Assembly (NCBI GenBank): GCA_049318585.1
Contig: JBMOGB010000002.1
Span: forward strand, 10,560 to 74,559
Direction: 5' to 3'
DNA: 64,000 nt
Source of the DNA: Bacteroidia bacterium
GTDB lineage: Bacteria > Bacteroidota > Bacteroidia > UKL13-3
Shown here one piece after another: positions 1-64,000 of this stretch (its first letter is position 1; every line of letters begins with the position of its first letter). The notes under the pieces are model-generated. The model was not told the origin of the DNA. It did not search any database and saw only the letters and a program-made list of their open reading frames with translations. Position numbers and translations under genes: made by a program.

Positions 1-914
1 ATAAAAACTACTACTTTTTCACCTAAAATTTCATCAGGTAAACTGCCAACAAAATAAGGAAATTCGGGTGTGTGTTTAAAAGTTAAATACTCAGCAATTT
101 CATTTTCTACTTTCAGGGCATTTACTTTAAAACCGCCAGTGTTTATTACAAAATCTATTCTTCCTAAAATATGAAATCCATCACTGGTAATTTCAGCCAA
201 ATCGTTGGTTTGTAACCATTGGTTTTTGTTAATTAAATTTTTAATTTTTAAAGTATTTTCTTCGCTTAAAGCTATTTCATTATTGGGCAATAATTTAAAA
301 GCATCATCTGTTTTTAAATTACGCAAAGCAATATGGCTTAACGTTTCTGTCATGCCGTAAGTAGCCCAAATATTTACTTTCAAATTGGCACATTGCTTAA
401 TTAAAGAGTTGGAAGCAGGCGCTCCACCAAGTAATATGTTTTCAAACTGATTCAATACTTTTTCTCCATTTGCAATATTTAAAATGCTTTGCAATTGCAT
501 TGGCACCAAAGAAGCAAAAGTGTATGGATGATTATCGGGTAAATCTTCAAAAGGATCGGAACTTGGGATGATAATAGTTATTGCTGCATCTAACAAAATT
601 GCTCTTGCCAAAAGCATGGCGCCAGCCACTAAATTGATGTCTAAACAAATGAAAAAATGTTGTGTTTTTTCAGTTAATTTTAAGTAATTATTTGTTTGTG
701 TTGCCGACCAAATTAGTTCTTCTTTTGTAAATGTAAATTGTTTGGGAACACCCGTACTTCCTGAACTTTGGAATGTAAATTCATTGTTTAGAAACCAATT
801 TTCAAGAAAAGAAAAAGCCTTTTTTTCGTTATCATTCAAAAGGCTTTTATCTATTTTATTTAAATCAGCAATTGATTCAATTTTATGTGCAATATGTTCA
901 ATAAATAAGTGCAT
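1..914 (-). CDS. AMP-dependent synthetase/ligase, O-succinylbenzoate-CoA ligase-like (C-terminal part runs off the window)
   Basis: Own minus-strand translation from ATG 914-912 (TAATG overlap with pth stop): MHLFIEHIAHKIES...; AMP-binding loop SGSTGVPK at 764-741; ATYGMTET near 360-340; frame open to position 1. Confidence 0.7.
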   Translation of the reverse strand, partial: MHLFIEHIAHKIESIADLNKIDKSLLNDNEKKAFSFLENWFLNNEFTFQSSGSTGVPKQFTFTKEELIWSATQTNNYLKLTEKTQHFFICLDINLVAGAMLLARAILLDAAITIIIPSSDPFEDLPDNHPYTFASLVPMQLQSILNIANGEKVLNQFENILLGGAPASNSLIKQCANLKVNIWATYGMTETLSHIALRNLKTDDAFKLLPNNEIALSEENTLKIKNLINKNQWLQTNDLAEITSDGFHILGRIDFVINTGGFKVNALKVENEIAEYLTFKHTPEFPYFVGSLPDEILGEKVVVF

Positions 915-1474
915 TATTTATTAAACTCATTCATGGTTAACGGCAATCCTTTTATAACAAAACTTTCAATGGCATCTACCGATTTATGAATCAAAAAAGG
1001 CATTTCTTTCATTTCCTCTGCGTTCCATTTTCCTAATACATAATCTACCTGCCTACCTTTTGGAAAATTATTTCCAATACCAAACCTAAGCCTCGGATAA
1101 TTTTGAGTAAGCAACAATTCATTTAAACTTTTTAGTCCATTATGACCTGCATCGCTGCCATTTGCCCTGATTCGTAATTTCCCAAAATCAATGGCTAAAT
1201 CATCTACTAAAATAAAAATATTTTCAATGGGAATTTTCAAATCTGTCATCCAATGACGAACTGCTTTACCACTTAAATTCATATAAGTAGTTGGCATAAT
1301 TACGTGCATTTGTCGTCCACGCAAACTTACTTGAGCATATTGCGCATGTTTTTGAACAGTAAAATTTCCTGCATGTTTTTTTACCAATGCTTCCGCAATA
1401 TCAAACCCAATATTATGACGGGTTTGCGCATATTCAGCGCCTATATTTCCTAATCCAACAATTAAAAATTTCAT
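914..1474 (-). CDS. pth: peptidyl-tRNA hydrolase
   Basis: 186 aa; N-terminal MKFLIVGLGNIGAEYAQTRHNIGF and later GSDAGHNGLKS are canonical Pth motifs. Confidence 0.95.
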   Translation of the reverse strand: MKFLIVGLGNIGAEYAQTRHNIGFDIAEALVKKHAGNFTVQKHAQYAQVSLRGRQMHVIMPTTYMNLSGKAVRHWMTDLKIPIENIFILVDDLAIDFGKLRIRANGSDAGHNGLKSLNELLLTQNYPRLRFGIGNNFPKGRQVDYVLGKWNAEEMKEMPFLIHKSVDAIESFVIKGLPLTMNEFNK

Positions 1475-1524
1475 GTGATTTTGGTAAAAGATTTATGCTT
1501 TTCCTTTATTTAATTTATCAATAT

Positions 1525-1848
1525 TTAAAAACCCGTATAATGTGTCCAATTGAATTGCGTCCGCAGTGCGGACGTATTTGGAAATATTCTAAAAAATTGT
1601 CTGTAACGTTCAAGTTGTCTAGTAGAAAATCCGCTACCAAGCATAGGTTCCAATTCTTTTGACAATGACTTTATTAAAAACTCACCATATTTTGCTCTTT
1701 CTTTCCCTTGCTGTTGCTCTTCAAAAATGGCTTTACCAATCTGCCAATACATCATTGCTCTTTCACTATCAACAGAACGAATTGCTCTTTCTTTCGAATT
1801 AGCAATAATTAAGTGTATTTGGTTAATAAGTTCGTTTTTAAGCTCCAT
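1525..1848 (-). pseudogene. N-terminal fragment of a DUF1016/YhcG-type PD-(D/E)XK protein
   Basis: 107 aa resembling only the N-terminal helical domain of the family (..RAMMYWQIGKAIFEE..YGEFLIKSLSKEL..FSTRQLERYRQFF..). Full-length members are about 3x longer and the nuclease domain is absent. Confidence 0.55.
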
Positions 1849-2269
1849 TTTTTTTACTATAAACCATTTTTACATGTTCAATGTCTGCTTCCCAAAAGTT
1901 CTCTCCTTGGGGTTTAAAACTATGTTTGGCATACAAAGGCGCTGCTGTTAGCTGTGCGTGTAAATATATTTTTTTGTCTAAAGGAATAGTTTCATTCAAT
2001 AAATACGCCACCAAAGCAGAACCAATTCCATTGCCTCTGAATTTTTCTAAAACTGCAAATCGCTCTAATTTAAAGCCATTTTCAGTTTCTCTAATTCTAG
2101 CTGTTCCAGCAGGTTCATTGTTAAAGTAAGCAATAAAATGAATGCTTTCTTCCTCAAACTCATACTCTATTTCTTTTGGACAATTTTGCCCAATTACAAA
2201 AACTTCGTGCCTAATATCCCATACTATTTGTTGAATTTCGGGAGTAGTTATTTTTTCAATTTTTATCAT
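1838..2269 (-). CDS. GNAT family N-acetyltransferase
   Basis: 143 aa; acetyl-CoA loop [11 protein letters not shown]; typical GNAT size. Confidence 0.8.
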
Positions 2270-3531
2270 GAAGTAAAGTATTTTTTTAACGCTTGTCCTA
2301 CTAAAAATACATCTTCAAAACTATTATACATTGGCACCGGACTCATGCGAATAACATCAGGTTCGCGCCAATCGGGCATAATGTTTTCACTTTCTAAATA
2401 ATCAAAAAGTTTCTTTCCATTTTCTTTTACAATAATTGAAAGTTGACAACCTCTTTCACTTTTGTTTTTAGGAGTAATTACTGTTAAATGTTCGGTGAAA
2501 TTATTTAAAATATATTCCAAATAAGCAGTCAACAATTCACTTTTTTCTCTTAAATTTTCTATGCCTGCTTCCGCAAACATTTCGAGCGAAGCTTTATGAA
2601 TAGCCATCGGAAATATTTGAGCATTACTTAACTGCCAACCTTGAGCACCAGCAATAGGCTTAAAGCCTTTTTTCATTTGAAAACGCTCGCCTTCATCGTG
2701 TCCCCACCAGCCTGCAAAACGATTCATTTCTGAATTTGCGTGTTTTTCGTGAACAAAAACACCACTTGTTCCGCCAGGTCCGCTATTCAAATATTTATAA
2801 GTACACCAAACTGCAAAATCAACATCCCAATCATGTAATTGTAAATGCAAATTGCCAGCGGCATGCGCCAAATCAAATCCAGCAAAAGCTCCAACAGCAT
2901 GAGCTGCTTCACTTATTGCTTTCATGTCGAAAGCTTGACCAGTGTAATAGTTTACACCGCCTAACATCACTAACGCCAAACTATCGGCATTTGCGTTAAT
3001 GGTTTCAATAATATCTTCGGTTCGTAAAGTATATTCTCCTTCGCGAGGTTTAAGTTCTATAATAGCATCGTCAGGATTTAAATGATGGTGTTTTACTTGC
3101 GTTTCCATGGCATATAAATCGCTAGGAAAAGCTGCAGCTTCCATTATTATTTTATATCTATTGGCAGTTGGCTGGTAAAAACTCACCATCATTAAATGCA
3201 AATTCACAGTAAGGTTATTCATAATAACCACTTCACTTGGATTTGCTCCTACTACTTTTGCAGCATTTTCAGTTAAAAAATGATGGTATCCAAACCAAGG
3301 ATTTTTTGCATTAAAATGACCTTCAACTCCAAATTTTGCCCAATCGTTTAACTCTTGCTCTACAGCAGCCCGAGCCGATTTTGGTTGTAAGCCTAATGAA
3401 TTTCCACATAAATAAACTACATGTTTATTGTTGTTAGAAAGTAAATGAAATTGATTTTTAAAATGGGCTAATTTATCGTTTGCATCAAGGTTTTGAGCAA
3501 AACTTAAAGTGTTTTCAAATTGCATGTGCAA
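2266..3531 (-). CDS. kynU: kynureninase
   Basis: 421 aa; [13 protein letters not shown] near the N-terminus; PLP-lysine context [13 protein letters not shown]. Confidence 0.9.
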
Positions 3532-3605
3532 TAATACAAAAACAAATTTTTAAACCATAATAGAAACAAATATTGGTATTACTTTTATAGTAAAATCAAA
3601 ATGAA

Positions 3606-4082
3606 TTACTGAGGAAAGCTGGTTACTCTTAAATAATCACCACTTCTGGTAACAAAATATTGACGAAGTGGTCTATCGGCTGGACCTTTGCTAACAGTTC
3701 CAGTGCTTAAAAAAAACTCACTTGCACAACAACGATTTTTGTCACTTCCACATTGAAATTTCGAATTATTATCAGCCATATAAATTCGGCTACATGCACT
3801 ATCAACCTTATATGGACAGGCTCTATCAAATGCAATAAATTCATCAAAGTTATTATAAATAATAATTCCTTTATAGCCTACAGCTTGTCCATCTCTATAC
3901 ATATAACCACCTTGAACTTGCAATGGAGCTGCATCGGGTAAAACTAAATTTACGTTGATATCGAAATTTACTGGAGGAAAAAAATCAGTGTTTTGAGTGG
4001 CACTTTTATCTTTTTCACATGAGGCTAAAAGTATCATTCCAATTATAAAAAATAAGTTTATTCTTTTCATTATTTTAACCAA
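3606..4082 (-). CDS. hypothetical Cys-rich lipoprotein
   Basis: Signal peptide plus lipobox (ILLASCEKD); 158 aa; no family recognised. Confidence 0.55.
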   Translation of the reverse strand: MVKIMKRINLFFIIGMILLASCEKDKSATQNTDFFPPVNFDINVNLVLPDAAPLQVQGGYMYRDGQAVGYKGIIIYNNFDEFIAFDRACPYKVDSACSRIYMADNNSKFQCGSDKNRCCASEFFLSTGTVSKGPADRPLRQYFVTRSGDYLRVTSFPQ

Positions 4083-4966
4083 GCTAATATCTTTGGCAAA
4101 TTATTTTTCTTGTATTTATAATATGGTCTTTTAAATGCTCCAAACGATTTGTAAAACCTTTCAATTCCATCAATTTCCGAACCCTCAAAATCTATAAAAT
4201 TATCTTTTCCTGCTAATTGAGCAATAATTCCATCCATTAAAAAGTGCATGGCTCCCATTTCTTTTCCTTTACTATCTGATGTTCCTAAATGAAAAATAAC
4301 TCTTTCGTTATGAATAATAAAAACACCACTTGCTACTAATCCAAACTGTTTACTAAAAACACCAATTGACATAAGCATATTCTGTTTATTGCAAATTTTA
4401 TATAATTGCTTTAACATAATGTAATCAGTAGCTATTACACCTTTAGTTTCAGCTCCTTTATGTTTTACATAATAATTAATGGCTTGCTTATAAGGCAAAA
4501 CTTGTAAATACAAATTTTGCTCTTTTGCTTTTTTTATATTTCTTTTTGCTTGACCTTTATAGGCCGCAAATAAATCAGCATAAGTTTCATCAATTGGTAA
4601 AATAAAGTTTTTCTTTTCAATTAAACCATGTGCGTTATTTTCTTCATTTAAGTTTATATCTATAAATTTAAACTTGGAAGGAATGGCATTTAAAAAATCT
4701 TGAACCACAAAATCAGGAGTTTCTAAACGCGAAAAAACACCCAATTGCTGTGTAAAAAATGGCTGAAATAAATAAGAAATAAAGTACTTCTTTCTAAAGG
4801 TTATGGGCATTACAGCCTCGTAATCATCCAAAACTAAAGCGTCCCAACTAGGACTTACTACATCTAAGTACCACGAATATGCATATACCAACGTGTTGTT
4901 AGCATTGGCAATACAGGAATCCCATTTGTATTTATCTATTTCAGTATGTTTTAAGTATGCTATCAA
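4070..4966 (-). CDS. FemAB-like / GNAT-fold acyltransferase family protein
   Basis: 298 aa; the overall pattern resembles BioF2-like/FemAB-type GNAT proteins. Weak recollection only. Confidence 0.45.
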   Translation of the reverse strand: MIAYLKHTEIDKYKWDSCIANANNTLVYAYSWYLDVVSPSWDALVLDDYEAVMPITFRKKYFISYLFQPFFTQQLGVFSRLETPDFVVQDFLNAIPSKFKFIDINLNEENNAHGLIEKKNFILPIDETYADLFAAYKGQAKRNIKKAKEQNLYLQVLPYKQAINYYVKHKGAETKGVIATDYIMLKQLYKICNKQNMLMSIGVFSKQFGLVASGVFIIHNERVIFHLGTSDSKGKEMGAMHFLMDGIIAQLAGKDNFIDFEGSEIDGIERFYKSFGAFKRPYYKYKKNNLPKILAWLK

Positions 4967-5060
4967 TTTTTTTTGTCAGCTACAAAAATACATGAAACTT
5001 GATTAGAAATTTGTTTTAATTTTTGAGCTATTTATTTACTTTTAAATACTATTTCCGCTT

Positions 5061-6449
5061 TTAGCTAAACCATTCAAAATCCAAACCAGTTAATTCCCAC
5101 CAATCATTATTGTTTTCAGCAAAAAAAGTAATTGGTATTTTAGTTTTTATTTTACTTCCTTCTGTTTTTATTTCAAGATTACCTAAAACTTTTGCTTTCT
5201 TGTTTTCTTTGTTAAATAATATTTGTTTTAGTTTATAATCATCAATTGTTTCTACGTTATGAATTAAATGTAATTGATTGGCTTTTTCTTTCAATTCGTT
5301 TAAGCCAATATATTCATTGTTTAGTCTAAATTCTTCCTTACATGAAAACTGATAATTTTCTTCACCTTCTTCGTTTTCAAACAATGTAAACAAAAAATGC
5401 TTGATTCTATTTCTTATATCAAAATCACTATTTGGATGAAACTCTTCATAAATAAAGTGCATAATCATACCCGGCATATTCATTATTTGCGCCTCTTCAT
5501 TTACTAACTCTTCGGCTATAAATTTGTATTTTATTTCATTGCTGTATTCAGCTAAAAAATCTAAGTGAATATGGTTTTTGTCGAGCAATGCAAATGCTTT
5601 ATCAAGCGCAGTTTTCAACTGTTTTTCATTCATTTCAGAGGCGGGTTTAAACGTTTGTTTTCCTAGTAATTCTGCTATTTTTACTCGCTTTGTGTTTTTT
5701 GATTGCTTTTCAAATTCAAGAATATTTTTTAAAAATAAATTCTCAATTTCTGCAGGTAAAACCAATTCATTTCCGCCCATAATCTGGCCACCCAAAAAAT
5801 CTTCAATTTGAAGTTTCATTAATTGGTTTTCCATGTGTAAATCCTCACTTCTGCTCAGTTTGTTCTGATCTGGTATTAACTGAATACTATTCTTTTCATT
5901 GTTCATTCCTGAAAAATTACTGATAGGCTCTTCACCTAAAAAATAATTTCCCCAATAAGTTACTGGTTTAAAATAATTTTCTCGAACACTTCCATGAATA
6001 TAATTCATTAATATATTTTCTTCTTCTTCCAAATCTATGTCTTCAAAATTTTCATAACTGTACATTCTACTTATTAATTGGTCGGTTATAGAATTCATAA
6101 AGCCTAGCATTTTTCGGCTATCAGTTTTGGTAATAATTGAAGTTTCAAAAGCAGCCATTTGTTCATTAATAAATGAAGCAGGAAATGAAAAACGTATCAA
6201 TAGTTTTTGTAGTCTTTTGGTAAATTCAGTAAAAGTTTTTTTAATAGTTTTACCAACTACTACTATTGTAATTAAGCTTGGCTGATGAACATACATAACC
6301 AAACTTTTTCCTCTAAACGAACTTGTAACTGTATTAGCATACCATTCGCTTAAAACAACATTTTCCACTATCGATTTATCAATTATTTCAGGTTTTAAAC
6401 GCTGTGTATTTAGTAATTTTTGAGTTGCTCTTACAATAATCATTTTCAA
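5061..6449 (-). CDS. hypothetical protein, 462 aa
   Basis: Long uninterrupted ORF with host-like composition; no catalytic motif recognised. Confidence 0.6.
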   Translation of the reverse strand: MKMIIVRATQKLLNTQRLKPEIIDKSIVENVVLSEWYANTVTSSFRGKSLVMYVHQPSLITIVVVGKTIKKTFTEFTKRLQKLLIRFSFPASFINEQMAAFETSIITKTDSRKMLGFMNSITDQLISRMYSYENFEDIDLEEEENILMNYIHGSVRENYFKPVTYWGNYFLGEEPISNFSGMNNEKNSIQLIPDQNKLSRSEDLHMENQLMKLQIEDFLGGQIMGGNELVLPAEIENLFLKNILEFEKQSKNTKRVKIAELLGKQTFKPASEMNEKQLKTALDKAFALLDKNHIHLDFLAEYSNEIKYKFIAEELVNEEAQIMNMPGMIMHFIYEEFHPNSDFDIRNRIKHFLFTLFENEEGEENYQFSCKEEFRLNNEYIGLNELKEKANQLHLIHNVETIDDYKLKQILFNKENKKAKVLGNLEIKTEGSKIKTKIPITFFAENNNDWWELTGLDFEWFS

Positions 6450-6570
6450 TTTTAAGTTTGATTATTTAAAAAAACAATTTTTATTCAATAAAAATTCAGT
6501 TTTTCTATAAAATAAGTTTTTAAAAAATAAGTTTAACCTAAATAGTTATTTTTTTCGTTTATTTGAATTC

Positions 6571-7827
6571 ATGAAATACTTAGCTTTAGTACTTTTGTTT
6601 TTTAAATCTTTAATTGTTTTTGGACAAGTTGAATTTGACAACGCCATTTACGATAAAAAAGTTCAAACTGTTCAATTAATGGTAAACGGAACCGATGATA
6701 GGTATCCAATTATTTCGTTAAATGCGCAGCAATTAAAGCTAAGTTTTGATGTACTTGGCACCAATAATGAATATTTTCAATATACTTTAATTCATTGCGA
6801 CCAAGCATGGAAACCTACTAATATGCAACAAAGTTTGTATATAAAAGGAACTACTTTTGATAACATAAACGACTTTAAATTTTCGACAAATACTTACGTA
6901 AAATATGTTCATTATAACTTGTTATTACCTAACGATAACATGAAACCAACCATTGCGGGCAACTATATTTTAAAAGTTTACCGAAATTTTGATGAAAATG
7001 ATTTATTGCTTACTCGCAGGTTTATGGTGCTTAATAACCAAACAAAAATAGAAGGAACTGTTCGTCCTGCTACGCTTGCAGAATATAGATATACCAAGCA
7101 AGAACTTAATTTTTCAATTGATTACAATGCCTCCTTAATTCCAAATCCTTTGCAAGATTTAAAAGTAGTAATTTTACAAAATAACAGGTGGGACAATGCC
7201 TTGAGAGATATTCAACCGCTTTTTGCAAGTAATGGTAAATTAGATTACAACTATTTTGATAAAACGCTGTTTAATGGTGGAAATGAATTTAGGGTTTTTG
7301 ATATTAGAAATTTAAGACAATTTAGTTTAAATGTAAGAACTAAAATTTTGGATTCTTTTTATCGTTGTATTTTGAACATGGACGAATCGAGAGGTAGTAG
7401 GCAGTATTTTCAATATTTAGATTTTAATGGAAAAAGAGTGGTAGCTAACAAAGAAGGTTACAACAGCGATTTGGATGGCGATTATGCTTTAATGCAATTT
7501 CAGTTAAGCGCTACCGATGCTTTGCCGGCTGGCTCCGATGTTTATGTTATTGGTGAATTTACCGATTGGAAATTAAAGCCAGAATACAAAATGACTTTTA
7601 ACGAAAACAGGGCACGTTTTGATTTAGATGCCATTTTAAAACAAGGAAGGTATGAATATATATATGCCATTTTTGACAATGAAACAAAAAAACCCGATGA
7701 GAGTATTTTTGAAGGCAATCATTCAAATACCGAAAACGAATACATGATTTTAGTTTATAATAAAAATCTTCAGTTTAATTACGATGAATTAATTGGCTCA
7801 GTAATTTTTAATTCTACTCAACAATAA
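6571..7827 (+). CDS. DUF5103-like secreted protein (T9SS plug-type family) with C-terminal E-set/CBM48-like module
   Basis: Signal peptide (LIVFGQ). C-terminal GSDVYVIGEFTDWKLKPEYKMTF...LKQGRYEYIY resembles the glycogen-binding-like beta-sandwich seen in this family. Confidence 0.5.
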   Translation: MKYLALVLLFFKSLIVFGQVEFDNAIYDKKVQTVQLMVNGTDDRYPIISLNAQQLKLSFDVLGTNNEYFQYTLIHCDQAWKPTNMQQSLYIKGTTFDNINDFKFSTNTYVKYVHYNLLLPNDNMKPTIAGNYILKVYRNFDENDLLLTRRFMVLNNQTKIEGTVRPATLAEYRYTKQELNFSIDYNASLIPNPLQDLKVVILQNNRWDNALRDIQPLFASNGKLDYNYFDKTLFNGGNEFRVFDIRNLRQFSLNVRTKILDSFYRCILNMDESRGSRQYFQYLDFNGKRVVANKEGYNSDLDGDYALMQFQLSATDALPAGSDVYVIGEFTDWKLKPEYKMTFNENRARFDLDAILKQGRYEYIYAIFDNETKKPDESIFEGNHSNTENEYMILVYNKNLQFNYDELIGSVIFNSTQQ

Positions 7828-7932
7828 TATTTCCACATTTTAGCACCCAAATTTTTTAAATTGTTTATAAATAATTAATTGCAAAGCATATTTGTAAACT
7901 TACTTTTGAAATATAAAAAATAACATAAATAT

Positions 7933-8955
7933 ATGAGCGATAATAAAGAAAAATTGAAAGCACTTCAGCTTACTATGGATAAGCTGGACAAGCAATATGG
8001 CAAAGGCACAGTAATGCGCATGAGCGATAAATTGGTGATTGAAACACAAGTAATTTCAACTGGTTCATTGAGTTTGGATATAGCTTTAGGAATTGGCGGA
8101 TTACCAGTAGGTAGAATTATAGAAATATACGGACCAGAAAGTTCGGGTAAAACTACTTTAAGTTTACATGCCATAGCTGAAGCACAAAAAAAAGGTGGAA
8201 TAGCTGCTTTTGTGGATGCTGAACATGCTTTTGATAGAAGTTATGCTGAAAAATTAGGTATTGATGTAGATAATTTGATTATAAGTCAGCCCGATGATGG
8301 AGAGCAAGCTTTAGAAATTGCTGATGCGTTAATTCGTTCGGGAGCAATTGATATTATTGTAATAGATTCAGTAGCTGCGTTGGTTCCAAAAGCAGAAATT
8401 GAAGGCGAAATGGGCGAAAGTAAAATGGGCTTACAAGCTCGTTTAATGAGTCAGGCTTTGCGTAAATTAACAGGTACAATTAACAAAACTGGTTGCGTTT
8501 GTATTTTCATTAACCAATTACGTGAAAAAATTGGTGTAATGTTTGGAAATCCTGAAACAACAACGGGTGGAAATGCATTGAAGTTTTATGCATCCGTTCG
8601 TTTAGATATTCGTAGAATAGGCCAAATAAAAGAAGGCGTAGAAATTATTGGTAACAGAACAAAGGTTAAGGTGGCTAAAAACAAATTATCGCCTCCTTTC
8701 CGTACCGTAGAGTTCGATATTATTTATGGAGAAGGAATTAGCCGCTTAGGCGAAACCATTGACTTAGGAGTAGATTATGAAGTAATCAAAAAATCGGGTT
8801 CTTGGTTCAGTTATAACGAAACAAAACTAGGACAAGGAAGAGATTCGGTAAAACAAATTTTAACCGATAACCCTGAATTAACAGCCGAAATTGAAGGTAA
8901 AATATTTGAAAAAGCCAATGCTGGCGCTGTAAAAGTAAAAGCTTCAGCAGAGTAA
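7933..8955 (+). CDS. recA: recombinase RecA
   Basis: 340 aa; Walker [11 protein letters not shown]; full-length RecA pattern ([14 protein letters not shown]). Confidence 0.97.
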
Positions 8956-8978
8956 AACTTAGCTTATATTTATAACAA

Positions 8979-9008
8979 AAAAACACGCTTTTGGGCGTGT
9001 TTTTTTGT
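8979..9008 (+). terminator. rho-independent terminator after recA
   Basis: AAAAACACGC-TTTT-GGGCGTGTTTTTTT hairpin plus T-run. Confidence 0.7.
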
Positions 9009-9209
9009 GGCTAATTATTTTGCATTGGTGGAATAACAAAACAATAAAATTTAAAAACAAAACAATATTATTGTAAAAGTAAAAACGCAACTCAGTCACG
9101 CAAAGCCCAAAAAAAATAGGTGGCTTTACAAAGGTTTATGAGAAAAAACTTTTGTGTATTTATAAGTTCGGGCAGACTTAAAGTAAAAATATCCATAACA
9201 ATTAGAATT

Positions 9210-10190
9210 ATGAAACAGACAACATTTATTTTAACATTAATCTTTTCAACAAACTTTATTTTCGGACAGAATATTCCAAAAGAATATTTTGACTTTGTGA
9301 AAATTGCGGACTCACTTTATAATGCAAAAGAGTTTAGGAGTTCGGCAGACAAATACTCTGAAGCATTTAAGGCGAATGGTTGGAAAGGATTACCAAATGA
9401 CAGATATAATGCTGCTTGTTCTTGGGCATTAGCATCAGTACCTGACAGTGCATTTTTTCAACTTGAAAGAATTGCAACTAAAATGAATTACTCAAACTAT
9501 GGACATATAACAACTGACTCAGACCTAACCTTTTTACAAAATGATAATCGTTGGAAACCATTAATTGAAAAAATTAAGCAGAACAAAGACAAGACCGAAG
9601 CCAATTTGAACAAACCTTTAGTTGCAATTCTTGACAGCATTTATATTGAAGATCAAAAATACAGACTTCAAATTGAAGGATTGGAAAAAAAATACGGTTG
9701 GGACTCAAAAGAAATGAAAGACCATTGGAAAATCATACACGAAAAGGATTCTATAAATTTAATAAAAGTAAAATCTATACTTGACAAATATGGTTGGTTG
9801 GGTGCAGATGTAGTTGGTGGACAAGGAAACTCTACTTTGTTTCTTGTAATCCAACATTCTGACCAAGCAACACAAGAAAAATATTTGCCAATGATGCGAG
9901 AAGCTGTAAAAAATGGCAAAGCAAAGGGAAGTAGTTTAGCACTTCTTGAAGACAGGGTTGCTTTAGGACAAGGGAAGAGACAAATTTATGGAAGTCAAAT
10001 TGGTCGTGACCCCGATACACAAATTCACTATGTTTCGCCATTGGAAGACCCTGATAATGTTGACAAGAGAAGAACTGAAGTTGGACTTGGTCCTTTGGCA
10101 GAATATGTAAATCATTGGCAGATAAAATGGGACTTAGAGCAATACAAAAAGGACTTACCAAAACTTGAAGAAAAGACGAAACGAAAATAA
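9210..10190 (+). CDS. secreted hypothetical protein
   Basis: The track ORF starts at GTG 9120. An ATG at 9210 gives a clean signal peptide (MKQTTFILTLIFSTNFIFGQ). No catalytic motif seen. Confidence 0.6.
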   Translation: MKQTTFILTLIFSTNFIFGQNIPKEYFDFVKIADSLYNAKEFRSSADKYSEAFKANGWKGLPNDRYNAACSWALASVPDSAFFQLERIATKMNYSNYGHITTDSDLTFLQNDNRWKPLIEKIKQNKDKTEANLNKPLVAILDSIYIEDQKYRLQIEGLEKKYGWDSKEMKDHWKIIHEKDSINLIKVKSILDKYGWLGADVVGGQGNSTLFLVIQHSDQATQEKYLPMMREAVKNGKAKGSSLALLEDRVALGQGKRQIYGSQIGRDPDTQIHYVSPLEDPDNVDKRRTEVGLGPLAEYVNHWQIKWDLEQYKKDLPKLEEKTKRK

Positions 10191-10372
10191 AAATTCCTCC
10201 TAATAGCTCCTACAAAAAATAGGTGGTTAAGTGGTTCAATGAAGCTTTGTGCTTTGTATCAAGTTCGGTGGTGGTAGACAGTTTTGTGCTTCGAAATCGC
10301 TAACTTCTTTTAGCTGCAAAGCATTGTTGTAAGTGTATTGTGAACCTCAATAACAAATCGATATAAATATAA

Positions 10373-11140
10373 ATGTATATTCAAGAAATTTCAATAGAAA
10401 TAAAGTCTGAATTCGACAAAGAAGAACTTGTTTACGAGTTTGGATATCTTATGGTTGACTATCGAAATAATGGACAAACCCAAGGTTTAATTGAATCTCA
10501 ATATATCAATGAAACTAGAATTGTTTGTTTACCATCAACACTTGAAATAAATTCACTTGATAGTAACTTTAACAATACATATGTTGACTACCGAATTAAA
10601 AAAATTGAAGAAATTTGCAAATCAAAATTTAAGTTTAGAACAGTAGGTAAGTCATTTGATTATTATATTGCACCTTGCGAATGTCCAAAAAGTGAATACT
10701 ATATTTTAATTACAAATTATGCTACTACTGAATCGCCTTTGACATGTGGAAATTGTAATAAATCAGTTCCATTATATAGACTTCCTAAATATTATAAAGA
10801 TGATTATTTGCCAATTTTAAGTTGGGAGTCAAATTACATTGCTTGTGACAGACTTCAAATGAATTGTGAAGTTGGAGAAAATTGGGCTTTAAATCAAATG
10901 GAAAAATTGGACTCGCAATTATCAAAACAAGGTTTAAAAATTTGCAAGAAAATTGAAGAACTAACACAAATAAATACTTATTATTACTTACACAATTGGA
11001 AAAAATATAAAGGAGACACATTACAAAGGCACTGCCCAGGCTGTAACAACAAATGGGGCTTGAAAAAACCGTTACATAAAATTTACGACTTCAGATGTGA
11101 CAAATGCAAATTAATTTCTACCATTTCACCAAATGCTTAA
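10373..11140 (+). CDS. Zn-ribbon protein, DUF2310-like
   Basis: 255 aa; CxxC pairs (CGNCNK...; CPGCNNKW...CDKCK) and YIACDRLQMNCEVGE, which I recall from the DUF2310 family. Confidence 0.55.
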   Translation: MYIQEISIEIKSEFDKEELVYEFGYLMVDYRNNGQTQGLIESQYINETRIVCLPSTLEINSLDSNFNNTYVDYRIKKIEEICKSKFKFRTVGKSFDYYIAPCECPKSEYYILITNYATTESPLTCGNCNKSVPLYRLPKYYKDDYLPILSWESNYIACDRLQMNCEVGENWALNQMEKLDSQLSKQGLKICKKIEELTQINTYYYLHNWKKYKGDTLQRHCPGCNNKWGLKKPLHKIYDFRCDKCKLISTISPNA

Positions 11141-11313
11141 CGAAACGCCATCGGGTAATAAGGTTTACAGCGATAAATACTAACAGGTTAGTTGTTTTAA
11201 TTGACTTTTGAAAAAATTTGTTAGTGAAACAATAGCCTAAAGCAAAATCTAGAAACTAATTTAAACTTTACAATTTTGATTATATTTGAAACTGAAACAA
11301 AAAAATTATAAAT

Positions 11314-11544
11314 ATGCTATCAATAGTAGGAATATATGACAATGGTAATTTGAAACTTGATAAGGATTACTCAACAAAAAATCCTATAAAAGTAATTGTA
11401 ACTTTTTTAGAAGAGATACAAAATAAATCTGAAAACGTACTTGCTTTGACTGACTTCTCATTCTTTAAAAGCAAAAAAAATCTTCAAAATTTTAAAGGGT
11501 CATTTACGGAAACAGTCGTTAACGAAAGACGTGAAGAACTATGA
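11314..11544 (+). CDS. small antitoxin-like protein (DUF104/AF2212-type)
   Basis: 76 aa; N-terminal IVGIYDNGNLKLDKD...VIVTFLEE pattern; stop overlaps the next ATG (ATGA). Confidence 0.4.
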   Translation: MLSIVGIYDNGNLKLDKDYSTKNPIKVIVTFLEEIQNKSENVLALTDFSFFKSKKNLQNFKGSFTETVVNERREEL

Positions 11545-11621
11545 AAATATATTTAGATACTTCTTTGTTTACTGTTTGTGTTTTTACCCTCTTTTACCAA
11601 ATATGTGCGTTGAAAACTTAA
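11541..11621 (+). pseudogene. truncated PIN-domain (VapC-like) toxin, 26 codons
   Basis: Own translation MKIYLDTSLFTVCVFTLFYQICALKT-stop. MKIYLDTS is the canonical PIN N-terminus with the first acidic residue. Confidence 0.4.
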
Positions 11622-11695
11622 AACAACAACAATTTTTCAAAGCAAATGAAATTGACTGATAATAAACTCAAAATAAATAGAAAACAAACAATAAA

Positions 11696-12544
11696 ATGAA
11701 AGCAAAATATTTGAACCCATTTACAGACTTCGGATTTAAAAAAATCTTTGGCGAAGAGGCAAGCAAGCCTCTTTTAATTGATTTCTTAAATGCCTTGTTG
11801 CCTAATGCTGACAAAATTGTTGATTTGACTTTCAAGAACAACGAACAACTTGGATTAACCGACCTTGACAGAAAAGCGATTTATGACATTTATTGTGAGA
11901 ACGAAAAGGGAGAAAAATTTATAGTAGAATTACAAAAAGCCAAGCAAAATTATTTCAAAGAAAGAACCATTTATTATTCCACATTTCCAATAAGAGAACA
12001 AGCTGAAAAAGGCGAATGGAACTATAATTTGAAATCTGTTTACTGTATTGGAATTTTAGATTTTACTTTTGACGACTATGAAACTGAACCAGAGAAAAAT
12101 GAAGTAGTACATACCATAAAATTGAAGAACCAAAATGGTAAAACTTTCTACAATAAACTAACTTTCATTTATTTGGAAATGCCTAATTTTAAACAAATAG
12201 AAACTCAATTAGTTACTCGTTTGGATAAATGGCTTTATTTTATTAAAAATTTAGAAGACTTTCAAACAATTCCTTCAATTATTGCTGACGAGGTTTTTAA
12301 TCAAGCATTTGAGAAAGCTGAACTTGCAAAATTTGGACAAACAGAATTGGCTAATTATGAATATAGTTTAAAAATATTTAGAGATAATAAGGCAGTATAT
12401 GATTATGCGGTTGATACAGCTTTTGACGAAGGAAAAACAGAACGAAGCATTGAAATGGCAAGGTTTATGAAGTCTGAAAACGAACCAATTGACAAAATAA
12501 TAAAATATACTGGATTAACAAAAGAAGAAATAGAAAAGCTCTAA
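11696..12544 (+). CDS. Rpn family recombination-promoting nuclease / PD-(D/E)XK putative transposase
   Basis: 282 aa; N-terminal YLNPFTDFGFKKIFGEE, D..Y...GEKFIVELQK core, C-terminal helical tail. Confidence 0.8.
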   Translation: MKAKYLNPFTDFGFKKIFGEEASKPLLIDFLNALLPNADKIVDLTFKNNEQLGLTDLDRKAIYDIYCENEKGEKFIVELQKAKQNYFKERTIYYSTFPIREQAEKGEWNYNLKSVYCIGILDFTFDDYETEPEKNEVVHTIKLKNQNGKTFYNKLTFIYLEMPNFKQIETQLVTRLDKWLYFIKNLEDFQTIPSIIADEVFNQAFEKAELAKFGQTELANYEYSLKIFRDNKAVYDYAVDTAFDEGKTERSIEMARFMKSENEPIDKIIKYTGLTKEEIEKL

Positions 12545-12601
12545 CTTAATTGCATTTTGTTTAGCTTAAAGTTGTTTACATATTCACAAACAAATAATTC
12601 T

Positions 12602-13687
12602 TTATTCCTTTTCCAAAAACAAACGCTGGGTTGGGTAGGCAAATTTACAATTATTACGTTCCACAATTTCCATAATTTGAATATTGATGGCTTGTTTCAC
12701 TTCAATCTTTTTGTCGTAAAGGTTGGAGGTAACAAAATAAATTACCAAAATGCTCAAAGAACTTGAATCAAAATCGGTGAAGTTCACATTCAGTTCATCA
12801 CTGGTATCTTCATTTTTTATGATTGCATTTTTTATTTCATCTATGATATTTAAAATATCAACCGACTTGCTTTCATAAGTTAATTGAAGCATAAATTTCA
12901 CCCTACGTTCTTCACTTAAACTAATATTATTAAGCGTTGAGTCTACTATTTTTTTGTTTGGAACAGTTACCAAACTTCTGTCTAAGGTTCTCACTCTAGT
13001 GGTTCTAAAACCAACACGTTCTACAATTCCTTTTACATCCGAAACTTCAATTTGATCACCAACTTTAAAAGGTTTATCGAGGTAAATAATAAATGAGCCA
13101 AATAAATTGGCAATGGTATCTTGAGCCGCTAAAGCAATGGCCAAACCACCAATTCCTAAACTTGCAATTAAGGCAGTAATATTTACTTCAAAAGCCAATC
13201 GAAGCACAACAAAAAAAGCAAAAATAATGATGACAATTTTTGATAGTTCCTTCAAAAAACGAATCAAATCAAGGTTCAAATGTTCCACATCGCTTTCACT
13301 TAAAACATAAGCTATGTAATCTGCCGATTTTAAAACCAATTTGGTAATTACTGTAATTAATGCAATTTCATAAATTGCTTCTATTACCCAACGCAACCCA
13401 AATTTTTCGATTCCATCTATATGCCAAGTTTCAGGAAAATTCAACCTGCTGAAAGCAGCATACAAAATAACCAATGAAATTAATTGCTCAAATGGAGTTC
13501 TTAAAAGCAATAAAAACTGGTCGTAATATTGGTTTTGGGCTATGCCTTTAAATATTCTAAACGTTTGTTTACTAATTAAATTAGCAAACAAACGTTTGAG
13601 TAAAAAACCAAATAACAAAATACACACGCAAATAAGGTATTCACGTAATGGGTTTTCTAGGTATTTGATTTCGAGTGCTTCTCTCAT
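12602..13687 (-). CDS. mechanosensitive ion channel (MscS family)
   Basis: TM helices followed by the MscS beta-domain (PFKVGDQIEVSDVKGIVERVGFRTTRVRTLD). Start moved to ATG 13687, because the 35 upstream codons are translated tandem repeats. Confidence 0.85.
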   Translation of the reverse strand: MREALEIKYLENPLREYLICVCILLFGFLLKRLFANLISKQTFRIFKGIAQNQYYDQFLLLLRTPFEQLISLVILYAAFSRLNFPETWHIDGIEKFGLRWVIEAIYEIALITVITKLVLKSADYIAYVLSESDVEHLNLDLIRFLKELSKIVIIIFAFFVVLRLAFEVNITALIASLGIGGLAIALAAQDTIANLFGSFIIYLDKPFKVGDQIEVSDVKGIVERVGFRTTRVRTLDRSLVTVPNKKIVDSTLNNISLSEERRVKFMLQLTYESKSVDILNIIDEIKNAIIKNEDTSDELNVNFTDFDSSSLSILVIYFVTSNLYDKKIEVKQAINIQIMEIVERNNCKFAYPTQRLFLEKE

Positions 13688-13900
13688 TGGTTGATAAGTT
13701 AATAGGGTTGATAGGTTAATTGAGTTATTGGTTGATGGGTTAATAGGGTTGATTGAGATATTAGTTTCAAAGTAAATGAGTTCCCAAAACATCGTGAGGT
13801 TAATTTAGCAACCTGGATAAATGCATTTTTTGCATCTAATCAACTCCATTAACCAATTAACATATCAACTTTTTTTACCCTTATCAACCTATCAACTACT
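13688..13900. repeat. GTTGAT/GGTTAAT word repeats in two inverted blocks
   Basis: Four forward units GGTTGAT(R)(R)GTTAATAG at 13689-13764. The same words appear reverse-complemented at 13834-13900. Best inverted pair: 13738-13759 versus 13834-13854. Confidence 0.65.
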
Positions 13901-15134
13901 TCACTAAATTTACCAAAGTCATTTCCAATCCTTTTTTCAAAAGACCAGTGTGTTTTGGATTGAATTGGTGCAAACGCATCATGGCTTGCCAAATTACTTT
14001 TGAAGAATCTTTGAAAATTGCTTCATCGGTTAAATCAACTTCATCGTTACTTTGGCAATAAGCAAATACACGTGCCATACCGCAATTAGCAATAAAATCA
14101 GGGATTACAGCTACTTTGTCATCGGTATAATTTGCCACTTCACCCATAAATATTTCTTCATCGGCAAAAGGAACATTTGCTCCGCAACTAATTACTTCTA
14201 ATTCGCCTTCCACCATTCTATCTACTTGCTCTTTGGTTAACAAACGAGAAGCAGCAGCAGGTATAAATATTTCAGCACCAATGTCCCAAATTTTTGCATT
14301 CACTTCTTCATACGAAAGCATGTCAAGATGAACCAAAGTGTTTCCTTGTTTGTTTAAAAACAGGTCCTTTATTTCATCTTTTGTAAAGCCAGTATTTTTT
14401 ATCAATCCACCGTTACGGTCAATAATTCCAACTATCATCACACCATACAAACTTAGGTAATAAGCAGCCGCAGCGCCTACATTTCCCCAACCTTGAATAA
14501 TGGCACGTTTCATATTTACATTTCCACCCCAAATTCCGTAGTAATGACGAACAGCTTCAGCAACGCCATAACCTGTAATCATATCGGCAGTTACCAAGTT
14601 TTTGTCATCGGCAGGAATAAAACGTAAATCGGTTAATTTTTTTGAAACACCACCAGTTAAATTGGCCAAACGCTTTTTTGTTGAAGTAGCATCTACTTTA
14701 AAATGTCCATTCACTACACCTTCTTGCGGATGAAATAAACCCAACTTTTCAGTAATAGGAATTACTTCATGAATTTCATCTACGTTTAAATCGCCACCAG
14801 TACCATAATAAGTTTTCAATAATGGCATCACAGCTTTATACCAACGTTCCAACACGCCTTTTTTACGAGGATCTGCTGGGTCGAAATTGATTCCTGATTT
14901 TGCACCACCTATTGCTGGACCAGCTATGGCAAATTTTATTTCCATGGTTTTTGCCAATGAAGTAACTTCATGTTTGTTCAAACCTTTGCGCATACGCGTT
15001 CCACCACCAGCAGCTCCACCTCTTAACGAGTTAATAACTACCCAACCTTCAGCTTCAGTTTCGCTGTCTTTCCATTCAAAAACAATCTCTGGTTGTTTCG
15101 ATTCGTACTTTTGTATTAATTTATCTAATTGCAT
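13896..15134 (-). CDS. Glu/Leu/Phe/Val dehydrogenase family (glutamate dehydrogenase-like)
   Basis: 412 aa; GGAAGGGTRM substrate-binding motif; Rossmann GWGNVGAAAA. Confidence 0.88.
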   Translation of the reverse strand: MQLDKLIQKYESKQPEIVFEWKDSETEAEGWVVINSLRGGAAGGGTRMRKGLNKHEVTSLAKTMEIKFAIAGPAIGGAKSGINFDPADPRKKGVLERWYKAVMPLLKTYYGTGGDLNVDEIHEVIPITEKLGLFHPQEGVVNGHFKVDATSTKKRLANLTGGVSKKLTDLRFIPADDKNLVTADMITGYGVAEAVRHYYGIWGGNVNMKRAIIQGWGNVGAAAAYYLSLYGVMIVGIIDRNGGLIKNTGFTKDEIKDLFLNKQGNTLVHLDMLSYEEVNAKIWDIGAEIFIPAAASRLLTKEQVDRMVEGELEVISCGANVPFADEEIFMGEVANYTDDKVAVIPDFIANCGMARVFAYCQSNDEVDLTDEAIFKDSSKVIWQAMMRLHQFNPKHTGLLKKGLEMTLVNLVK

Positions 15135-15247
15135 AATTTTTATTTTGCTTCTGGCTTTCAGCTACTGGCCTCTAGCACAATTGTAATCTTTTAATTTTTT
15201 TCCCGATGCATTGGGATTGTAATCTTTAACTTTTGTAATTATAAATT

Positions 15248-16342
15248 TTATGTCATTTCGAGCGAAGTCGAGAAACAAACTTTACTAAAATTTCCGTGTA
15301 AAGCTCCGCCAATGCTATTGCTCACAGCACCCGTAACTGTTTTTAAAATATTAATTTCATTCCTAATTCTTAGTACTCCCAAAAATGCAAAAACCATTGC
15401 TTCTTTATAGTTTATAATGTTTGAATCAGGAATTACTATTTTAGTTTTTGTTTTGTTTTTTATATTATTCATCAAAAAATGATTGAAAGTTCCACCACCA
15501 GTTACCAGCACATTTTCAATATTATTTGTATTTAAAACAGTTGCAATTTGCATAGCAATATGTTCGCTCAATGTAGCCATTTTATCAGCATCGCTTATAG
15601 ATGAAAAGCTAGCAATGATAGGCCAAAACTCAGTTTTTACCCATTCAATTCCTAACGATTTTGCACCAACTTTTTTGTAAAAATCTAGGTTATTTAAAGC
15701 TAAAAGCAATTCAATATTTACTGTTCCGCTTGAAGCAATTTCGCCATCATCGTCATAAGGCGCATCAAATTCATTGGCAATAATATTCATTACAATATTA
15801 CATGGCGAAATATCGAAAGCTTTCTGAGAATTTTTTAAACTGATATTGGCAAAACCACCTAAATTTAAACAAGCATCAAATTTTTCAAATAATAAAAAAT
15901 CACCAATAGGAACCAGTGGCGCACCCTGTCCACCAAGCATTACATCTGTATTTCTAAAATTATTTACTACGGGTAAATTACTTTCTGCATTTATTCCGGC
16001 TCCACAACCAATTTGAGCTGTAAATCCTTTATCTGGTTGATGAAAAATAGTATGTCCGTGCGATGAAATAAAATCGACAGCAAGGTTATTTTCTTCAATA
16101 AATTGTTTGGTAATTTTACCTAAATACCTTCCGTAAAATGCATCGGTTTTGGGATAAAGATGGATTGGTTGCTGGTGCAATTGACTTAATCGAACCAACC
16201 AGTTTTCATCGTAAGGTATGGTTTTGGCGTGTTTGATTTCAAAATTCCAAGCATCGTTTTTAAATTCAAACTCGCAATAAGCAATGTCAACTCCATCCAT
16301 TGAAGTGCCACTCATTAAGCCTATTACCTTGTATTTATCCAT
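15248..16342 (-). CDS. anmK: anhydro-N-acetylmuramic acid kinase
   Basis: 364 aa; GLMSGTSMDGVD N-terminus; LVTGGG near the C-terminus. Confidence 0.9.
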   Translation of the reverse strand: MDKYKVIGLMSGTSMDGVDIAYCEFEFKNDAWNFEIKHAKTIPYDENWLVRLSQLHQQPIHLYPKTDAFYGRYLGKITKQFIEENNLAVDFISSHGHTIFHQPDKGFTAQIGCGAGINAESNLPVVNNFRNTDVMLGGQGAPLVPIGDFLLFEKFDACLNLGGFANISLKNSQKAFDISPCNIVMNIIANEFDAPYDDDGEIASSGTVNIELLLALNNLDFYKKVGAKSLGIEWVKTEFWPIIASFSSISDADKMATLSEHIAMQIATVLNTNNIENVLVTGGGTFNHFLMNNIKNKTKTKIVIPDSNIINYKEAMVFAFLGVLRIRNEINILKTVTGAVSNSIGGALHGNFSKVCFSTSLEMT

Positions 16343-16455
16343 TCTTTATTTTAAAAAAATAAGTGTGCGAATATATTACAAATTGATTGGTGTTAGGCTA
16401 TTTTTTATCAGAGAAAAATACCATGTTTATTGAGCTAAAGAAATAACATTTCTCT

Positions 16456-16804
16456 CGATAATTATCGCATGTCAGTTAAGCAAAGGAAAACTCTGAAGGA
16501 GTTTAATATCAATAGCCACCAGTGAAACTGGTGGTTTAATGAATAAAATAAACATATCGAAAACCTCAAAAACATCGCGAAAGCCAAAGGCTTTCGCAAT
16601 GTTTTTGAGGTTTTCGAGCAGAAGGTTCTGTTCGTTTTTTCAACGGGTTAAAACCCGTTGTTACAAAATGTTCCGTTCCTTCGGAACTTTAATGTTTATA
16701 AATGTTTACAAGAAAAAATCATACATTAACTTGAAGCATATAGCATAATCATCGGGAAAGCTCAATGTCCGTGGTCGTTGAGCATGTCCGATAGTTATCT
16801 GACG
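16456..16804. repeat. MITE/REP-like cluster of hairpins
   Basis: Hairpins at 16516-16534, 16557-16617 (28 of 29 bp paired, 3-nt loop), 16641-16660, 16670-16687 and 16760-16783. Bounded by CGATAATTATCG..CATGTC (16456-16475) and CATGTCCGATAGTTATC (16783-16799). Confidence 0.65.
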
Positions 16805-16908
16805 AAACGAATTTTAAATACTAAAAAAAGACATTCAATGAAATTTATTGAATTTATTCAAAATCAAACAAAATTTCTTATCATGCAAATCAATTCAACG
16901 TTTTAAAT

Positions 16909-18165
16909 ATGAATAAAAAACTAAACTTTTTAATTATTGTAGCAGCTCTTGGCTACTTTGTAGATATTTATGATTTGATTGTATTTAACGTTGTAAAACA
17001 GGAAAGTTTGCTTGATTTTATTACACCTGATTTGATGGATAAAACGGATACTTTTTTGTTTAATTGTCAAATGACTGGTATGCTTTTGGGCGGATTAATT
17101 TGGGGAATTTTAGGCGATAAAAAAGGAAGAGTTTCAGTACTTTTTGGCTCTATAATTTTGTATTCAGTTGCCAATATTGCCAATGCTTTTGTAACCGACA
17201 TTCCTAGTTATGCTTTAGCAAGATTCATGGCTGGAATTGGATTAGCAGGCGAGTTGGGCGCTGGCATTACTTTGGTGAGTGAAAACATGGAAAAATCGAA
17301 GCGAGGAATTGGAACCATGATTATTGTTTCAGTAGGAGCTTTAGGAGCCATTGCTGCCGCTGTTATTGGAAAAAATGGGCATTATTTAGTTTCGTTTTTA
17401 GATACTGCTTTTTCTATTTCTTTAAAAAATTGGCAAGTAACTTATTTGGTTGGAGGCATTTTAGGATTAATGTTATTGTTACTCAGAGCAGGTACTTATG
17501 AAAGTGGCATGTATAAAATGGTTGAAACCAATACAAAAATTCAAAAAGGAAATTTGATAAGTTTGCTTAAAAATAAAAACAATTTGATAAAATACTTGGC
17601 ATGCATAGCCATTGGTTTGCCCATTTGGTTTACCATTGGCGTTTTGGTTAATAAATCACATTTGTTTGCAAGGAATTTAGGCATTGAAATAAAAGTAGCC
17701 GATAGTGTGATGTTTGCCTATTTAGGCTTATCGTTTGGCGATTTATTAAGTGGCTTGTTCAGCCAATTATTTAAAAGCAGAAAGAAGGTAATTTTTGGTT
17801 ATTTAGGCTTTAGTTTTATCTTATATTTTGTCTATTTATTTAACAACCAAGTTTCCATTTCTTATTTTAAATTGATGTGCTTTTTGTTAGGAACAGCCAC
17901 TGGTTATTGGGCGCTTTTTGTAACCGTAGCTTGCGAACAATTTGGCACCAATATTCGTTCAACAGTTACCAATACAGTTCCTAATTTTGTGCGAGGTGCA
18001 GTTGTTCCCATAACTTTAGGTTTTGCTGCTTTGCAAAGCAATTTCAGTTTCAATATTACTTCATCGGCTTTGGTAGTTGGCTTAATTTGTTTAACCTTAG
18101 CCATTATTTCTACTGCTTATGTGGCCGAAAGTTTCCATAAAGATTTGGATTACGTAGAGGAGTAA
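16909..18165 (+). CDS. MFS transporter
   Basis: 418 aa; about 12 TM segments; GDKKGR loop between TM2 and TM3. Confidence 0.85.
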   Translation: MNKKLNFLIIVAALGYFVDIYDLIVFNVVKQESLLDFITPDLMDKTDTFLFNCQMTGMLLGGLIWGILGDKKGRVSVLFGSIILYSVANIANAFVTDIPSYALARFMAGIGLAGELGAGITLVSENMEKSKRGIGTMIIVSVGALGAIAAAVIGKNGHYLVSFLDTAFSISLKNWQVTYLVGGILGLMLLLLRAGTYESGMYKMVETNTKIQKGNLISLLKNKNNLIKYLACIAIGLPIWFTIGVLVNKSHLFARNLGIEIKVADSVMFAYLGLSFGDLLSGLFSQLFKSRKKVIFGYLGFSFILYFVYLFNNQVSISYFKLMCFLLGTATGYWALFVTVACEQFGTNIRSTVTNTVPNFVRGAVVPITLGFAALQSNFSFNITSSALVVGLICLTLAIISTAYVAESFHKDLDYVEE

Positions 18166-18424
18166 TACCAATCGGGATTCAATATAATTAATTGGTTTTT
18201 TTAAATTTTTATTTTACTAACGGAAATAGAAAGGGCCTTCTGATTGCCATCTAGGTATAATGGAATATTTTGTAGACACTAGTTTTAATTGGTGGCAAAG
18301 TGAATATTTTAAATGATAGAATCTGTTGATAATGTTTAAATATTTGCCATAACTATTTTAAAAACATTGGTTTAAAGTAAATGCTACTAAACACTTACAA
18401 TTGCTTAATATTGCAACCTTATTT

Positions 18425-19144
18425 ATGAAACACCTACACAGTTTAAAAGAAATTATTATACATGAAGATGAGCATTTTGTTTTTATAAACAAACCTGCCT
18501 TTTACTCAAGTCTTGACGATAGACACGATGATAATTTGAGCATTATAAAGTTAGCAAAAAAATACAACGAAGAATTAAGACTTTGCCATCGATTAGATAA
18601 GGAAACTAGTGGAATTTTATTAATTGCTAAATCGGATGAGGCATACCGTGAAATGGCTATAAAATTTGAAAAACGTGAAGTTGAAAAAACATATCATGCC
18701 ATTGTTGCTGGTCAATTAATGGTTAAAGACCAAGAAATAATTTTACCTTTAAGTCAAACCAAAAAAGGACTTGCATTTGTTGATAAAAAAGAAGGAAAAC
18801 CTTCAAAGACCATAATTTCTACTTTAAAACTATATAAGCATTTTACTTTATTAGCTTGTAAGCCAGTTACAGGTAGGTTACATCAAATCAGAATTCATTT
18901 AGCAGCACAAAATTTTCCTATAGTTTCCGATGAAAGTTATGGAGGTAAAAAAGTTTTTCTTTCTCAGTTTAAGCCCAAATTTAAAGAAGGAAAATGGGAA
19001 AATGAAGAGCCAATTATTAAACGTGTAGTGCTTCATGCTTACCAATTAAGCTTTACAGCTTTTAACAAACCTTATTTAATTACTGCCGAATACCATAAAG
19101 ATTTTTCAGTATTTGTTAAGCATTTAGAAAAATATGATAATTAA
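18425..19144 (+). CDS. RluA family pseudouridine synthase
   Basis: Catalytic motif HRLDKETSGILLIAK; GRLHQIRIH. Start placed at ATG 18425 rather than TTG 18401. Confidence 0.85.
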   Translation: MKHLHSLKEIIIHEDEHFVFINKPAFYSSLDDRHDDNLSIIKLAKKYNEELRLCHRLDKETSGILLIAKSDEAYREMAIKFEKREVEKTYHAIVAGQLMVKDQEIILPLSQTKKGLAFVDKKEGKPSKTIISTLKLYKHFTLLACKPVTGRLHQIRIHLAAQNFPIVSDESYGGKKVFLSQFKPKFKEGKWENEEPIIKRVVLHAYQLSFTAFNKPYLITAEYHKDFSVFVKHLEKYDN

Positions 19145-20514
19145 ACTTTAAAATCACTTCTAGTATTTACATTTGGAAAAAACACACTCATATTAGTTCC
19201 TTTTCCTAGTTCAGAAATTACAGTAATTTTTCCATTATAATATTCTACTATTTTTTTTACTAAACTTAAACCAATACCATGTCCTTGAATATGTCGGGTG
19301 TTGTTAGATCGGAAAAACGATTCGAAAATATTTGCTAAATCTTCTTTACTTATTCCTAAACCTTGATCCATTACAGTAACTACCATAAATTCTGGATTAC
19401 AAACTAAGTTTACTTGACACGATGGTGTTTTGTTAAACTTACAAGCATTGTCCATTATATTCATTAAAGCCGACCTTATTAAGGCATGATTTCCATTTAA
19501 ATACATGGTGTTCTCATCCTCTTGTAGTTCTTCAATATTTAAAAAAACTTGGTATTTTTTGTTTTTATATAACTCACTTACACATTCATCTAATAGTTCA
19601 ATAATTGATAATCTCGATGAAACATTATTTGGAAACATAGCATTTGCATTTGCTAATGCACCTAAGCCATTGATTAGGTCTATTTGATTATTTATATCTT
19701 CCAATAATGAAGTAAAAGTTTTTAAATAAACTTCATTACTTCTTTCATGTATCAACAAAACCTCAATCTGTCCTTTCATTACAGTTAGTGGTGTTCTAAA
19801 CTCATGCGATGCATTTGAAACAAAGGTTTTTTGGAGCCTAAATGAATTCTCTAATCTATCTAATAACTGATTGAATGTAATAGCCAATAATGCAATTTCA
19901 TCTTTCCCATTTCCGGTTTTTAAACGCTCGTTTAAATTTATTTCAGTAAATTTTTCAACTTGTTTTATTATATTATTTATTGGAATAAGGGTCTGCTTTG
20001 CAATAAAGTTTCCTATAATTAGTGATAAAATAATACTCATTATAAAAAATAAAAATAAACTGTTTTTTATGAAGTTCATTTTTGAAATACCATCCATATC
20101 AACTACTGAAGTAATTACTTTATAGCCTTTATAATTAAAGGCAAAAATAATTGTATCTCCTTTAAATAAACAACTTGTTTCCTTGTTCATTATATCATTC
20201 AACAAATTTACTTTATCATAATTGCTTATTTTGTTTTCACCAATTTGAATTTCATTTTTATTGTCAATTATTGTAAGTGTTTGACTACTTATTATATTTA
20301 TTTGGTGCTTAAAAATTGTTTGAACCAATTCATTATTAATTTCATTGGAATCTACTAAAACATCTACTAAGTTTATACTTGTTTTTTTTAGATTTTTTTC
20401 AAAGTCGTTCTGAAAATACACTTCTGAAAACAAAAATAAAATTAATGAAAAAACGAGTAATAAAAAGGCAACAATTCCTGTAAATTTCAGCGTAAGAATA
20501 TTTTTATAATACAT
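19141..20514 (-). CDS. sensor histidine kinase (TM-HAMP-HisKA-HATPase)
   Basis: H-box SHEFRTPLT; N-box/G-boxes (DNACKF.., DQGLGI.., GHGIGLSLV); two TM segments. Confidence 0.85.
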   Translation of the reverse strand: MYYKNILTLKFTGIVAFLLLVFSLILFLFSEVYFQNDFEKNLKKTSINLVDVLVDSNEINNELVQTIFKHQINIISSQTLTIIDNKNEIQIGENKISNYDKVNLLNDIMNKETSCLFKGDTIIFAFNYKGYKVITSVVDMDGISKMNFIKNSLFLFFIMSIILSLIIGNFIAKQTLIPINNIIKQVEKFTEINLNERLKTGNGKDEIALLAITFNQLLDRLENSFRLQKTFVSNASHEFRTPLTVMKGQIEVLLIHERSNEVYLKTFTSLLEDINNQIDLINGLGALANANAMFPNNVSSRLSIIELLDECVSELYKNKKYQVFLNIEELQEDENTMYLNGNHALIRSALMNIMDNACKFNKTPSCQVNLVCNPEFMVVTVMDQGLGISKEDLANIFESFFRSNNTRHIQGHGIGLSLVKKIVEYYNGKITVISELGKGTNMSVFFPNVNTRSDFKV

Positions 20515-20833
20515 TTATTTAATCGAATTGTTTGTTTATGGAATATAAAAAGCTCTTAAATATTGTGTATCTAAAAGTTTAGACAAATTTATAATTAATT
20601 TTGATAATAATAAGCTTCCTATTATACTTGGTTTAATTATTTTAGTTTTTACAGATATATTATTGGCTATAAAATCTGTTACACACTATAAATTTGGTGT
20701 AAATTTCCTTTCCTGTGTTTTTTTGAATTAGCAACTAATATTGTAGCCAATTATACCCTGAGCTTAGTTTAACTGTTTTTTTAAGGCTACTCTTATAAAT
20801 AAAAGCTTGAATTATTAATTGTATTTTTTATTC

Positions 20834-20876
20834 CATAAAAAATGCCCCCAAATAGCTTCAAACTTTTTGGGGGCAA
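20834..20876 (-). terminator. terminator downstream of tRNA-Cys
   Basis: GCCCCCA(20844-20850)/TGGGGGC(20868-20874) stem. On the minus strand it is followed by a T-run. Confidence 0.6.
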
Positions 20877-20903
20877 CTCCATATTGGAATTTTTTTTAAA
20901 AGA

Positions 20904-20974
20904 GGTATCGATCAGATTCGAACTGATGTACAAGCTTTTGCAGAGCTTTGCCTAGCCGCTCGGCCACGATACCT
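20904..20974 (-). tRNA. tRNA-Cys (GCA)
   Basis: Hand-folded 71 nt: GGTATCG TG GCC-GAGCGGCTA-GGC A AAGCT-CTGCAAA-AGCTT GTAC ATCAG-TTCGAAT-CTGAT CGATACC T. Anticodon GCA; U73 discriminator is typical of tRNA-Cys; no encoded CCA. Confidence 0.9.
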
Positions 20975-21079
20975 TTATGCGATTAGGGGTGCAAATATAA
21001 AAAAATATTTTACTTCACCGCATTTTTTATTCTTTATAAAAACTTTATAGCTTACTAAGCTGATAAGTAGCTATTTTGC

Positions 21080-21832
21080 TTACAATTCATTTATTTTATA
21101 CAATACAGGTTTACTCGGACTTGCATCACTTTCAAAGGAAGCAATTTGTAAATTAAGTAAATAAAAGCCATCAGCAATTTCATTATTTACAAAAATTAGT
21201 TCCGAAATAGTGGAATCAAACCTGGTGTTTTGCGGGTATTGCCAAAAGGCGTGATGAGTTGCCAAAGCGCCACCGTCTTCTTCTCTATCTACCGAAGGCA
21301 AATCGACCAACAAATGTTTTACATTTTGATTAGCTAAAAATTCGCCTAAAGCTGGTTCCAAATAAGTAGGATTATTACCTGAATATTGATTCATTTTCTT
21401 TGATTCATTATTGGGTAAAGTACGAATAATTACTGCATTTGCATTAGGATTATAATGCGCTGCAATGCTTTGTTTAGTTACTAAATTATCGCTATTTTCT
21501 AATTGTTGCGGCAGCACCGAAATAACTTGAGCAATGGCATAGAAATTTTTTAAAGTTTGATTGATGGTAATTCGCTCTTTACTAATATGCCCAACACATT
21601 CGGTATGAGTTCCGTTTCCGTGTGCATTCAGTTTTAAATTTTCACAATTACAAGCGCCACCATCTATCACTGAACCTATAAAAGTTCCAACTTTTACAGG
21701 TTCAAATAATGGATTATTGATGTGAAAAGCATTTGGATTTTGAGCACCACTAAACAAAGGAATTGACAAGTCTAAAGGCTTTGATAAATCGGCTTCGTAA
21801 TTTTTTTCGTTATGCTTAAATTGAATAATCAT
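21080..21832 (-). CDS. cyclase family protein (kynurenine formamidase-like)
   Basis: HGNGTHTECVGH resembles the HxGTHxDxPxH cyclase motif. Start moved to the MIIQFKH ATG at 21832 to remove overlap with the upstream gene. Confidence 0.65.
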   Translation of the reverse strand: MIIQFKHNEKNYEADLSKPLDLSIPLFSGAQNPNAFHINNPLFEPVKVGTFIGSVIDGGACNCENLKLNAHGNGTHTECVGHISKERITINQTLKNFYAIAQVISVLPQQLENSDNLVTKQSIAAHYNPNANAVIIRTLPNNESKKMNQYSGNNPTYLEPALGEFLANQNVKHLLVDLPSVDREEDGGALATHHAFWQYPQNTRFDSTISELIFVNNEIADGFYLLNLQIASFESDASPSKPVLYKINEL

Positions 21833-21858
21833 GGTGTAAGTTTCTTTAAAAAATGTAT

Positions 21859-22890
21859 TTATTTGTCTTCTAAATCCAATGCAAATTGGTGGCATACTTC
21901 TTTAATAGTTTGTTCTATTGGCTTGAATTGAAAGTTTAAAGCCAAACATATTTTACTGTTATTATAAAAATATTGCTTTTGCGAAGCACGAGCAGTTTCT
22001 TTGGTTAAACTAAATTTTGAAAGTTTTAACAGCCTAACAATGGCAAATAAACGCCAAGCAATTTCGCCCATGAATGGAGTAATTAAAGTTTTGGGTGGTT
22101 TTACACCTAAGTGCTTTGCAATGCTGTAAAATAGTGCTTTTATACTAATGCTTTCGCTGCTTAAAATATACCTTTGGCCAAATATATTTTGTTCCATTAA
22201 TTGAAAACAAACCTTGCTAATATCTTGCACATCTACGTAACCATTAATTCCATTGGTATAAAAAGGCATTCCTTTATACACTGAGTTAAACAAAACAATT
22301 GAACCTTTGGTAAAATCGCCATAACCCAAAATAACGCCAGGATTTACAATACAAATATTTAAACCTTCTTCTTTCCCTCGCCAAACTTCCATTTCGGCTC
22401 GGTATTTACTAATGGCGTAATTGCTATTTAATTTACTGTTTTCCCATTTACAATTTTCGTCTATAGTTGCTCCATTTATGCTTCTTCCAATAGCAGCAAT
22501 TGAACTAATAAAACAGAATTTTTCAACCTTATTTTGCAAAGCAATGTTTACCATATTTGCCGTTCCTTCAATATTGGTTTTATCCATTAAAGGTTTATCA
22601 GCTTGCGCAAAACTTACCATTGCAGCACAATGATAAACTTCAGTAACATTTAAAAATGCTTCTTCTAACTGCGGAATATTTAAAATATCGGCTTCGGCCC
22701 AAACAATTGTTTGAAATAAAGCATGTTTTGCTTGCGGATCAAAATGCTTGAAATAATAATTAAATATTTTTTCAAATTCTGCTAAACTAGCTGTACTTCG
22801 CTTTATTAGCTTTACTTTTTTGCTATGCAATAGCAAATAACAAGCTATATGAGCACCTAAAAATCCTGTTGAACCGCTTACTAAAATCAC
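21859..22890 (-). CDS. NAD-dependent epimerase/dehydratase family SDR
   Basis: N-terminal ILVSGSTGFLGAH Rossmann motif; YAISKYRAE (YxxxK). Confidence 0.8.
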   Translation of the reverse strand: MILVSGSTGFLGAHIACYLLLHSKKVKLIKRSTASLAEFEKIFNYYFKHFDPQAKHALFQTIVWAEADILNIPQLEEAFLNVTEVYHCAAMVSFAQADKPLMDKTNIEGTANMVNIALQNKVEKFCFISSIAAIGRSINGATIDENCKWENSKLNSNYAISKYRAEMEVWRGKEEGLNICIVNPGVILGYGDFTKGSIVLFNSVYKGMPFYTNGINGYVDVQDISKVCFQLMEQNIFGQRYILSSESISIKALFYSIAKHLGVKPPKTLITPFMGEIAWRLFAIVRLLKLSKFSLTKETARASQKQYFYNNSKICLALNFQFKPIEQTIKEVCHQFALDLEDK

Positions 22891-22986
22891 TGTTTGTGGA
22901 TATGTTTATTTTATATGCCAACAAATTAATGATTTTTGAAGCAAATAGTTCGAACTATTTTCAAATAAAATAATTTTATAAAAATC

Positions 22987-24144
22987 ATGGAGTTTTTAAA
23001 ACCAATACCAAACCATATAACTGAGCAATTAAAAAGCAATTGTAGTCAAAGAAGTATTTATTATTCTACTACTTTTATGACCGAAAATATTGAGGATTTA
23101 AGCGGTTTTCAACTTGCCATTGTTGGAGTTTGTGATGATAGATTACATTCAAATTTTGCAGGTTCATCAAAAGCTGCCAATGCCATAAGATTGGAATTTT
23201 ACCAATTAATAAAACACCGAAACGATTTACAAATAATAGATTTGGGTAATATTGAAGCTGGAAATACCATTACCGATACTTATTATGCATTGAAACAAAC
23301 CATTGCAACGCTTTTAAAACAAAAGGTTTTATGCTTAATTATTGGTGCAAGCGAAGATTTTATTTACCAACAATATGCGGCTTACGAAGATGTTCATTTT
23401 AACATGAATGTATTTATAGCCGATGCGCGAGTGGCTTTAAAATTTGATGATGACAACGAATTACAAAGTGGTTATTTGAGTAGAATTATTGCTCATCCAA
23501 AAAATTATTTGTTCAATATTGCCCATATTGGGCACCAAAGTTATTTTGTAGAACCAGAAAGTTATGATGCTTTTGAAAACATGAATTTCGATATGTTGAG
23601 ATTAGGGATTTTCAGAAATAAAATTCAAGATATTGAACCATTTTGTAGAAATGCCGATATGATGGCTTTTAACATGTCGGCTATAAAAGCTGCCGATGCA
23701 CATGGTCAAAATTCACCATCGGCCAATGGGTTTACAGGCGAAGAAGCTTGTCAATTAGCTCGTTATGCTGGCATGAGCAATGACTTAAAAAGTTTTGGAA
23801 TTTATAATGTTAATCCAACTCACGATTTAAACAACTTAACCAGTCAACTTTCAGCGCAAATGTTGTGGTATTTTATTGATGGATTTAACAACAGAAAAAG
23901 CGAATATCCGAATAAAGACAGCAATGATTTTATGGTTTATTATACCAGTATTCAAAGCACTTATGATATTACATTTTACAAAAATAAATTGAGCGACCGT
24001 TGGTGGATGGAAGTGCCATATCCTAAAAACAGAAATGCGCAAGAAGGTTCGTTTATGGTGCCTTGCAATTACAGCGATTATGAAATAGCATTGACCGATG
24101 AAATTCCTGATAGATGGATAAAAGCCTTTCAAAAATTGGCTTAA
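22987..24144 (+). CDS. arginase/formimidoylglutamase-fold protein
   Basis: N-terminal IVGVCDDRLHSNFAGSSKAANAIR matches the family entry motif; sits near hutI. Canonical Mn-ligand motifs look altered (see findings). Confidence 0.6.
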   Translation: MEFLKPIPNHITEQLKSNCSQRSIYYSTTFMTENIEDLSGFQLAIVGVCDDRLHSNFAGSSKAANAIRLEFYQLIKHRNDLQIIDLGNIEAGNTITDTYYALKQTIATLLKQKVLCLIIGASEDFIYQQYAAYEDVHFNMNVFIADARVALKFDDDNELQSGYLSRIIAHPKNYLFNIAHIGHQSYFVEPESYDAFENMNFDMLRLGIFRNKIQDIEPFCRNADMMAFNMSAIKAADAHGQNSPSANGFTGEEACQLARYAGMSNDLKSFGIYNVNPTHDLNNLTSQLSAQMLWYFIDGFNNRKSEYPNKDSNDFMVYYTSIQSTYDITFYKNKLSDRWWMEVPYPKNRNAQEGSFMVPCNYSDYEIALTDEIPDRWIKAFQKLA

Positions 24145-24148
24145 ATAA

Positions 24149-24484
24149 ATGGAAAATAAGTATAAATTTTTTGAAAATGTGTTTGATGTAGTGAGGCAAA
24201 TTCCTTATGGAAAAGTAACTAGCTATGGCGCCATAGCAAAATATTTGGGAAGCGCCAAAAGCAGCAGAACTGTTGGCTATGCCATGAATGCAAGCCACCA
24301 ATTAATTCCAAAAATTGCAGCACACAGAGTGGTAAATAGAAACGGAATGTTAACAGGCAAACATTATTTTGGTGGTGATGTAATGCAACAAAGTTTAGAA
24401 GCCGAAGGAATTATAATTATTGAAGATAAAATTCAAAATTTTAGCAAACATTATTGGGATCCAAATATTGAGTTGGTATTATAA
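24149..24484 (+). CDS. MGMT-family DNA-binding protein, alkyltransferase-like (no acceptor Cys)
   Basis: IPYGKVTSYGAIAKYLG..RTVGYAM and IAAHRVVNRNG, where MGMT has PCHRV. Confidence 0.8.
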   Translation: MENKYKFFENVFDVVRQIPYGKVTSYGAIAKYLGSAKSSRTVGYAMNASHQLIPKIAAHRVVNRNGMLTGKHYFGGDVMQQSLEAEGIIIIEDKIQNFSKHYWDPNIELVL

Positions 24485-24547
24485 ACAAGCGAATTCAATT
24501 CTAATTTATAAATACATTTTAACAGTTAAATTACATAGTTTTGTACA

Positions 24548-25801
24548 ATGAAATCATATACTTTAATTTCAAACATAAAATTACTTGCAGGTATTTTAGA
24601 TAAAAATATTTTACTTAAAAAAGGTGCTGAAATGGGCGTTTTAAATTCCATTGAAAACGCTTATTTAATCATTGAAAATGATTGTATTTTTGGTTTTGGT
24701 AAAATGGAAGATTTGAATGAAAGCATTCAAAATATAAAAATATCTCACGAAGTAAATGCTAATAATGGAATGTTGCTGCCAGCTTTTGTTGATAGTCACA
24801 CGCATTTAGTATTTGCTAATTGGCGCGAAGAAGAGTTTGAAATGCGTATAAAAGGGAAAAGTTATGAAGAAATAGCAGCTGCTGGCGGTGGTATTTTAAA
24901 CTCGGCCAAAAAATTACAAAGCATGAGTGAAGATGAACTTTTTATAAAAGCATTGGAACGATTAAATCAAGTTATAAAACAAGGAACTGGAGCTATTGAA
25001 ATAAAAAGTGGATATGGTTTAACGGTTCTTGATGAATTAAAAATGTTGCGTGTAATAGCTCAACTTAAAAAGGTTTCGCCTATTCCAATTAAAGCTACTT
25101 TTTTGGGAGCACATGCTTTTCCAACTGAGTATAAACAAAACAGGAAAGGGTATATTGATTTAATCATCAATGAAATGTTGCCAAACATAGCAAAAGAAAA
25201 TTTAGCCGATTATTTTGATGTGTTCTGCGACCAAGGTTTTTATACCGTGGAAGAAACAGATGTGCTTTTAACAGCCGCTGCAAAATATAATTTAAAACCA
25301 AAAATTCATGCCAATGAATTAGGTTATACTGGAGGAGTGCAAGTAGGAGTAAAGCACCAGGCATTGAGCGTAGACCATTTGGAATATACCGGAAAAGACG
25401 AGATTGATTGTTTGCTAAATAGCAATACCATGCCCGTTGGTTTGCCTAATTGTTCCTTCTTTTTAGGTATTCCTTACATGCCTGCTCGTGCCATGATTGA
25501 TGCTGGTTTGCCAGTATGTTTGGCCTCGGATTACAACCCTGGAAGTTCACCAAATGGACGAATGGGTTTTGTAGTAAGTTTGGCTTGTACACAAATGAAG
25601 TTAACACCCCAAGAAGCTATTAATGCTACAACTATTAATGGTGCTTATGCAATAGAATTGAGTAATACTCATGGAAGTATTACTATTGGTAAAAAAGCCA
25701 ATTTAATTATTACAAAACCTATATCTTCATTAGCATATATTCCTTATGATTTTGGAAATGATAGTGTAGAAAGTGTTTTGATTAATGGTAAAATTTATTA
25801 A
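24548..25801 (+). CDS. hutI: imidazolonepropionase
   Basis: 417 aa; FVDSHTHLVF metal motif; amidohydrolase fold pattern; ASDYNPGSSP. Confidence 0.9.
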   Translation: MKSYTLISNIKLLAGILDKNILLKKGAEMGVLNSIENAYLIIENDCIFGFGKMEDLNESIQNIKISHEVNANNGMLLPAFVDSHTHLVFANWREEEFEMRIKGKSYEEIAAAGGGILNSAKKLQSMSEDELFIKALERLNQVIKQGTGAIEIKSGYGLTVLDELKMLRVIAQLKKVSPIPIKATFLGAHAFPTEYKQNRKGYIDLIINEMLPNIAKENLADYFDVFCDQGFYTVEETDVLLTAAAKYNLKPKIHANELGYTGGVQVGVKHQALSVDHLEYTGKDEIDCLLNSNTMPVGLPNCSFFLGIPYMPARAMIDAGLPVCLASDYNPGSSPNGRMGFVVSLACTQMKLTPQEAINATTINGAYAIELSNTHGSITIGKKANLIITKPISSLAYIPYDFGNDSVESVLINGKIY

Positions 25802-25849
25802 ATAAAATAACAACATTCCAATAGAACTAGAAGATAAAAATAAAATAAT

Positions 25850-26794
25850 ATGAAAACAGATACGGTACTTATTATAGGCTCAAATGGGCAAATAGGAACA
25901 GAATTAGCCGAAGCGCTAAGAGAAATTTACGGAACAAATAATGTAGTTTGTAGCGATTTAAAATTACCTACTCTTGAAACTGGACCGTTTGAAATAATTG
26001 ATATTTTGGACAGAACAGGTGTTTATGCCATTATAAAAAAACACAAAATCACTCAAGTATATTTATTGGCAGCAATGCTGAGTGCTACAGCCGAAAAAAA
26101 TCCAAAATTTGCTTGGGATTTAAACATGCAAGGACTATTTAATATATTAGATGCAGCCAAAGAAGGGTTAATAAAAAAAGTATATTGGCCAAGTTCTATT
26201 GCTGTATTTGGACCAACTACTCCCAGTATTTTAACACCTCAATATACTGTTATGGAACCTAACACTATTTATGGAATTAGTAAGCAAGCTGGGGAACGTT
26301 TTTGCGAATATTATTTTCAAAAATACAATGTAGATGTACGCAGCATTCGATATCCTGGTTTAATAGGACATAAGTCGGCACCTGGTGGTGGAACTACTGA
26401 TTATGCGGTTCACATTTACCACGAAGCAATAAAAAATGGAAAATACACTTGCTTTTTAAATGAAAAAACAACACTTCCAATGATGTATATGCCCGATGCT
26501 TTGCGTGCTACAATAAGTATAATGGAAGCACCAGCAGAAAATGTAAAAATACGAAGTAGTTATAACGTAGCAGGTATGAGTTTTAATCCACTAGAAATTG
26601 CAGCATCTATTCAAAAACATATTCCAAATTTTACCATTGATTTTGCACCTGACTTTAGACAAGCCATTGCCGATAGTTGGCCCAAAAGTATTGATGATAC
26701 TGAAGCTCGCCAAGATTGGTTTTGGAAAAATGAGTTTGACTTACAAAAAATGACTGACGATATGATGTTTAATTTAAATACGTTGTATAAGTAA
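25850..26794 (+). CDS. NAD-dependent epimerase-type L-threonine 3-dehydrogenase-like SDR
   Basis: LIIGSNGQIGTEL; YGISKQAGE (YxxxK); 314 aa, typical of this subfamily. Confidence 0.75.
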   Translation: MKTDTVLIIGSNGQIGTELAEALREIYGTNNVVCSDLKLPTLETGPFEIIDILDRTGVYAIIKKHKITQVYLLAAMLSATAEKNPKFAWDLNMQGLFNILDAAKEGLIKKVYWPSSIAVFGPTTPSILTPQYTVMEPNTIYGISKQAGERFCEYYFQKYNVDVRSIRYPGLIGHKSAPGGGTTDYAVHIYHEAIKNGKYTCFLNEKTTLPMMYMPDALRATISIMEAPAENVKIRSSYNVAGMSFNPLEIAASIQKHIPNFTIDFAPDFRQAIADSWPKSIDDTEARQDWFWKNEFDLQKMTDDMMFNLNTLYK

Positions 26795-27061
26795 ATTGGA
26801 TTTACTAATGTACTGATTTTATAGCATGCTTAACAGTTATATTTTGTATATCTGTTAAGCATTTCGCATTAGTCTGAATCAGGAATAGAATGATAATAAG
26901 ATTTGCAGGATTGATTGGTGAAATTCAACGTAAAAATTTGTAAACAGAAATAATTTCATATCATTGTGATTCTAGCTCACACATAAAAAGCAAATGAATT
27001 CATATGGTATTGGTAAGCAATTTAGTCTTTTTTTTATTTCAATTTTATTAGCAAATCAACT

Positions 27062-28087
27062 ATGATATCGTTTCTAGCAGGTCTTAAGTTTATAGTAAAT
27101 ACTTCATTGCTAAAAAATAAGAGTAAAGGAGAGGAACATGAATTGTTACTCTCAACAGGTAAAACGCCTTTACTTTTATATACTCCTTCTGGGAAAGAAA
27201 AAGGATTCATCATTTCCCTTACTGGTTTTTCTATGAGCGGATATGAAGATAATCGTATTGCAGTAGTGAACAATGCCTTTGCAAAATTAGGTTACCGGGT
27301 AATAACACCGAAGATTAATTCCATAGATGCTTTATTGATTCATCCTTCAGGTATTGATGAAGTGAAGGAGGTCATTAATAAAATTGCGGCTGATCCATTA
27401 TTGAATCCACATAAATTTTGTCCTGCTGTTTTTGCTCCTTCTTTCACTGCTGGTATTGCTGCTTTGGCAATTGCTGAAATGCCTGTTAACAGTGTATCTT
27501 CGTTATGCTTGATAGGAAGTTTTTGTGATTTTGAAACAACCATTCAATTTGCTTTGACCAACGAAAAAAATGTAGACGATTATGGGATGCATATTCTTAT
27601 GAAAAATTTTATGAAATATGAAGTTGGTAATAACCCTAAATTAGAAAATTTGGTTCAAACCGCATTAGAAGACAATGGTTTGAGAAGACAAGTTCCATTA
27701 CTGCCAAGCCTACTTGCACAAACAGATTTAGCAACTGTTGATTTGTATAAGAAGATTAGATATAATACTGAATTCAGAAGAGATTTAATGATGCGGGCTT
27801 GGACAAAAATTCCCGATTTTGCCATTTGGAAGCACCGACTTGATTTGTCGAAACATGCTAATAAAATTACTTGTCCACTTACCATTATTCACGGGAAAGA
27901 GGATAATGTAATTCCTTCCTCAGAGTCTATTTTACTAAATTCTTTACTTAAAGATAAAAACCAAAGAATCCATTTAGAAGTATCAAATTTACTGGACCAT
28001 GGAGACATGAAAGTAGGCTTGAAAATTTTTAGTGAAATTGCCAACTTGGCAAAAGCTTTCAATTTTTTTATTGTCAATATAAAATAA
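27062..28087 (+). CDS. alpha/beta hydrolase fold protein (tentative)
   Basis: C-terminal IIHGKEDNVIP...LDHGD pattern; possible nucleophile elbow APSFTAG. Confidence 0.5.
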   Translation: MISFLAGLKFIVNTSLLKNKSKGEEHELLLSTGKTPLLLYTPSGKEKGFIISLTGFSMSGYEDNRIAVVNNAFAKLGYRVITPKINSIDALLIHPSGIDEVKEVINKIAADPLLNPHKFCPAVFAPSFTAGIAALAIAEMPVNSVSSLCLIGSFCDFETTIQFALTNEKNVDDYGMHILMKNFMKYEVGNNPKLENLVQTALEDNGLRRQVPLLPSLLAQTDLATVDLYKKIRYNTEFRRDLMMRAWTKIPDFAIWKHRLDLSKHANKITCPLTIIHGKEDNVIPSSESILLNSLLKDKNQRIHLEVSNLLDHGDMKVGLKIFSEIANLAKAFNFFIVNIK

Positions 28088-28360
28088 AATATGCTGCTCA
28101 ATGGGTTTGTGCTAGTCCTTTAGCTATTGGACAAGAACTTAAACCCATATTACTCATTAGAAAATCTATTACGTGCTAAATCTACTTCAAATCAGTGGTT
28201 ACTTAAATTTCAAAAACAGAGCGGTGCTATGCTTTTAAAATTCAAATAACTGATTTATTGTATATTTACTCATAACGATGTCCTAATACGTAATATGGGT
28301 TAAACTTAACGTTTTCAAAACATTTCTGCCGATTTATCGGTAGAAGTTTGATGCTACAAA

Positions 28361-28400
28361 ACAAAAAGAGGCTGCCTTCTTTAGAGACAGCCTCATTTTT
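28361..28400. terminator. bidirectional terminator downstream of dxs
   Basis: GAGGCTG(28368-28374)/CAGCCTC(28388-28394) flanked by an A-run and a T-run. Confidence 0.65.
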
Positions 28401-28421
28401 ATTGATTAACCCTTTTATGTT

Positions 28422-30344
28422 TTAAGCCGAAACCAACGTTTCTAACAATAATTTTTTTACTTGTATTTTTATTGCTTTAGCATCAAAACCACACTCTGCA
28501 TATAGTTCTGAAGGTTCGCCATGTTCAGTAATTTTATCAGGCATTCCAAGCATTTTAAAATGTGCAGTGTAATTATTTGCAGCCATAAATTCTAAAATGG
28601 CACTACCTGCACCACCTACTACAGTTCCGTCTTCAACAGTTATAATTTTATTGAATTTTGCAAAAACATCGTGCAGCATTTCTCTGTCAATTGGTTTAAC
28701 AAATCTTAGGTCAAAATGTGCAACATTTATTCCTTCTTCCGTTAAACTATTAATAGCTGAAGCAGCTAAATTACCTGCAGTTCCAAATGAAATGATTGCT
28801 ACATCATCACCATCTTTTAGTTTTCTGCCTTTACCAATTTCTATTTCATTTAAAGGAGTTTTCCAATTAGCATTTGTACCGTTTCCTCTAGGATAACGAA
28901 TAGAAAAAGGACCAGCATTTTTATCTAATGAAGCTGTGTACATTAGGTTACGTAATTCTTCTTCATTCATAGGTGCCGAAACCACCATGTTTGGAATGCA
29001 ACGCATGAACGGAATATCTATCATTCCATGATGAGTTTGTCCGTCAGCACCAGCTAGACCGGCTCTGTCCATACAAAAAACAACATGTAATTTTTGTAAA
29101 GCTACATCGTGTACCACTTGGTCGAAAGCACGCTGCATAAACGATGAATATATATTACAAAAAGGAACTAAACCTTGCGTAGCCAAACCAGCCGAAAAAG
29201 TAACTGCATGTTGCTCTGCAATACCTACATCAAAAGCTCTATCAGGCATGGCTTTCATCATAATATTTAATGAAGAACCTGAAGGCATAGCTGGAGTTAT
29301 TCCCACAATTTTTTTATTGGCTTCGGCTAATTCTACTAAAGTATTTCCAAATACATCTTGGTATTTTGGCGGTTGTGGAATTTCAGAAATCGTTTTAAAA
29401 ATTTCACCTGTTACTTTATCAAATAAACCGGGTGCATGCCATTTAGTTTGGTCTTTTTCGGCCAAGGCATAGCCTTTGCCTTTTACTGTTACACAATGTA
29501 ATAATTTAGGTCCTGGAATTTTCTTTAAATCATTTAAAACTTTTACTAAATGGTTTACATCATGTCCATCTACTGGACCAAAATACCTGAATCTTAGTGA
29601 TTCAAACATATTGCTTTGGCGCAATAATCCAGATTTTAAAGTATCGTGAACTTTTGAAATTACATCACCTGAAAACTTGCCAACTTTATCTAATTTATTT
29701 AAAGCTTTCCAAACATCATCTTTAAATTTATTATAGGTTGGCGATGTAGTTATATCGGTTAAATATTCTTTTAGCGCACCCACATTTGGGTCAATGCTCA
29801 TGCAGTTATCGTTTAAAATAACAATGATATTGCTGTTCTCAACTCCTGCATGATTTAAGCCTTCAAAAGCCAACCCAGCAGTCATAGCACCATCGCCAAT
29901 AATAGCAATATGTTGCTTATCAAATTCACCTTTTAAACGAGAAGCAACTGCCATTCCTAATGCTGCCGAAATGGAAGTAGATGAATGTCCAACTCCAAAA
30001 GTATCGTATTCGCTTTCTGCTCTTTTAGGAAAACCAGAAAGACCTTTATAAACTCTATTGGTGTAAAAATTATCTCTTCTACCTGTTAAAATTTTATGTC
30101 CATATGCTTGGTGTCCAACATCCCAAACTAATTGGTCGTAAGGCGTGTTAAATGCATAATGCAAAGCTACCGAAAGTTCAACAACTCCCAAGCTTGCACC
30201 AAAATGCCCACCATAAACTGATACAGTATCAATAATATATTGACGCAAGTCTGCGCAAACATTTACCAAATCAGCTTCATTTACTTTTCGTAAATCGGCT
30301 GGAAACTTTATAGGTTCTAAATATTGTCCGGCTTTTATTTCCAT
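28422..30344 (-). CDS. dxs: 1-deoxy-D-xylulose-5-phosphate synthase
   Basis: 640 aa; GHSSTSISAALGMA; ThDP motif GDGAMTAG...NDN. Confidence 0.95.
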   Translation of the reverse strand: MEIKAGQYLEPIKFPADLRKVNEADLVNVCADLRQYIIDTVSVYGGHFGASLGVVELSVALHYAFNTPYDQLVWDVGHQAYGHKILTGRRDNFYTNRVYKGLSGFPKRAESEYDTFGVGHSSTSISAALGMAVASRLKGEFDKQHIAIIGDGAMTAGLAFEGLNHAGVENSNIIVILNDNCMSIDPNVGALKEYLTDITTSPTYNKFKDDVWKALNKLDKVGKFSGDVISKVHDTLKSGLLRQSNMFESLRFRYFGPVDGHDVNHLVKVLNDLKKIPGPKLLHCVTVKGKGYALAEKDQTKWHAPGLFDKVTGEIFKTISEIPQPPKYQDVFGNTLVELAEANKKIVGITPAMPSGSSLNIMMKAMPDRAFDVGIAEQHAVTFSAGLATQGLVPFCNIYSSFMQRAFDQVVHDVALQKLHVVFCMDRAGLAGADGQTHHGMIDIPFMRCIPNMVVSAPMNEEELRNLMYTASLDKNAGPFSIRYPRGNGTNANWKTPLNEIEIGKGRKLKDGDDVAIISFGTAGNLAASAINSLTEEGINVAHFDLRFVKPIDREMLHDVFAKFNKIITVEDGTVVGGAGSAILEFMAANNYTAHFKMLGMPDKITEHGEPSELYAECGFDAKAIKIQVKKLLLETLVSA

Positions 30345-30611
30345 AACTCCTAATCAAACGAAATTAGTTAGATTTTGTTTGCAATTATTTATTGTTCATT
30401 TATAAAAGCGCAAAATAGTTGAATAAAATGTCTTTTAACAATGCTTTTTATTAGAAGCTGTCTAAATTTGATAATTTAGAATTGCTATAATTATATTTTT
30501 TGTCAATTAAGGTGCATTTTGAAGTTGCAAACAGTGCAACTTTCAACAAAAAAACTCAACGCAACAGAAAATAGAACATAGCAAATTTATTATGTGAATT
30601 TAGACACCTTT

Positions 30612-31337
30612 TTAGTCAATTAACAATTTTTTTGAATAAAAAACTTCTTCGTTTTTAATTGTAATAAAATGCAATCCTTTAGGTAATTCAGAAACATCAA
30701 TTGTATTTACATTTGATGTTAAGTGTTTATTTAATAGTATTTTACCAGTTATATCTGTAATTACTACTTCTGTGTTTTTGCTGTTTGTACGAATGCTTTC
30801 AACTGTTAAAATATTTTTTACAGGGTTTGGAAAAACATTGAAAGTTGGGTTGTTATTGAATTGGGAAACACTATTTTTTCCACCAGTAACATAAAAATCA
30901 ATGATACTAGAATCTAGTCTTTCTACCGGAAATGAAAGTCCAACTATTGAAATCCAAGAACGCACAAATACTTTTATTTCATAATGCTTAAAATGGTTAG
31001 AATCTGGTTTCCCTTCTAATAATGCACAACCTTTATCACCACCTTTCCAGGTACAATTAGATTTATTACAAGCCCATGAAAATCCTAAAGGAATATTTCT
31101 AATCTGATCAACTCTTGCCGAATCAATGGTGGCATTGTAGTTTTGGCCAGCATAAAAAATAACTGTGTCTTTGGGTGTTTTAAATGAAATAACAGTTGAA
31201 TAATTTGTTCCTACTACACCATCGGGAGCGCGGCTTGGGCTAATTCCATTGGTGTTCCAAGCTGGATCAGGAATACATTGTGAGTAAGTGGTAATGGTTG
31301 CTATTGATAGCACAATTAGTAAATAAATCTTTTTCAT
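30612..31337 (-). CDS. T9SS C-terminal sorting domain protein
   Basis: Signal peptide; C-terminal FNVFPNPVKNILTVE...GLHFITIK sorting-domain pattern. Confidence 0.7.
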   Translation of the reverse strand: MKKIYLLIVLSIATITTYSQCIPDPAWNTNGISPSRAPDGVVGTNYSTVISFKTPKDTVIFYAGQNYNATIDSARVDQIRNIPLGFSWACNKSNCTWKGGDKGCALLEGKPDSNHFKHYEIKVFVRSWISIVGLSFPVERLDSSIIDFYVTGGKNSVSQFNNNPTFNVFPNPVKNILTVESIRTNSKNTEVVITDITGKILLNKHLTSNVNTIDVSELPKGLHFITIKNEEVFYSKKLLID

Positions 31338-31349
31338 GGTTTTTTATGT

Positions 31350-32657
31350 TTAGTTCAAATGTAAATAAGCTTTTGTTATAAAATCAATTATTTTTTCAGT
31401 TGCGCCTACATTTTTTAAAATTTGTTGCTGCGCATTGTTCCCGAATTTTTGTCTAATTTCGTAATTATTTATCAATTTATTCATGCTTTCATCAAAATCT
31501 GATTGATTTTTTACACAAATGGCAGCTTCATTTTTTAAAAAATCTATTGCTTCTGGGAAGTAATCTAACTCATCACCATAAATTATAGCATTGCCAAAAG
31601 TGGCAGCTTCTAATATATTATGTAATCCTCTAGACTTAAAACCACCGCCAATAAACGAAATATCGGCATATTTATATATTTTACTCAACATGCCTATATT
31701 GTCAATTAGCAGTGAATCGTAATTGGCTATAAAAGTTGCATTGGCTTTACTGTATCTTATAATGTTTTCAGGAAAAAAAGTTTCAACATCTTCTAATTTA
31801 TCCTCGTTTATAAAATGTGGAGCTATTATTATTTTTATTTTTTGGGTTTTATTTTTAGCTAAATAATTTACCAACATTTGCTCTTCTAGTTCGTAACTAC
31901 TTCCCAAAACAATTAGTAAATATTCGCCTTTAAACTTACTAATTAAATCAAGGTTTTCGGTTAGTTGAAGTGCATTATAAACCCTGTCAAAACGAGTGTC
32001 TCCAGTAATTTTTACATTTAAAATATTGATGCTTTCGAGCAAAGTTTTACTCAGTTCGTTTTGAGTAAATATATAAGTAAAGTTTGACAATATTTTTTTA
32101 TAAAAAACAGCATATTTTTTAAAATAAACTTGCTTGTTGTTAAAGCTTGCATCTATTAAAAAAGTAGAAATTTTTAGTTTTTTTAGTTCATTTAAATAAA
32201 AAAACCAAAAATCGTATTTTACCCAAAAAACCAACTCGGGTTTAAATAAACCAATTAAATTTTTAGCATTTTTTCTTGAATCGTTTGGCAAATAAAAAAT
32301 GAAATCAGCTACTGCATCATTTTTCCTAATTTCGTATCCCGAAGGGGAGAATACTGTAACAATATATTTATGGTTTGGGTAAATAATTTTTAGTTTTTCA
32401 ATTACAGGTCTGGCTTGTTCAAATTCGCCTAACGAAGATACATGAAACCAAATTGATTTCCTTTTATCGCCTTGAATTGATTGAGAGATATGTTTAAAGA
32501 TGTCTTTTCTTCCAATTACAAATTGCTTTGCTCTTTTGTTAAATGGAGATATTATTTTTAGTAATAAAAAAAAAGATTTGGTGCTTATTATGTAAAGAAA
32601 ATAGCCTAAATAATTTGTCATGAAATAATTAGTTGGCTTTAAAGTTAAACTCTTCAC
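31350..32657 (-). CDS. waaA: 3-deoxy-D-manno-octulosonic acid transferase
   Basis: WFHVSSLGEFEQARPVIEKLK and a C-terminal GT-B half (GGGFKSRGLHNILEAATFG). An alternative start at 32621 would remove overlap with the upstream gene. Confidence 0.85.
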   Translation of the reverse strand: MKSLTLKPTNYFMTNYLGYFLYIISTKSFFLLLKIISPFNKRAKQFVIGRKDIFKHISQSIQGDKRKSIWFHVSSLGEFEQARPVIEKLKIIYPNHKYIVTVFSPSGYEIRKNDAVADFIFYLPNDSRKNAKNLIGLFKPELVFWVKYDFWFFYLNELKKLKISTFLIDASFNNKQVYFKKYAVFYKKILSNFTYIFTQNELSKTLLESINILNVKITGDTRFDRVYNALQLTENLDLISKFKGEYLLIVLGSSYELEEQMLVNYLAKNKTQKIKIIIAPHFINEDKLEDVETFFPENIIRYSKANATFIANYDSLLIDNIGMLSKIYKYADISFIGGGFKSRGLHNILEAATFGNAIIYGDELDYFPEAIDFLKNEAAICVKNQSDFDESMNKLINNYEIRQKFGNNAQQQILKNVGATEKIIDFITKAYLHLN

Positions 32658-33402
32658 TTTTTGAACTTAAATAAATTGGAATCATCCAACCAAAACGAAA
32701 TGCAGTATAATTGTCTTGTTTTGAACCCAAATCGTATTGATGAGTATCGTAATTATATTCTCGTAAGTTTTTGGTAAATGCTTGTGCAAAATCAACTCCA
32801 GCATAAAAGTTTAAAAGCCTACTTTCTGAATGAAAATAATAACCTACAAACTGACTGATGGCAAGGCCACCATGAAGTCTATCATAACCTCTTTGGTTTA
32901 CTTCATTAAGCTGAGCAACTGTGTTTTGAGGAATATTGAAATTTAAATAGTGCATTAAGTAACCTGCACCAATTTGAACTAAAAACCCATGATTTTTATT
33001 TAGCCTATTAACAGGAATTATTTTACCAATTCTTCCAAAAGCCGTAAACCCTCTCATCGATAAATCAACAGTAGCTGGTGTTCCATTATTTGTGTTAAAA
33101 GTATAATTATTGCTATTGGTTAAATTTACCAAATCGGCTGTATTTTTTAAATTATTGGAAAGCATAAAACTACTTTCGGCACTGAATAACCAATTTGTTT
33201 GAGTTTTATAGTTAACACCAAAACCCAAACCGTGGCTAACACCATACATTTTCTCCCAATCACCGCTAGGAAATTGGCCATTATAAATAAACTGAAAATT
33301 GAAAATTTTATTGCTAAAATCATCTCCTTTTTTTTGTGCAAATGCCATTGAATTTACAAAAACAAAAAGTATAAAAAGTGTAGCTTTGGTTATTTTTACC
33401 AT
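32629..33402 (-). CDS. putative outer-membrane beta-barrel protein
   Basis: Signal peptide (SMAFAQ); alternating aromatic/hydrophobic strands; C-terminal F. Confidence 0.45.
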   Translation of the reverse strand: MVKITKATLFILFVFVNSMAFAQKKGDDFSNKIFNFQFIYNGQFPSGDWEKMYGVSHGLGFGVNYKTQTNWLFSAESSFMLSNNLKNTADLVNLTNSNNYTFNTNNGTPATVDLSMRGFTAFGRIGKIIPVNRLNKNHGFLVQIGAGYLMHYLNFNIPQNTVAQLNEVNQRGYDRLHGGLAISQFVGYYFHSESRLLNFYAGVDFAQAFTKNLREYNYDTHQYDLGSKQDNYTAFRFGWMIPIYLSSKSEEFNFKAN

Positions 33403-33426
33403 ATAATTTTTTTATGAAAACGTGCG

Positions 33427-33960
33427 TTAAATTACCTTCAAGTAATGTTCCATTTGTTTAGCCAAAAAATACAAATCTTTATTACTTCCAGTGTCTATAG
33501 TCATGTCAAATAATTTGGTAGCAAGGTTCATTTGAGCACCTAATTGGTATTTTGCTTTACTTAATACCGAAATACCTTGTAATGCCAGTGTTTCTTCGTT
33601 GTAAATATTGAATAAAATATCGAATTTTATGTCAATAAATCGTCCAATTTTATCAGGATTTGGTAAGTTAAAAAAAGTAAGATTACTGTTTAAAAACAAA
33701 TCGCTACTTATTTGCGGCACTCTTTTATTAGGCAATTCTTTTTGGTTTATAAATCCAAGTAAATACACTTTTTTCCCTTCACTCCTTAATTCGCCTGCAA
33801 ATTGTTGAACTTTATGTTCGTTTTGCATATTTTCAGCATTATAAATTATTCCAATTTCATTGGCTTTATCAAAAGGCATAAAAGCATGTTTGGCTTTTTT
33901 AGCTTTTATTTGATTTTGTAAAATAAATTTACCGAAATAATTCTTTAATTGATTGAACAT
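33427..33960 (-). CDS. hypothetical protein
   Basis: 177-aa ORF in an operon-like string with flanking genes; no motif recognised. Confidence 0.5.
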   Translation of the reverse strand: MFNQLKNYFGKFILQNQIKAKKAKHAFMPFDKANEIGIIYNAENMQNEHKVQQFAGELRSEGKKVYLLGFINQKELPNKRVPQISSDLFLNSNLTFFNLPNPDKIGRFIDIKFDILFNIYNEETLALQGISVLSKAKYQLGAQMNLATKLFDMTIDTGSNKDLYFLAKQMEHYLKVI

Positions 33961-33975
33961 CTGTTTCTAAAACCG

Positions 33976-35220
33976 TTAGTCGTTAATGAGCAATTTTACA
34001 TAAAACAAAGGATTTCGCAATTTTGCTCTTAAATCTAAATCTTCAAACATGCAACTAATTGTTTCGCGTAGTGCTTTGTTTTTATTGGCTTTGTTTACCA
34101 CAAAATTGAATAGCCACGGGTATTTACAAAGTTTTTGCATGGTATGGCTTAACTTTAATTCATCCCATTGTCTATCGTAAAAAGCATTGTCGTAAGTTTG
34201 ATTAAATGCTGCAGTGTAGTTATTTTGTGAAATACAATTTTGAATATGAGTTGCGGCCAACATTCCACTATACATGGCATTGCCAATTCCCTCGCCCGTA
34301 AATGGATCTATTAAACTTGCTGCATCGCCAGTTAACAAAAAATTGTTGCCACTAATTACACGCTTTTTGCTGCCTAATGGCAATCCCCAACCTTGAATAT
34401 TGTTCACCAATTTGGCATTGGCAAAACGGTGTTTTATTTTAGGATTATTGGCAATTGCACGCAACATATCTTCTTTTAAATTTACTTTTTTAGCACTTAC
34501 CGATGAACTTAACATTCCTGCACCCACATTGGCTTGTCCGTTTGGCAACGGAAAAATCCAAAAATATCCCGGAAGTAATTCTTCCAAAAAATGAAGTTCT
34601 ATAAAATTTTGATCATGTAGTTCAGTTACACCTTCGTAATAAGCCCTAATTCCAGCGCAGTAATGGTCGTTTTCTTTCTTTATATCCGATAATTTTTTAG
34701 CCACTAATGAACGGTCACCTTCCGCTCCTATCAGCATTTTTATGTTTTTTATTTCAAATGTTTCTGTATTATTTTTCAGTTGAACTGTTATTCCATCATC
34801 CGTTTTTATAATATCTAATAATTCTGTTCCATCTAAAACAGTGGCGTAATTTCTATCTAATTTATTAAACAAACTGGCATCAAAATCTATGCGCTTGCTA
34901 ATAAAACCTGGTGCATGCGTTTCTTTACTCACATCGCTTTTAAAAGGAATATCAATTGATTTGCCATTTGGCGCTACAAATTTTACTCCCCAACTTGGCA
35001 TAAACTGATTACTTTTATTGTTGTAATCATAAATCATTTCTGGGTTCAGTTGTTTCATTACATAAACAACTTTACCACTTAAGGCATCGCCACAAACTTT
35101 ATCGCGTGGAAAAAAAGCCTTATCAATGATGGTATGAGGAATTTTGTTTTTTGCTAAAAAAAGTGAAGTACTGCAACCTGCCGGTCCTGCTCCAATTATA
35201 ACTATGTCGGTTGGTTTCAT
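33976..35220 (-). CDS. geranylgeranyl reductase family FAD-dependent oxidoreductase
   Basis: DIVIIGAGPAGCS dinucleotide motif; GDAASLIDPFTGEGI. Confidence 0.8.
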   Translation of the reverse strand: MKPTDIVIIGAGPAGCSTSLFLAKNKIPHTIIDKAFFPRDKVCGDALSGKVVYVMKQLNPEMIYDYNNKSNQFMPSWGVKFVAPNGKSIDIPFKSDVSKETHAPGFISKRIDFDASLFNKLDRNYATVLDGTELLDIIKTDDGITVQLKNNTETFEIKNIKMLIGAEGDRSLVAKKLSDIKKENDHYCAGIRAYYEGVTELHDQNFIELHFLEELLPGYFWIFPLPNGQANVGAGMLSSSVSAKKVNLKEDMLRAIANNPKIKHRFANAKLVNNIQGWGLPLGSKKRVISGNNFLLTGDAASLIDPFTGEGIGNAMYSGMLAATHIQNCISQNNYTAAFNQTYDNAFYDRQWDELKLSHTMQKLCKYPWLFNFVVNKANKNKALRETISCMFEDLDLRAKLRNPLFYVKLLIND

Positions 35221-35330
35221 TTAGTGGGTTGCAATTTAAAAAAAACTAGCATTTTTTTGGTATTAAATAAAAGCAATTTTGATTTAGCTGTAAAAAGTAT
35301 AAGTTGAAAAACTAACTTTAAACTATAAAA

Positions 35331-35361
35331 CCGATGCCTTCGTTTAAAGCGAAGGCATCGG
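35331..35361. repeat. perfect 12-bp-stem hairpin
   Basis: CCGATGCCTTCG-tttaaag-CGAAGGCATCGG. Confidence 0.7.
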
Positions 35362-35377
35362 CAAAAACTATAAAAAC

Positions 35378-35416
35378 TAAAAAGCCATTGAACACTTTTG
35401 TTCAATGGCTTTTTTA
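35378..35416 (-). terminator. terminator of the DUF3127 gene
   Basis: AGCCATTGAAC/GTTCAATGGCT stem flanked by A/T runs. Confidence 0.7.
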
Positions 35417-35432
35417 TACTTTAAATTATAGT

Positions 35433-35831
35433 TTAAAATGGTAAGTCGTCTGAAGCGCTTTCATCGTTACTAAACGACATGTTAGCTGGTGCTTCATTTA
35501 CATTATTATTTTGAGGTGCACTTGGCTGAAAATTGGTTTGAGCTGGTGGTTGAGCAACAGGTGCAGCACCAGCAGGAGTAACTTTCCAAGCATTTAAATT
35601 AGTGTAATATTTGCCGTTATATTCTCTGCTTTCTGCATCAAAACTAACTACTACTTCTTGGCCTTCTATCACTTGATTTTGATCAATTTTAGCTCCCATT
35701 AAACTAAACATTACCTTTTTAGGGTATTGGTCGCCAGTTTCAATTAAAAATTCTTGCTTACGCCATTGGCCATTTTTTCCTTCACCGGTAACAACTGGTA
35801 TCGATAAAATTACTTTTCCTTTCAAATCCAT
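35433..35831 (-). CDS. DUF3127 (OB-fold, SSB-like) protein
   Basis: 132 aa; NGQWRKQEFLIETGDQYPKKVMF core; Pro/Gln/Asn-rich linker; C-terminal SDDLPF. Confidence 0.75.
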   Translation of the reverse strand: MDLKGKVILSIPVVTGEGKNGQWRKQEFLIETGDQYPKKVMFSLMGAKIDQNQVIEGQEVVVSFDAESREYNGKYYTNLNAWKVTPAGAAPVAQPPAQTNFQPSAPQNNNVNEAPANMSFSNDESASDDLPF

Positions 35832-36177
35832 GCAGCAAATAAAAACATTATTTTTTAATTATTTTGCAATGTGTAAAAAAAATATGTTTTAGCGCTATTT
35901 CATTTTAAAAATATAGTGGTTTTATGTCTGATTTTACCATTGCATAATTAAAAACTAGGTTTAGATTTTTTTTCGTGTTATAATTATAACAGTTTTACTT
36001 TTGTTTTTGTTGATGCTTTTTTGCATTTAAAATCTCAACTTAATAAATCAGTTTGAATTCAAACAATTTGTACCGTTTATAAAAATAGTTTTTGGGTAAT
36101 AAGCATTATTATAAAATAAATGTAATTTTCGCACTTCATTGATTGAAAAAACAATGAGGTTTTAAAATAAATAATTC

Positions 36178-37524
36178 ATGAAAAAATCGAAAAATAAACT
36201 ATTAATTTGGTTAGGAATAGCTATAGTAATTTTAATAATTATAGCTGTGGTTGGTAAGAAAAAAGGTTGGTTTGGAGGCAAAGATGAAATAAGAGTAAGC
36301 ATGGCTGTTACCGAAATAAAAACAGTAATTGAAACGGTAAATGCTAATGGAAAAATTCAACCAGAAACCGAAGTAAAAATAAGTTCAGATGTAAGTGGAG
36401 AGATTAGAGAATTATATGTAAAAGAAGGCGATTCAGTAACTGTTGGTCAGTTATTAGCTCGAATAGATCCAGAATTATATGCATCGGCATTAGATAGAAG
36501 TAGTGCTTCGTTAAGCAATGCAAAAGCTAATTCTGCTACAAGTAAAGCACGATTAACACAGGCTGAAGCACGATTTGCAGAAATAGAAAAGCAGTTCAAT
36601 CGATCGAAAAAAATGGCTGAACAAAAACTAATTAGTGAAGCAGAAATTGAAACTGCTACATCAAGTTATAAAAATGCAAAAGCTGAAGTAGATGCTATTA
36701 AACAAAATGTAATAGGTGCTGATTTTACTGTAAAAAGTTTTGAAGCAAGTTTAAAAGAAAGCAAAAAGAATTTGACAAGAACAGAAATTTTTGCTCCTGT
36801 TAGTGGAATAGTATCAAGTTTAAAAGTAGAAAAAGGCGAACGTGTAGTTGGAACATCGCAAATGGCAGGAACCGAAATGATGCGAATAGCAAATTTAAAT
36901 GCCATGGAAGTAAGCGTAGATGTAAACGAAAATGACATAATAAAAGTAGGTTTAGGCGATACTGTTTTAATAGAAGTAGATGCTTATGGAACCCGAAAAT
37001 TTAAAGGTTTGGTTTCAGAAATTGCAAACAGTGCAAGTGCCAATGGTGCTAGTACTAGCGACCAAGTAACAAATTTTATTGTTAAAATAAAAATATTGAG
37101 GAGTAGTTATGCCGATTTAACTGCCAAATTTGGAAAACGCAAAGCTGTGTTTCGTCCAGGAATGAGTGCCAGTGTAGAAATTCAAACTGAAATTGCAAAT
37201 AAAGTATTGGCTATTCCTATAGAAGCAGTAACTGTTAGACAACCAAATGATTTAGATACTTCTGTTGCTGATAAAAAAGAAATGGTGTCAAATACTGATT
37301 CAAAAGATGAAGTAGAAGTGGTGTTTGTAAGCAATAATAATACTGCTGCTATCAGGAAAATAGTTACTGGAATTCAAGACGATAAGTTAATTGTAATAAC
37401 TAGTGGTTTAGCCAAAGGCGATATTGTAATTAGTGGGCCTTATGCAACAGTTTCTAAAACTTTAAAACATGGCGACAAGCTTAAAAAAGTTACTAAAGAA
37501 GAGCTTTTTGAAGTGAAGAAATAG
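36178..37524 (+). CDS. efflux transporter periplasmic adaptor (HlyD/MacA family)
   Basis: N-terminal TM; lipoyl-like GEIRELYVKEGDSVTVGQLLARID; long coiled coil; barrel domains. Confidence 0.85.
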   Translation: MKKSKNKLLIWLGIAIVILIIIAVVGKKKGWFGGKDEIRVSMAVTEIKTVIETVNANGKIQPETEVKISSDVSGEIRELYVKEGDSVTVGQLLARIDPELYASALDRSSASLSNAKANSATSKARLTQAEARFAEIEKQFNRSKKMAEQKLISEAEIETATSSYKNAKAEVDAIKQNVIGADFTVKSFEASLKESKKNLTRTEIFAPVSGIVSSLKVEKGERVVGTSQMAGTEMMRIANLNAMEVSVDVNENDIIKVGLGDTVLIEVDAYGTRKFKGLVSEIANSASANGASTSDQVTNFIVKIKILRSSYADLTAKFGKRKAVFRPGMSASVEIQTEIANKVLAIPIEAVTVRQPNDLDTSVADKKEMVSNTDSKDEVEVVFVSNNNTAAIRKIVTGIQDDKLIVITSGLAKGDIVISGPYATVSKTLKHGDKLKKVTKEELFEVKK

Positions 37525-37628
37525 TAATGGGAGTTTGAAGATTAATTATATGAAAAAATAAAAAGTTTTGAAACTTAATTTTGTCTTTTATCAACTAAAA
37601 AAAATTCATATTGAAAACAATGATAAAT

Positions 37629-37666
37629 AAAACCTGACAGATTTTTTAAAACCTGTCAGGTTTTAT
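37629..37666. terminator. bidirectional terminator
   Basis: AACCTGACAG(37631-37640)/CTGTCAGGTT(37653-37662) between convergent genes. Confidence 0.75.
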
Positions 37667-37670
37667 TTAT

Positions 37671-38423
37671 TTATTCCACTACTATTTTTTGATGAAATTG
37701 GTTGGTTTCGTTTTCAATTTGTAACAAATAAATGCCTTTTGAAATGCCATCTAATTGAATATTTTGTTGGTTGAAACCTGCATTTAAGTTAACTAATTGC
37801 AATGCAACCAAAGCACCTTGAATATTGAAAATTTTAACAGTACATTGTGTCGAATTTTTATTCCAAACCGATAAATTAAATTGATTGTTTACAATTGGAT
37901 TAGGGAAAATTTCATACTCAAAATTATCTATTTTATTAGTGTTTTTAACAGAAACACCGCTGTTTACAGTCATTACATAATTAGTAATAGTATCGTATTG
38001 ATTTTGGCTAACTCCAAAAGCAGAAGCTTTAATTTTAATAAATATTTGCAATGGGAAAACGCCTTTTTGTGTAGGTGTACCGCTAACTTTTACACAGCCA
38101 TTTCCACCTCCAGCAATGTTACAATTTGAAGTGTTGCATTGGTAATTTAAACCAGTAGGATAACCAGTAATATTAGTAATTGTAAATGAATCAATAGTAG
38201 CTGCAATGTTTCCTAAACCGGGTACATTAACTACAGTGTCTTTAACAATATAATATTGTAAAACTTGATCGTAAGCTTGGCCTACTCTGCCTGCGGGCAA
38301 TGAGGTTGGGAAAACACCAGTAGTTTTTATTGAAGGATCGGGTGTACACTGAGCAATAGCAAATGAATTTAAAAGAAATACACTAACACCTGTAGATAAA
38401 AGTTTGTAGAATTTTTGTTTCAT
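37671..38423 (-). CDS. T9SS C-terminal sorting domain protein (paralog of 30612..31337)
   Basis: Start at MKQKFYKLL (38423) gives a signal peptide. QCTPDP.. after cleavage and a C-terminal IFPNPIVNNQFNLSV...GIYLLQI tail. Confidence 0.7.
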   Translation of the reverse strand: MKQKFYKLLSTGVSVFLLNSFAIAQCTPDPSIKTTGVFPTSLPAGRVGQAYDQVLQYYIVKDTVVNVPGLGNIAATIDSFTITNITGYPTGLNYQCNTSNCNIAGGGNGCVKVSGTPTQKGVFPLQIFIKIKASAFGVSQNQYDTITNYVMTVNSGVSVKNTNKIDNFEYEIFPNPIVNNQFNLSVWNKNSTQCTVKIFNIQGALVALQLVNLNAGFNQQNIQLDGISKGIYLLQIENETNQFHQKIVVE

Positions 38424-38704
38424 ATTTTTTTTGTTTTTAATTATCAAATATAAAAACATTTGACAATAGTTATGTGTTTTTTCTGTAAAAACACAGTAAT
38501 TGCTTTTAAAACCCAAAAAATCAAAAAATTCCAAATCAAATTTCCTTTCGCTCCAGGGGTGGAAGTTTTGCCATGCATAGTTTTGTTAAGCACTAAGTGC
38601 GAATTTTTTTCATTTATGTGAATAAATACAAACATCTTAATTCACAAAAAATTCTTCCAAAATAGTGCTTTGCTCTTCTAATTATTTTTTAGTTATTTGC
38701 CATT

Positions 38705-39847
38705 ATGCAATTTAAAAATATTGTAGGCCAAAAAGCCTTAATAAACAAACTAATACAAACCACCAAAGATGGGCGCATTAGCCATGCGCAGCTGTTTTTA
38801 GGAGCCGAAGGAAGTGGGAATTTAGCTTTGGCAATTGCGTATGCACAATATGTAAATTGTTTAAATCAACAAGAAACTGATAGTTGTGGGAATTGTTCTA
38901 GCTGTGTAAAATACCAAAAATATATTCACCCCGATTTACATTTTACTTTTCCTACTATTTCGCCTACCAAATTATGTATTGATGTATTGTCGGATTTTAG
39001 AGAAGCATTACTCGAAAATCCTTACATGAACGATTTTGATTGGATTTGTCAGTTAGATAATGCAGGAAATAAACAAGGAAATATTACTGCTGAAGAATGC
39101 AGAGATATAATTAGAAAACTAAGCTTAAAAGCTTACGAAGCAAAGTTTAAAACCCTAATTATTTGGATGCCCGAATACATGAAAACTGAGGGCAATATTA
39201 TTTTAAAATTATTGGAAGAACCGCCAGAAAATACATTGATTATTTTGGTGGCCAACGATAGTGAAAAAGTAATAGCTACCATTTTATCGAGGGCACAATT
39301 AATAAAAGTACCGCAGGTTTTAGATGAAGATATTGTAAATAATTTAGTCGAAAATCATCAAATAGAAAGCAACAAAGCGCAAGCAATAGCAAGGTTGGTA
39401 AGTGGAAATTACAATTTAGCTTTGAGTTTAATTGACATTGAGCATGGCGATTATTTGAACTTATTTATTGAGTGGATGCGTAAATCATTTACCTATAATA
39501 AACCTTCGCAAGCTGGGCAGCCCGATGAATTAACTTTGTTAATTGAAAAACTTTCAACGGTTGGTCGCGAGCAGGTAAAAAGCTTTTTAACATATAGCAG
39601 TCAAATGATTCGATCGGCATTTATTTACAAATTTGGTCATGAATCATTAAGGAAAAACTCACCTGAGGAGTTGGCTTTTTTAAATCAATTCAGCGTGGTT
39701 TTTACACCAAATAATTTAGCCTTGATAACCACCGCAATTGACGAAGCAATTTTTCATGTAGAGCGTAATGCAAGTGTGAAAATTATGTATTTAAATCTTT
39801 CTATGTATATTGGCAAACAATTACAAAAGGCAACTATTAAAAAATAA
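38705..39847 (+). CDS. holB: DNA polymerase III subunit delta'
   Basis: HAQLFLGAEGSGNLALA AAA+ P-loop variant; Zn module CGNCSSC; LKLLEEPP; SRAQ. Confidence 0.85.
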   Translation: MQFKNIVGQKALINKLIQTTKDGRISHAQLFLGAEGSGNLALAIAYAQYVNCLNQQETDSCGNCSSCVKYQKYIHPDLHFTFPTISPTKLCIDVLSDFREALLENPYMNDFDWICQLDNAGNKQGNITAEECRDIIRKLSLKAYEAKFKTLIIWMPEYMKTEGNIILKLLEEPPENTLIILVANDSEKVIATILSRAQLIKVPQVLDEDIVNNLVENHQIESNKAQAIARLVSGNYNLALSLIDIEHGDYLNLFIEWMRKSFTYNKPSQAGQPDELTLLIEKLSTVGREQVKSFLTYSSQMIRSAFIYKFGHESLRKNSPEELAFLNQFSVVFTPNNLALITTAIDEAIFHVERNASVKIMYLNLSMYIGKQLQKATIKK

Positions 39848-39958
39848 CCTATTTAATGGCAATTTTTGTAATATAATTCAGGTTTTATTTTTTCAGAAAA
39901 ATAGAAACCAAAAACTAAATTTTTTAAAGTTCAATTATTTAAAATATATAAATAATAA

Positions 39959-41428
39959 ATGGGATGTTCAAGTGGAGGATGCAGCACTGGTGGCTGTTCT
40001 AGCGGTGGGTGCAGCACGGGAGGCTGCAATAAATTAAATACATACGATTGGTTAAGTGATTTGGTAATGCCACCTCATACCAAACCTTTTGATGTAGTAG
40101 AAGTAAGTTTTAAAGGAACCAGAAAAGAGTACTTTAGAAACAATAATTTGGATATAACCAATGGCGATTTTGTAATTGTTGAATTAGAAAATGGATACGA
40201 TTTTGGTAAAGTAAATTTAAAAGGAGAACTAGTAAAACTTCAATTAAAGAAAGTAGGCTTAACTCCCGAAAGTACTCATATTCGTAAAATTATTCGCAGA
40301 GCAAACGACACTGATATTGCAAAGCATAAAGAAAATAAAGAACTAGAAATTCCAACTATGTTTAAAGCCAGAACTCACGCTTTGGAGTTAGGTTTAAACA
40401 TGAAACTAAGTGATGTAGAATATCAGGGTGATAAACGAAAAGCCATATTTTATTACACAGCCGAAGACAGGGTAGATTTTAGAGAGCTGATAAAAAAGCT
40501 AGCCGATGAGTTTAAAGTTCGTATAGAAATGAAACAAATTGGTTATAGGCAAGAGGCTGGAAGGCTTGGTGCAATTGGTAGTTGCGGACGTGAACTTTGT
40601 TGTAGTACATGGCTTACCGATTTTAAATTGGTACACATAAATGCTGCGCGTTATCAAAATTTATCAATCAATCAGTTAAAACTTTCGGGGCAATGTGGTA
40701 AGCTAAAATGTTGTTTAAACTTTGAGTTAGATGTGTATCAAGAATCGTTAAAAGATTTTCCGGAAAAAGACAATAACATCATTGAATTTGCTGGCGATTT
40801 GCGTTACAAGCAAGTAAAAATTGATATTTTAAAACGTATTTTATTCTTTGCTCCAATGGGCGAAGCAAATGGCGATTGGTTAGAGTTAAGTGTAGAAAAA
40901 GCCAAAGAATATATTAGCCAAAACAGAGATGGAGTAAAACCAGAATTGGTAATTAAACCCAAAGTAGAATTGAAGAAAGTAATAGAACTTGACTTTAAAA
41001 ACGACATGGGAATGGATAGTTTAACAAGGTTAGACGATAACAAAAAACGCAACAATAACAATAAAAACAACCGCAATAAAAACAATAAACCCAATCCAAA
41101 TGCGGTTCAAGGAAATAACACAAATCAGAACAAACCACAACAACCAAGGCCGGCAAACACGAATCCGAATGCTAAGCCAATTAACAATAATCCAAACGCA
41201 AAACCGATAAATACTAATCCAAACGCTAGGCCAGTAAATCCTAATCAACAACCAAGACCTGCAAATCCAAATCAAAGACCACCACAAGCCAATGTAAACG
41301 CTAATGAAAACAAGCCTTTGGAGGATAAGCCAATTAATGCAAACCCCAATAATAAACCAAAGTTTAACAAAAATAGGAACAATAGAAACAAACCAAATTC
41401 ACCCAAACCCGATGATAAAAAGGAGTAA
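39959..41428 (+). CDS. PSP1 domain protein (YaaT/RicT-like) with repeat-rich termini
   Basis: PSP1 core (RKAIFYYTAEDRVDFRELIKKLADEFKVRIEMKQIG); Cys cluster GSCGRELCCSTW..GQCGKLKCCL; N-terminal (GGCS)n; C-terminal Asn/Pro-rich repeats. Confidence 0.8.
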   Translation: MGCSSGGCSTGGCSSGGCSTGGCNKLNTYDWLSDLVMPPHTKPFDVVEVSFKGTRKEYFRNNNLDITNGDFVIVELENGYDFGKVNLKGELVKLQLKKVGLTPESTHIRKIIRRANDTDIAKHKENKELEIPTMFKARTHALELGLNMKLSDVEYQGDKRKAIFYYTAEDRVDFRELIKKLADEFKVRIEMKQIGYRQEAGRLGAIGSCGRELCCSTWLTDFKLVHINAARYQNLSINQLKLSGQCGKLKCCLNFELDVYQESLKDFPEKDNNIIEFAGDLRYKQVKIDILKRILFFAPMGEANGDWLELSVEKAKEYISQNRDGVKPELVIKPKVELKKVIELDFKNDMGMDSLTRLDDNKKRNNNNKNNRNKNNKPNPNAVQGNNTNQNKPQQPRPANTNPNAKPINNNPNAKPINTNPNARPVNPNQQPRPANPNQRPPQANVNANENKPLEDKPINANPNNKPKFNKNRNNRNKPNSPKPDDKKE

Positions 41429-41912
41429 ACATATTATTTCAATAATTGTATTTGTGCTGGTTTCATTTTGTTTTGGAGCATGCGGAAATGCGCCAATTTT
41501 TGATGAAAACAAAGAAATACTAGCATATAAATGGGACTATAAAACACCAATTAGTTTTGATATAAACATTGCTGATACCAATAAATATTGTAATGTATTT
41601 ATCAATTTGAGAATTAATGGCGATTATAAATACAGTAATATGTTTATGTGGGTTCATGAAATATTACCCGATAAAACGGTTACAAAAGAAAGAATAGAGT
41701 TTACACTAGCCGATGACAGAGGTAAATGGCAAGGCAAAGGCTTTGGCGATATTCATGCTTACCAATTACAATTTAAACCACGAATGAAGTTTAAACAAAC
41801 TGGAATTTATACCTATAGTTTGGAACAAAACATGCGTGATGATATTTTGGAAAATGTAGTAAGCGCAGGTGTTCGCATTGAATTTTGGACTTCAGAATCG
41901 AAGGCTTGGTAA
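41412..41912 (+). CDS. gldH: gliding motility lipoprotein GldH
   Basis: Start at ATG 41412 gives MIKRSKHIISIIVFVLVSFCFGACG (lipobox); about 166 aa; conserved holB/PSP1/gldH order. Confidence 0.8.
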   Translation: MIKRSKHIISIIVFVLVSFCFGACGNAPIFDENKEILAYKWDYKTPISFDINIADTNKYCNVFINLRINGDYKYSNMFMWVHEILPDKTVTKERIEFTLADDRGKWQGKGFGDIHAYQLQFKPRMKFKQTGIYTYSLEQNMRDDILENVVSAGVRIEFWTSESKAW

Positions 41913-42194
41913 AAAAATATTTTTGCAACGATTTTCTTTTTCTGGAGGAAAGAACCAATTTATTGTTTCTTTAAATTTTTCAATAAAACAAAAATAGCTT
42001 GTTGTTACTTTTTTACCAAACAGTATTTCAAGCTGGTTAGGAAAAAGAATACAGATTTATAAAAAAATGTTACTAAACGATAAAAACAAGTAAAGTCTTT
42101 TACTATTTCATAAGAAAAGATCTCTTAGGAGGTCTTTTTTTATGAATAAAAATTAAACAAATTACCTTTTATTTGAAACAAATAAATACTATCC

Positions 42195-42626
42195 ATGAAA
42201 GTTAAAATTAGCAAATCAGCATTATTTTTGTTCCTGTTTTTTGAAGGTATCGGATTCAATTCCAGTTCTGTAAAAGCACAATCTAATGAAGCGTATACAA
42301 TAGTAGAACAAATGCCTGTATTTGCAAGTGGTGAAGAAAAAATGTATCAATTTATAAGTTCCAATATTAACTACCCTGCATTTTGCAAAGAAAATAATAT
42401 TATGGGTAGAGTAATTGTACGATTTATAGTTACTAGTAAAGGTGAGATTGATTCAGTAAATATTCTTGCTTCACCTCACCAAACCATGAGCGATGAGTGT
42501 ATAAGGATGATAAAATTAATGCCTATTTGGACACCTGGAAAACAAAATGGAAAACCAGTAAATGTATTTTTTACACTTCCAATAAGTTTTCAATTAGAAA
42601 CTTCCACACCTAAAAAAAGGAAATAG
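42195..42626 (+). CDS. TonB C-terminal domain protein
   Basis: Signal peptide; EQMPVF..GGE..; GRVIVRFIVTSKGEI; PGKQNGKPVNV. Confidence 0.75.
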   Translation: MKVKISKSALFLFLFFEGIGFNSSSVKAQSNEAYTIVEQMPVFASGEEKMYQFISSNINYPAFCKENNIMGRVIVRFIVTSKGEIDSVNILASPHQTMSDECIRMIKLMPIWTPGKQNGKPVNVFFTLPISFQLETSTPKKRK

Positions 42627-42643
42627 ATTTAAGATTATTTCAA

Positions 42644-44080
42644 ATGGAAGTTTCTCGCAATACTATTAAAACATTTTACTTGCTACTGTTTTCTCTGTTT
42701 TTTTACACTAATCTTATTGCCCAAAAAGCAGAAATATTAATAGAAGCAGAAATAAATCCTGAATATCCGGGTGGTGAATTTGCCATGAATAAGTATTTAG
42801 AGGAAAACTTAGTTTATCCTGTTTTTTGTGATAAAAACAATATTGGTGGAAGAGCAGTTGTAAAGTTTCGAGTAGCTAGTTCAGGATATGTTGATACTGC
42901 TTATATGATTCAATCACCACATGAATTAATCAGTGAAGAATGTATTAGATTAATGAAAGCTATGCCTAGGTGGAGTCCTGGAAGGCAAGCAGGTAAAGTA
43001 GTTCCTGTTTATTTTTCAATTCCATTTGTTTTTACTCCAGGTAATAATTCAGAATTTCCGAATAAGTATGAAGAATATTATCGTCTGAAAATAAATGCAA
43101 TTGATTCAATGATTTTAAATGAAAAACAAACAAAAGCTTCTGTTTTAAAATTTATATTATTAACAACTGAAGAATTCTATCATTATGAAAATATTGCACT
43201 CACTCAACCATCGTTATTTCCTAACAAAAACCTAAATATTTTAAGTAACACTCAATTTTTAAGTACTTATAAAAAATATTTTACATACAAAAACATTCAA
43301 ATTGATTCCATCAAAAATATTTTGAATGATTCAAATTTTTGCATTAACGATTCCGAAACAATTCAAACTCTCAATAAATTTAAATTGTTCATCAATAGAG
43401 AAATGAAATGCATCAATAGACTTGAAAATATTGCACCTTTTTGGCGGTCAAGTTTAAGTTTTCATCCAATATACAATAATTGGTATATGAATGATTCATT
43501 TACTCAAAAGTATGATTCATACTATTTAAATAAAACTGTTAATTTTTTGCTTTTTATTGATATGCCAAGTTATAATATCACTTCTGGAAACTTAAAAAAT
43601 GTGGGATATGACCATTCAATTAATTTCAATTTGGGCATTGGGTTTTGTTACAAAAAATTAACTTTTAAATTAGCCGCTGGAGTTATAGGTGGTAACAATG
43701 CTAATTACCATGTAAAATTTAAAGATAACCTTGTAAAAGCAAATATATCTTCGGCTACATTATATAGTTTACAAATTGATTACAGATATTTTTATAATAA
43801 AAAATGGAGTTATTTTGTGAATGGGGCAATTGGGAAAACTCACTTAAATCAATACACTGAAACACTTGAAAAAAATGTTTCTAAAGTGGAAGTTTCTAAT
43901 GAAATTCCCTATTTTAAACTAGGTCATACTATCAGTTATCGATTAAATCCAATCATTTTTTTTACTTTAAATACAAATATTTCTTACTTGAATCATCAAT
44001 CAAATGCTGGTAATGATTTAAGTGGAATGCTTTATCAAATTGGAGTTGGCGTAGGATATTGGGGAAATAAAAAATGGTAG
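42644..44080 (+). CDS. TonB C-terminal domain protein fused to a roughly 340-aa C-terminal (barrel-like) region
   Basis: The N-terminal 130 aa are paralogous to the preceding ORF. The C-terminus ends with alternating aromatic strands (GVGVGYWGNKKW). Confidence 0.7.
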   Translation: MEVSRNTIKTFYLLLFSLFFYTNLIAQKAEILIEAEINPEYPGGEFAMNKYLEENLVYPVFCDKNNIGGRAVVKFRVASSGYVDTAYMIQSPHELISEECIRLMKAMPRWSPGRQAGKVVPVYFSIPFVFTPGNNSEFPNKYEEYYRLKINAIDSMILNEKQTKASVLKFILLTTEEFYHYENIALTQPSLFPNKNLNILSNTQFLSTYKKYFTYKNIQIDSIKNILNDSNFCINDSETIQTLNKFKLFINREMKCINRLENIAPFWRSSLSFHPIYNNWYMNDSFTQKYDSYYLNKTVNFLLFIDMPSYNITSGNLKNVGYDHSINFNLGIGFCYKKLTFKLAAGVIGGNNANYHVKFKDNLVKANISSATLYSLQIDYRYFYNKKWSYFVNGAIGKTHLNQYTETLEKNVSKVEVSNEIPYFKLGHTISYRLNPIIFFTLNTNISYLNHQSNAGNDLSGMLYQIGVGVGYWGNKKW

Positions 44081-44205
44081 TTAATTAGTGGTTTGTTTTA
44101 TACATTTTACTTCAACAATTTTTTCAAAAAAAGAAGTGATTATTACTTATTTTTCTAATAATATTGAAAACTAATAGAATGCATTTTTGATTGTAAAAAT
44201 GTTAA

Positions 44206-45108
44206 ATGATAATAATGAAAAGCAAAAAAATGTTTGAGCTAGTTAAAAACATAATATCATTGGTAAGAATGAATCATTGGGTAAAAAATGGTTTTGTGTT
44301 TTTACCTGTTTTTTTTGCTGGGAAAATTGAGTTGATTTTTACTTCAAATTTGTTGTTATTATTTATTTCCTTTTGTTTGGCATCCTCGGCCATTTATATT
44401 TTAAACGACATGGTTGATGTAAATGCTGATAAATTACATCCTACCAAAAAGTTCAGGCCAATTGCAAGTGGGTTTTTCAGTATCAACCAATCGATTGTTT
44501 TATTTACAGTAACTGCTATACTTTTCTTTTTATCGTTATTACTTTTAGCACATGCTGGTTTATATGTTTTAAGTTATTTTGTATTAAATATTTTATACTC
44601 TTTTTACCTAAAACATTTGTCTATTGTTGATGTATCGAGCATAAGTGCGGGCTTTGTTTTAAGAGAATTGGCGGGTGGTGCCGAAAGCAATGTTTATGTG
44701 TCGCATTGGATGATTATAATGACTTTTTTGCTTACAGTTTCTATTGGTTTTGCAAAACGAAGAGACGATTTAGTTTTGGTGCTAGAAAAGGAATCTTCCA
44801 TCAAATCATTAGATGGATATACCATTCCATTTTTAGATATTGCAAAAAGCATTTCGTTTTCAATTACACTTATTTCCTATATTTTATATTCTATTTCAGC
44901 AGAAGTAATTGCCAGAATTGGCTCTGATAAATTATACATTACTTCACTTTTTGTTTTTTTAGGAATTATCAGGTACATACAAATTACGGTGGTTGACAAA
45001 AATTCTGGGTCGCCAATAGAAGTACTTTGGAAAGATAAATTTTTACAAATTACCTTATTACTTTGGGCATTCACTTTTCTGTTTATTATTTATGGAAAAG
45101 GTATTTAA
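44206..45108 (+). CDS. UbiA-family decaprenyl-phosphate phosphoribosyltransferase-like prenyl-phosphate PRPP transferase
   Basis: HWVKNGFVFLPVFF; ILNDMVDVNADKLHPTKKFRPIASG (NDxxDxxxD plus HPxKxxRPxASG); about 8 TM segments. Confidence 0.8.
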   Translation: MIIMKSKKMFELVKNIISLVRMNHWVKNGFVFLPVFFAGKIELIFTSNLLLLFISFCLASSAIYILNDMVDVNADKLHPTKKFRPIASGFFSINQSIVLFTVTAILFFLSLLLLAHAGLYVLSYFVLNILYSFYLKHLSIVDVSSISAGFVLRELAGGAESNVYVSHWMIIMTFLLTVSIGFAKRRDDLVLVLEKESSIKSLDGYTIPFLDIAKSISFSITLISYILYSISAEVIARIGSDKLYITSLFVFLGIIRYIQITVVDKNSGSPIEVLWKDKFLQITLLLWAFTFLFIIYGKGI

Positions 45109-46399
45109 TTGGGGCATGTATCCGCAAATTGAAGCCAATCAATTTTCGTCTGGCAATTATGGTAAAATAGCAGATTTTGTCAAAACAAAAGATGTAATTA
45201 TAGCAAGAGGAAACGGACGTTGTTATGGCGATAGTTCATTGCAAAAAAAAATATTTTCTACACTTTCCTTAAATAAAATAATAGCATTTGATGAAAAACT
45301 TGGAATTTTAAACTGTGAAGCTGGAGTTTTGTTAAGTGAAATATTGAATTTGATTGTCCCTAAAGGATTTTTTCTACCTGTTACTCCAGGAACTAAATTT
45401 ATTACAATTGGTGGAGCTGTTGCTTCAAACATACATGGAAAAAACCACCACAAAGAAGGTGCAATTGCAGCCTATATTCAGTCGTTTGAATTAATGATTG
45501 AAACTGGTGAAATAGTGCATTGTTCCGAAAAAAATAATACAGTATTGTTTGCAAACACTATAGGAGGAATGGGGCTAACAGGTATTATTCTATCTGTTCA
45601 AATTCGCTTAAAAAAAATTGAAACCAGTTATATCAATCAGTCAACAATAAAAGCCAAAAACATAAAAGAAATAATCACTTATTTTGAAAACTATAAAAAT
45701 ACAACATACACTGTGGCATGGATAAATTGTTTGGCAAAAGGAAATCATTTAGGTCAATCTATTTTGTATTTGGGCGAACATGCAAAAATTGATGAATTGA
45801 ATAAAAAACAATCAGAAAATCCGTTAAAAACACACCATAAAACACCAATAAATATTCCTTTCTATTTCCCAACCTTTGTTTTGAATAGCACATTTATAAA
45901 GCTGTTTAATTTTTTGTTTTATCATAAGCAATTGCGCCAAAAAGCAACTAAAATTATTGATTACAATTCGTTTTTTTATCCGTTAGATGCGCTCAATAAT
46001 TGGAATAAAATGTATGGTAAAAATGGTTTTACTCAATATCAATTTGTAATACCTTTTGAAAATGGCAAAGTAGTTTTGATTGAGATTTTAACTCAAATTT
46101 CTGATTCGGGTTGCAGTGCTTTTTTGGCAGTTTTAAAAACTTTTGGTCCAAAAGATGTTCATTCATCGCCACTTTCATTTCCAATGGAAGGTTACACTTT
46201 GGCTGTTGATTTTAAAGTGAATAAAAAAGTATTTCAATTGTTAGATCAATTGGATGAAATAGTGCTTAAATATGGTGGTCGTTTGTACCTTACCAAAGAT
46301 GCACGAATGACAGCAAATACATTTGCTAAAAGCTACCATGAAAGTTTGGTTCATCTAGCTAAATTTAGTTCACTACAATCAGAAAGATTAGGAATATAA
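45092..46399 (+). CDS. FAD-binding oxidoreductase, DprE1-like (prenylphospho-ribose 2'-oxidase family)
   Basis: PCMH-type FAD domain (ARGNGRCYGDSSL); C-terminal FLAVLKTFGP...GYTLAVDF...KYGGRLYLTKDARM closely parallels the DprE1 C-terminus as I recall it. Confidence 0.78.
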   Translation: MEKVFNWGMYPQIEANQFSSGNYGKIADFVKTKDVIIARGNGRCYGDSSLQKKIFSTLSLNKIIAFDEKLGILNCEAGVLLSEILNLIVPKGFFLPVTPGTKFITIGGAVASNIHGKNHHKEGAIAAYIQSFELMIETGEIVHCSEKNNTVLFANTIGGMGLTGIILSVQIRLKKIETSYINQSTIKAKNIKEIITYFENYKNTTYTVAWINCLAKGNHLGQSILYLGEHAKIDELNKKQSENPLKTHHKTPINIPFYFPTFVLNSTFIKLFNFLFYHKQLRQKATKIIDYNSFFYPLDALNNWNKMYGKNGFTQYQFVIPFENGKVVLIEILTQISDSGCSAFLAVLKTFGPKDVHSSPLSFPMEGYTLAVDFKVNKKVFQLLDQLDEIVLKYGGRLYLTKDARMTANTFAKSYHESLVHLAKFSSLQSERLGI

Positions 46400-47071
46400 A
46401 TGGAACAAAATAAAGAGCTAAAAAAAGGAGTAGCATTTTTTGATTTTGATGGAACCATCACTTTCAAAGATTCTTTTATGGAGTTCGTTAAGTATTCAAA
46501 TGGCAGCTTTAAATTGGTTTTATGTATATTTTGGAACGCTCCATTCATAGTTTTTTTTTATTTGAAATTGTATTCAAATCACCAATTAAAGGAACGTTTT
46601 TTTTCGTTTTTCTTCAAAAATAGTTTAGAAACGGAAATTATAGCAAAAGGAGTTTTGTTTAGCAAAAACCAGCTTTCAAAAATTTGTTTTCCAAGTGCAA
46701 TGAGGCTAATTCAGTGGCATAAAGCCCAAAATCATGATGTATATATTTTAACAGCCTCTTCCAATATTTGGTTAAAAGATTGGTGCAAAACAAATAATTT
46801 GATATTGATTGGAACCGAGTTTGAAACAATAAATGGATTATATTCCGGTAAAATTGCAGGTAAAAACTGCCATGGACAGGAAAAACTAAATAGAATAAAA
46901 GCATTGCTAAATCAATATAATAATGATGAAACTTATGGGTACGGAAACGAAAAATCGGATAGATTTTATTTAAACAAAATGCGTTTTAAATTGAATGTAC
47001 CACTGAACGAAAAAAATGTTTCTTTATTCCTGAAAATGCATTCAGAAGGGTCGTTAATAAGTTCGAAATAA
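46400..47071 (+). CDS. HAD-IB family hydrolase/phosphatase
   Basis: Motif I AFFDFDGTIT; start abuts the previous stop. Confidence 0.75.
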   Translation: MEQNKELKKGVAFFDFDGTITFKDSFMEFVKYSNGSFKLVLCIFWNAPFIVFFYLKLYSNHQLKERFFSFFFKNSLETEIIAKGVLFSKNQLSKICFPSAMRLIQWHKAQNHDVYILTASSNIWLKDWCKTNNLILIGTEFETINGLYSGKIAGKNCHGQEKLNRIKALLNQYNNDETYGYGNEKSDRFYLNKMRFKLNVPLNEKNVSLFLKMHSEGSLISSK

Positions 47072-47073
47072 AT

Positions 47074-48603
47074 ATGTGGGAGACTATAAAAATCAATTTT
47101 GGTAAATACTTTAAAGTTGGAACAGAAAATTTCAATCAATCTATTTTTCTGCTAATTATTGTGTTTTCTATTGCGTTACGGTTTTTGCATTTTGGAGAAA
47201 TAATTGATGATCCGCATGGTTGGCGACAATGCGATACTGCCAATTATATTTGGGATTATTATAAAAATGGTGTTGATTTTTTACATCCAGCTGTTTGTTG
47301 GATGGGAGGATATAAAACGCTTATTTTAGAGTTTCCATTAACCGAAGCTATTGTGGCTTGGCTTTACCAAATTTTTGGTCCAAGTATCTCCATTGCACGT
47401 TTGTTTTTTTTGTTTTTTTACAGTTTAGGAGTTTATTATTTTTATAAAAGTTGTTTATTATTTCTTCCTAAGAAAACAACCCTATTTTCAACAATAATTT
47501 ATACTTTTTTACCCTTATCTTATTATTATTCTCGGGCATTACACATCGATTTTTTTGCACTTTCATTTGCTTTTGGTATGTTTTATTTTTATACCGTTGG
47601 TATACAATTGCAAAGCACAAAAAAAATAGTAATAGGAAGTTTGTTTGCAACAGTGGCTTTTTTGGTAAAAGCACCTTATGCTGTATCATTTTGCTTGCCA
47701 ATTGTATTTATAATAACCAAAGAAAAAAAATGGTTTTTTTGCCTAAAATGGGCAGTATTATTTATATTTCCAGTAGTAATATTTGCTTGGTGGATTATTA
47801 AATCAAAGCACATAAATGCAATGGCACCCGATTGGCAATTTATTCCCGGTTACCGCAAATTTGATGACAATAACAGATGGTATTTTGGATTGTTTGAACA
47901 TCGGTTTATATGGAGAAGTTGGCAAACGCTTTTTGATAGACTAATGACCGATATGACTTCCGGATTTATTGGTGCTGGTTTATTTATTGTAGGAATTTTT
48001 GCTGCTTTCAAACAAAAATATATAATACTTTGGGTGTGGTTTTTAGGTGTCATTTTATACTTGCTTGTGTTTTTCAATCTCAATGTAATCCATAACTATT
48101 ATCAAATTCCTTTTGTTCCATTATTTGCCATTTTTATGGCTATTGGAATTGAATTTTTGGATAACTTTTTCAAATTTAAAAGTTCCTATATTTCAATAAA
48201 ACTATTTTTACTAATTGCAATAATTATTAGTTCAGTCATTTACTCCGAAAGCAATTTTTTTAAACACGAAGTAATTTATGAAAATATTGCAAAATGTATT
48301 GAAGACAATACGCAAGAAGATGATTTGATCATTGTTTCTTGCGGTGGATTATCGGTTCATTGTCCTATAATTTTGCATAGAGCAAAACGAAATGGTTGGT
48401 CGATACCAGTTAATGATTTAAATGAAAAAATAGCAACAAATTTAGTAAAGGAAAATTGTAAGTACATTGCATTTGTAGCGTATGAACTACCGTTAAATGA
48501 GTTTGGTAATTTTTTAAAACTATACCCAATAAAAGATATTCTACTTCAAAAGGGTCAACACCTTTTTTTAATAGATTTGAGCCGTAAAAACGAAATACAA
48601 TAA
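47074..48603 (+). CDS. GT-C fold glycosyltransferase (family 39/83-like, ArnT/PMT-type membrane protein)
   Basis: 509 aa; more than 10 TM segments; early periplasmic-loop acidic motif (EIIDDPHGWRQCD); soluble C-terminal domain. Confidence 0.7.
   Translation: MWETIKINFGKYFKVGTENFNQSIFLLIIVFSIALRFLHFGEIIDDPHGWRQCDTANYIWDYYKNGVDFLHPAVCWMGGYKTLILEFPLTEAIVAWLYQIFGPSISIARLFFLFFYSLGVYYFYKSCLLFLPKKTTLFSTIIYTFLPLSYYYSRALHIDFFALSFAFGMFYFYTVGIQLQSTKKIVIGSLFATVAFLVKAPYAVSFCLPIVFIITKEKKWFFCLKWAVLFIFPVVIFAWWIIKSKHINAMAPDWQFIPGYRKFDDNNRWYFGLFEHRFIWRSWQTLFDRLMTDMTSGFIGAGLFIVGIFAAFKQKYIILWVWFLGVILYLLVFFNLNVIHNYYQIPFVPLFAIFMAIGIEFLDNFFKFKSSYISIKLFLLIAIIISSVIYSESNFFKHEVIYENIAKCIEDNTQEDDLIIVSCGGLSVHCPIILHRAKRNGWSIPVNDLNEKIATNLVKENCKYIAFVAYELPLNEFGNFLKLYPIKDILLQKGQHLFLIDLSRKNEIQ
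48565..48603 (+). repeat. left copy of the 39-bp direct repeat (attL-like)
   Basis: TTTTTAATAGATTTGAGCCGTAAAAACGAAATACAATAA; 36/39 identical to 53345-53383; encodes the real C-terminus LIDLSRKNEIQ-stop. Confidence 0.85.
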
Positions 48604-48695
48604 ATGGTATAATTTTTTGACTTGTTAAATATGTTAAATTAAACATATTTGCCAACTAGGACAGCTTAAATAATAGTTTGCCAAGACTCAAAAAT

Positions 48696-48863
48696 ATATT
48701 TCAATAGGTTACAAATTAGTTTCCATAGGATTCGAATATATTTCCATAGATTAAAAATAAGCTTCCATAGGATTCGTAAGTATTTTGATTGGTTACAAAT
48801 ATACTTCCATAGGCTGCAAATTAACTTCGATAGGATGCTAATGTATTTCTATATTCCAACGGT
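48696..48863. repeat. 8 x 21-bp phased tandem repeat (iteron-like)
   Basis: ATAGG-type cores at 48704, 48725, 48746, 48767, 48788, 48809, 48830 and 48851 (exact 21-bp steps). Approximate consensus nTAnTTCCATAGGATTCnAAT. Confidence 0.85.
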
Positions 48864-48945
48864 TATAAATCAACTATAAAAGGCTTTAAACTTTGTGAAT
48901 AAACTTGTTAATAAAAAAACAATCAATAAAACTTGATTATTAGGA

Positions 48946-49000
48946 ATTGGACAATTATTTTTGGACAAAATTATTCCAAAAAATACAATCCATTACTTTT
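48946..49000 (+). promoter_or_regulatory. candidate operator plus Bacteroidota -7 box for the R-M operon
   Basis: Direct TTGGACAA repeats at 48946-48953 and 48960-48967. TACTTTTG (TAnnTTTG) at 48993-49000, 20 bp before ATG 49021. Confidence 0.35.
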
Positions 49001-49020
49001 GAGTTTAAATAAAAATTCTT

Positions 49021-49317
49021 ATGATGAAACAGATAAATAATTTAAATGATGTAGAAGCATTTGCCAAGCAAATTATTAACGAAGGTGTAAGTTTTCACCC
49101 AGATGATGATTTCAATGATTACGTTGTTTTAAAAACAAATAATCCTTGTTATATTAAACTGGAAGCAGACGATAGAAACGAGTTAATGAATCAATGTTTT
49201 GAAGTCTGTGAAAAAAACAATGTAGATATTTATGATTTTATGAATGAAGTTTTTTTAAAAGAAACAAATTTGGAGAAATTCATTCCTTTACCCTCTTCTA
49301 TTACAAACGAAAAATGA
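49021..49317 (+). CDS. hypothetical acidic 98-aa protein, first gene of the R-M operon
   Basis: ORF with ATGA overlap to the next gene; no family recognised. Confidence 0.55.
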   Translation: MMKQINNLNDVEAFAKQIINEGVSFHPDDDFNDYVVLKTNNPCYIKLEADDRNELMNQCFEVCEKNNVDIYDFMNEVFLKETNLEKFIPLPSSITNEK

Positions 49318-49634
49318 AAATCAAAATAGCTCAAACGACTGGTGAACTCATACGTAAATTACGTGAAGAGAAGGAATTGCCGCTGAGAAAAATTGCTGCA
49401 CTACTTGACATTGATACATCTTTTTTTAGCAAGATAGAACGTAGCGAACGCAAAGCGACCAAAGAACAAATTCATAAATTAGAGGAAATTTTTGAAGTAG
49501 AGAAAGATGCTTTAATGATTCCATATTTAAGTGAAAAAATTTACTTTGAGCTTTCAGAAGAAGATTGTGCAACCGAAGTTTTAAAAGTTGCAGAGGAACG
49601 TGTTAAATACGAAAAAAGTAAAAGTAAAAAATAA
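49314..49634 (+). CDS. XRE-family helix-turn-helix regulator (candidate R-M controller)
   Basis: GELIRKLREEKELPLRKIAALLDIDTSFFSKIERSERK HTH; 106 aa; ends 2 nt before the first methyltransferase. Confidence 0.8.
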   Translation: MKIKIAQTTGELIRKLREEKELPLRKIAALLDIDTSFFSKIERSERKATKEQIHKLEEIFEVEKDALMIPYLSEKIYFELSEEDCATEVLKVAEERVKYEKSKSKK

Positions 49635-49636
49635 AT

Positions 49637-50710
49637 ATGGCAAACAAACAGCTAAAAGTTATTGACCTATTTTCTGGTTGCGGTGGATTCTCCTTCGGGT
49701 TTGAATCTGCTGGTTTCCATGTTGTGTTAGGAGTAGATAATGATAAAGCAGCTTTAGAAACCTTCAAAGCAAATCACAATAATTCAAAAATCCTTTTAGC
49801 TGACTTGCATCAAGACAAAGCAATTGACGACATAGTAAACGAAGTGAACGGACATAAAATAGATGTAATAATTGCTGGACCTCCTTGTCAAGGTTTTTCA
49901 TTGACAGGTGCAAGACAACACAATGATGAAAGAAACAAATTATTTTATTCCGTTTTCAGACTTGCAGAAAGAGTAAAACCAAGCGCTATAATTATTGAAA
50001 ATGTGCCAGGACTTGCAACATTATATAACGGGCAAGCAAAAGCAGCAATACTAGAAGAATTTGAAAAATTAGGCTTCACAAGTAACTTTAAAGTTTTATA
50101 CGCACCCGACTATGAAGTTCCACAAATTCGTAAACGAATATTTTTTGTAGGACTAAAATCTAAACTTGGAAAGTTTGAATTTCCAAAAGAAGTTCTAACA
50201 GTAGATAATTACAATACAACATCAATAGCAATTTCTGACTTGCCAACATTGGTTAACGGTTTTGGGCAAGAAAAAGATGAATACGATAAGCCGCCACAAA
50301 CAGCTTATCAAAAGAAAATGCGAAATGGCTCAAAAGTTTTGTTTAACCATGTGGCTACAAAACACACCGACCACGTAATAAATGTTATTTCACAAGTTCC
50401 TGATGGTGGCAACCACAAAGACTTACCTAAAGGGGTTGGGGATAGTAGAACATTTAATGAAGCTTGGACAAGATACAACAGTAATAAGCCATCAAAGACA
50501 ATTGATACTGGACATCGCAATCATTTTCATTACAAATTAAATCGTGTGCCAACTGTTAGAGAAAATGCAAGACTTCAATCATTTCCTGATAGCTTTGTGT
50601 TTTTTGGAAACAGAACTCAACAAAATAAACAAGTTGGAAACGCTGTGCCACCATTATTAGGATTTCACGTTGCTAAAAAACTTTCAACCTACTTAACTAA
50701 AAAGCTATGA
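49637..50710 (+). CDS. DNA (cytosine-5)-methyltransferase 1
   Basis: Motifs I FSGCGGFS, IV GPPCQGFS, VI ENVPGL, VIII QIRKRIFF, IX TVRENARLQSFPD, X GNAVPP. Confidence 0.93.
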   Translation: MANKQLKVIDLFSGCGGFSFGFESAGFHVVLGVDNDKAALETFKANHNNSKILLADLHQDKAIDDIVNEVNGHKIDVIIAGPPCQGFSLTGARQHNDERNKLFYSVFRLAERVKPSAIIIENVPGLATLYNGQAKAAILEEFEKLGFTSNFKVLYAPDYEVPQIRKRIFFVGLKSKLGKFEFPKEVLTVDNYNTTSIAISDLPTLVNGFGQEKDEYDKPPQTAYQKKMRNGSKVLFNHVATKHTDHVINVISQVPDGGNHKDLPKGVGDSRTFNEAWTRYNSNKPSKTIDTGHRNHFHYKLNRVPTVRENARLQSFPDSFVFFGNRTQQNKQVGNAVPPLLGFHVAKKLSTYLTKKL

Positions 50711-51942
50711 CTGAAAAAATAAAACTGATTGATTTGTTTGCAGGTTGTGGTGGCCTTTCTGACGGATTTGAGCAAACGCATATGTATGATACTCTTGCTT
50801 GCGTAGAATGGGAAAAAGAACCTTGTAAAACATTAGCAAAGCGTTTGAAAGACAAATGGAATTATAAAAACACTTACGAAACTGTATTTCACTTTGACAT
50901 TCAACGAACGGAAGAACTAATAAATGGTTGGAGTAATGACCCAACCTACGGAGCAAGTGAAGGCATCAATTCCATTGTACAAAAGCACAAAGGAATTGAT
51001 GTATTAATTGGTGGTCCGCCTTGCCAAGCATATTCCATAGCAGGCAGAATTCGTGACGAAAATGGAATGAATGACGATTATAGAAACTTTCTTTTTGAAA
51101 GTTATTTGAAAGTAGTAAATCACTTTCAACCTAAAGCATTCATCTTTGAAAATGTTCCTGGGCTTTTGAGTGCAAAGCCAGGAGGTATATCAATTGTTGA
51201 AAGAATTACAGAAGCTTTTGCAGAGAAAGGATATGAAATAACAAATGATTTAAGGGGAAATGCCTTAATTGATTGCACGAAATTTGGAGTTCCGCAAGCC
51301 CGTAAAAGAATGGTGATTTTAGGAGTTAATAAAAATTTGATAAAAGAAGCCCCTGCTGTTGCTTTACACGATTTCTATAAGTTCATCTTTCCAAAATACC
51401 AAACAAAAAACGTATCCACAGTGAAAGATGCAATTGATGATTTACCTAAATGGCATCCATTAAAAGAACCAATAAAAGTCAGCAACAGAAAATTCTCTCA
51501 TTCATACAGTGCTTGCAAAATTGCAAATCACGAACCAAGAATGCACAGCAAAAGAGATATTGAAACTTTTGAATTGCTAACAACAGATATTGAAAGCGGA
51601 CAAAACAAATTTGCAACTGTTGAATCTTTAAAAGATTTGTATTTTGAAATTACTGGTAAAAATTCAAATATTCATAAATATCACGTTCTAAAGTGGAACA
51701 AACCAAGTAACACAATTCCTGCTCACTTATATAAAGACGGCTTACGACATATTCACCCTGACCCAAAGCAATCAAGAACTATTACAGTAAGAGAAGCTGC
51801 AAGACTTCAATCTTTTGATGATGATTTTGTTTTTACCGGCAGTTTAACCGACCAATATAAAATGGTTGGAAATGCAGTACCACCTAAATTTGCTAAAGCA
51901 ATTGCATTAGCTTTAAATGACTTTTTAAAAAAATATTTCTAA
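50707..51942 (+). CDS. DNA (cytosine-5)-methyltransferase 2
   Basis: Motifs I FAGCGGLS, IV GPPCQAYS, VI ENVPGL, VIII QARKRMVIL, IX TVREAARLQSFDD, X GNAVPP; ATGA overlap with M1. Confidence 0.93.
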   Translation: MTEKIKLIDLFAGCGGLSDGFEQTHMYDTLACVEWEKEPCKTLAKRLKDKWNYKNTYETVFHFDIQRTEELINGWSNDPTYGASEGINSIVQKHKGIDVLIGGPPCQAYSIAGRIRDENGMNDDYRNFLFESYLKVVNHFQPKAFIFENVPGLLSAKPGGISIVERITEAFAEKGYEITNDLRGNALIDCTKFGVPQARKRMVILGVNKNLIKEAPAVALHDFYKFIFPKYQTKNVSTVKDAIDDLPKWHPLKEPIKVSNRKFSHSYSACKIANHEPRMHSKRDIETFELLTTDIESGQNKFATVESLKDLYFEITGKNSNIHKYHVLKWNKPSNTIPAHLYKDGLRHIHPDPKQSRTITVREAARLQSFDDDFVFTGSLTDQYKMVGNAVPPKFAKAIALALNDFLKKYF

Positions 51943-52881
51943 ATGTTACACTACAAAAATCTACACAAGTTATTTTTTGAATCGTTTCCTAATAAGGCGA
52001 CAAATTTCATTGCATTAAGCGGTTTTGTTGGTTTAGAGCCAATAAAAAACTTGGGAGACCTTCCGTTTGAAAGTAAAATCATTTATGGACTTCAAAAAGA
52101 AAATCAAAAACTTTTGCTTCATCAACAATTGGTTGGATTACATAATGAAAATCGAAAAATTTATTATCCTGACATCGCTTGTCATTCAAAATGTTACTTG
52201 TGGTTACAAGGACAAACGCCAATTAAAGGCTTGATTGGTTCTGCAAATTTTTCTTCTAATGGACTTCAAAACGATTACAGAGAAACTTTGTTGGAGGTTG
52301 ACCAAAACCAACTCTATGTATTGAAAGGTTACATTGAAATAATTTTAAACTCAGCAAAAGAATGTAACACGGTTGAAGTTGTTGAAGCACCTGAATTATC
52401 ATTAGCATACAACAAAGAAATTTGTGATATGATTTTGTACGACCCTCAAACTGGACAGACTCAAAATGGTCATGGTTTAAATTGGGGTTTTGCAGACGCA
52501 AATGTTAGACCTAATGATGCTTGTATTCCAATTAGAACTGAACACATAAGAAAATACCCAAAACTTTTCCCGCCTCTTCAACCTGACCCCGAAACAAGAA
52601 AAGGAACTTTAAAAGAAGTTATTGAATTTGTTTGGGATGATGGGTTGGTTATGCAAGGAAGGTTAGAAGGTTCTCAACCGCTTCCAAATAATGACTTAAA
52701 ATTCCCTAAGCAGATAGCTTCATTTCCCCACAAAGACGAATTAGGAATATACATAAGAGAAAGGTTAGGTATTCCTTTAGGACAAAGAGTTTTAAGAGAG
52801 GATTTAGTGAATTACGGACGCGACACAATATCAGTTTCGTTAATGGAGGAAGGTGTTTACTTTTTTGACTTCTCTGTTTAA
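51943..52881 (+). CDS. PLD-superfamily (single HKD) restriction endonuclease, NgoFVII/BfiI-like
   Basis: ACHSKCYLW...GLIGSANFSSNG (HxK...GSxN). The C-terminal half (GHGLNWGF..IPIR..) resembles the B3-like DNA-binding domain of this family. Start abuts the M2 stop. Confidence 0.72.
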   Translation: MLHYKNLHKLFFESFPNKATNFIALSGFVGLEPIKNLGDLPFESKIIYGLQKENQKLLLHQQLVGLHNENRKIYYPDIACHSKCYLWLQGQTPIKGLIGSANFSSNGLQNDYRETLLEVDQNQLYVLKGYIEIILNSAKECNTVEVVEAPELSLAYNKEICDMILYDPQTGQTQNGHGLNWGFADANVRPNDACIPIRTEHIRKYPKLFPPLQPDPETRKGTLKEVIEFVWDDGLVMQGRLEGSQPLPNNDLKFPKQIASFPHKDELGIYIRERLGIPLGQRVLREDLVNYGRDTISVSLMEEGVYFFDFSV

Positions 52882-52974
52882 TTTCAACTAATTTGCAAGC
52901 ACATTTTAGTTTTTCTCAAGCACATAATTCGAATTTGGGTAGCTAGTACGGACACCAATTTCAGGCAAGTAATA

Positions 52975-53007
52975 AAACAAAAAAGCCAACTGACGTTGGC
53001 TTTTTTG
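52975..53007. terminator. bidirectional terminator
   Basis: AAAAAAGCCAAC-tgac-GTTGGCTTTTTT between the nuclease gene and the minus-strand remnant. Confidence 0.75.
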
Positions 53008-53015
53008 TTTTATTA

Positions 53016-53344
53016 CTTTTTAGGTGTTTCTGTTTTAGGTGGTTTAACTGATGTAACTTTTTCGGCACTTATTGCTTTTGAAATTTTGCTAAAAATAAAT
53101 TGTTCTTTTAAAGTAGGATTGTCTTTACAAAACTTAGCAGCTATTTGGGCTACTCCAATTACTTCTTCGTACAAATTATTGAACTCGGCTATATAATTGG
53201 TAGTAGTAGTTTTTTTAACATTTTTTGCTGTTTCTTGGCTTACGTTTGTGTTTTTTTCTGTATCGGCATAGCCTAAAATTGCAGTAATTGTAGCCTTATT
53301 TATCTTGGTGCTTATTTCGGTTTCTAAAGGTTTATCTAAATTGG
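53016..53344 (-). pseudogene. start-less C-terminal remnant of an unknown gene
   Basis: Hand translation: about 110 open codons (...KPLETEISTKINKATITAILGYADTEKNTNVSQETAKNVKKTTTTNYIAEFNNLYEEVIGVAQIAAKFCKDNPTLKEQFIFSKISKAISAEKVTSVKPPKTETPKK-stop). No in-frame ATG or GTG; upstream the frame runs into the right direct repeat. Confidence 0.45.
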
Positions 53345-53383
53345 TTTTTAATTGATTTGAGCAATAAAAACGAAATACAATAA
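53345..53383 (+). repeat. right copy of the 39-bp direct repeat (attR-like)
   Basis: TTTTTAATTGATTTGAGCAATAAAAACGAAATACAATAA; would read LIDLSNKNEIQ-stop. Confidence 0.85.
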
Positions 53384-53432
53384 GTAACTCCTATTTTTAC
53401 AAATAAGTATATATTTGATTTTTTTTTCACTT

Positions 53433-55421
53433 ATGAAACAGTTTAACCTAACTAATTTTATTCTATTTATCTCTTGTATTGCACTATTTACAGTTATTCA
53501 AACTTCCAATGTAAAGCAAACCAGTGGCGACAGTCAATTAACTTTATTAACGTCACAAGCTATTATTGAAAATGGGAATGTAAATTTGTCAAAATATTAT
53601 GCTCAAATCCCGCAGGATCAGTTTTCAAATGGTACTTGGAAATTCAGGTTTAATAATGTCAAGAATCAAATAGAATACATTTACCCAATTGGTAATTCAA
53701 TCATAGCAATTCCATTTGTTTTTATTGCAAATAAATTGGGAATGAATATGCTAATTCCAGAGCACGATGCTAGTTTACAATTGCTCATTGCAAGCTTGCT
53801 GGCAATGACATTGTTATTGTTAAATTTTAAACTAGCCAGGTTATTTGTAAGCGATTATTCTGCTTTATTTATAGCTTTAACTTTTACTTTTTCTACATCA
53901 TACATTAGCACTTGCGGAACCGCTTTATGGAGTTTCAATTCAGAACTTATTTTTATTGTTTTATTACTCATTGAAATAGCTAAAACAGAAATAAACAAAT
54001 CATATATTCCTAATTTTGGATTATTGGGTTTGTACCTTTTTTTGGCTTGGTTATGCAGGCCTAGTGCCATGGTTTTTATAGCCTTCTTTTTTGTTTGGAT
54101 GCTTTTAAAACAAAGAAATTTGATACTAAAAACTTTGATCAGTTTTGTAATTTTCATTGGATTTTTTATGCTATTGTCTTATAGTTGGTATGGAACATTT
54201 ATTCCTTTTTATTACAATCCGCTGATGTGGCAAAGTATGACCAAAACGGTAAGCATTTGGGAAGGCTTTTCTTTGATTCTATTTAGCCCTAATAGAGGCT
54301 TATTTGTTTACAGTCCATTTTTAATTATTTCACTTTTAGCTGTGTTTACAAAAGCAAGAAAAACCATATTGTTTAAACTATTAATAGGTTGGTTTTTGAT
54401 TTATATTCTAAGTCTTGGCAACTTAAGCAATTGGTGGGGTGGCTGGAGTTTTGGAGCAAGGCTTTGCACCGATATAATTCCTTGTTTGTTTTTACTTTTA
54501 TTATTAGGAATAAAAAATATGGATGAAGTAAAATGGAACAACAAGATAATATTACCCATTTTTATTATAACAGCATTTGTAGGTTTTATTATTAATACCG
54601 TTCAAGGAATTTATAATATAGAAACTTATAATTGGAACGATTCCCCAGCAATTGATAAAAACTATCAATTTTACAAATGGAACTGGCAATACCCTCAATT
54701 TTTGGCCAATAAAAGAAATAACGAAAACAAAAAAATAGATTTTGAAATGCATAGTTTTTATTCGAAATTTATTTTAAAAACATCCGAAAATGCTAATATC
54801 TTAATGGGTGTACCTGATGCCAATTATAGAAACATTTTAAATAATTGGAATCAACAAAAAATGTATGGAAATAGGAATTTTTTTAATTCAATAAATGACT
54901 CAATAAACAATGATACGTTTTACTTTTTCAGGCCAAGCCACGATTATGTAAGAACATTTAGCAATATTGAAGTGCTGTTTAATTCAAACATAGAAATGGC
55001 CGAGTTTTTAAGTGAAAACAGTGCTAATTTAATTATACTTACTTCAAGAGGAAATTGGAAAGGAAATATTTCGGAAAAACTTAAAAACAAACTGTTTACT
55101 TTAGGTTTAAAACTAGCCGATTTAAACAATTTTTCAAACTATTTGGCTGTAATAAATAAAGGTAAAATTATGTTTGAATTGAGCCATGAAACCAATGAAG
55201 TGAAGCAAGAATTTATAATGGATAAAGATAAATTGGAGGTTTCATCATTTACAGGTTTAGCATCTACTAAGTTGAACGGAAAAGAACTGAATATTAACTT
55301 AGACGGAATTAATATTTTGGTGTTAAATTCCAAAATGGAAATAGAAAAATTAGGTTACGTAAATTTACAATCAAACGAAAACTACATTGATTTATTTTTA
55401 TACAAGGCTGTAAAAAAGTAA
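53433..55421 (+). CDS. GT-C-like polytopic membrane protein with soluble C-terminal domain
   Basis: Start at ATG 53433 (the TTG at 53415 lies inside a TATATTTG -7 box at 53410-53417). About 12 TM segments followed by roughly 230 soluble residues. Confidence 0.6.
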   Translation: MKQFNLTNFILFISCIALFTVIQTSNVKQTSGDSQLTLLTSQAIIENGNVNLSKYYAQIPQDQFSNGTWKFRFNNVKNQIEYIYPIGNSIIAIPFVFIANKLGMNMLIPEHDASLQLLIASLLAMTLLLLNFKLARLFVSDYSALFIALTFTFSTSYISTCGTALWSFNSELIFIVLLLIEIAKTEINKSYIPNFGLLGLYLFLAWLCRPSAMVFIAFFFVWMLLKQRNLILKTLISFVIFIGFFMLLSYSWYGTFIPFYYNPLMWQSMTKTVSIWEGFSLILFSPNRGLFVYSPFLIISLLAVFTKARKTILFKLLIGWFLIYILSLGNLSNWWGGWSFGARLCTDIIPCLFLLLLLGIKNMDEVKWNNKIILPIFIITAFVGFIINTVQGIYNIETYNWNDSPAIDKNYQFYKWNWQYPQFLANKRNNENKKIDFEMHSFYSKFILKTSENANILMGVPDANYRNILNNWNQQKMYGNRNFFNSINDSINNDTFYFFRPSHDYVRTFSNIEVLFNSNIEMAEFLSENSANLIILTSRGNWKGNISEKLKNKLFTLGLKLADLNNFSNYLAVINKGKIMFELSHETNEVKQEFIMDKDKLEVSSFTGLASTKLNGKELNINLDGINILVLNSKMEIEKLGYVNLQSNENYIDLFLYKAVKK

Positions 55422-55650
55422 GAACTAAAGCACTAAAAAAATAAGTTTTTTGAATATTGATTTGTAAAAGTTTGGTTTTTTTGGTGACTATTTAAATGTG
55501 TAACTATCTGATTACATATTTATTGTTTATTAGAGAATTATTTTTGAAGATGCATATAAAAAAATTGATTTTATAATTAAAAAAAATAAACTATTGTTCA
55601 GAATAATTCTAATAGTTTCAAATTGAACAAATAAAATAAGTAAAGAAATA

Positions 55651-56589
55651 ATGAAAAAATCACAAGGGAAAAATGACCTTTTAAAAATTATAAAATTTAT
55701 TTTTGTTAACCATAAAATTTATATAAAATCTGTTCTATTTGCATTGGTTTTAGCTGTAATTGTTACATTTTTATTACCTAAAAAATTCAGATCTACTGGA
55801 ATCATATTTCCAACATATTCTAATTCATTAGAAGAAACTTATAACAACCCTATGTTTGGTTATGATGTAGAAGCAGATAGGATTTTGCAACTACTTCAAT
55901 CTCAAGAAATACAAGATAGTATTAATGCTAAATTCGATTTAGTTTCGTATTATGAATTAGATACATTAGACGAAAGATGGAGAGATGAATTAAGAAGAGA
56001 ATTTTTTGCTAATATCAATTATTCAAAAACTCCGTTCATGTCAATTGAAATATCAGCAAGAACCAAAGACCCACAGCTTTCGGCTAATATTGTTAACGCC
56101 ATTATTGGTTTAATTGACCCTATAAGAAATAGAATTTTAAAACAGAACATAATAGTAGCCCATAATTCTATTAGCAAAGAATATCATATTCAAAAAAATA
56201 ATCTTGATTCATTGGTGAATTTAATTAAAACAATGCGCGATGAATATGGAAATCCTGCAATTAGTTTACTCGCCAATCAAGAATTCAATTTTGATAATAA
56301 AAAAACGGGCAACAATACTTTATTGGAAGAAAAAATTGATAAATACTTATTACAAAAAGTAATTTATAACGATATAAAAGTAAAATACGAACGTGTAAAA
56401 ACGCAATTAGATAGGCCACTACCTGGTATTTATGTGATAAACCAAGGTGTAAAATCAAACAAAAAAATTTCACCTTCTTTCCTCATAAATATTTCAATTA
56501 TCACTATTTTAACTATCATCATAGTATCTTTGGTATTAGTTTTAAAGCTTAAACTAAAGGATTTAGATGCTTATTTAAAGAACGATTGA
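55651..56589 (+). CDS. Wzz-like polysaccharide chain-length determinant (PCP) protein
   Basis: One TM near each terminus with a long helical periplasmic region between; locus context. Confidence 0.6.
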   Translation: MKKSQGKNDLLKIIKFIFVNHKIYIKSVLFALVLAVIVTFLLPKKFRSTGIIFPTYSNSLEETYNNPMFGYDVEADRILQLLQSQEIQDSINAKFDLVSYYELDTLDERWRDELRREFFANINYSKTPFMSIEISARTKDPQLSANIVNAIIGLIDPIRNRILKQNIIVAHNSISKEYHIQKNNLDSLVNLIKTMRDEYGNPAISLLANQEFNFDNKKTGNNTLLEEKIDKYLLQKVIYNDIKVKYERVKTQLDRPLPGIYVINQGVKSNKKISPSFLINISIITILTIIIVSLVLVLKLKLKDLDAYLKND

Positions 56590-56593
56590 TGGA

Positions 56594-58027
56594 ATGAATA
56601 AAGTGATTACTTATTTAAAAAAACACCTTGTATTCTCAATAATTTTATTTTTCATTGTTGTTATTAATTTAGCCTTGCTATCTAATAACTCATTGTACAT
56701 TGCAATTACTTTTTACGGTATTTTAGGAGTAGCACTTATATTATCGTTAATTATTAATAAGGAAATATTTTTTTACATTACAATTTTCTTTATTCCTTTA
56801 TCTTTTATTTTAGAAGAAAGTGCTGGACCTTCCATTTCCTTTCCCTCCGAATTATTGGCTGTAATATTATTATTATACCTAGCCTTCAATTTTATTGTAA
56901 ATGGAAAGGTCCAAATTGCAATCTGGAAACACCCTATTACAATACTAATTTTACTTGATTTTTTATGGATGATTATTACAAGCATTGTAAGTTCAATGCC
57001 TTTGGTTTCATTTAAAAGAACACTTATAAAATTATTGTATATTAGTATTTATTATTTTTATTCAATTAGTGTTTTCAAAAAAATTGAAAATATTTCTAAG
57101 GTATTTGTTTTATATATTTTAGGTTTAATTTATCCGATCATAAGTTCATTTGTTTTTCATAATAAATACAATTTTACCATTGGTGCTGCTTATAAAATGA
57201 CACTTCCGTTTTATAACGACCACACTATTTATGGAGCTTGTTTAGCCTTTTTACTTCCATTTATTTTACTTTTTATTCTTGAAAATAAAAAATTTGCTAA
57301 ATCCTTTTGGATATTGATAATTATAGTATTTATAGTTGCTACTTTTTTATCTTATTCTAGGGCAAGTTGGTTAAGTTTAGTGTTAATCTTTTTGTTGTAT
57401 TTAGCCACCTATTTTAAAATAAAAATGAAGTTTATTGCTTTAGTCTTTGTATGCTTATCTTTAGTAGGATATTTGAGTTATAATACCATCAAAGTTGAAT
57501 TCAAAAGTAATAAATCTGTTAGCAACAAAGATATTGGTCAGCATTTAGAATCGATGGGAAATGTAAACTCAGATGCCTCCAATACGGAAAGATTAAATAG
57601 GTGGTATTGTGCTTGGCAAATGTTTTTGGATAAACCAGTTTTTGGTTTTGGACCAGGAACTTATCAGTTTAATTATGGACCTTATCAAATAAAAGAATTA
57701 GTAACCAGAATAAGTACTTATAAAGGTGATAAAGGAAATGCACACTCCGACTATTTAGGTTATTTATGTGAAACAGGATTGATAGGATTTCTCATTTATA
57801 TAAGTTTGGTTTACTCAGCTATGAAATTAGGTTTGAAAAATATATACAATAAAGAGAATCAATATAAAAATTTGTCCATGGTTTTATTGTTAAGCTTAAC
57901 TACCTTTTTTATCCATGGTTTTTTCAATAGTTTTATTGATATTGACAAAACAATGATGCTGGTTCTTTGCGCAATGGCGGGCTTAGTAGCCATTGATTTA
58001 AAGAATAAAGAACTGATAAAAACATAG
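56594..58027 (+). CDS. O-antigen ligase/polymerase family (Wzy_C-type) membrane protein
   Basis: About 12 TM segments; SYSRASWLSL loop motif; large periplasmic loop with NTERLNRW..GFGPGT. Confidence 0.78.
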   Translation: MNKVITYLKKHLVFSIILFFIVVINLALLSNNSLYIAITFYGILGVALILSLIINKEIFFYITIFFIPLSFILEESAGPSISFPSELLAVILLLYLAFNFIVNGKVQIAIWKHPITILILLDFLWMIITSIVSSMPLVSFKRTLIKLLYISIYYFYSISVFKKIENISKVFVLYILGLIYPIISSFVFHNKYNFTIGAAYKMTLPFYNDHTIYGACLAFLLPFILLFILENKKFAKSFWILIIIVFIVATFLSYSRASWLSLVLIFLLYLATYFKIKMKFIALVFVCLSLVGYLSYNTIKVEFKSNKSVSNKDIGQHLESMGNVNSDASNTERLNRWYCAWQMFLDKPVFGFGPGTYQFNYGPYQIKELVTRISTYKGDKGNAHSDYLGYLCETGLIGFLIYISLVYSAMKLGLKNIYNKENQYKNLSMVLLLSLTTFFIHGFFNSFIDIDKTMMLVLCAMAGLVAIDLKNKELIKT

Positions 58028-58056
58028 TTTTAAAAGCTAAAAAACAAACAAATTAA

Positions 58057-59922
58057 GTGAAAAAAATACTTGGCATATCAGCATTTTATCATGATTCTGC
58101 AGCAGCAATTGTTGTAGATGGTAAAGTGATAGCTGCGGCCCAAGAAGAACGTTTTACTCGAGAAAAACACACTGAGAAATTTCCAACTAATGCAATAATT
58201 TATTGCTTAAATGAAGCTGGATTTGATTTAGATGAATTAGATGCCATCGTTTTTTACGACAAACCATTTCTTAAGTTCGAACGTTTGTTGGAAACCTATT
58301 ACGCTTTTGCTCCTAAAGGTTTGGTTAGCTTTTTAACTGCAATTCCCATTTGGTTGAACGAAAAACTTTTTTTAAAAAAACGAATTTTTGATGAGCTAAA
58401 AAATGTTGGAAATTATGATAAGAAAAAAATAAAATTGTTGTTCACCGAACACCATTTAGCCCATGCTGCAAGTGCGTTTTACACTTCGCCTTTTAACACT
58501 TCTGCCATTTTAACCATTGATGGTGTTGGTGAATGGTGCACAGCCTCCATTGGATTGGGAGAAGGCAACCAAATTACATTGTTAAAAGAAATGGAGTTTC
58601 CTCACTCAGTGGGTTTATTGTACAGTGCATTTACTTATTTTTTAGGTTTTACAGTAAATTCTGGTGAGTATAAATTAATGGGCTTGGCTCCTTATGGAAA
58701 TCCTGATTTGGAAGAAACCAAAACATTTATTGAACTTATAAAAAAGCATTTGGTAAGTATAAAAGAGAATGGTTCAATATGGTTAGACCAAAATTATTTT
58801 AACTATGCTATAGGTTTAAAAATGGTCAATGAAACCAAATGGAAAACACTTTTTGGTTTTGCTCGCAGAGCACCAGAATCGGAATTAACACAACAACATT
58901 GTAACCTTGCCTTGGCTATACAAACTGTTACGGAAGAAATTGTTATAAAAATGGCTACAGAAGCTAAACGAATAACGGGTGCTGATAACATATGTTTGGC
59001 TGGAGGTGTTGCTTTAAATTGCGTTGCCAACGGCAAATTACTAAAAGAAAATATATTTAAAGAAATTTATATTCAACCTGCTGCTGGAGATGCAGGTGGA
59101 GCGCTTGGTGCGGCATTGGCTGTTTACTATTTATATTTTGGTAAAGAAAGAATTGTTAATGGGCAAACCGATGAAATGCAAGGTGCTTATTTGGGTCCTG
59201 AATACAGTGACAAAGAAATTGAGCAAATGAACAAAAAAGTGAAAGCATCATTCACTTATTATAAAAAATTCGGTGAATTGAATGAAATAATTGCTTCAAA
59301 ATTGGCTAATGGAAAAGTGATTGGTTGGTTCCAAGGCAGAATGGAATTTGGACCAAGATCACTAGGAAACAGAAGCATTTTGGCCGATGCAAGAAATATT
59401 GAAATGCAAAAAAAATTGAACTTAAAAATAAAATACAGAGAAGGATTTAGGCCCTTTGCTCCTTCGGTTTTAGCCGAAAAGACTTCCTTGTATTTTGAAC
59501 TGAATCAACCATCGCCATACATGTTATTTGTTGCACCTATAAAAAATGAATGGCGAAATAATTTGTCTGATAACTACCAACAATTATCCATTTCAGAAAA
59601 ATTATATTTAAAGAGAAGCAATTTCCAGCCCATTACTCATGTTGATTTTAGTGCTCGTGTTCAAACAGTACATAAAGAAACCAATGAACGTTACTGGGAA
59701 TTAATTAATGAATTTTACAAACAAACGGGAGTTGCAATGCTTATAAACACAAGCTTCAACGTTCGCGGGGAACCAATTGTTTGCACTCCAGTTGATGCTT
59801 ACAAATGCTTTATGAATACCGAAATGGATTACTTAGTGATTGGCAATTTTGTTTACAATAAAGTGGAACAACCCAATTGGAAAAATCAAGAAAAATGGAA
59901 GCAAGCGTATAAACTTGATTAA
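58057..59922 (+). CDS. carbamoyltransferase (NodU/CmcH/SxtI family)
   Basis: GTG start; ILGISAFYHDSAAAIVVDGKVIAAAQEERFTREKH; C-terminal TSFNVRGEPIVCTP. Confidence 0.9.
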   Translation: MKKILGISAFYHDSAAAIVVDGKVIAAAQEERFTREKHTEKFPTNAIIYCLNEAGFDLDELDAIVFYDKPFLKFERLLETYYAFAPKGLVSFLTAIPIWLNEKLFLKKRIFDELKNVGNYDKKKIKLLFTEHHLAHAASAFYTSPFNTSAILTIDGVGEWCTASIGLGEGNQITLLKEMEFPHSVGLLYSAFTYFLGFTVNSGEYKLMGLAPYGNPDLEETKTFIELIKKHLVSIKENGSIWLDQNYFNYAIGLKMVNETKWKTLFGFARRAPESELTQQHCNLALAIQTVTEEIVIKMATEAKRITGADNICLAGGVALNCVANGKLLKENIFKEIYIQPAAGDAGGALGAALAVYYLYFGKERIVNGQTDEMQGAYLGPEYSDKEIEQMNKKVKASFTYYKKFGELNEIIASKLANGKVIGWFQGRMEFGPRSLGNRSILADARNIEMQKKLNLKIKYREGFRPFAPSVLAEKTSLYFELNQPSPYMLFVAPIKNEWRNNLSDNYQQLSISEKLYLKRSNFQPITHVDFSARVQTVHKETNERYWELINEFYKQTGVAMLINTSFNVRGEPIVCTPVDAYKCFMNTEMDYLVIGNFVYNKVEQPNWKNQEKWKQAYKLD

Positions 59923-59961
59923 GGAATTTTATTATTGTACAGAAATGAAAAAATAACAAAA

Positions 59962-60114
59962 ATGATAGATTTTATAAAAGATATAACGCAATTTATGTTG
60001 GAACGAAAAAAGTTTTGGTTAGCACCCATCATTATTGTGTTATTGGTAATGGGCTTATTAATTGTATTTGGTGGTGGTAGTGCCATTGCCCCATTTATTT
60101 ATACTTTATTTTAA
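59962..60114 (+). CDS. DUF5989 (SxtK-like) small membrane protein, 50 aa
   Basis: Own translation MIDFIKDITQFMLERKKFWLAPIIIVLLVMGLLIVFGGGSAIAPFIYTLF. ERKKFWL...APFIYTLF is the family signature as I recall it. Below the ORF-track length cutoff. Confidence 0.65.
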   Translation: MIDFIKDITQFMLERKKFWLAPIIIVLLVMGLLIVFGGGSAIAPFIYTLF

Positions 60115-60117
60115 AAA

Positions 60118-60483
60118 ATGAACGAGAAAATAAATCCATATAAAACTACGCTAACTATAGTATCAGCGCTACTTATCATTTATTGGTACAACCATATAGC
60201 GTTGTTTTTGTATGTTGCTATGGTGATTGGATTAGCAGGAATTATTTCTAGTTATTTAAACAATAAAATAGCATTTTATTGGATGAAGTTAGCCGAAATG
60301 TTTGGACTTATTTTTCCTAAAATAATGCTGACCATTTTATATTTTTTTGTGTTAACTCCTTTGGCTTTATTATCAAAATTAGGAAGAAAGAAAAACTTTC
60401 TACAACTAAAAAATACACAAGACTCCCTGTTTTTGAATGTAAAAAAAACGTTTCCAAAACAAGATTTTGAAAAAATGTGGTGA
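60118..60483 (+). CDS. SxtJ-like small membrane protein
   Basis: 121 aa; 3 TM segments; fixed position after the carbamoyltransferase and DUF5989. Confidence 0.55.
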   Translation: MNEKINPYKTTLTIVSALLIIYWYNHIALFLYVAMVIGLAGIISSYLNNKIAFYWMKLAEMFGLIFPKIMLTILYFFVLTPLALLSKLGRKKNFLQLKNTQDSLFLNVKKTFPKQDFEKMW

Positions 60484-60485
60484 CC

Positions 60486-61505
60486 TTATTTTATTAAGTT
60501 ATTACTTATAAATTGAGCCAAAACACTATCTCCATTTTTGTTTAAATGAATGTCATTTTCGAAATATAACTTTTTACCAATTGATTCTGCTTTTTGGAAG
60601 GAAGCTAATGGATTTAAAACTTGAGTAGAATTAATATTCATTTTTGAGTTTAACTGGTCTATAAATGGATACAAAGTATCGTTGATAGAAGCATTTTTAA
60701 ATTGCGCTCCCATCTTTTGAAGATTCATTTGATAGTGTTCATTCACTTGGCAACTAGCAGGTATCACAACTATTTTTAAGTCAATGTTTCTTGCTTTGCA
60801 TTGTTCAGAAATATCATTAACATTTGCTGTAAAAACCTCATATCTTTCTTTAAAATCTCCAGATATATGAATTGATTTATCGTAATAAAATGGATCGGCA
60901 GCCAAAAGTAATTTTTCGCGTTTACTGAATTTATCAATAGAAAATGAATCATTATTTTTCAGTTTTGAAGTTTCAACCGATTGCCCAATGGTGCTTTTAA
61001 ATTGCCCCAATCTATAGTTAATAAACCTCCATGAATAAAGGTGATTAGACATAAACCAAAAACAATTTCTAGCAAAAGAAATATTAGACCAATTGATAGG
61101 TTTTTTGATATCAAGTAAATCGTTTCCAACATAAAACTGAACAATTACCATATCAGGATTAAACTCAGCAATTCTGTTTTTTGCAATCACATTTATTTCT
61201 TGTGCACCAATTCCTGGCATTGCCGAATTGATAAATTGAATATCAGGGAAACTATCATTTAGAATTGTTACATAATTATTCATGTTTGCAGTAAATGAAT
61301 CACCAAAAACCAACACCTTCTTTTTACTTTTTTTGTCTTTTATTGAATTATTTAAATAAGTGATTTCAGCTTTATAAAAATCAAATAGTTGGTATCGATA
61401 AACCACTTCAACCAAAAGCAAACAAACGATGAAAGTAATTACCATGATCGCCATATTTATGGCAAACTGATTGAACTTTTTTGCTTGTTTATTTGTGTTG
61501 AACAT
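60486..61505 (-). CDS. membrane-anchored SGNH/GDSL hydrolase family protein
   Basis: N-terminal TM; block I VFGDSFT; block V DIHLNKNG (DxxH). Confidence 0.7.
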   Translation of the reverse strand: MFNTNKQAKKFNQFAINMAIMVITFIVCLLLVEVVYRYQLFDFYKAEITYLNNSIKDKKSKKKVLVFGDSFTANMNNYVTILNDSFPDIQFINSAMPGIGAQEINVIAKNRIAEFNPDMVIVQFYVGNDLLDIKKPINWSNISFARNCFWFMSNHLYSWRFINYRLGQFKSTIGQSVETSKLKNNDSFSIDKFSKREKLLLAADPFYYDKSIHISGDFKERYEVFTANVNDISEQCKARNIDLKIVVIPASCQVNEHYQMNLQKMGAQFKNASINDTLYPFIDQLNSKMNINSTQVLNPLASFQKAESIGKKLYFENDIHLNKNGDSVLAQFISNNLIK

Positions 61506-61695
61506 TTAAGAATTGAAAGCCGAAATATAAATTTTCGCAAGATTTATAACTAAAAATAATTACAAAATAATTTATTACGCTAAAAACTTTATAAGCTACC
61601 AAAGAACCTTCCTTGCAATTTAGTTTCTTATAAGTTGGATAATAGTTTAAATTTATTATTATTTGTGCAAACCAAACCCATAAAATAAAGACAAT

Positions 61696-62889
61696 TTGAG
61701 TTTTTCAAAATCAAAGTTATTTTTACGTTTCTACAACATATTTGCACATAGTTCAAGTATGTTTTTGCCCAATGTAACCAATATACTTACTTCTGCTATT
61801 ATCATCAGATTACTTGTTCCAGAATGGTGGGGACAAATAACTATTTTACAACTTTACATGTATTTAGGCACACAAATTTGTGCTTGGGGAAACAGAGATT
61901 CATTGGTGAAATCGTTTAGTGAAAACCCATCCAAAAGCATGTTTTTATGGATGGAATCATTTAGTCATCGTTTGTTTTTACTATTGCCAGTATTGGCAGG
62001 AACTTATTTTATTTCTCCAGATTTTATTTCCATTCTTTATTTGTCAGGTTGGATAATTTTGCGATATTTTATGCAATCATTTGAGGCGATTATTTTATTT
62101 TCAAGGAATTTTATAGTAAGTATTTTAGCTGAAATTACGGGTTTAATAGTTACAATTTCCTCACTTGTTTTATTTAAAAATATTGTAACATTTCATGACG
62201 TATTACTTATTATAACCATGGGTTATTTTATAAAAACTGTGATACTAATTATTCATTTTAGAACATATTTCAGTTTCAACTTTTCAGTCAAACCAAACTT
62301 TAAAAAATTATTACCATTTCTTCCATTTATGATGATTGGTTTTTTGGGTGTTATGCAACAAAAATCCGATATGATTAGTATTGCTTGGTTATCGTCAAAA
62401 ATAGAAGTAGCGCAATACCAAGTTTTCAGTAGTTTTTTACTTTTTATGCAGTCAATTCCTGGTTTAATTATTGGTCCATATATCAAAAATTTATACCGAC
62501 TTTCGCCTTCTTCCTACTCAAAACTTCAACGATTTTTTACAGTAATTGGCCTAATAATTTCGCTAGTTGGTACAATAGCAATTTACTTTGCTATCAAAAT
62601 TATTTATCATTTCGATTTTCCTTTCACCATGTATTTCCTTGGTTTTTTATATGGTTTTTTTACTTACTTCTACATGCTGAAAATATACATTATGTTTAAA
62701 AATCAAAAGCAGCAACAAGTAATGATTATAAACGCAGCCACCATTTTATTGAACTTCATACTTTGTTTTATTTTTATACATATTTGGAGTTTGCAAGGCG
62801 CTATTTTAGCAAATGTGATGACTCAATTGTCAATTTATTTAGTTTACAATTATTATTTAAAAAATAATTTAGCAAAAAACTATCATTGA
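61696..62889 (+). CDS. polysaccharide flippase-like (MOP/Wzx-type) membrane protein
   Basis: About 12 TM segments; locus context; TTG start uncertain. Confidence 0.55.
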   Translation: MSFSKSKLFLRFYNIFAHSSSMFLPNVTNILTSAIIIRLLVPEWWGQITILQLYMYLGTQICAWGNRDSLVKSFSENPSKSMFLWMESFSHRLFLLLPVLAGTYFISPDFISILYLSGWIILRYFMQSFEAIILFSRNFIVSILAEITGLIVTISSLVLFKNIVTFHDVLLIITMGYFIKTVILIIHFRTYFSFNFSVKPNFKKLLPFLPFMMIGFLGVMQQKSDMISIAWLSSKIEVAQYQVFSSFLLFMQSIPGLIIGPYIKNLYRLSPSSYSKLQRFFTVIGLIISLVGTIAIYFAIKIIYHFDFPFTMYFLGFLYGFFTYFYMLKIYIMFKNQKQQQVMIINAATILLNFILCFIFIHIWSLQGAILANVMTQLSIYLVYNYYLKNNLAKNYH

Positions 62890-62891
62890 GC

Positions 62892-64000
62892 ATGAATAAG
62901 TTAAATTTTATAAGGGTCGGCTTTTTTATCGTGTTATTTATAATCGTTCGTTTTGTTTTAAAATTCGATGGACTTTATGGTCAAGATGCTTACGAATATT
63001 TACGATACACCAATGAAATGTATTCGTTTTTTGTAAAAGGAACTTTGTTAGGTGATTATTTTTGGGGATTAGGCTACCCATTTTTTGGTTGTTTATTCAA
63101 CTTTCTCATTCAAAATACAACGATGGCACTACAGTTGGTTTCCATAGTTGCAGCATTAGTTACTTGGATTTATATTGATAAAATTATTGAACTTATTTAT
63201 GATGAAAATCCCAATTATTTAGTAAGTTTTTTATTTTTCATGCTTTCACCCATTGTTATCATTCATGGTTTTGTGGTAATGAGCGATATGTTAGCTACTT
63301 GCTTAACAATAATGGCAATTTATTATTTGTTACATTTTTATAAATTTTCAAAAACCAGCAACTATATCTTAGGATTTTTTTTAAGCATGTTGGCTATTCA
63401 AACTAGGTATGCCTCTATTGTAGTTTTATTACTATTTATCGCCATTACTTTTATAAAAATAATAAAAAGTAAAAACTATAAATTGTTGCTTTATTCAGCT
63501 GTAATAGTTGTCATTATTTCAACGCCACATATTTTATTAAGGTCAACAACTGTGCTTGGTTTTACAAAACATCAATTTCTTACCAGTTGGAACTTTATGA
63601 ATATTTTCAGAAGTTCATTTAGTACCGTTGAAGGAGAATCACACAATAAATTCATCAATTTAGTGTATGTTTTTTACTCCTTTTTTCACCCTCAATTTTT
63701 AGCATTTGGATTGATTGTTATTTTGATTGCAATTAAGAATAAATTCAAAATATTTACTGGAAATAAGTTTCAAAATATGATGCTTGGAACTATTATAATT
63801 TATGCGCTTTTTTTGGGTGGAATTTCATTTCAAAATAAACGGTTTTTAGTGCTCTCATTTCCTTTAGTTATTTTATTTTGTTACCCAGTTCTGAAACAAA
63901 TATTGACTATTGATAAATTTAGTAAACACTTAATAATTGGTGTTTTAGTTTCTCAATTTAGTTTCATTGTATTTTTTGGTAAAAACTTTTATGAAAGAAA
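62892..64000 (+). CDS. GT-C fold glycosyltransferase-like membrane protein (3' end off window)
   Basis: Own translation from ATG 62892, open to 64000: MNKLNFIRVGFFIVLFIIVRFVLKFDGLYGQDAYEYLRY... Early DxY/E loop and multiple TM segments as in ArnT/PMT-type enzymes. Confidence 0.6.
   Translation, partial: MNKLNFIRVGFFIVLFIIVRFVLKFDGLYGQDAYEYLRYTNEMYSFFVKGTLLGDYFWGLGYPFFGCLFNFLIQNTTMALQLVSIVAALVTWIYIDKIIELIYDENPNYLVSFLFFMLSPIVIIHGFVVMSDMLATCLTIMAIYYLLHFYKFSKTSNYILGFFLSMLAIQTRYASIVVLLLFIAITFIKIIKSKNYKLLLYSAVIVVIISTPHILLRSTTVLGFTKHQFLTSWNFMNIFRSSFSTVEGESHNKFINLVYVFYSFFHPQFLAFGLIVILIAIKNKFKIFTGNKFQNMMLGTIIIYALFLGGISFQNKRFLVLSFPLVILFCYPVLKQILTIDKFSKHLIIGVLVSQFSFIVFFGKNFYER

Follow-up and report, generated by a model that had tools for sequence, protein, structure and literature searches.

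The 64,000-nt stretch of Bacteroidia DNA analysed herein (the window) carries a 4,741-bp segment (48604-53344) between two glycosyltransferase genes. Alignments to related genomes show this segment to be an insertion. The segment contains a restriction-modification (R-M) module and is bounded by a 39-bp direct repeat. It is a composite and not one discrete element, consisting of a leader (region A), a stretch with a tandem array (region B), the R-M module and a gene fragment (region D). It is most likely an insertion of an already described kind, namely an R-M insertion with long target duplication in which no integrase is involved. It probably arose by homologous combined with illegitimate recombination between two alleles of the glycan locus.

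The left repeat copy (48565-48603, plus strand) reads TTTTTAATAGATTTGAGCCGTAAAAACGAAATACAATAA and the right copy (53345-53383, plus strand) reads TTTTTAATTGATTTGAGCAATAAAAACGAAATACAATAA. As claimed in the earlier note, the two match at 36 of 39 positions (92% identity; spacing 4780), which was seen both by direct reading and in a repeat scan. A degenerate search for the 39-mer with up to three mismatches found these two copies only in the 64 kb, and none in 100 shuffles. The left copy was confirmed as the genuine C-terminus of a GT-C-type (PMT_2) glycosyltransferase: it forms the last 13 codons and functional 3' end, including the stop codon, of an intact 509-aa ORF (47074-48603, plus strand; Pfam PF13231, E=3.3e-7). 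The gene has the same length of 509 aa in the related contigs L003 and L021. The right copy lies directly beside the promoter region native to the following gene and is indeed orphaned, with no GT-C-like reading frame upstream of 53345-53383. The next gene, a putative glycosyltransferase gene (53415-55421, plus strand), encodes 668 aa when read from a TTG and 662 aa when the ATG at 53434 is taken as the start; its match to the NCBIfam LA_3751/LA_3752 family (E=4.9e-15) was below the curated cut-off.

An empty site with adjacent glycosyltransferase genes and a single 39-mer had been predicted, and it was present in both L021 (GT-C gene 88% identical) and L003 (81%). In blastn, positions 1339-5786 of L021 aligned to window positions 44157-48603 and positions 5748-7822 to 53345-55420, so that the two blocks overlapped by exactly the 39-mer. 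L003 aligned like L021, with one 39-mer matching both window copies, and in both contigs the homology to the right flank starts exactly at 53345. In the empty allele of L021, the following gene starts (ATG) 48 bp after the GT-C stop codon, in good agreement with the gap of about 50 bp expected after removal of the insert. Both flanks of the insert were collinear with relatives, and every relative checked had one copy of the 39-mer. Thus the repeat is not dispersed, and relatives without the R-M genes do not keep both copies, the two outcomes that the earlier note had named as contrary to its reading.

The single 39-mer of L021 matched the left window copy at 37 of 39 positions and the right copy at 36 of 39. 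CCGT occurs in the left copy and in L021, and CAAT in the right copy and in L018, which is more distant. The two copies differ from each other at three positions, which would agree with separate ancestries of the left and the right copy. Identity between the window and L021 was 88.0% in the GT-C gene and 81.7% in the next gene, and that between L003 and L002 was 88.0% and 87.8%, respectively. Moreover, the GT-C gene contains blocks of 99% identity between the window and L004. These blocks, together with the unequal divergence of the flanks, show that the glycan locus recombines.

Region A (48604-48658, plus strand, ~55 bp) is a native leader that contains the first TTTGCCAA as well as a hairpin whose stem is 9 bp long (48627-48650). 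In blastn, homology after the same stop codon extended to 48658 in L002 and to 48654 in L019, both of which have an AlgX/MBOAT cassette in place of the R-M genes; the local alignment scores of 31 and 23, respectively, were equalled in 0 of 5000 shuffles. By this comparison, region A is orthologous to the post-stop sequence of L002 and L019 and is not element DNA. The palindrome and two TTTGCCAA words that the earlier note had placed near the left junction are present, but since region A is native, neither the palindrome nor the first TTTGCCAA is a feature of an element. The fold of this hairpin (-8.6 kcal/mol, z=-1.5) was unremarkable. The slot of the glycan locus after the GT-C gene is hypervariable.

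Region B (48659-48894) comprises the second TTTGCCAA (48678-48685), a 21-bp tandem array (48692-48853) and a 41-bp spacer. TRF and the repeat scan gave 7.7 copies with a 42-bp super-period and the core TTCCATAGG. L004 and L017 read GT-C, hairpin, two TTTGCCAA and 21-bp array, and were about 90-91% identical to the window through 48848. Their array has about 13 copies, and an ISL3 transposase gene lies directly past it; the contigs break there, before any predicted D gene.

The nested R-M module (48895-52966, plus strand) comprises a promoter/operator region, a gene for a 98-aa protein, a helix-turn-helix (HTH) gene, two m5C methyltransferase (MTase) genes and a restriction endonuclease (REase) gene. 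Its left limit at 48895 was measured, and its right limit is placed by inference between 52882 and 52966. From 48895 on, the module showed 87% nucleotide identity to L006, L007 and L008, whose flanks are unrelated. These copies in unrelated contexts indicate that the module, nested in the insert, is foreign and horizontally mobile. Its composition also deviates from the surroundings, as the check proposed in the earlier note revealed: the tetranucleotide distance was 0.254 versus 0.149 ± 0.023 for other 4.1-kb windows, and the GC content was 33% versus 28-29% in the flanks.

Upstream of the R-M genes there is a conserved region rich in TTGGAC. The 98-aa protein (49021-49317, plus strand) represents a conserved unannotated family, as assessed from homologues and gene neighbourhoods. 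It has 241 homologues, with 60-84% identity among the 120 matches listed, and the family adjoins m5C MTase genes in the loci examined. Its AF2 model had a pLDDT of 93.6, and no match was obtained in Pfam, NCBIfam, PADLOC, PHROG or Foldseek PDB. The following 106-aa protein (49314-49634, plus strand) is of the HTH_3 (XRE) type (Pfam HTH_3, E=3.1e-6); in PADLOC it matched HTH_VI (6.3e-9) and, weakly, 'Control_protein' (1.9e-6), and it is a candidate controller (C) protein. The two C5 cytosine DNA methyltransferases have 357 aa (49637-50710, plus strand; PF00145, E=5.9e-72; TIGR00675 dcm) and 411 aa (50707-51942, plus strand; PF00145, E=6.8e-62; TIGR00675 dcm). They are followed by an NgoFVII-type restriction endonuclease of 312 aa (51943-52881, plus strand; PF09565, E=3.1e-22; PF20731, E=2.8e-18), which has a PLD nuclease domain and a B3-like DNA-binding domain. 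With a PLD REase carrying a B3-like domain and m5C MTases, these genes are assigned to the NgoFVII type. Like NgoFVII (NgoVII)-type type IIP systems, the module has an RE_NgoFVII PLD domain and a B3-like C-terminal domain in an operon with m5C MTases; it differs by the upstream HTH gene and the conserved 98-aa gene. The window showed no depletion of GCSGC sites (19 counted, 11 expected), a result that is uninformative on the recognition sequence. In plasmid and phage collections, matches were limited to the MTase genes of the insert.

At the right end, a perfect hairpin with a 24-bp stem (52967-53018, 100% complementary) lies between the convergent REase gene and fragment D and overlaps the stop codon of D. 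Its folding energy was -31.2 kcal/mol (z=-7.5), and 0 of 200 shuffles folded as well; it is likely a bidirectional terminator. Region D (53013-53344, minus strand) is a gene fragment without a start codon. It corresponds to the last ~45% (3' part) of a gene encoding a conserved hypothetical protein of ~245 aa, and it breaks off precisely where the right repeat copy begins. In phmmer, it had 187 matches at E<=1e-3, the best being P0213 (1.7e-23, 60% identity), and query residues 1-6 aligned to residues ~138-142 of proteins of 240-250 aa. In phmmer and tblastn alike, similarity to the complete proteins begins at the junction. From these alignments, the truncation at the junction appears to be an arbitrary breakpoint and not an att arm. 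The unrelated contig L022 has a full-length D-family gene followed 45 nt downstream by a 21/42-bp array, so the pairing of the D family with the 21-bp array is represented by this one full-length example plus the window. Without the R-M module, the window would regain an L022-like arrangement of array and D. The 21-bp array at 48692-48853, the hairpin at 52967-53018 and the minus-strand gene fragment at 53013-53344 were absent from the earlier note.

R-M insertion with long target duplication was reportedly described by Nobusato et al. in 2000. Furuta et al. 2010 (NAR 38:2428, PMC2853133) reported at least nine R-M insertions with duplications of >30 bp and no mobility genes. Their definition calls for R and M genes inside an insert of <20 kb, a duplication of >30 bp that is present in one copy where the insert is lacking, and no mobility gene. 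The insert in the window contains an REase and two MTases in 4,741 bp, has a 39-bp duplication and carries no mobility gene, and it shares with those insertions a short insert and repeats of >30 bp that are single-copy in a related genome. Among the insertions of Furuta et al. 2010 (PMC2853133) are cases from H. influenzae in which repeats of 46 bp extend over the 3' ends of genes; the position of the repeat over a gene 3' end and the slight divergence of its copies are the same in the window. The window case differs from the Furuta-type insertions in its Bacteroidota host, in its composite insert (leader, array, nested R-M module and truncated gene) and in that donor-type and recipient-type alleles were both seen in relatives. 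The presence of both allele types points to inter-allelic recombination rather than a self-moving R-M unit.

In the recombination that we favour, the donor DNA would come from a related strain whose allele had the order GT-C, hairpin, array, R-M and gene D, and it would have recombined with an empty-type recipient allele. The left crossover would have occurred by homology, either inside the GT-C gene or further upstream, and the right join would be illegitimate, connecting mid-gene D with the recipient GT-C gene 39 bp ahead of its stop codon. An equivalent route would be integration of a circularised donor fragment by one crossover in the 39 bp of homology. Both routes would leave the recipient's last 39 bp of the GT-C gene as the orphan copy. 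The R-M module is a horizontally acquired operon, nested with the array on one side and the terminator hairpin of gene D on the other. In L004 and L017, the left side is of the donor type (GT-C, region A and array), and the right joint of the window lies within coding sequence, at about residue 138 of the ~245-aa protein. Against this proposal, a complete donor allele as predicted (GT-C, A, array, hairpin and full-length D) was recovered from no genome.

Homology-facilitated illegitimate recombination was reportedly described by de Vries and Wackernagel in 2002 and by Prudhomme et al. in 2002. The window would resemble it in having one homologous anchor with the other side joined arbitrarily and no recombinase needed, and in that foreign genes would have been added while the old recipient 3' end was displaced downstream as an orphan. 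It differs in that the mechanism is read from comparative anatomy only and that the orphan is just 39 bp long. Also counting against the proposal, the classical process usually deletes and does not duplicate recipient DNA, and 39 bp is close to the lower limit of RecA-dependent single crossover. A single crossover with DNA of one-sided homology duplicates the homologous segment (PMC3240628). Orphan gene ends at T6SS and Rhs loci have been attributed to homology-facilitated illegitimate recombination or to single crossover (PMC5361080).

It is unlikely that the insert came instead as a self-contained mobile R-M unit from an unrelated locus, by an unexplained long-target-duplication mechanism such as widely staggered breaks or attack of both linear DNA ends, with flanking DNA picked up earlier. 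The insert agrees with Furuta et al. in every operational point, and repeats flank R-M systems more often than average genes (PMC2853133). However, an extra event would be needed for region A and the array, whose place and orientation are the same in L004/L017, L002 and L019, and the unit would have to end inside a gene. This alternative overlaps heavily with the preferred inter-allelic recombination and differs only in the origin of the donor DNA.

The reversed polarity, in which the island state with two 39-mers is older and L021-type empty alleles arose by repeat-mediated deletion, is distinctly improbable. Recombination between the 39-bp repeats would recreate exactly the L021-type junction, and the slot does contain deletion scars, L018 retaining a 62-nt MBOAT remnant. 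However, the junction of the GT-C end and promoter is common to L003, which belongs to a different clade (81%), to L021 and to the right junction of the window; therefore, the empty-type junction predates the island. The duplication would need an origin anyway.

The earlier note had proposed site-specific integration into a gene 3' end. The insertion with a single-copy empty site stood up, whereas the integrase footprint and the element-supplied replacement end did not. For a mobilisable island whose attP is the 39-bp GT-C 3' end, the two 39-mers would be attL and attR and the recombinase would have acted in trans or been lost. Like integrase-mediated islands at gene or tRNA 3' ends, the window has a direct repeat that restores the target 3' end and reading frame and a one-copy empty site, and integrase and long-duplication classes are hard to separate by repeats alone (Furuta et al., PMC2853133). 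It differs in having no integrase, no element-specific ends and one truncated gene. The insert ORFs gave no integrase or transposase family match, consistent with the earlier note; neither a recombinase gene at one end nor discrete element ends were seen, and no tRNA or Rfam family was found within the insert or next to it. Of the supposed element, the left 55-250 bp are native or locus-specific (48604-48658 in L002/L019; 48604-48848 in L004/L017), and the right end is a truncated gene, so the idea of a stranded element supplying the gene end was not borne out. In addition, the R-M module that other genomes have in common with the window begins no earlier than 48895 and its relatives elsewhere lack these ends, the flanks are collinear with relatives, the repeat copies differ at 3 of 39 positions, and the 39-mer was not found in 2.9 million viral contigs. 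Site-specific integration is thus very unlikely. A unit bounded by transposon or IS ends was rejected: the insert has no transposase, and the only terminal inverted pair, a weak one (25 nt, 76% complementarity), is at chance level, since the scan of 10 kb yielded 180 pairs.

Both junctions were recovered at 100% identity in two Logan contigs of run SRR30676220. L001 corresponds to window positions 40988-49535, is 100% identical and spans the left junction. L020 spans the right junction, with genes M1-M2-R, the orphan 39-mer and then the 662-aa gene, and is 100% identical to window positions 52882-53344. The assembly is apparently metagenome-derived and related contigs often break in the same region, but with these identical contigs, and with a single 39-mer in every relative, an assembly chimera or a chance insertion between pre-existing repeats is hardly credible.

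The R-M operon may provide methylation-based host defence, and the strong hairpin at 52967-53018 probably blocks read-through. The conserved region in front of the downstream glycan gene (53384-53433) is retained, and the glycan pathway is therefore probably intact.

The 39-bp direct repeat reported in the earlier note was recovered by a repeat search at 48565-48603 and 53345-53383, with 36 of 39 positions matching and a spacing of 4,780 bp. The left copy is made up of the final 13 codons (FLIDLSRKNEIQ-stop) of an intact 509-aa ORF for a PMT_2/GT-C-type glycosyltransferase (47074-48603, plus strand; hereafter GT-C), and no GT-C-like frame lies upstream of the right copy, which is indeed orphaned. 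The possibility that the 39-mer is a dispersed repeat was not borne out: a degenerate pattern allowing up to 3 mismatches found only 2 sites in the 64-kb window and none in 100 shuffles, and the conserved 3' part of the 39-mer occurred once per related locus and was absent from the viral contigs scanned. The junctions are also represented in two Logan contigs of run SRR30676220, indicating that the structure is not limited to one assembly. One (L001) matched window 40988-49535 at 100% identity, reproducing the left junction; the other (L020) ran from the first methyltransferase gene through the endonuclease gene to the downstream glycan genes, with 100% identity over 52882-53344 and the orphan 39-mer included.

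An empty site, which the earlier note had predicted with a gap of about 50 bp, was found in two contigs, L021 and L003, where the GT genes are adjacent and a single 39-mer aligns to both window copies. By blastn, L021 1339-5786 matched window 44157-48603 at 90.3% and L021 5748-7822 matched window 53345-55420 at 82.5%; the overlap of the two blocks is exactly the 39-mer of L021, TTTTTAATTGATTTGGGCCGTAAAAACGAAATACAATAA, which agrees with the left copy at 37/39 positions and with the right copy at 36/39. The distance from the stop codon to the next ATG in L021 is 48 bp. The same two-block blastn pattern was obtained for L003. The window was confirmed to carry a 4,741-bp insertion with a 39-bp target duplication.

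GT-C protein searches and look-ups of GT-C homologues provided seven alleles that are informative about the slot separating GT-C from the next gene. All alleles have UbiA, FAD-binding, HAD, and GT-C genes upstream, and genes for a 662-668-aa putative glycosyltransferase, Wzz, and Wzy downstream. The slot is empty in L021 and L003 (GT-C nucleotide identity to the window 88% and 81%, respectively), and is occupied by an AlgX-like (SGNH) plus MBOAT O-acyltransferase cassette in L002 (80%; L002 11600-14301) and L019 (72%; L019 6428-9165). In L018 (81%), a 175-bp spacer contains 62 nt left over from the 3' end of MBOAT (L018 4144-4205), a deletion scar. L004 and L017 (92%), from samples Ga0247839 and ERZ27250579, carry a hairpin, two TTTGCCAA words, a ~13-copy array of 21 bp, and then the 3' end of a gene encoding an ISL3 transposase (PF01610, 1.4e-11; L017 5359-5571, minus strand; L004 11880-12005), which follows or interrupts the array and at which both contigs stop. 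Five states, namely empty, AlgX plus MBOAT, MBOAT remnant, ISL3, and R-M, were therefore found among eight alleles of one glycan locus, indicating that the slot is hypervariable. L002 (CAZGVO010000001.1) is titled 'uncultured Bifidobacterium sp.', yet it is collinear with and 79% identical to the low-GC Bacteroidota-like window, and its taxonomic label is probably wrong. GldH and TonB genes are among the neighbours of the locus in the window.

The DNA just inside the left repeat proved to be native sequence that follows GT-C in other alleles, as homology to the window continued past the GT-C stop codon to 48658 in L002 and to 48654 in L019 (blastn), and the sequence common to L004, L017, and the window extended to 48848, with the array included. 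The ~50 nt after the stop codon showed ~82% aligned identity with L002, and the local alignment scores of this leader against L002 and L019 were reached in 0 of 5,000 shuffles; in the same test, the empty alleles gave no comparable likeness. The palindrome and the two TTTGCCAA words that the earlier note had placed inside the left junction are present, but the palindrome and the first word align with L002 and are native sequence rather than island DNA. The words, at 48648-48655 and 48678-48685, flank the end of the L002/L019 homology (about 48655-48658), and the pair might represent microhomology used in joining the array and the gene fragment D of the right end to the native leader. L006 likewise has a TTTGCCA word, at 7914-7920, upstream of its relative of the R-M module. 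Beyond the leader lies a 21-bp tandem array (48692-48853, 7.7 copies, with a 42-bp super-period), which had previously been overlooked. Considered as a possible protein-coding repeat, the array is crossed in L017 by a called ORF of 111 aa without any family match, and in the window it is broken in every reading frame.

At the right end, two further features had escaped notice: a perfect hairpin with a 24-bp stem at 52967-53018 (-31.2 kcal/mol, z=-7.5) and an open frame on the minus strand at 53013-53344, lacking a start codon and here termed D. Exhaustive phmmer searches, and also tblastn, revealed that the frame 53342-53016 encodes the C-terminal portion of a protein from a conserved hypothetical family of ~245 aa, with 187 phmmer matches at E<=1e-3 (best 1.7e-23, 60% identity); a word-indexed protein search recovered none of these homologues. 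Query residues 1-6 aligned at about residue 138-142 of the 240-250-aa proteins. The D gene is cut where it meets the orphan 39-mer, and from these alignments the junction would be an arbitrary breakpoint rather than an att arm. The family is all-helical, it includes entries annotated as 'hypothetical protein [Flavobacterium]' (e.g., WP_236456680.1), and the contigs carrying them are mostly short. It had no match in Pfam, NCBIfam, PHROGs, or PADLOC, no Foldseek match with E<0.1 in PDB or BFVD, and no occurrence in the plasmid and phage collections or the viral-contig scan. A weak likeness of 52995-53036 to the GT-C interior, seen also in L018, was put down to chance resemblance of T-rich sequence.

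Between the array and the hairpin, Pfam searches identified an HTH_3 protein (49314-49634), two C5 cytosine methyltransferases (49637-50710 and 50707-51942), and an NgoFVII-type endonuclease carrying PLD and B3-like domains (51943-52881), preceded by a 98-aa protein without a Pfam match (49021-49317). The domain content is that of an NgoFVII-type type II R-M system, and the operon should equip the host with m5C-based restriction-modification defence. GCSGC was not depleted in the window (19 sites against 11 expected), a count that carries no information on R-M activity. Homology to R-M operons in unrelated contexts (L006, L007, and L008; 87% nucleotide identity) began only at 48895; L006 (GCA_031372705.1, contig JANMLV010000292.1) stops within the second methyltransferase gene. 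In the composition check suggested earlier, the 4.1-kb R-M module was an outlier, with a tetranucleotide distance of 0.254 compared with 0.149 +/- 0.023 (maximum 0.214) for other 4.1-kb windows, and its GC content was 33% versus 28-29% in the flanks. The HTH protein bears a weak resemblance to R-M controller proteins. Motifs of the form TTGGAC...TTGGACAAA..TTATTCCAAAA lie upstream of the 98-aa gene (window 48935-49000) and are conserved in L006 7920-7965; the HTH protein may use this TTGGAC-rich region as its operator. In L006, the relative of the module adjoins an NgoPII system, and a ~380-bp GC-rich non-coding stretch (7500-7880) of this otherwise AT-rich contig lies between the NgoPII-type R-M pair and the module.

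In L022, which carries the best full-length D-family gene (711-1442), a tandem array (about 1488-1720) begins 45 nt past the stop codon; it has the same 21-bp period and 42-bp super-period as the window array, although its sequence differs. On the minus strand of the window, the order is D fragment, with its stop codon inside the hairpin, then R-M module, then 21-bp array. Since deleting 48895 to about 52966 would place the array ~46 nt past the D stop codon and restore the order of L022, the R-M operon looks like a secondary insertion between the D terminator and the array, judged against this one full-length example. The hairpin probably stops both convergent transcripts. The downstream glycan gene keeps an upstream region that is conserved in all alleles, in which TATATTTG matches TAnnTTTG, the -7 motif of Bacteroidota promoters. 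With this region retained, the glycan pathway is probably not disrupted.

The earlier note had read the insert as an island integrated site-specifically into the 3' end of GT-C. The absence of any integrase or transposase, which it had itself remarked, was upheld, in that no ORF in the insert resembles either family, and scans of the region found no tRNA and no Rfam family. Site-specific integration is not supported by the boundaries: the left end is native, the R-M boundary lies only at 48895, and the right end is a truncated gene. The insert lacks two defining features of integrase-mediated islands, a recombinase gene and discrete ends. A plasmid origin was rejected: among 72,556 plasmids, blastn found matches to the methyltransferase genes of the insert only (67-71% identity), and no Rep gene is present; the 21-bp array thus lends no support to a plasmid iteron origin. 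A phage origin fared similarly, since 50,697 phage records gave methyltransferase homology only, and viral-contig scans found no array motif, 39-mer, or D-family protein. A weak inverted pair (48621-48645/52875-52899) has its left arm in native DNA and for that reason was not accepted as a pair of transposon ends.

The left junction of the window is of the L004/L017 type (GT-C, hairpin, array), and the right junction is of the L021/L003 type (GT-C end, promoter region, 668-aa gene), reading TAA-GTAACTCCTATTTTTACAAATAAGTATATATTTG in the window and TAA-GTTATTCCAATTTTTACAAAAAAGTATATATTTG in L021. From this anatomy and the two allele types, both seen directly, we infer that the simplest origin of both junctions in tandem would be recombination between an allele of the donor type and one of the empty type. 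On the left, the crossover would have used homology within GT-C or upstream of it; on the right, the join would be illegitimate, connecting the interior of the D gene to a point 39 bp before the stop codon of the recipient. Alternatively, a circularised donor fragment could give the same product through one crossover within the 39 bp of homology. Events of this kind have support in the literature: in E. coli, one-sided homology led to duplication of the homologous stretch (PMC3240628). Recombination between alleles is consistent with three observations. First, GT-C is a mosaic (window 47074-48603 versus L004 10001-11530, 91.6% overall, with 99% blocks at about nt 225-525), which suggests recent homologous exchange between lineages. 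Second, the flanks are unequal, with 88.0% identity to L021 in GT-C and 81.7% in the next gene, compared with 88.0% and 87.8% between L003 and L002. Third, the three differences between the 39-mer copies follow ancestry, the left copy having CCGT as in L021 and the right copy CAAT as in the more distant L018.

The case belongs to the known class 'R-M insertion with long target duplication' (Furuta et al. 2010, PMC2853133) by every operational feature of that class: R and M genes in an insert of <20 kb, a duplication of >30 bp that is single copy in the empty genome, and no mobility genes. It is very similar to the H. influenzae examples, in which 46-bp repeats with 1-3 differing positions overlap gene 3' ends (PMC2853133), and it extends the phenomenon to Bacteroidota. 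The mechanism of such insertions has been unexplained since their description in 2000-2010. The unusually complete natural series at this one slot (empty, donor-type left side, AlgX plus MBOAT, deletion scar, and R-M with a truncated gene) speaks for at least this case having arisen through homologous plus illegitimate recombination between alleles of a hypervariable surface-glycan locus, with no R-M-specific or integrase activity. Defence genes can lodge within glycan operons, where diversifying selection and frequent recombination would aid their spread.

Besides these mechanistic hints, the case adds two side observations: a D-family gene associated with a 21-bp array, and a conserved 98-aa protein that accompanies m5C methyltransferases. 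It is conceivable, though we consider it improbable, that the D-family gene and the 21/42-bp array form an undescribed Bacteroidota landing-pad or hot-spot module, for example a DNA-binding D-family protein with an iteron-like array, and that the 98-aa protein is a new accessory or regulator of m5C systems. Such a module would account for the nesting of the R-M operon exactly between the D gene and the array, for the ISL3 element at the array in L004 and L017, and for the mostly short contigs that carry D. The 98-aa family is large and unannotated, with 241 matches of ~97 aa, 120 of them listed at 60-84% identity, and its invariant residues include H26-P27-D28-D29 and C59/C63. Neither a PDB profile search nor Foldseek against PDB gave a significant match for the 98-aa protein, and its AF2 model is confident (pLDDT 93.6). 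In the contigs examined, the family gene (window 49021-49317, L006 8001-8297, L009 8001-8294, and L013 8001-8294) sits immediately upstream of, or overlaps, an m5C methyltransferase gene, or an HTH gene preceding one. The surrounding operons are otherwise unlike, being NgoFVII-type here and containing HATPase_c_3, Z1, DUF4420, and AIPR elsewhere. Just upstream of the 97-aa/MTase/Z1/AIPR defence operon of L013, a 157-aa ORF contains a 12-bp tandem repeat (7041-7160) of 10 copies with 92% matches.
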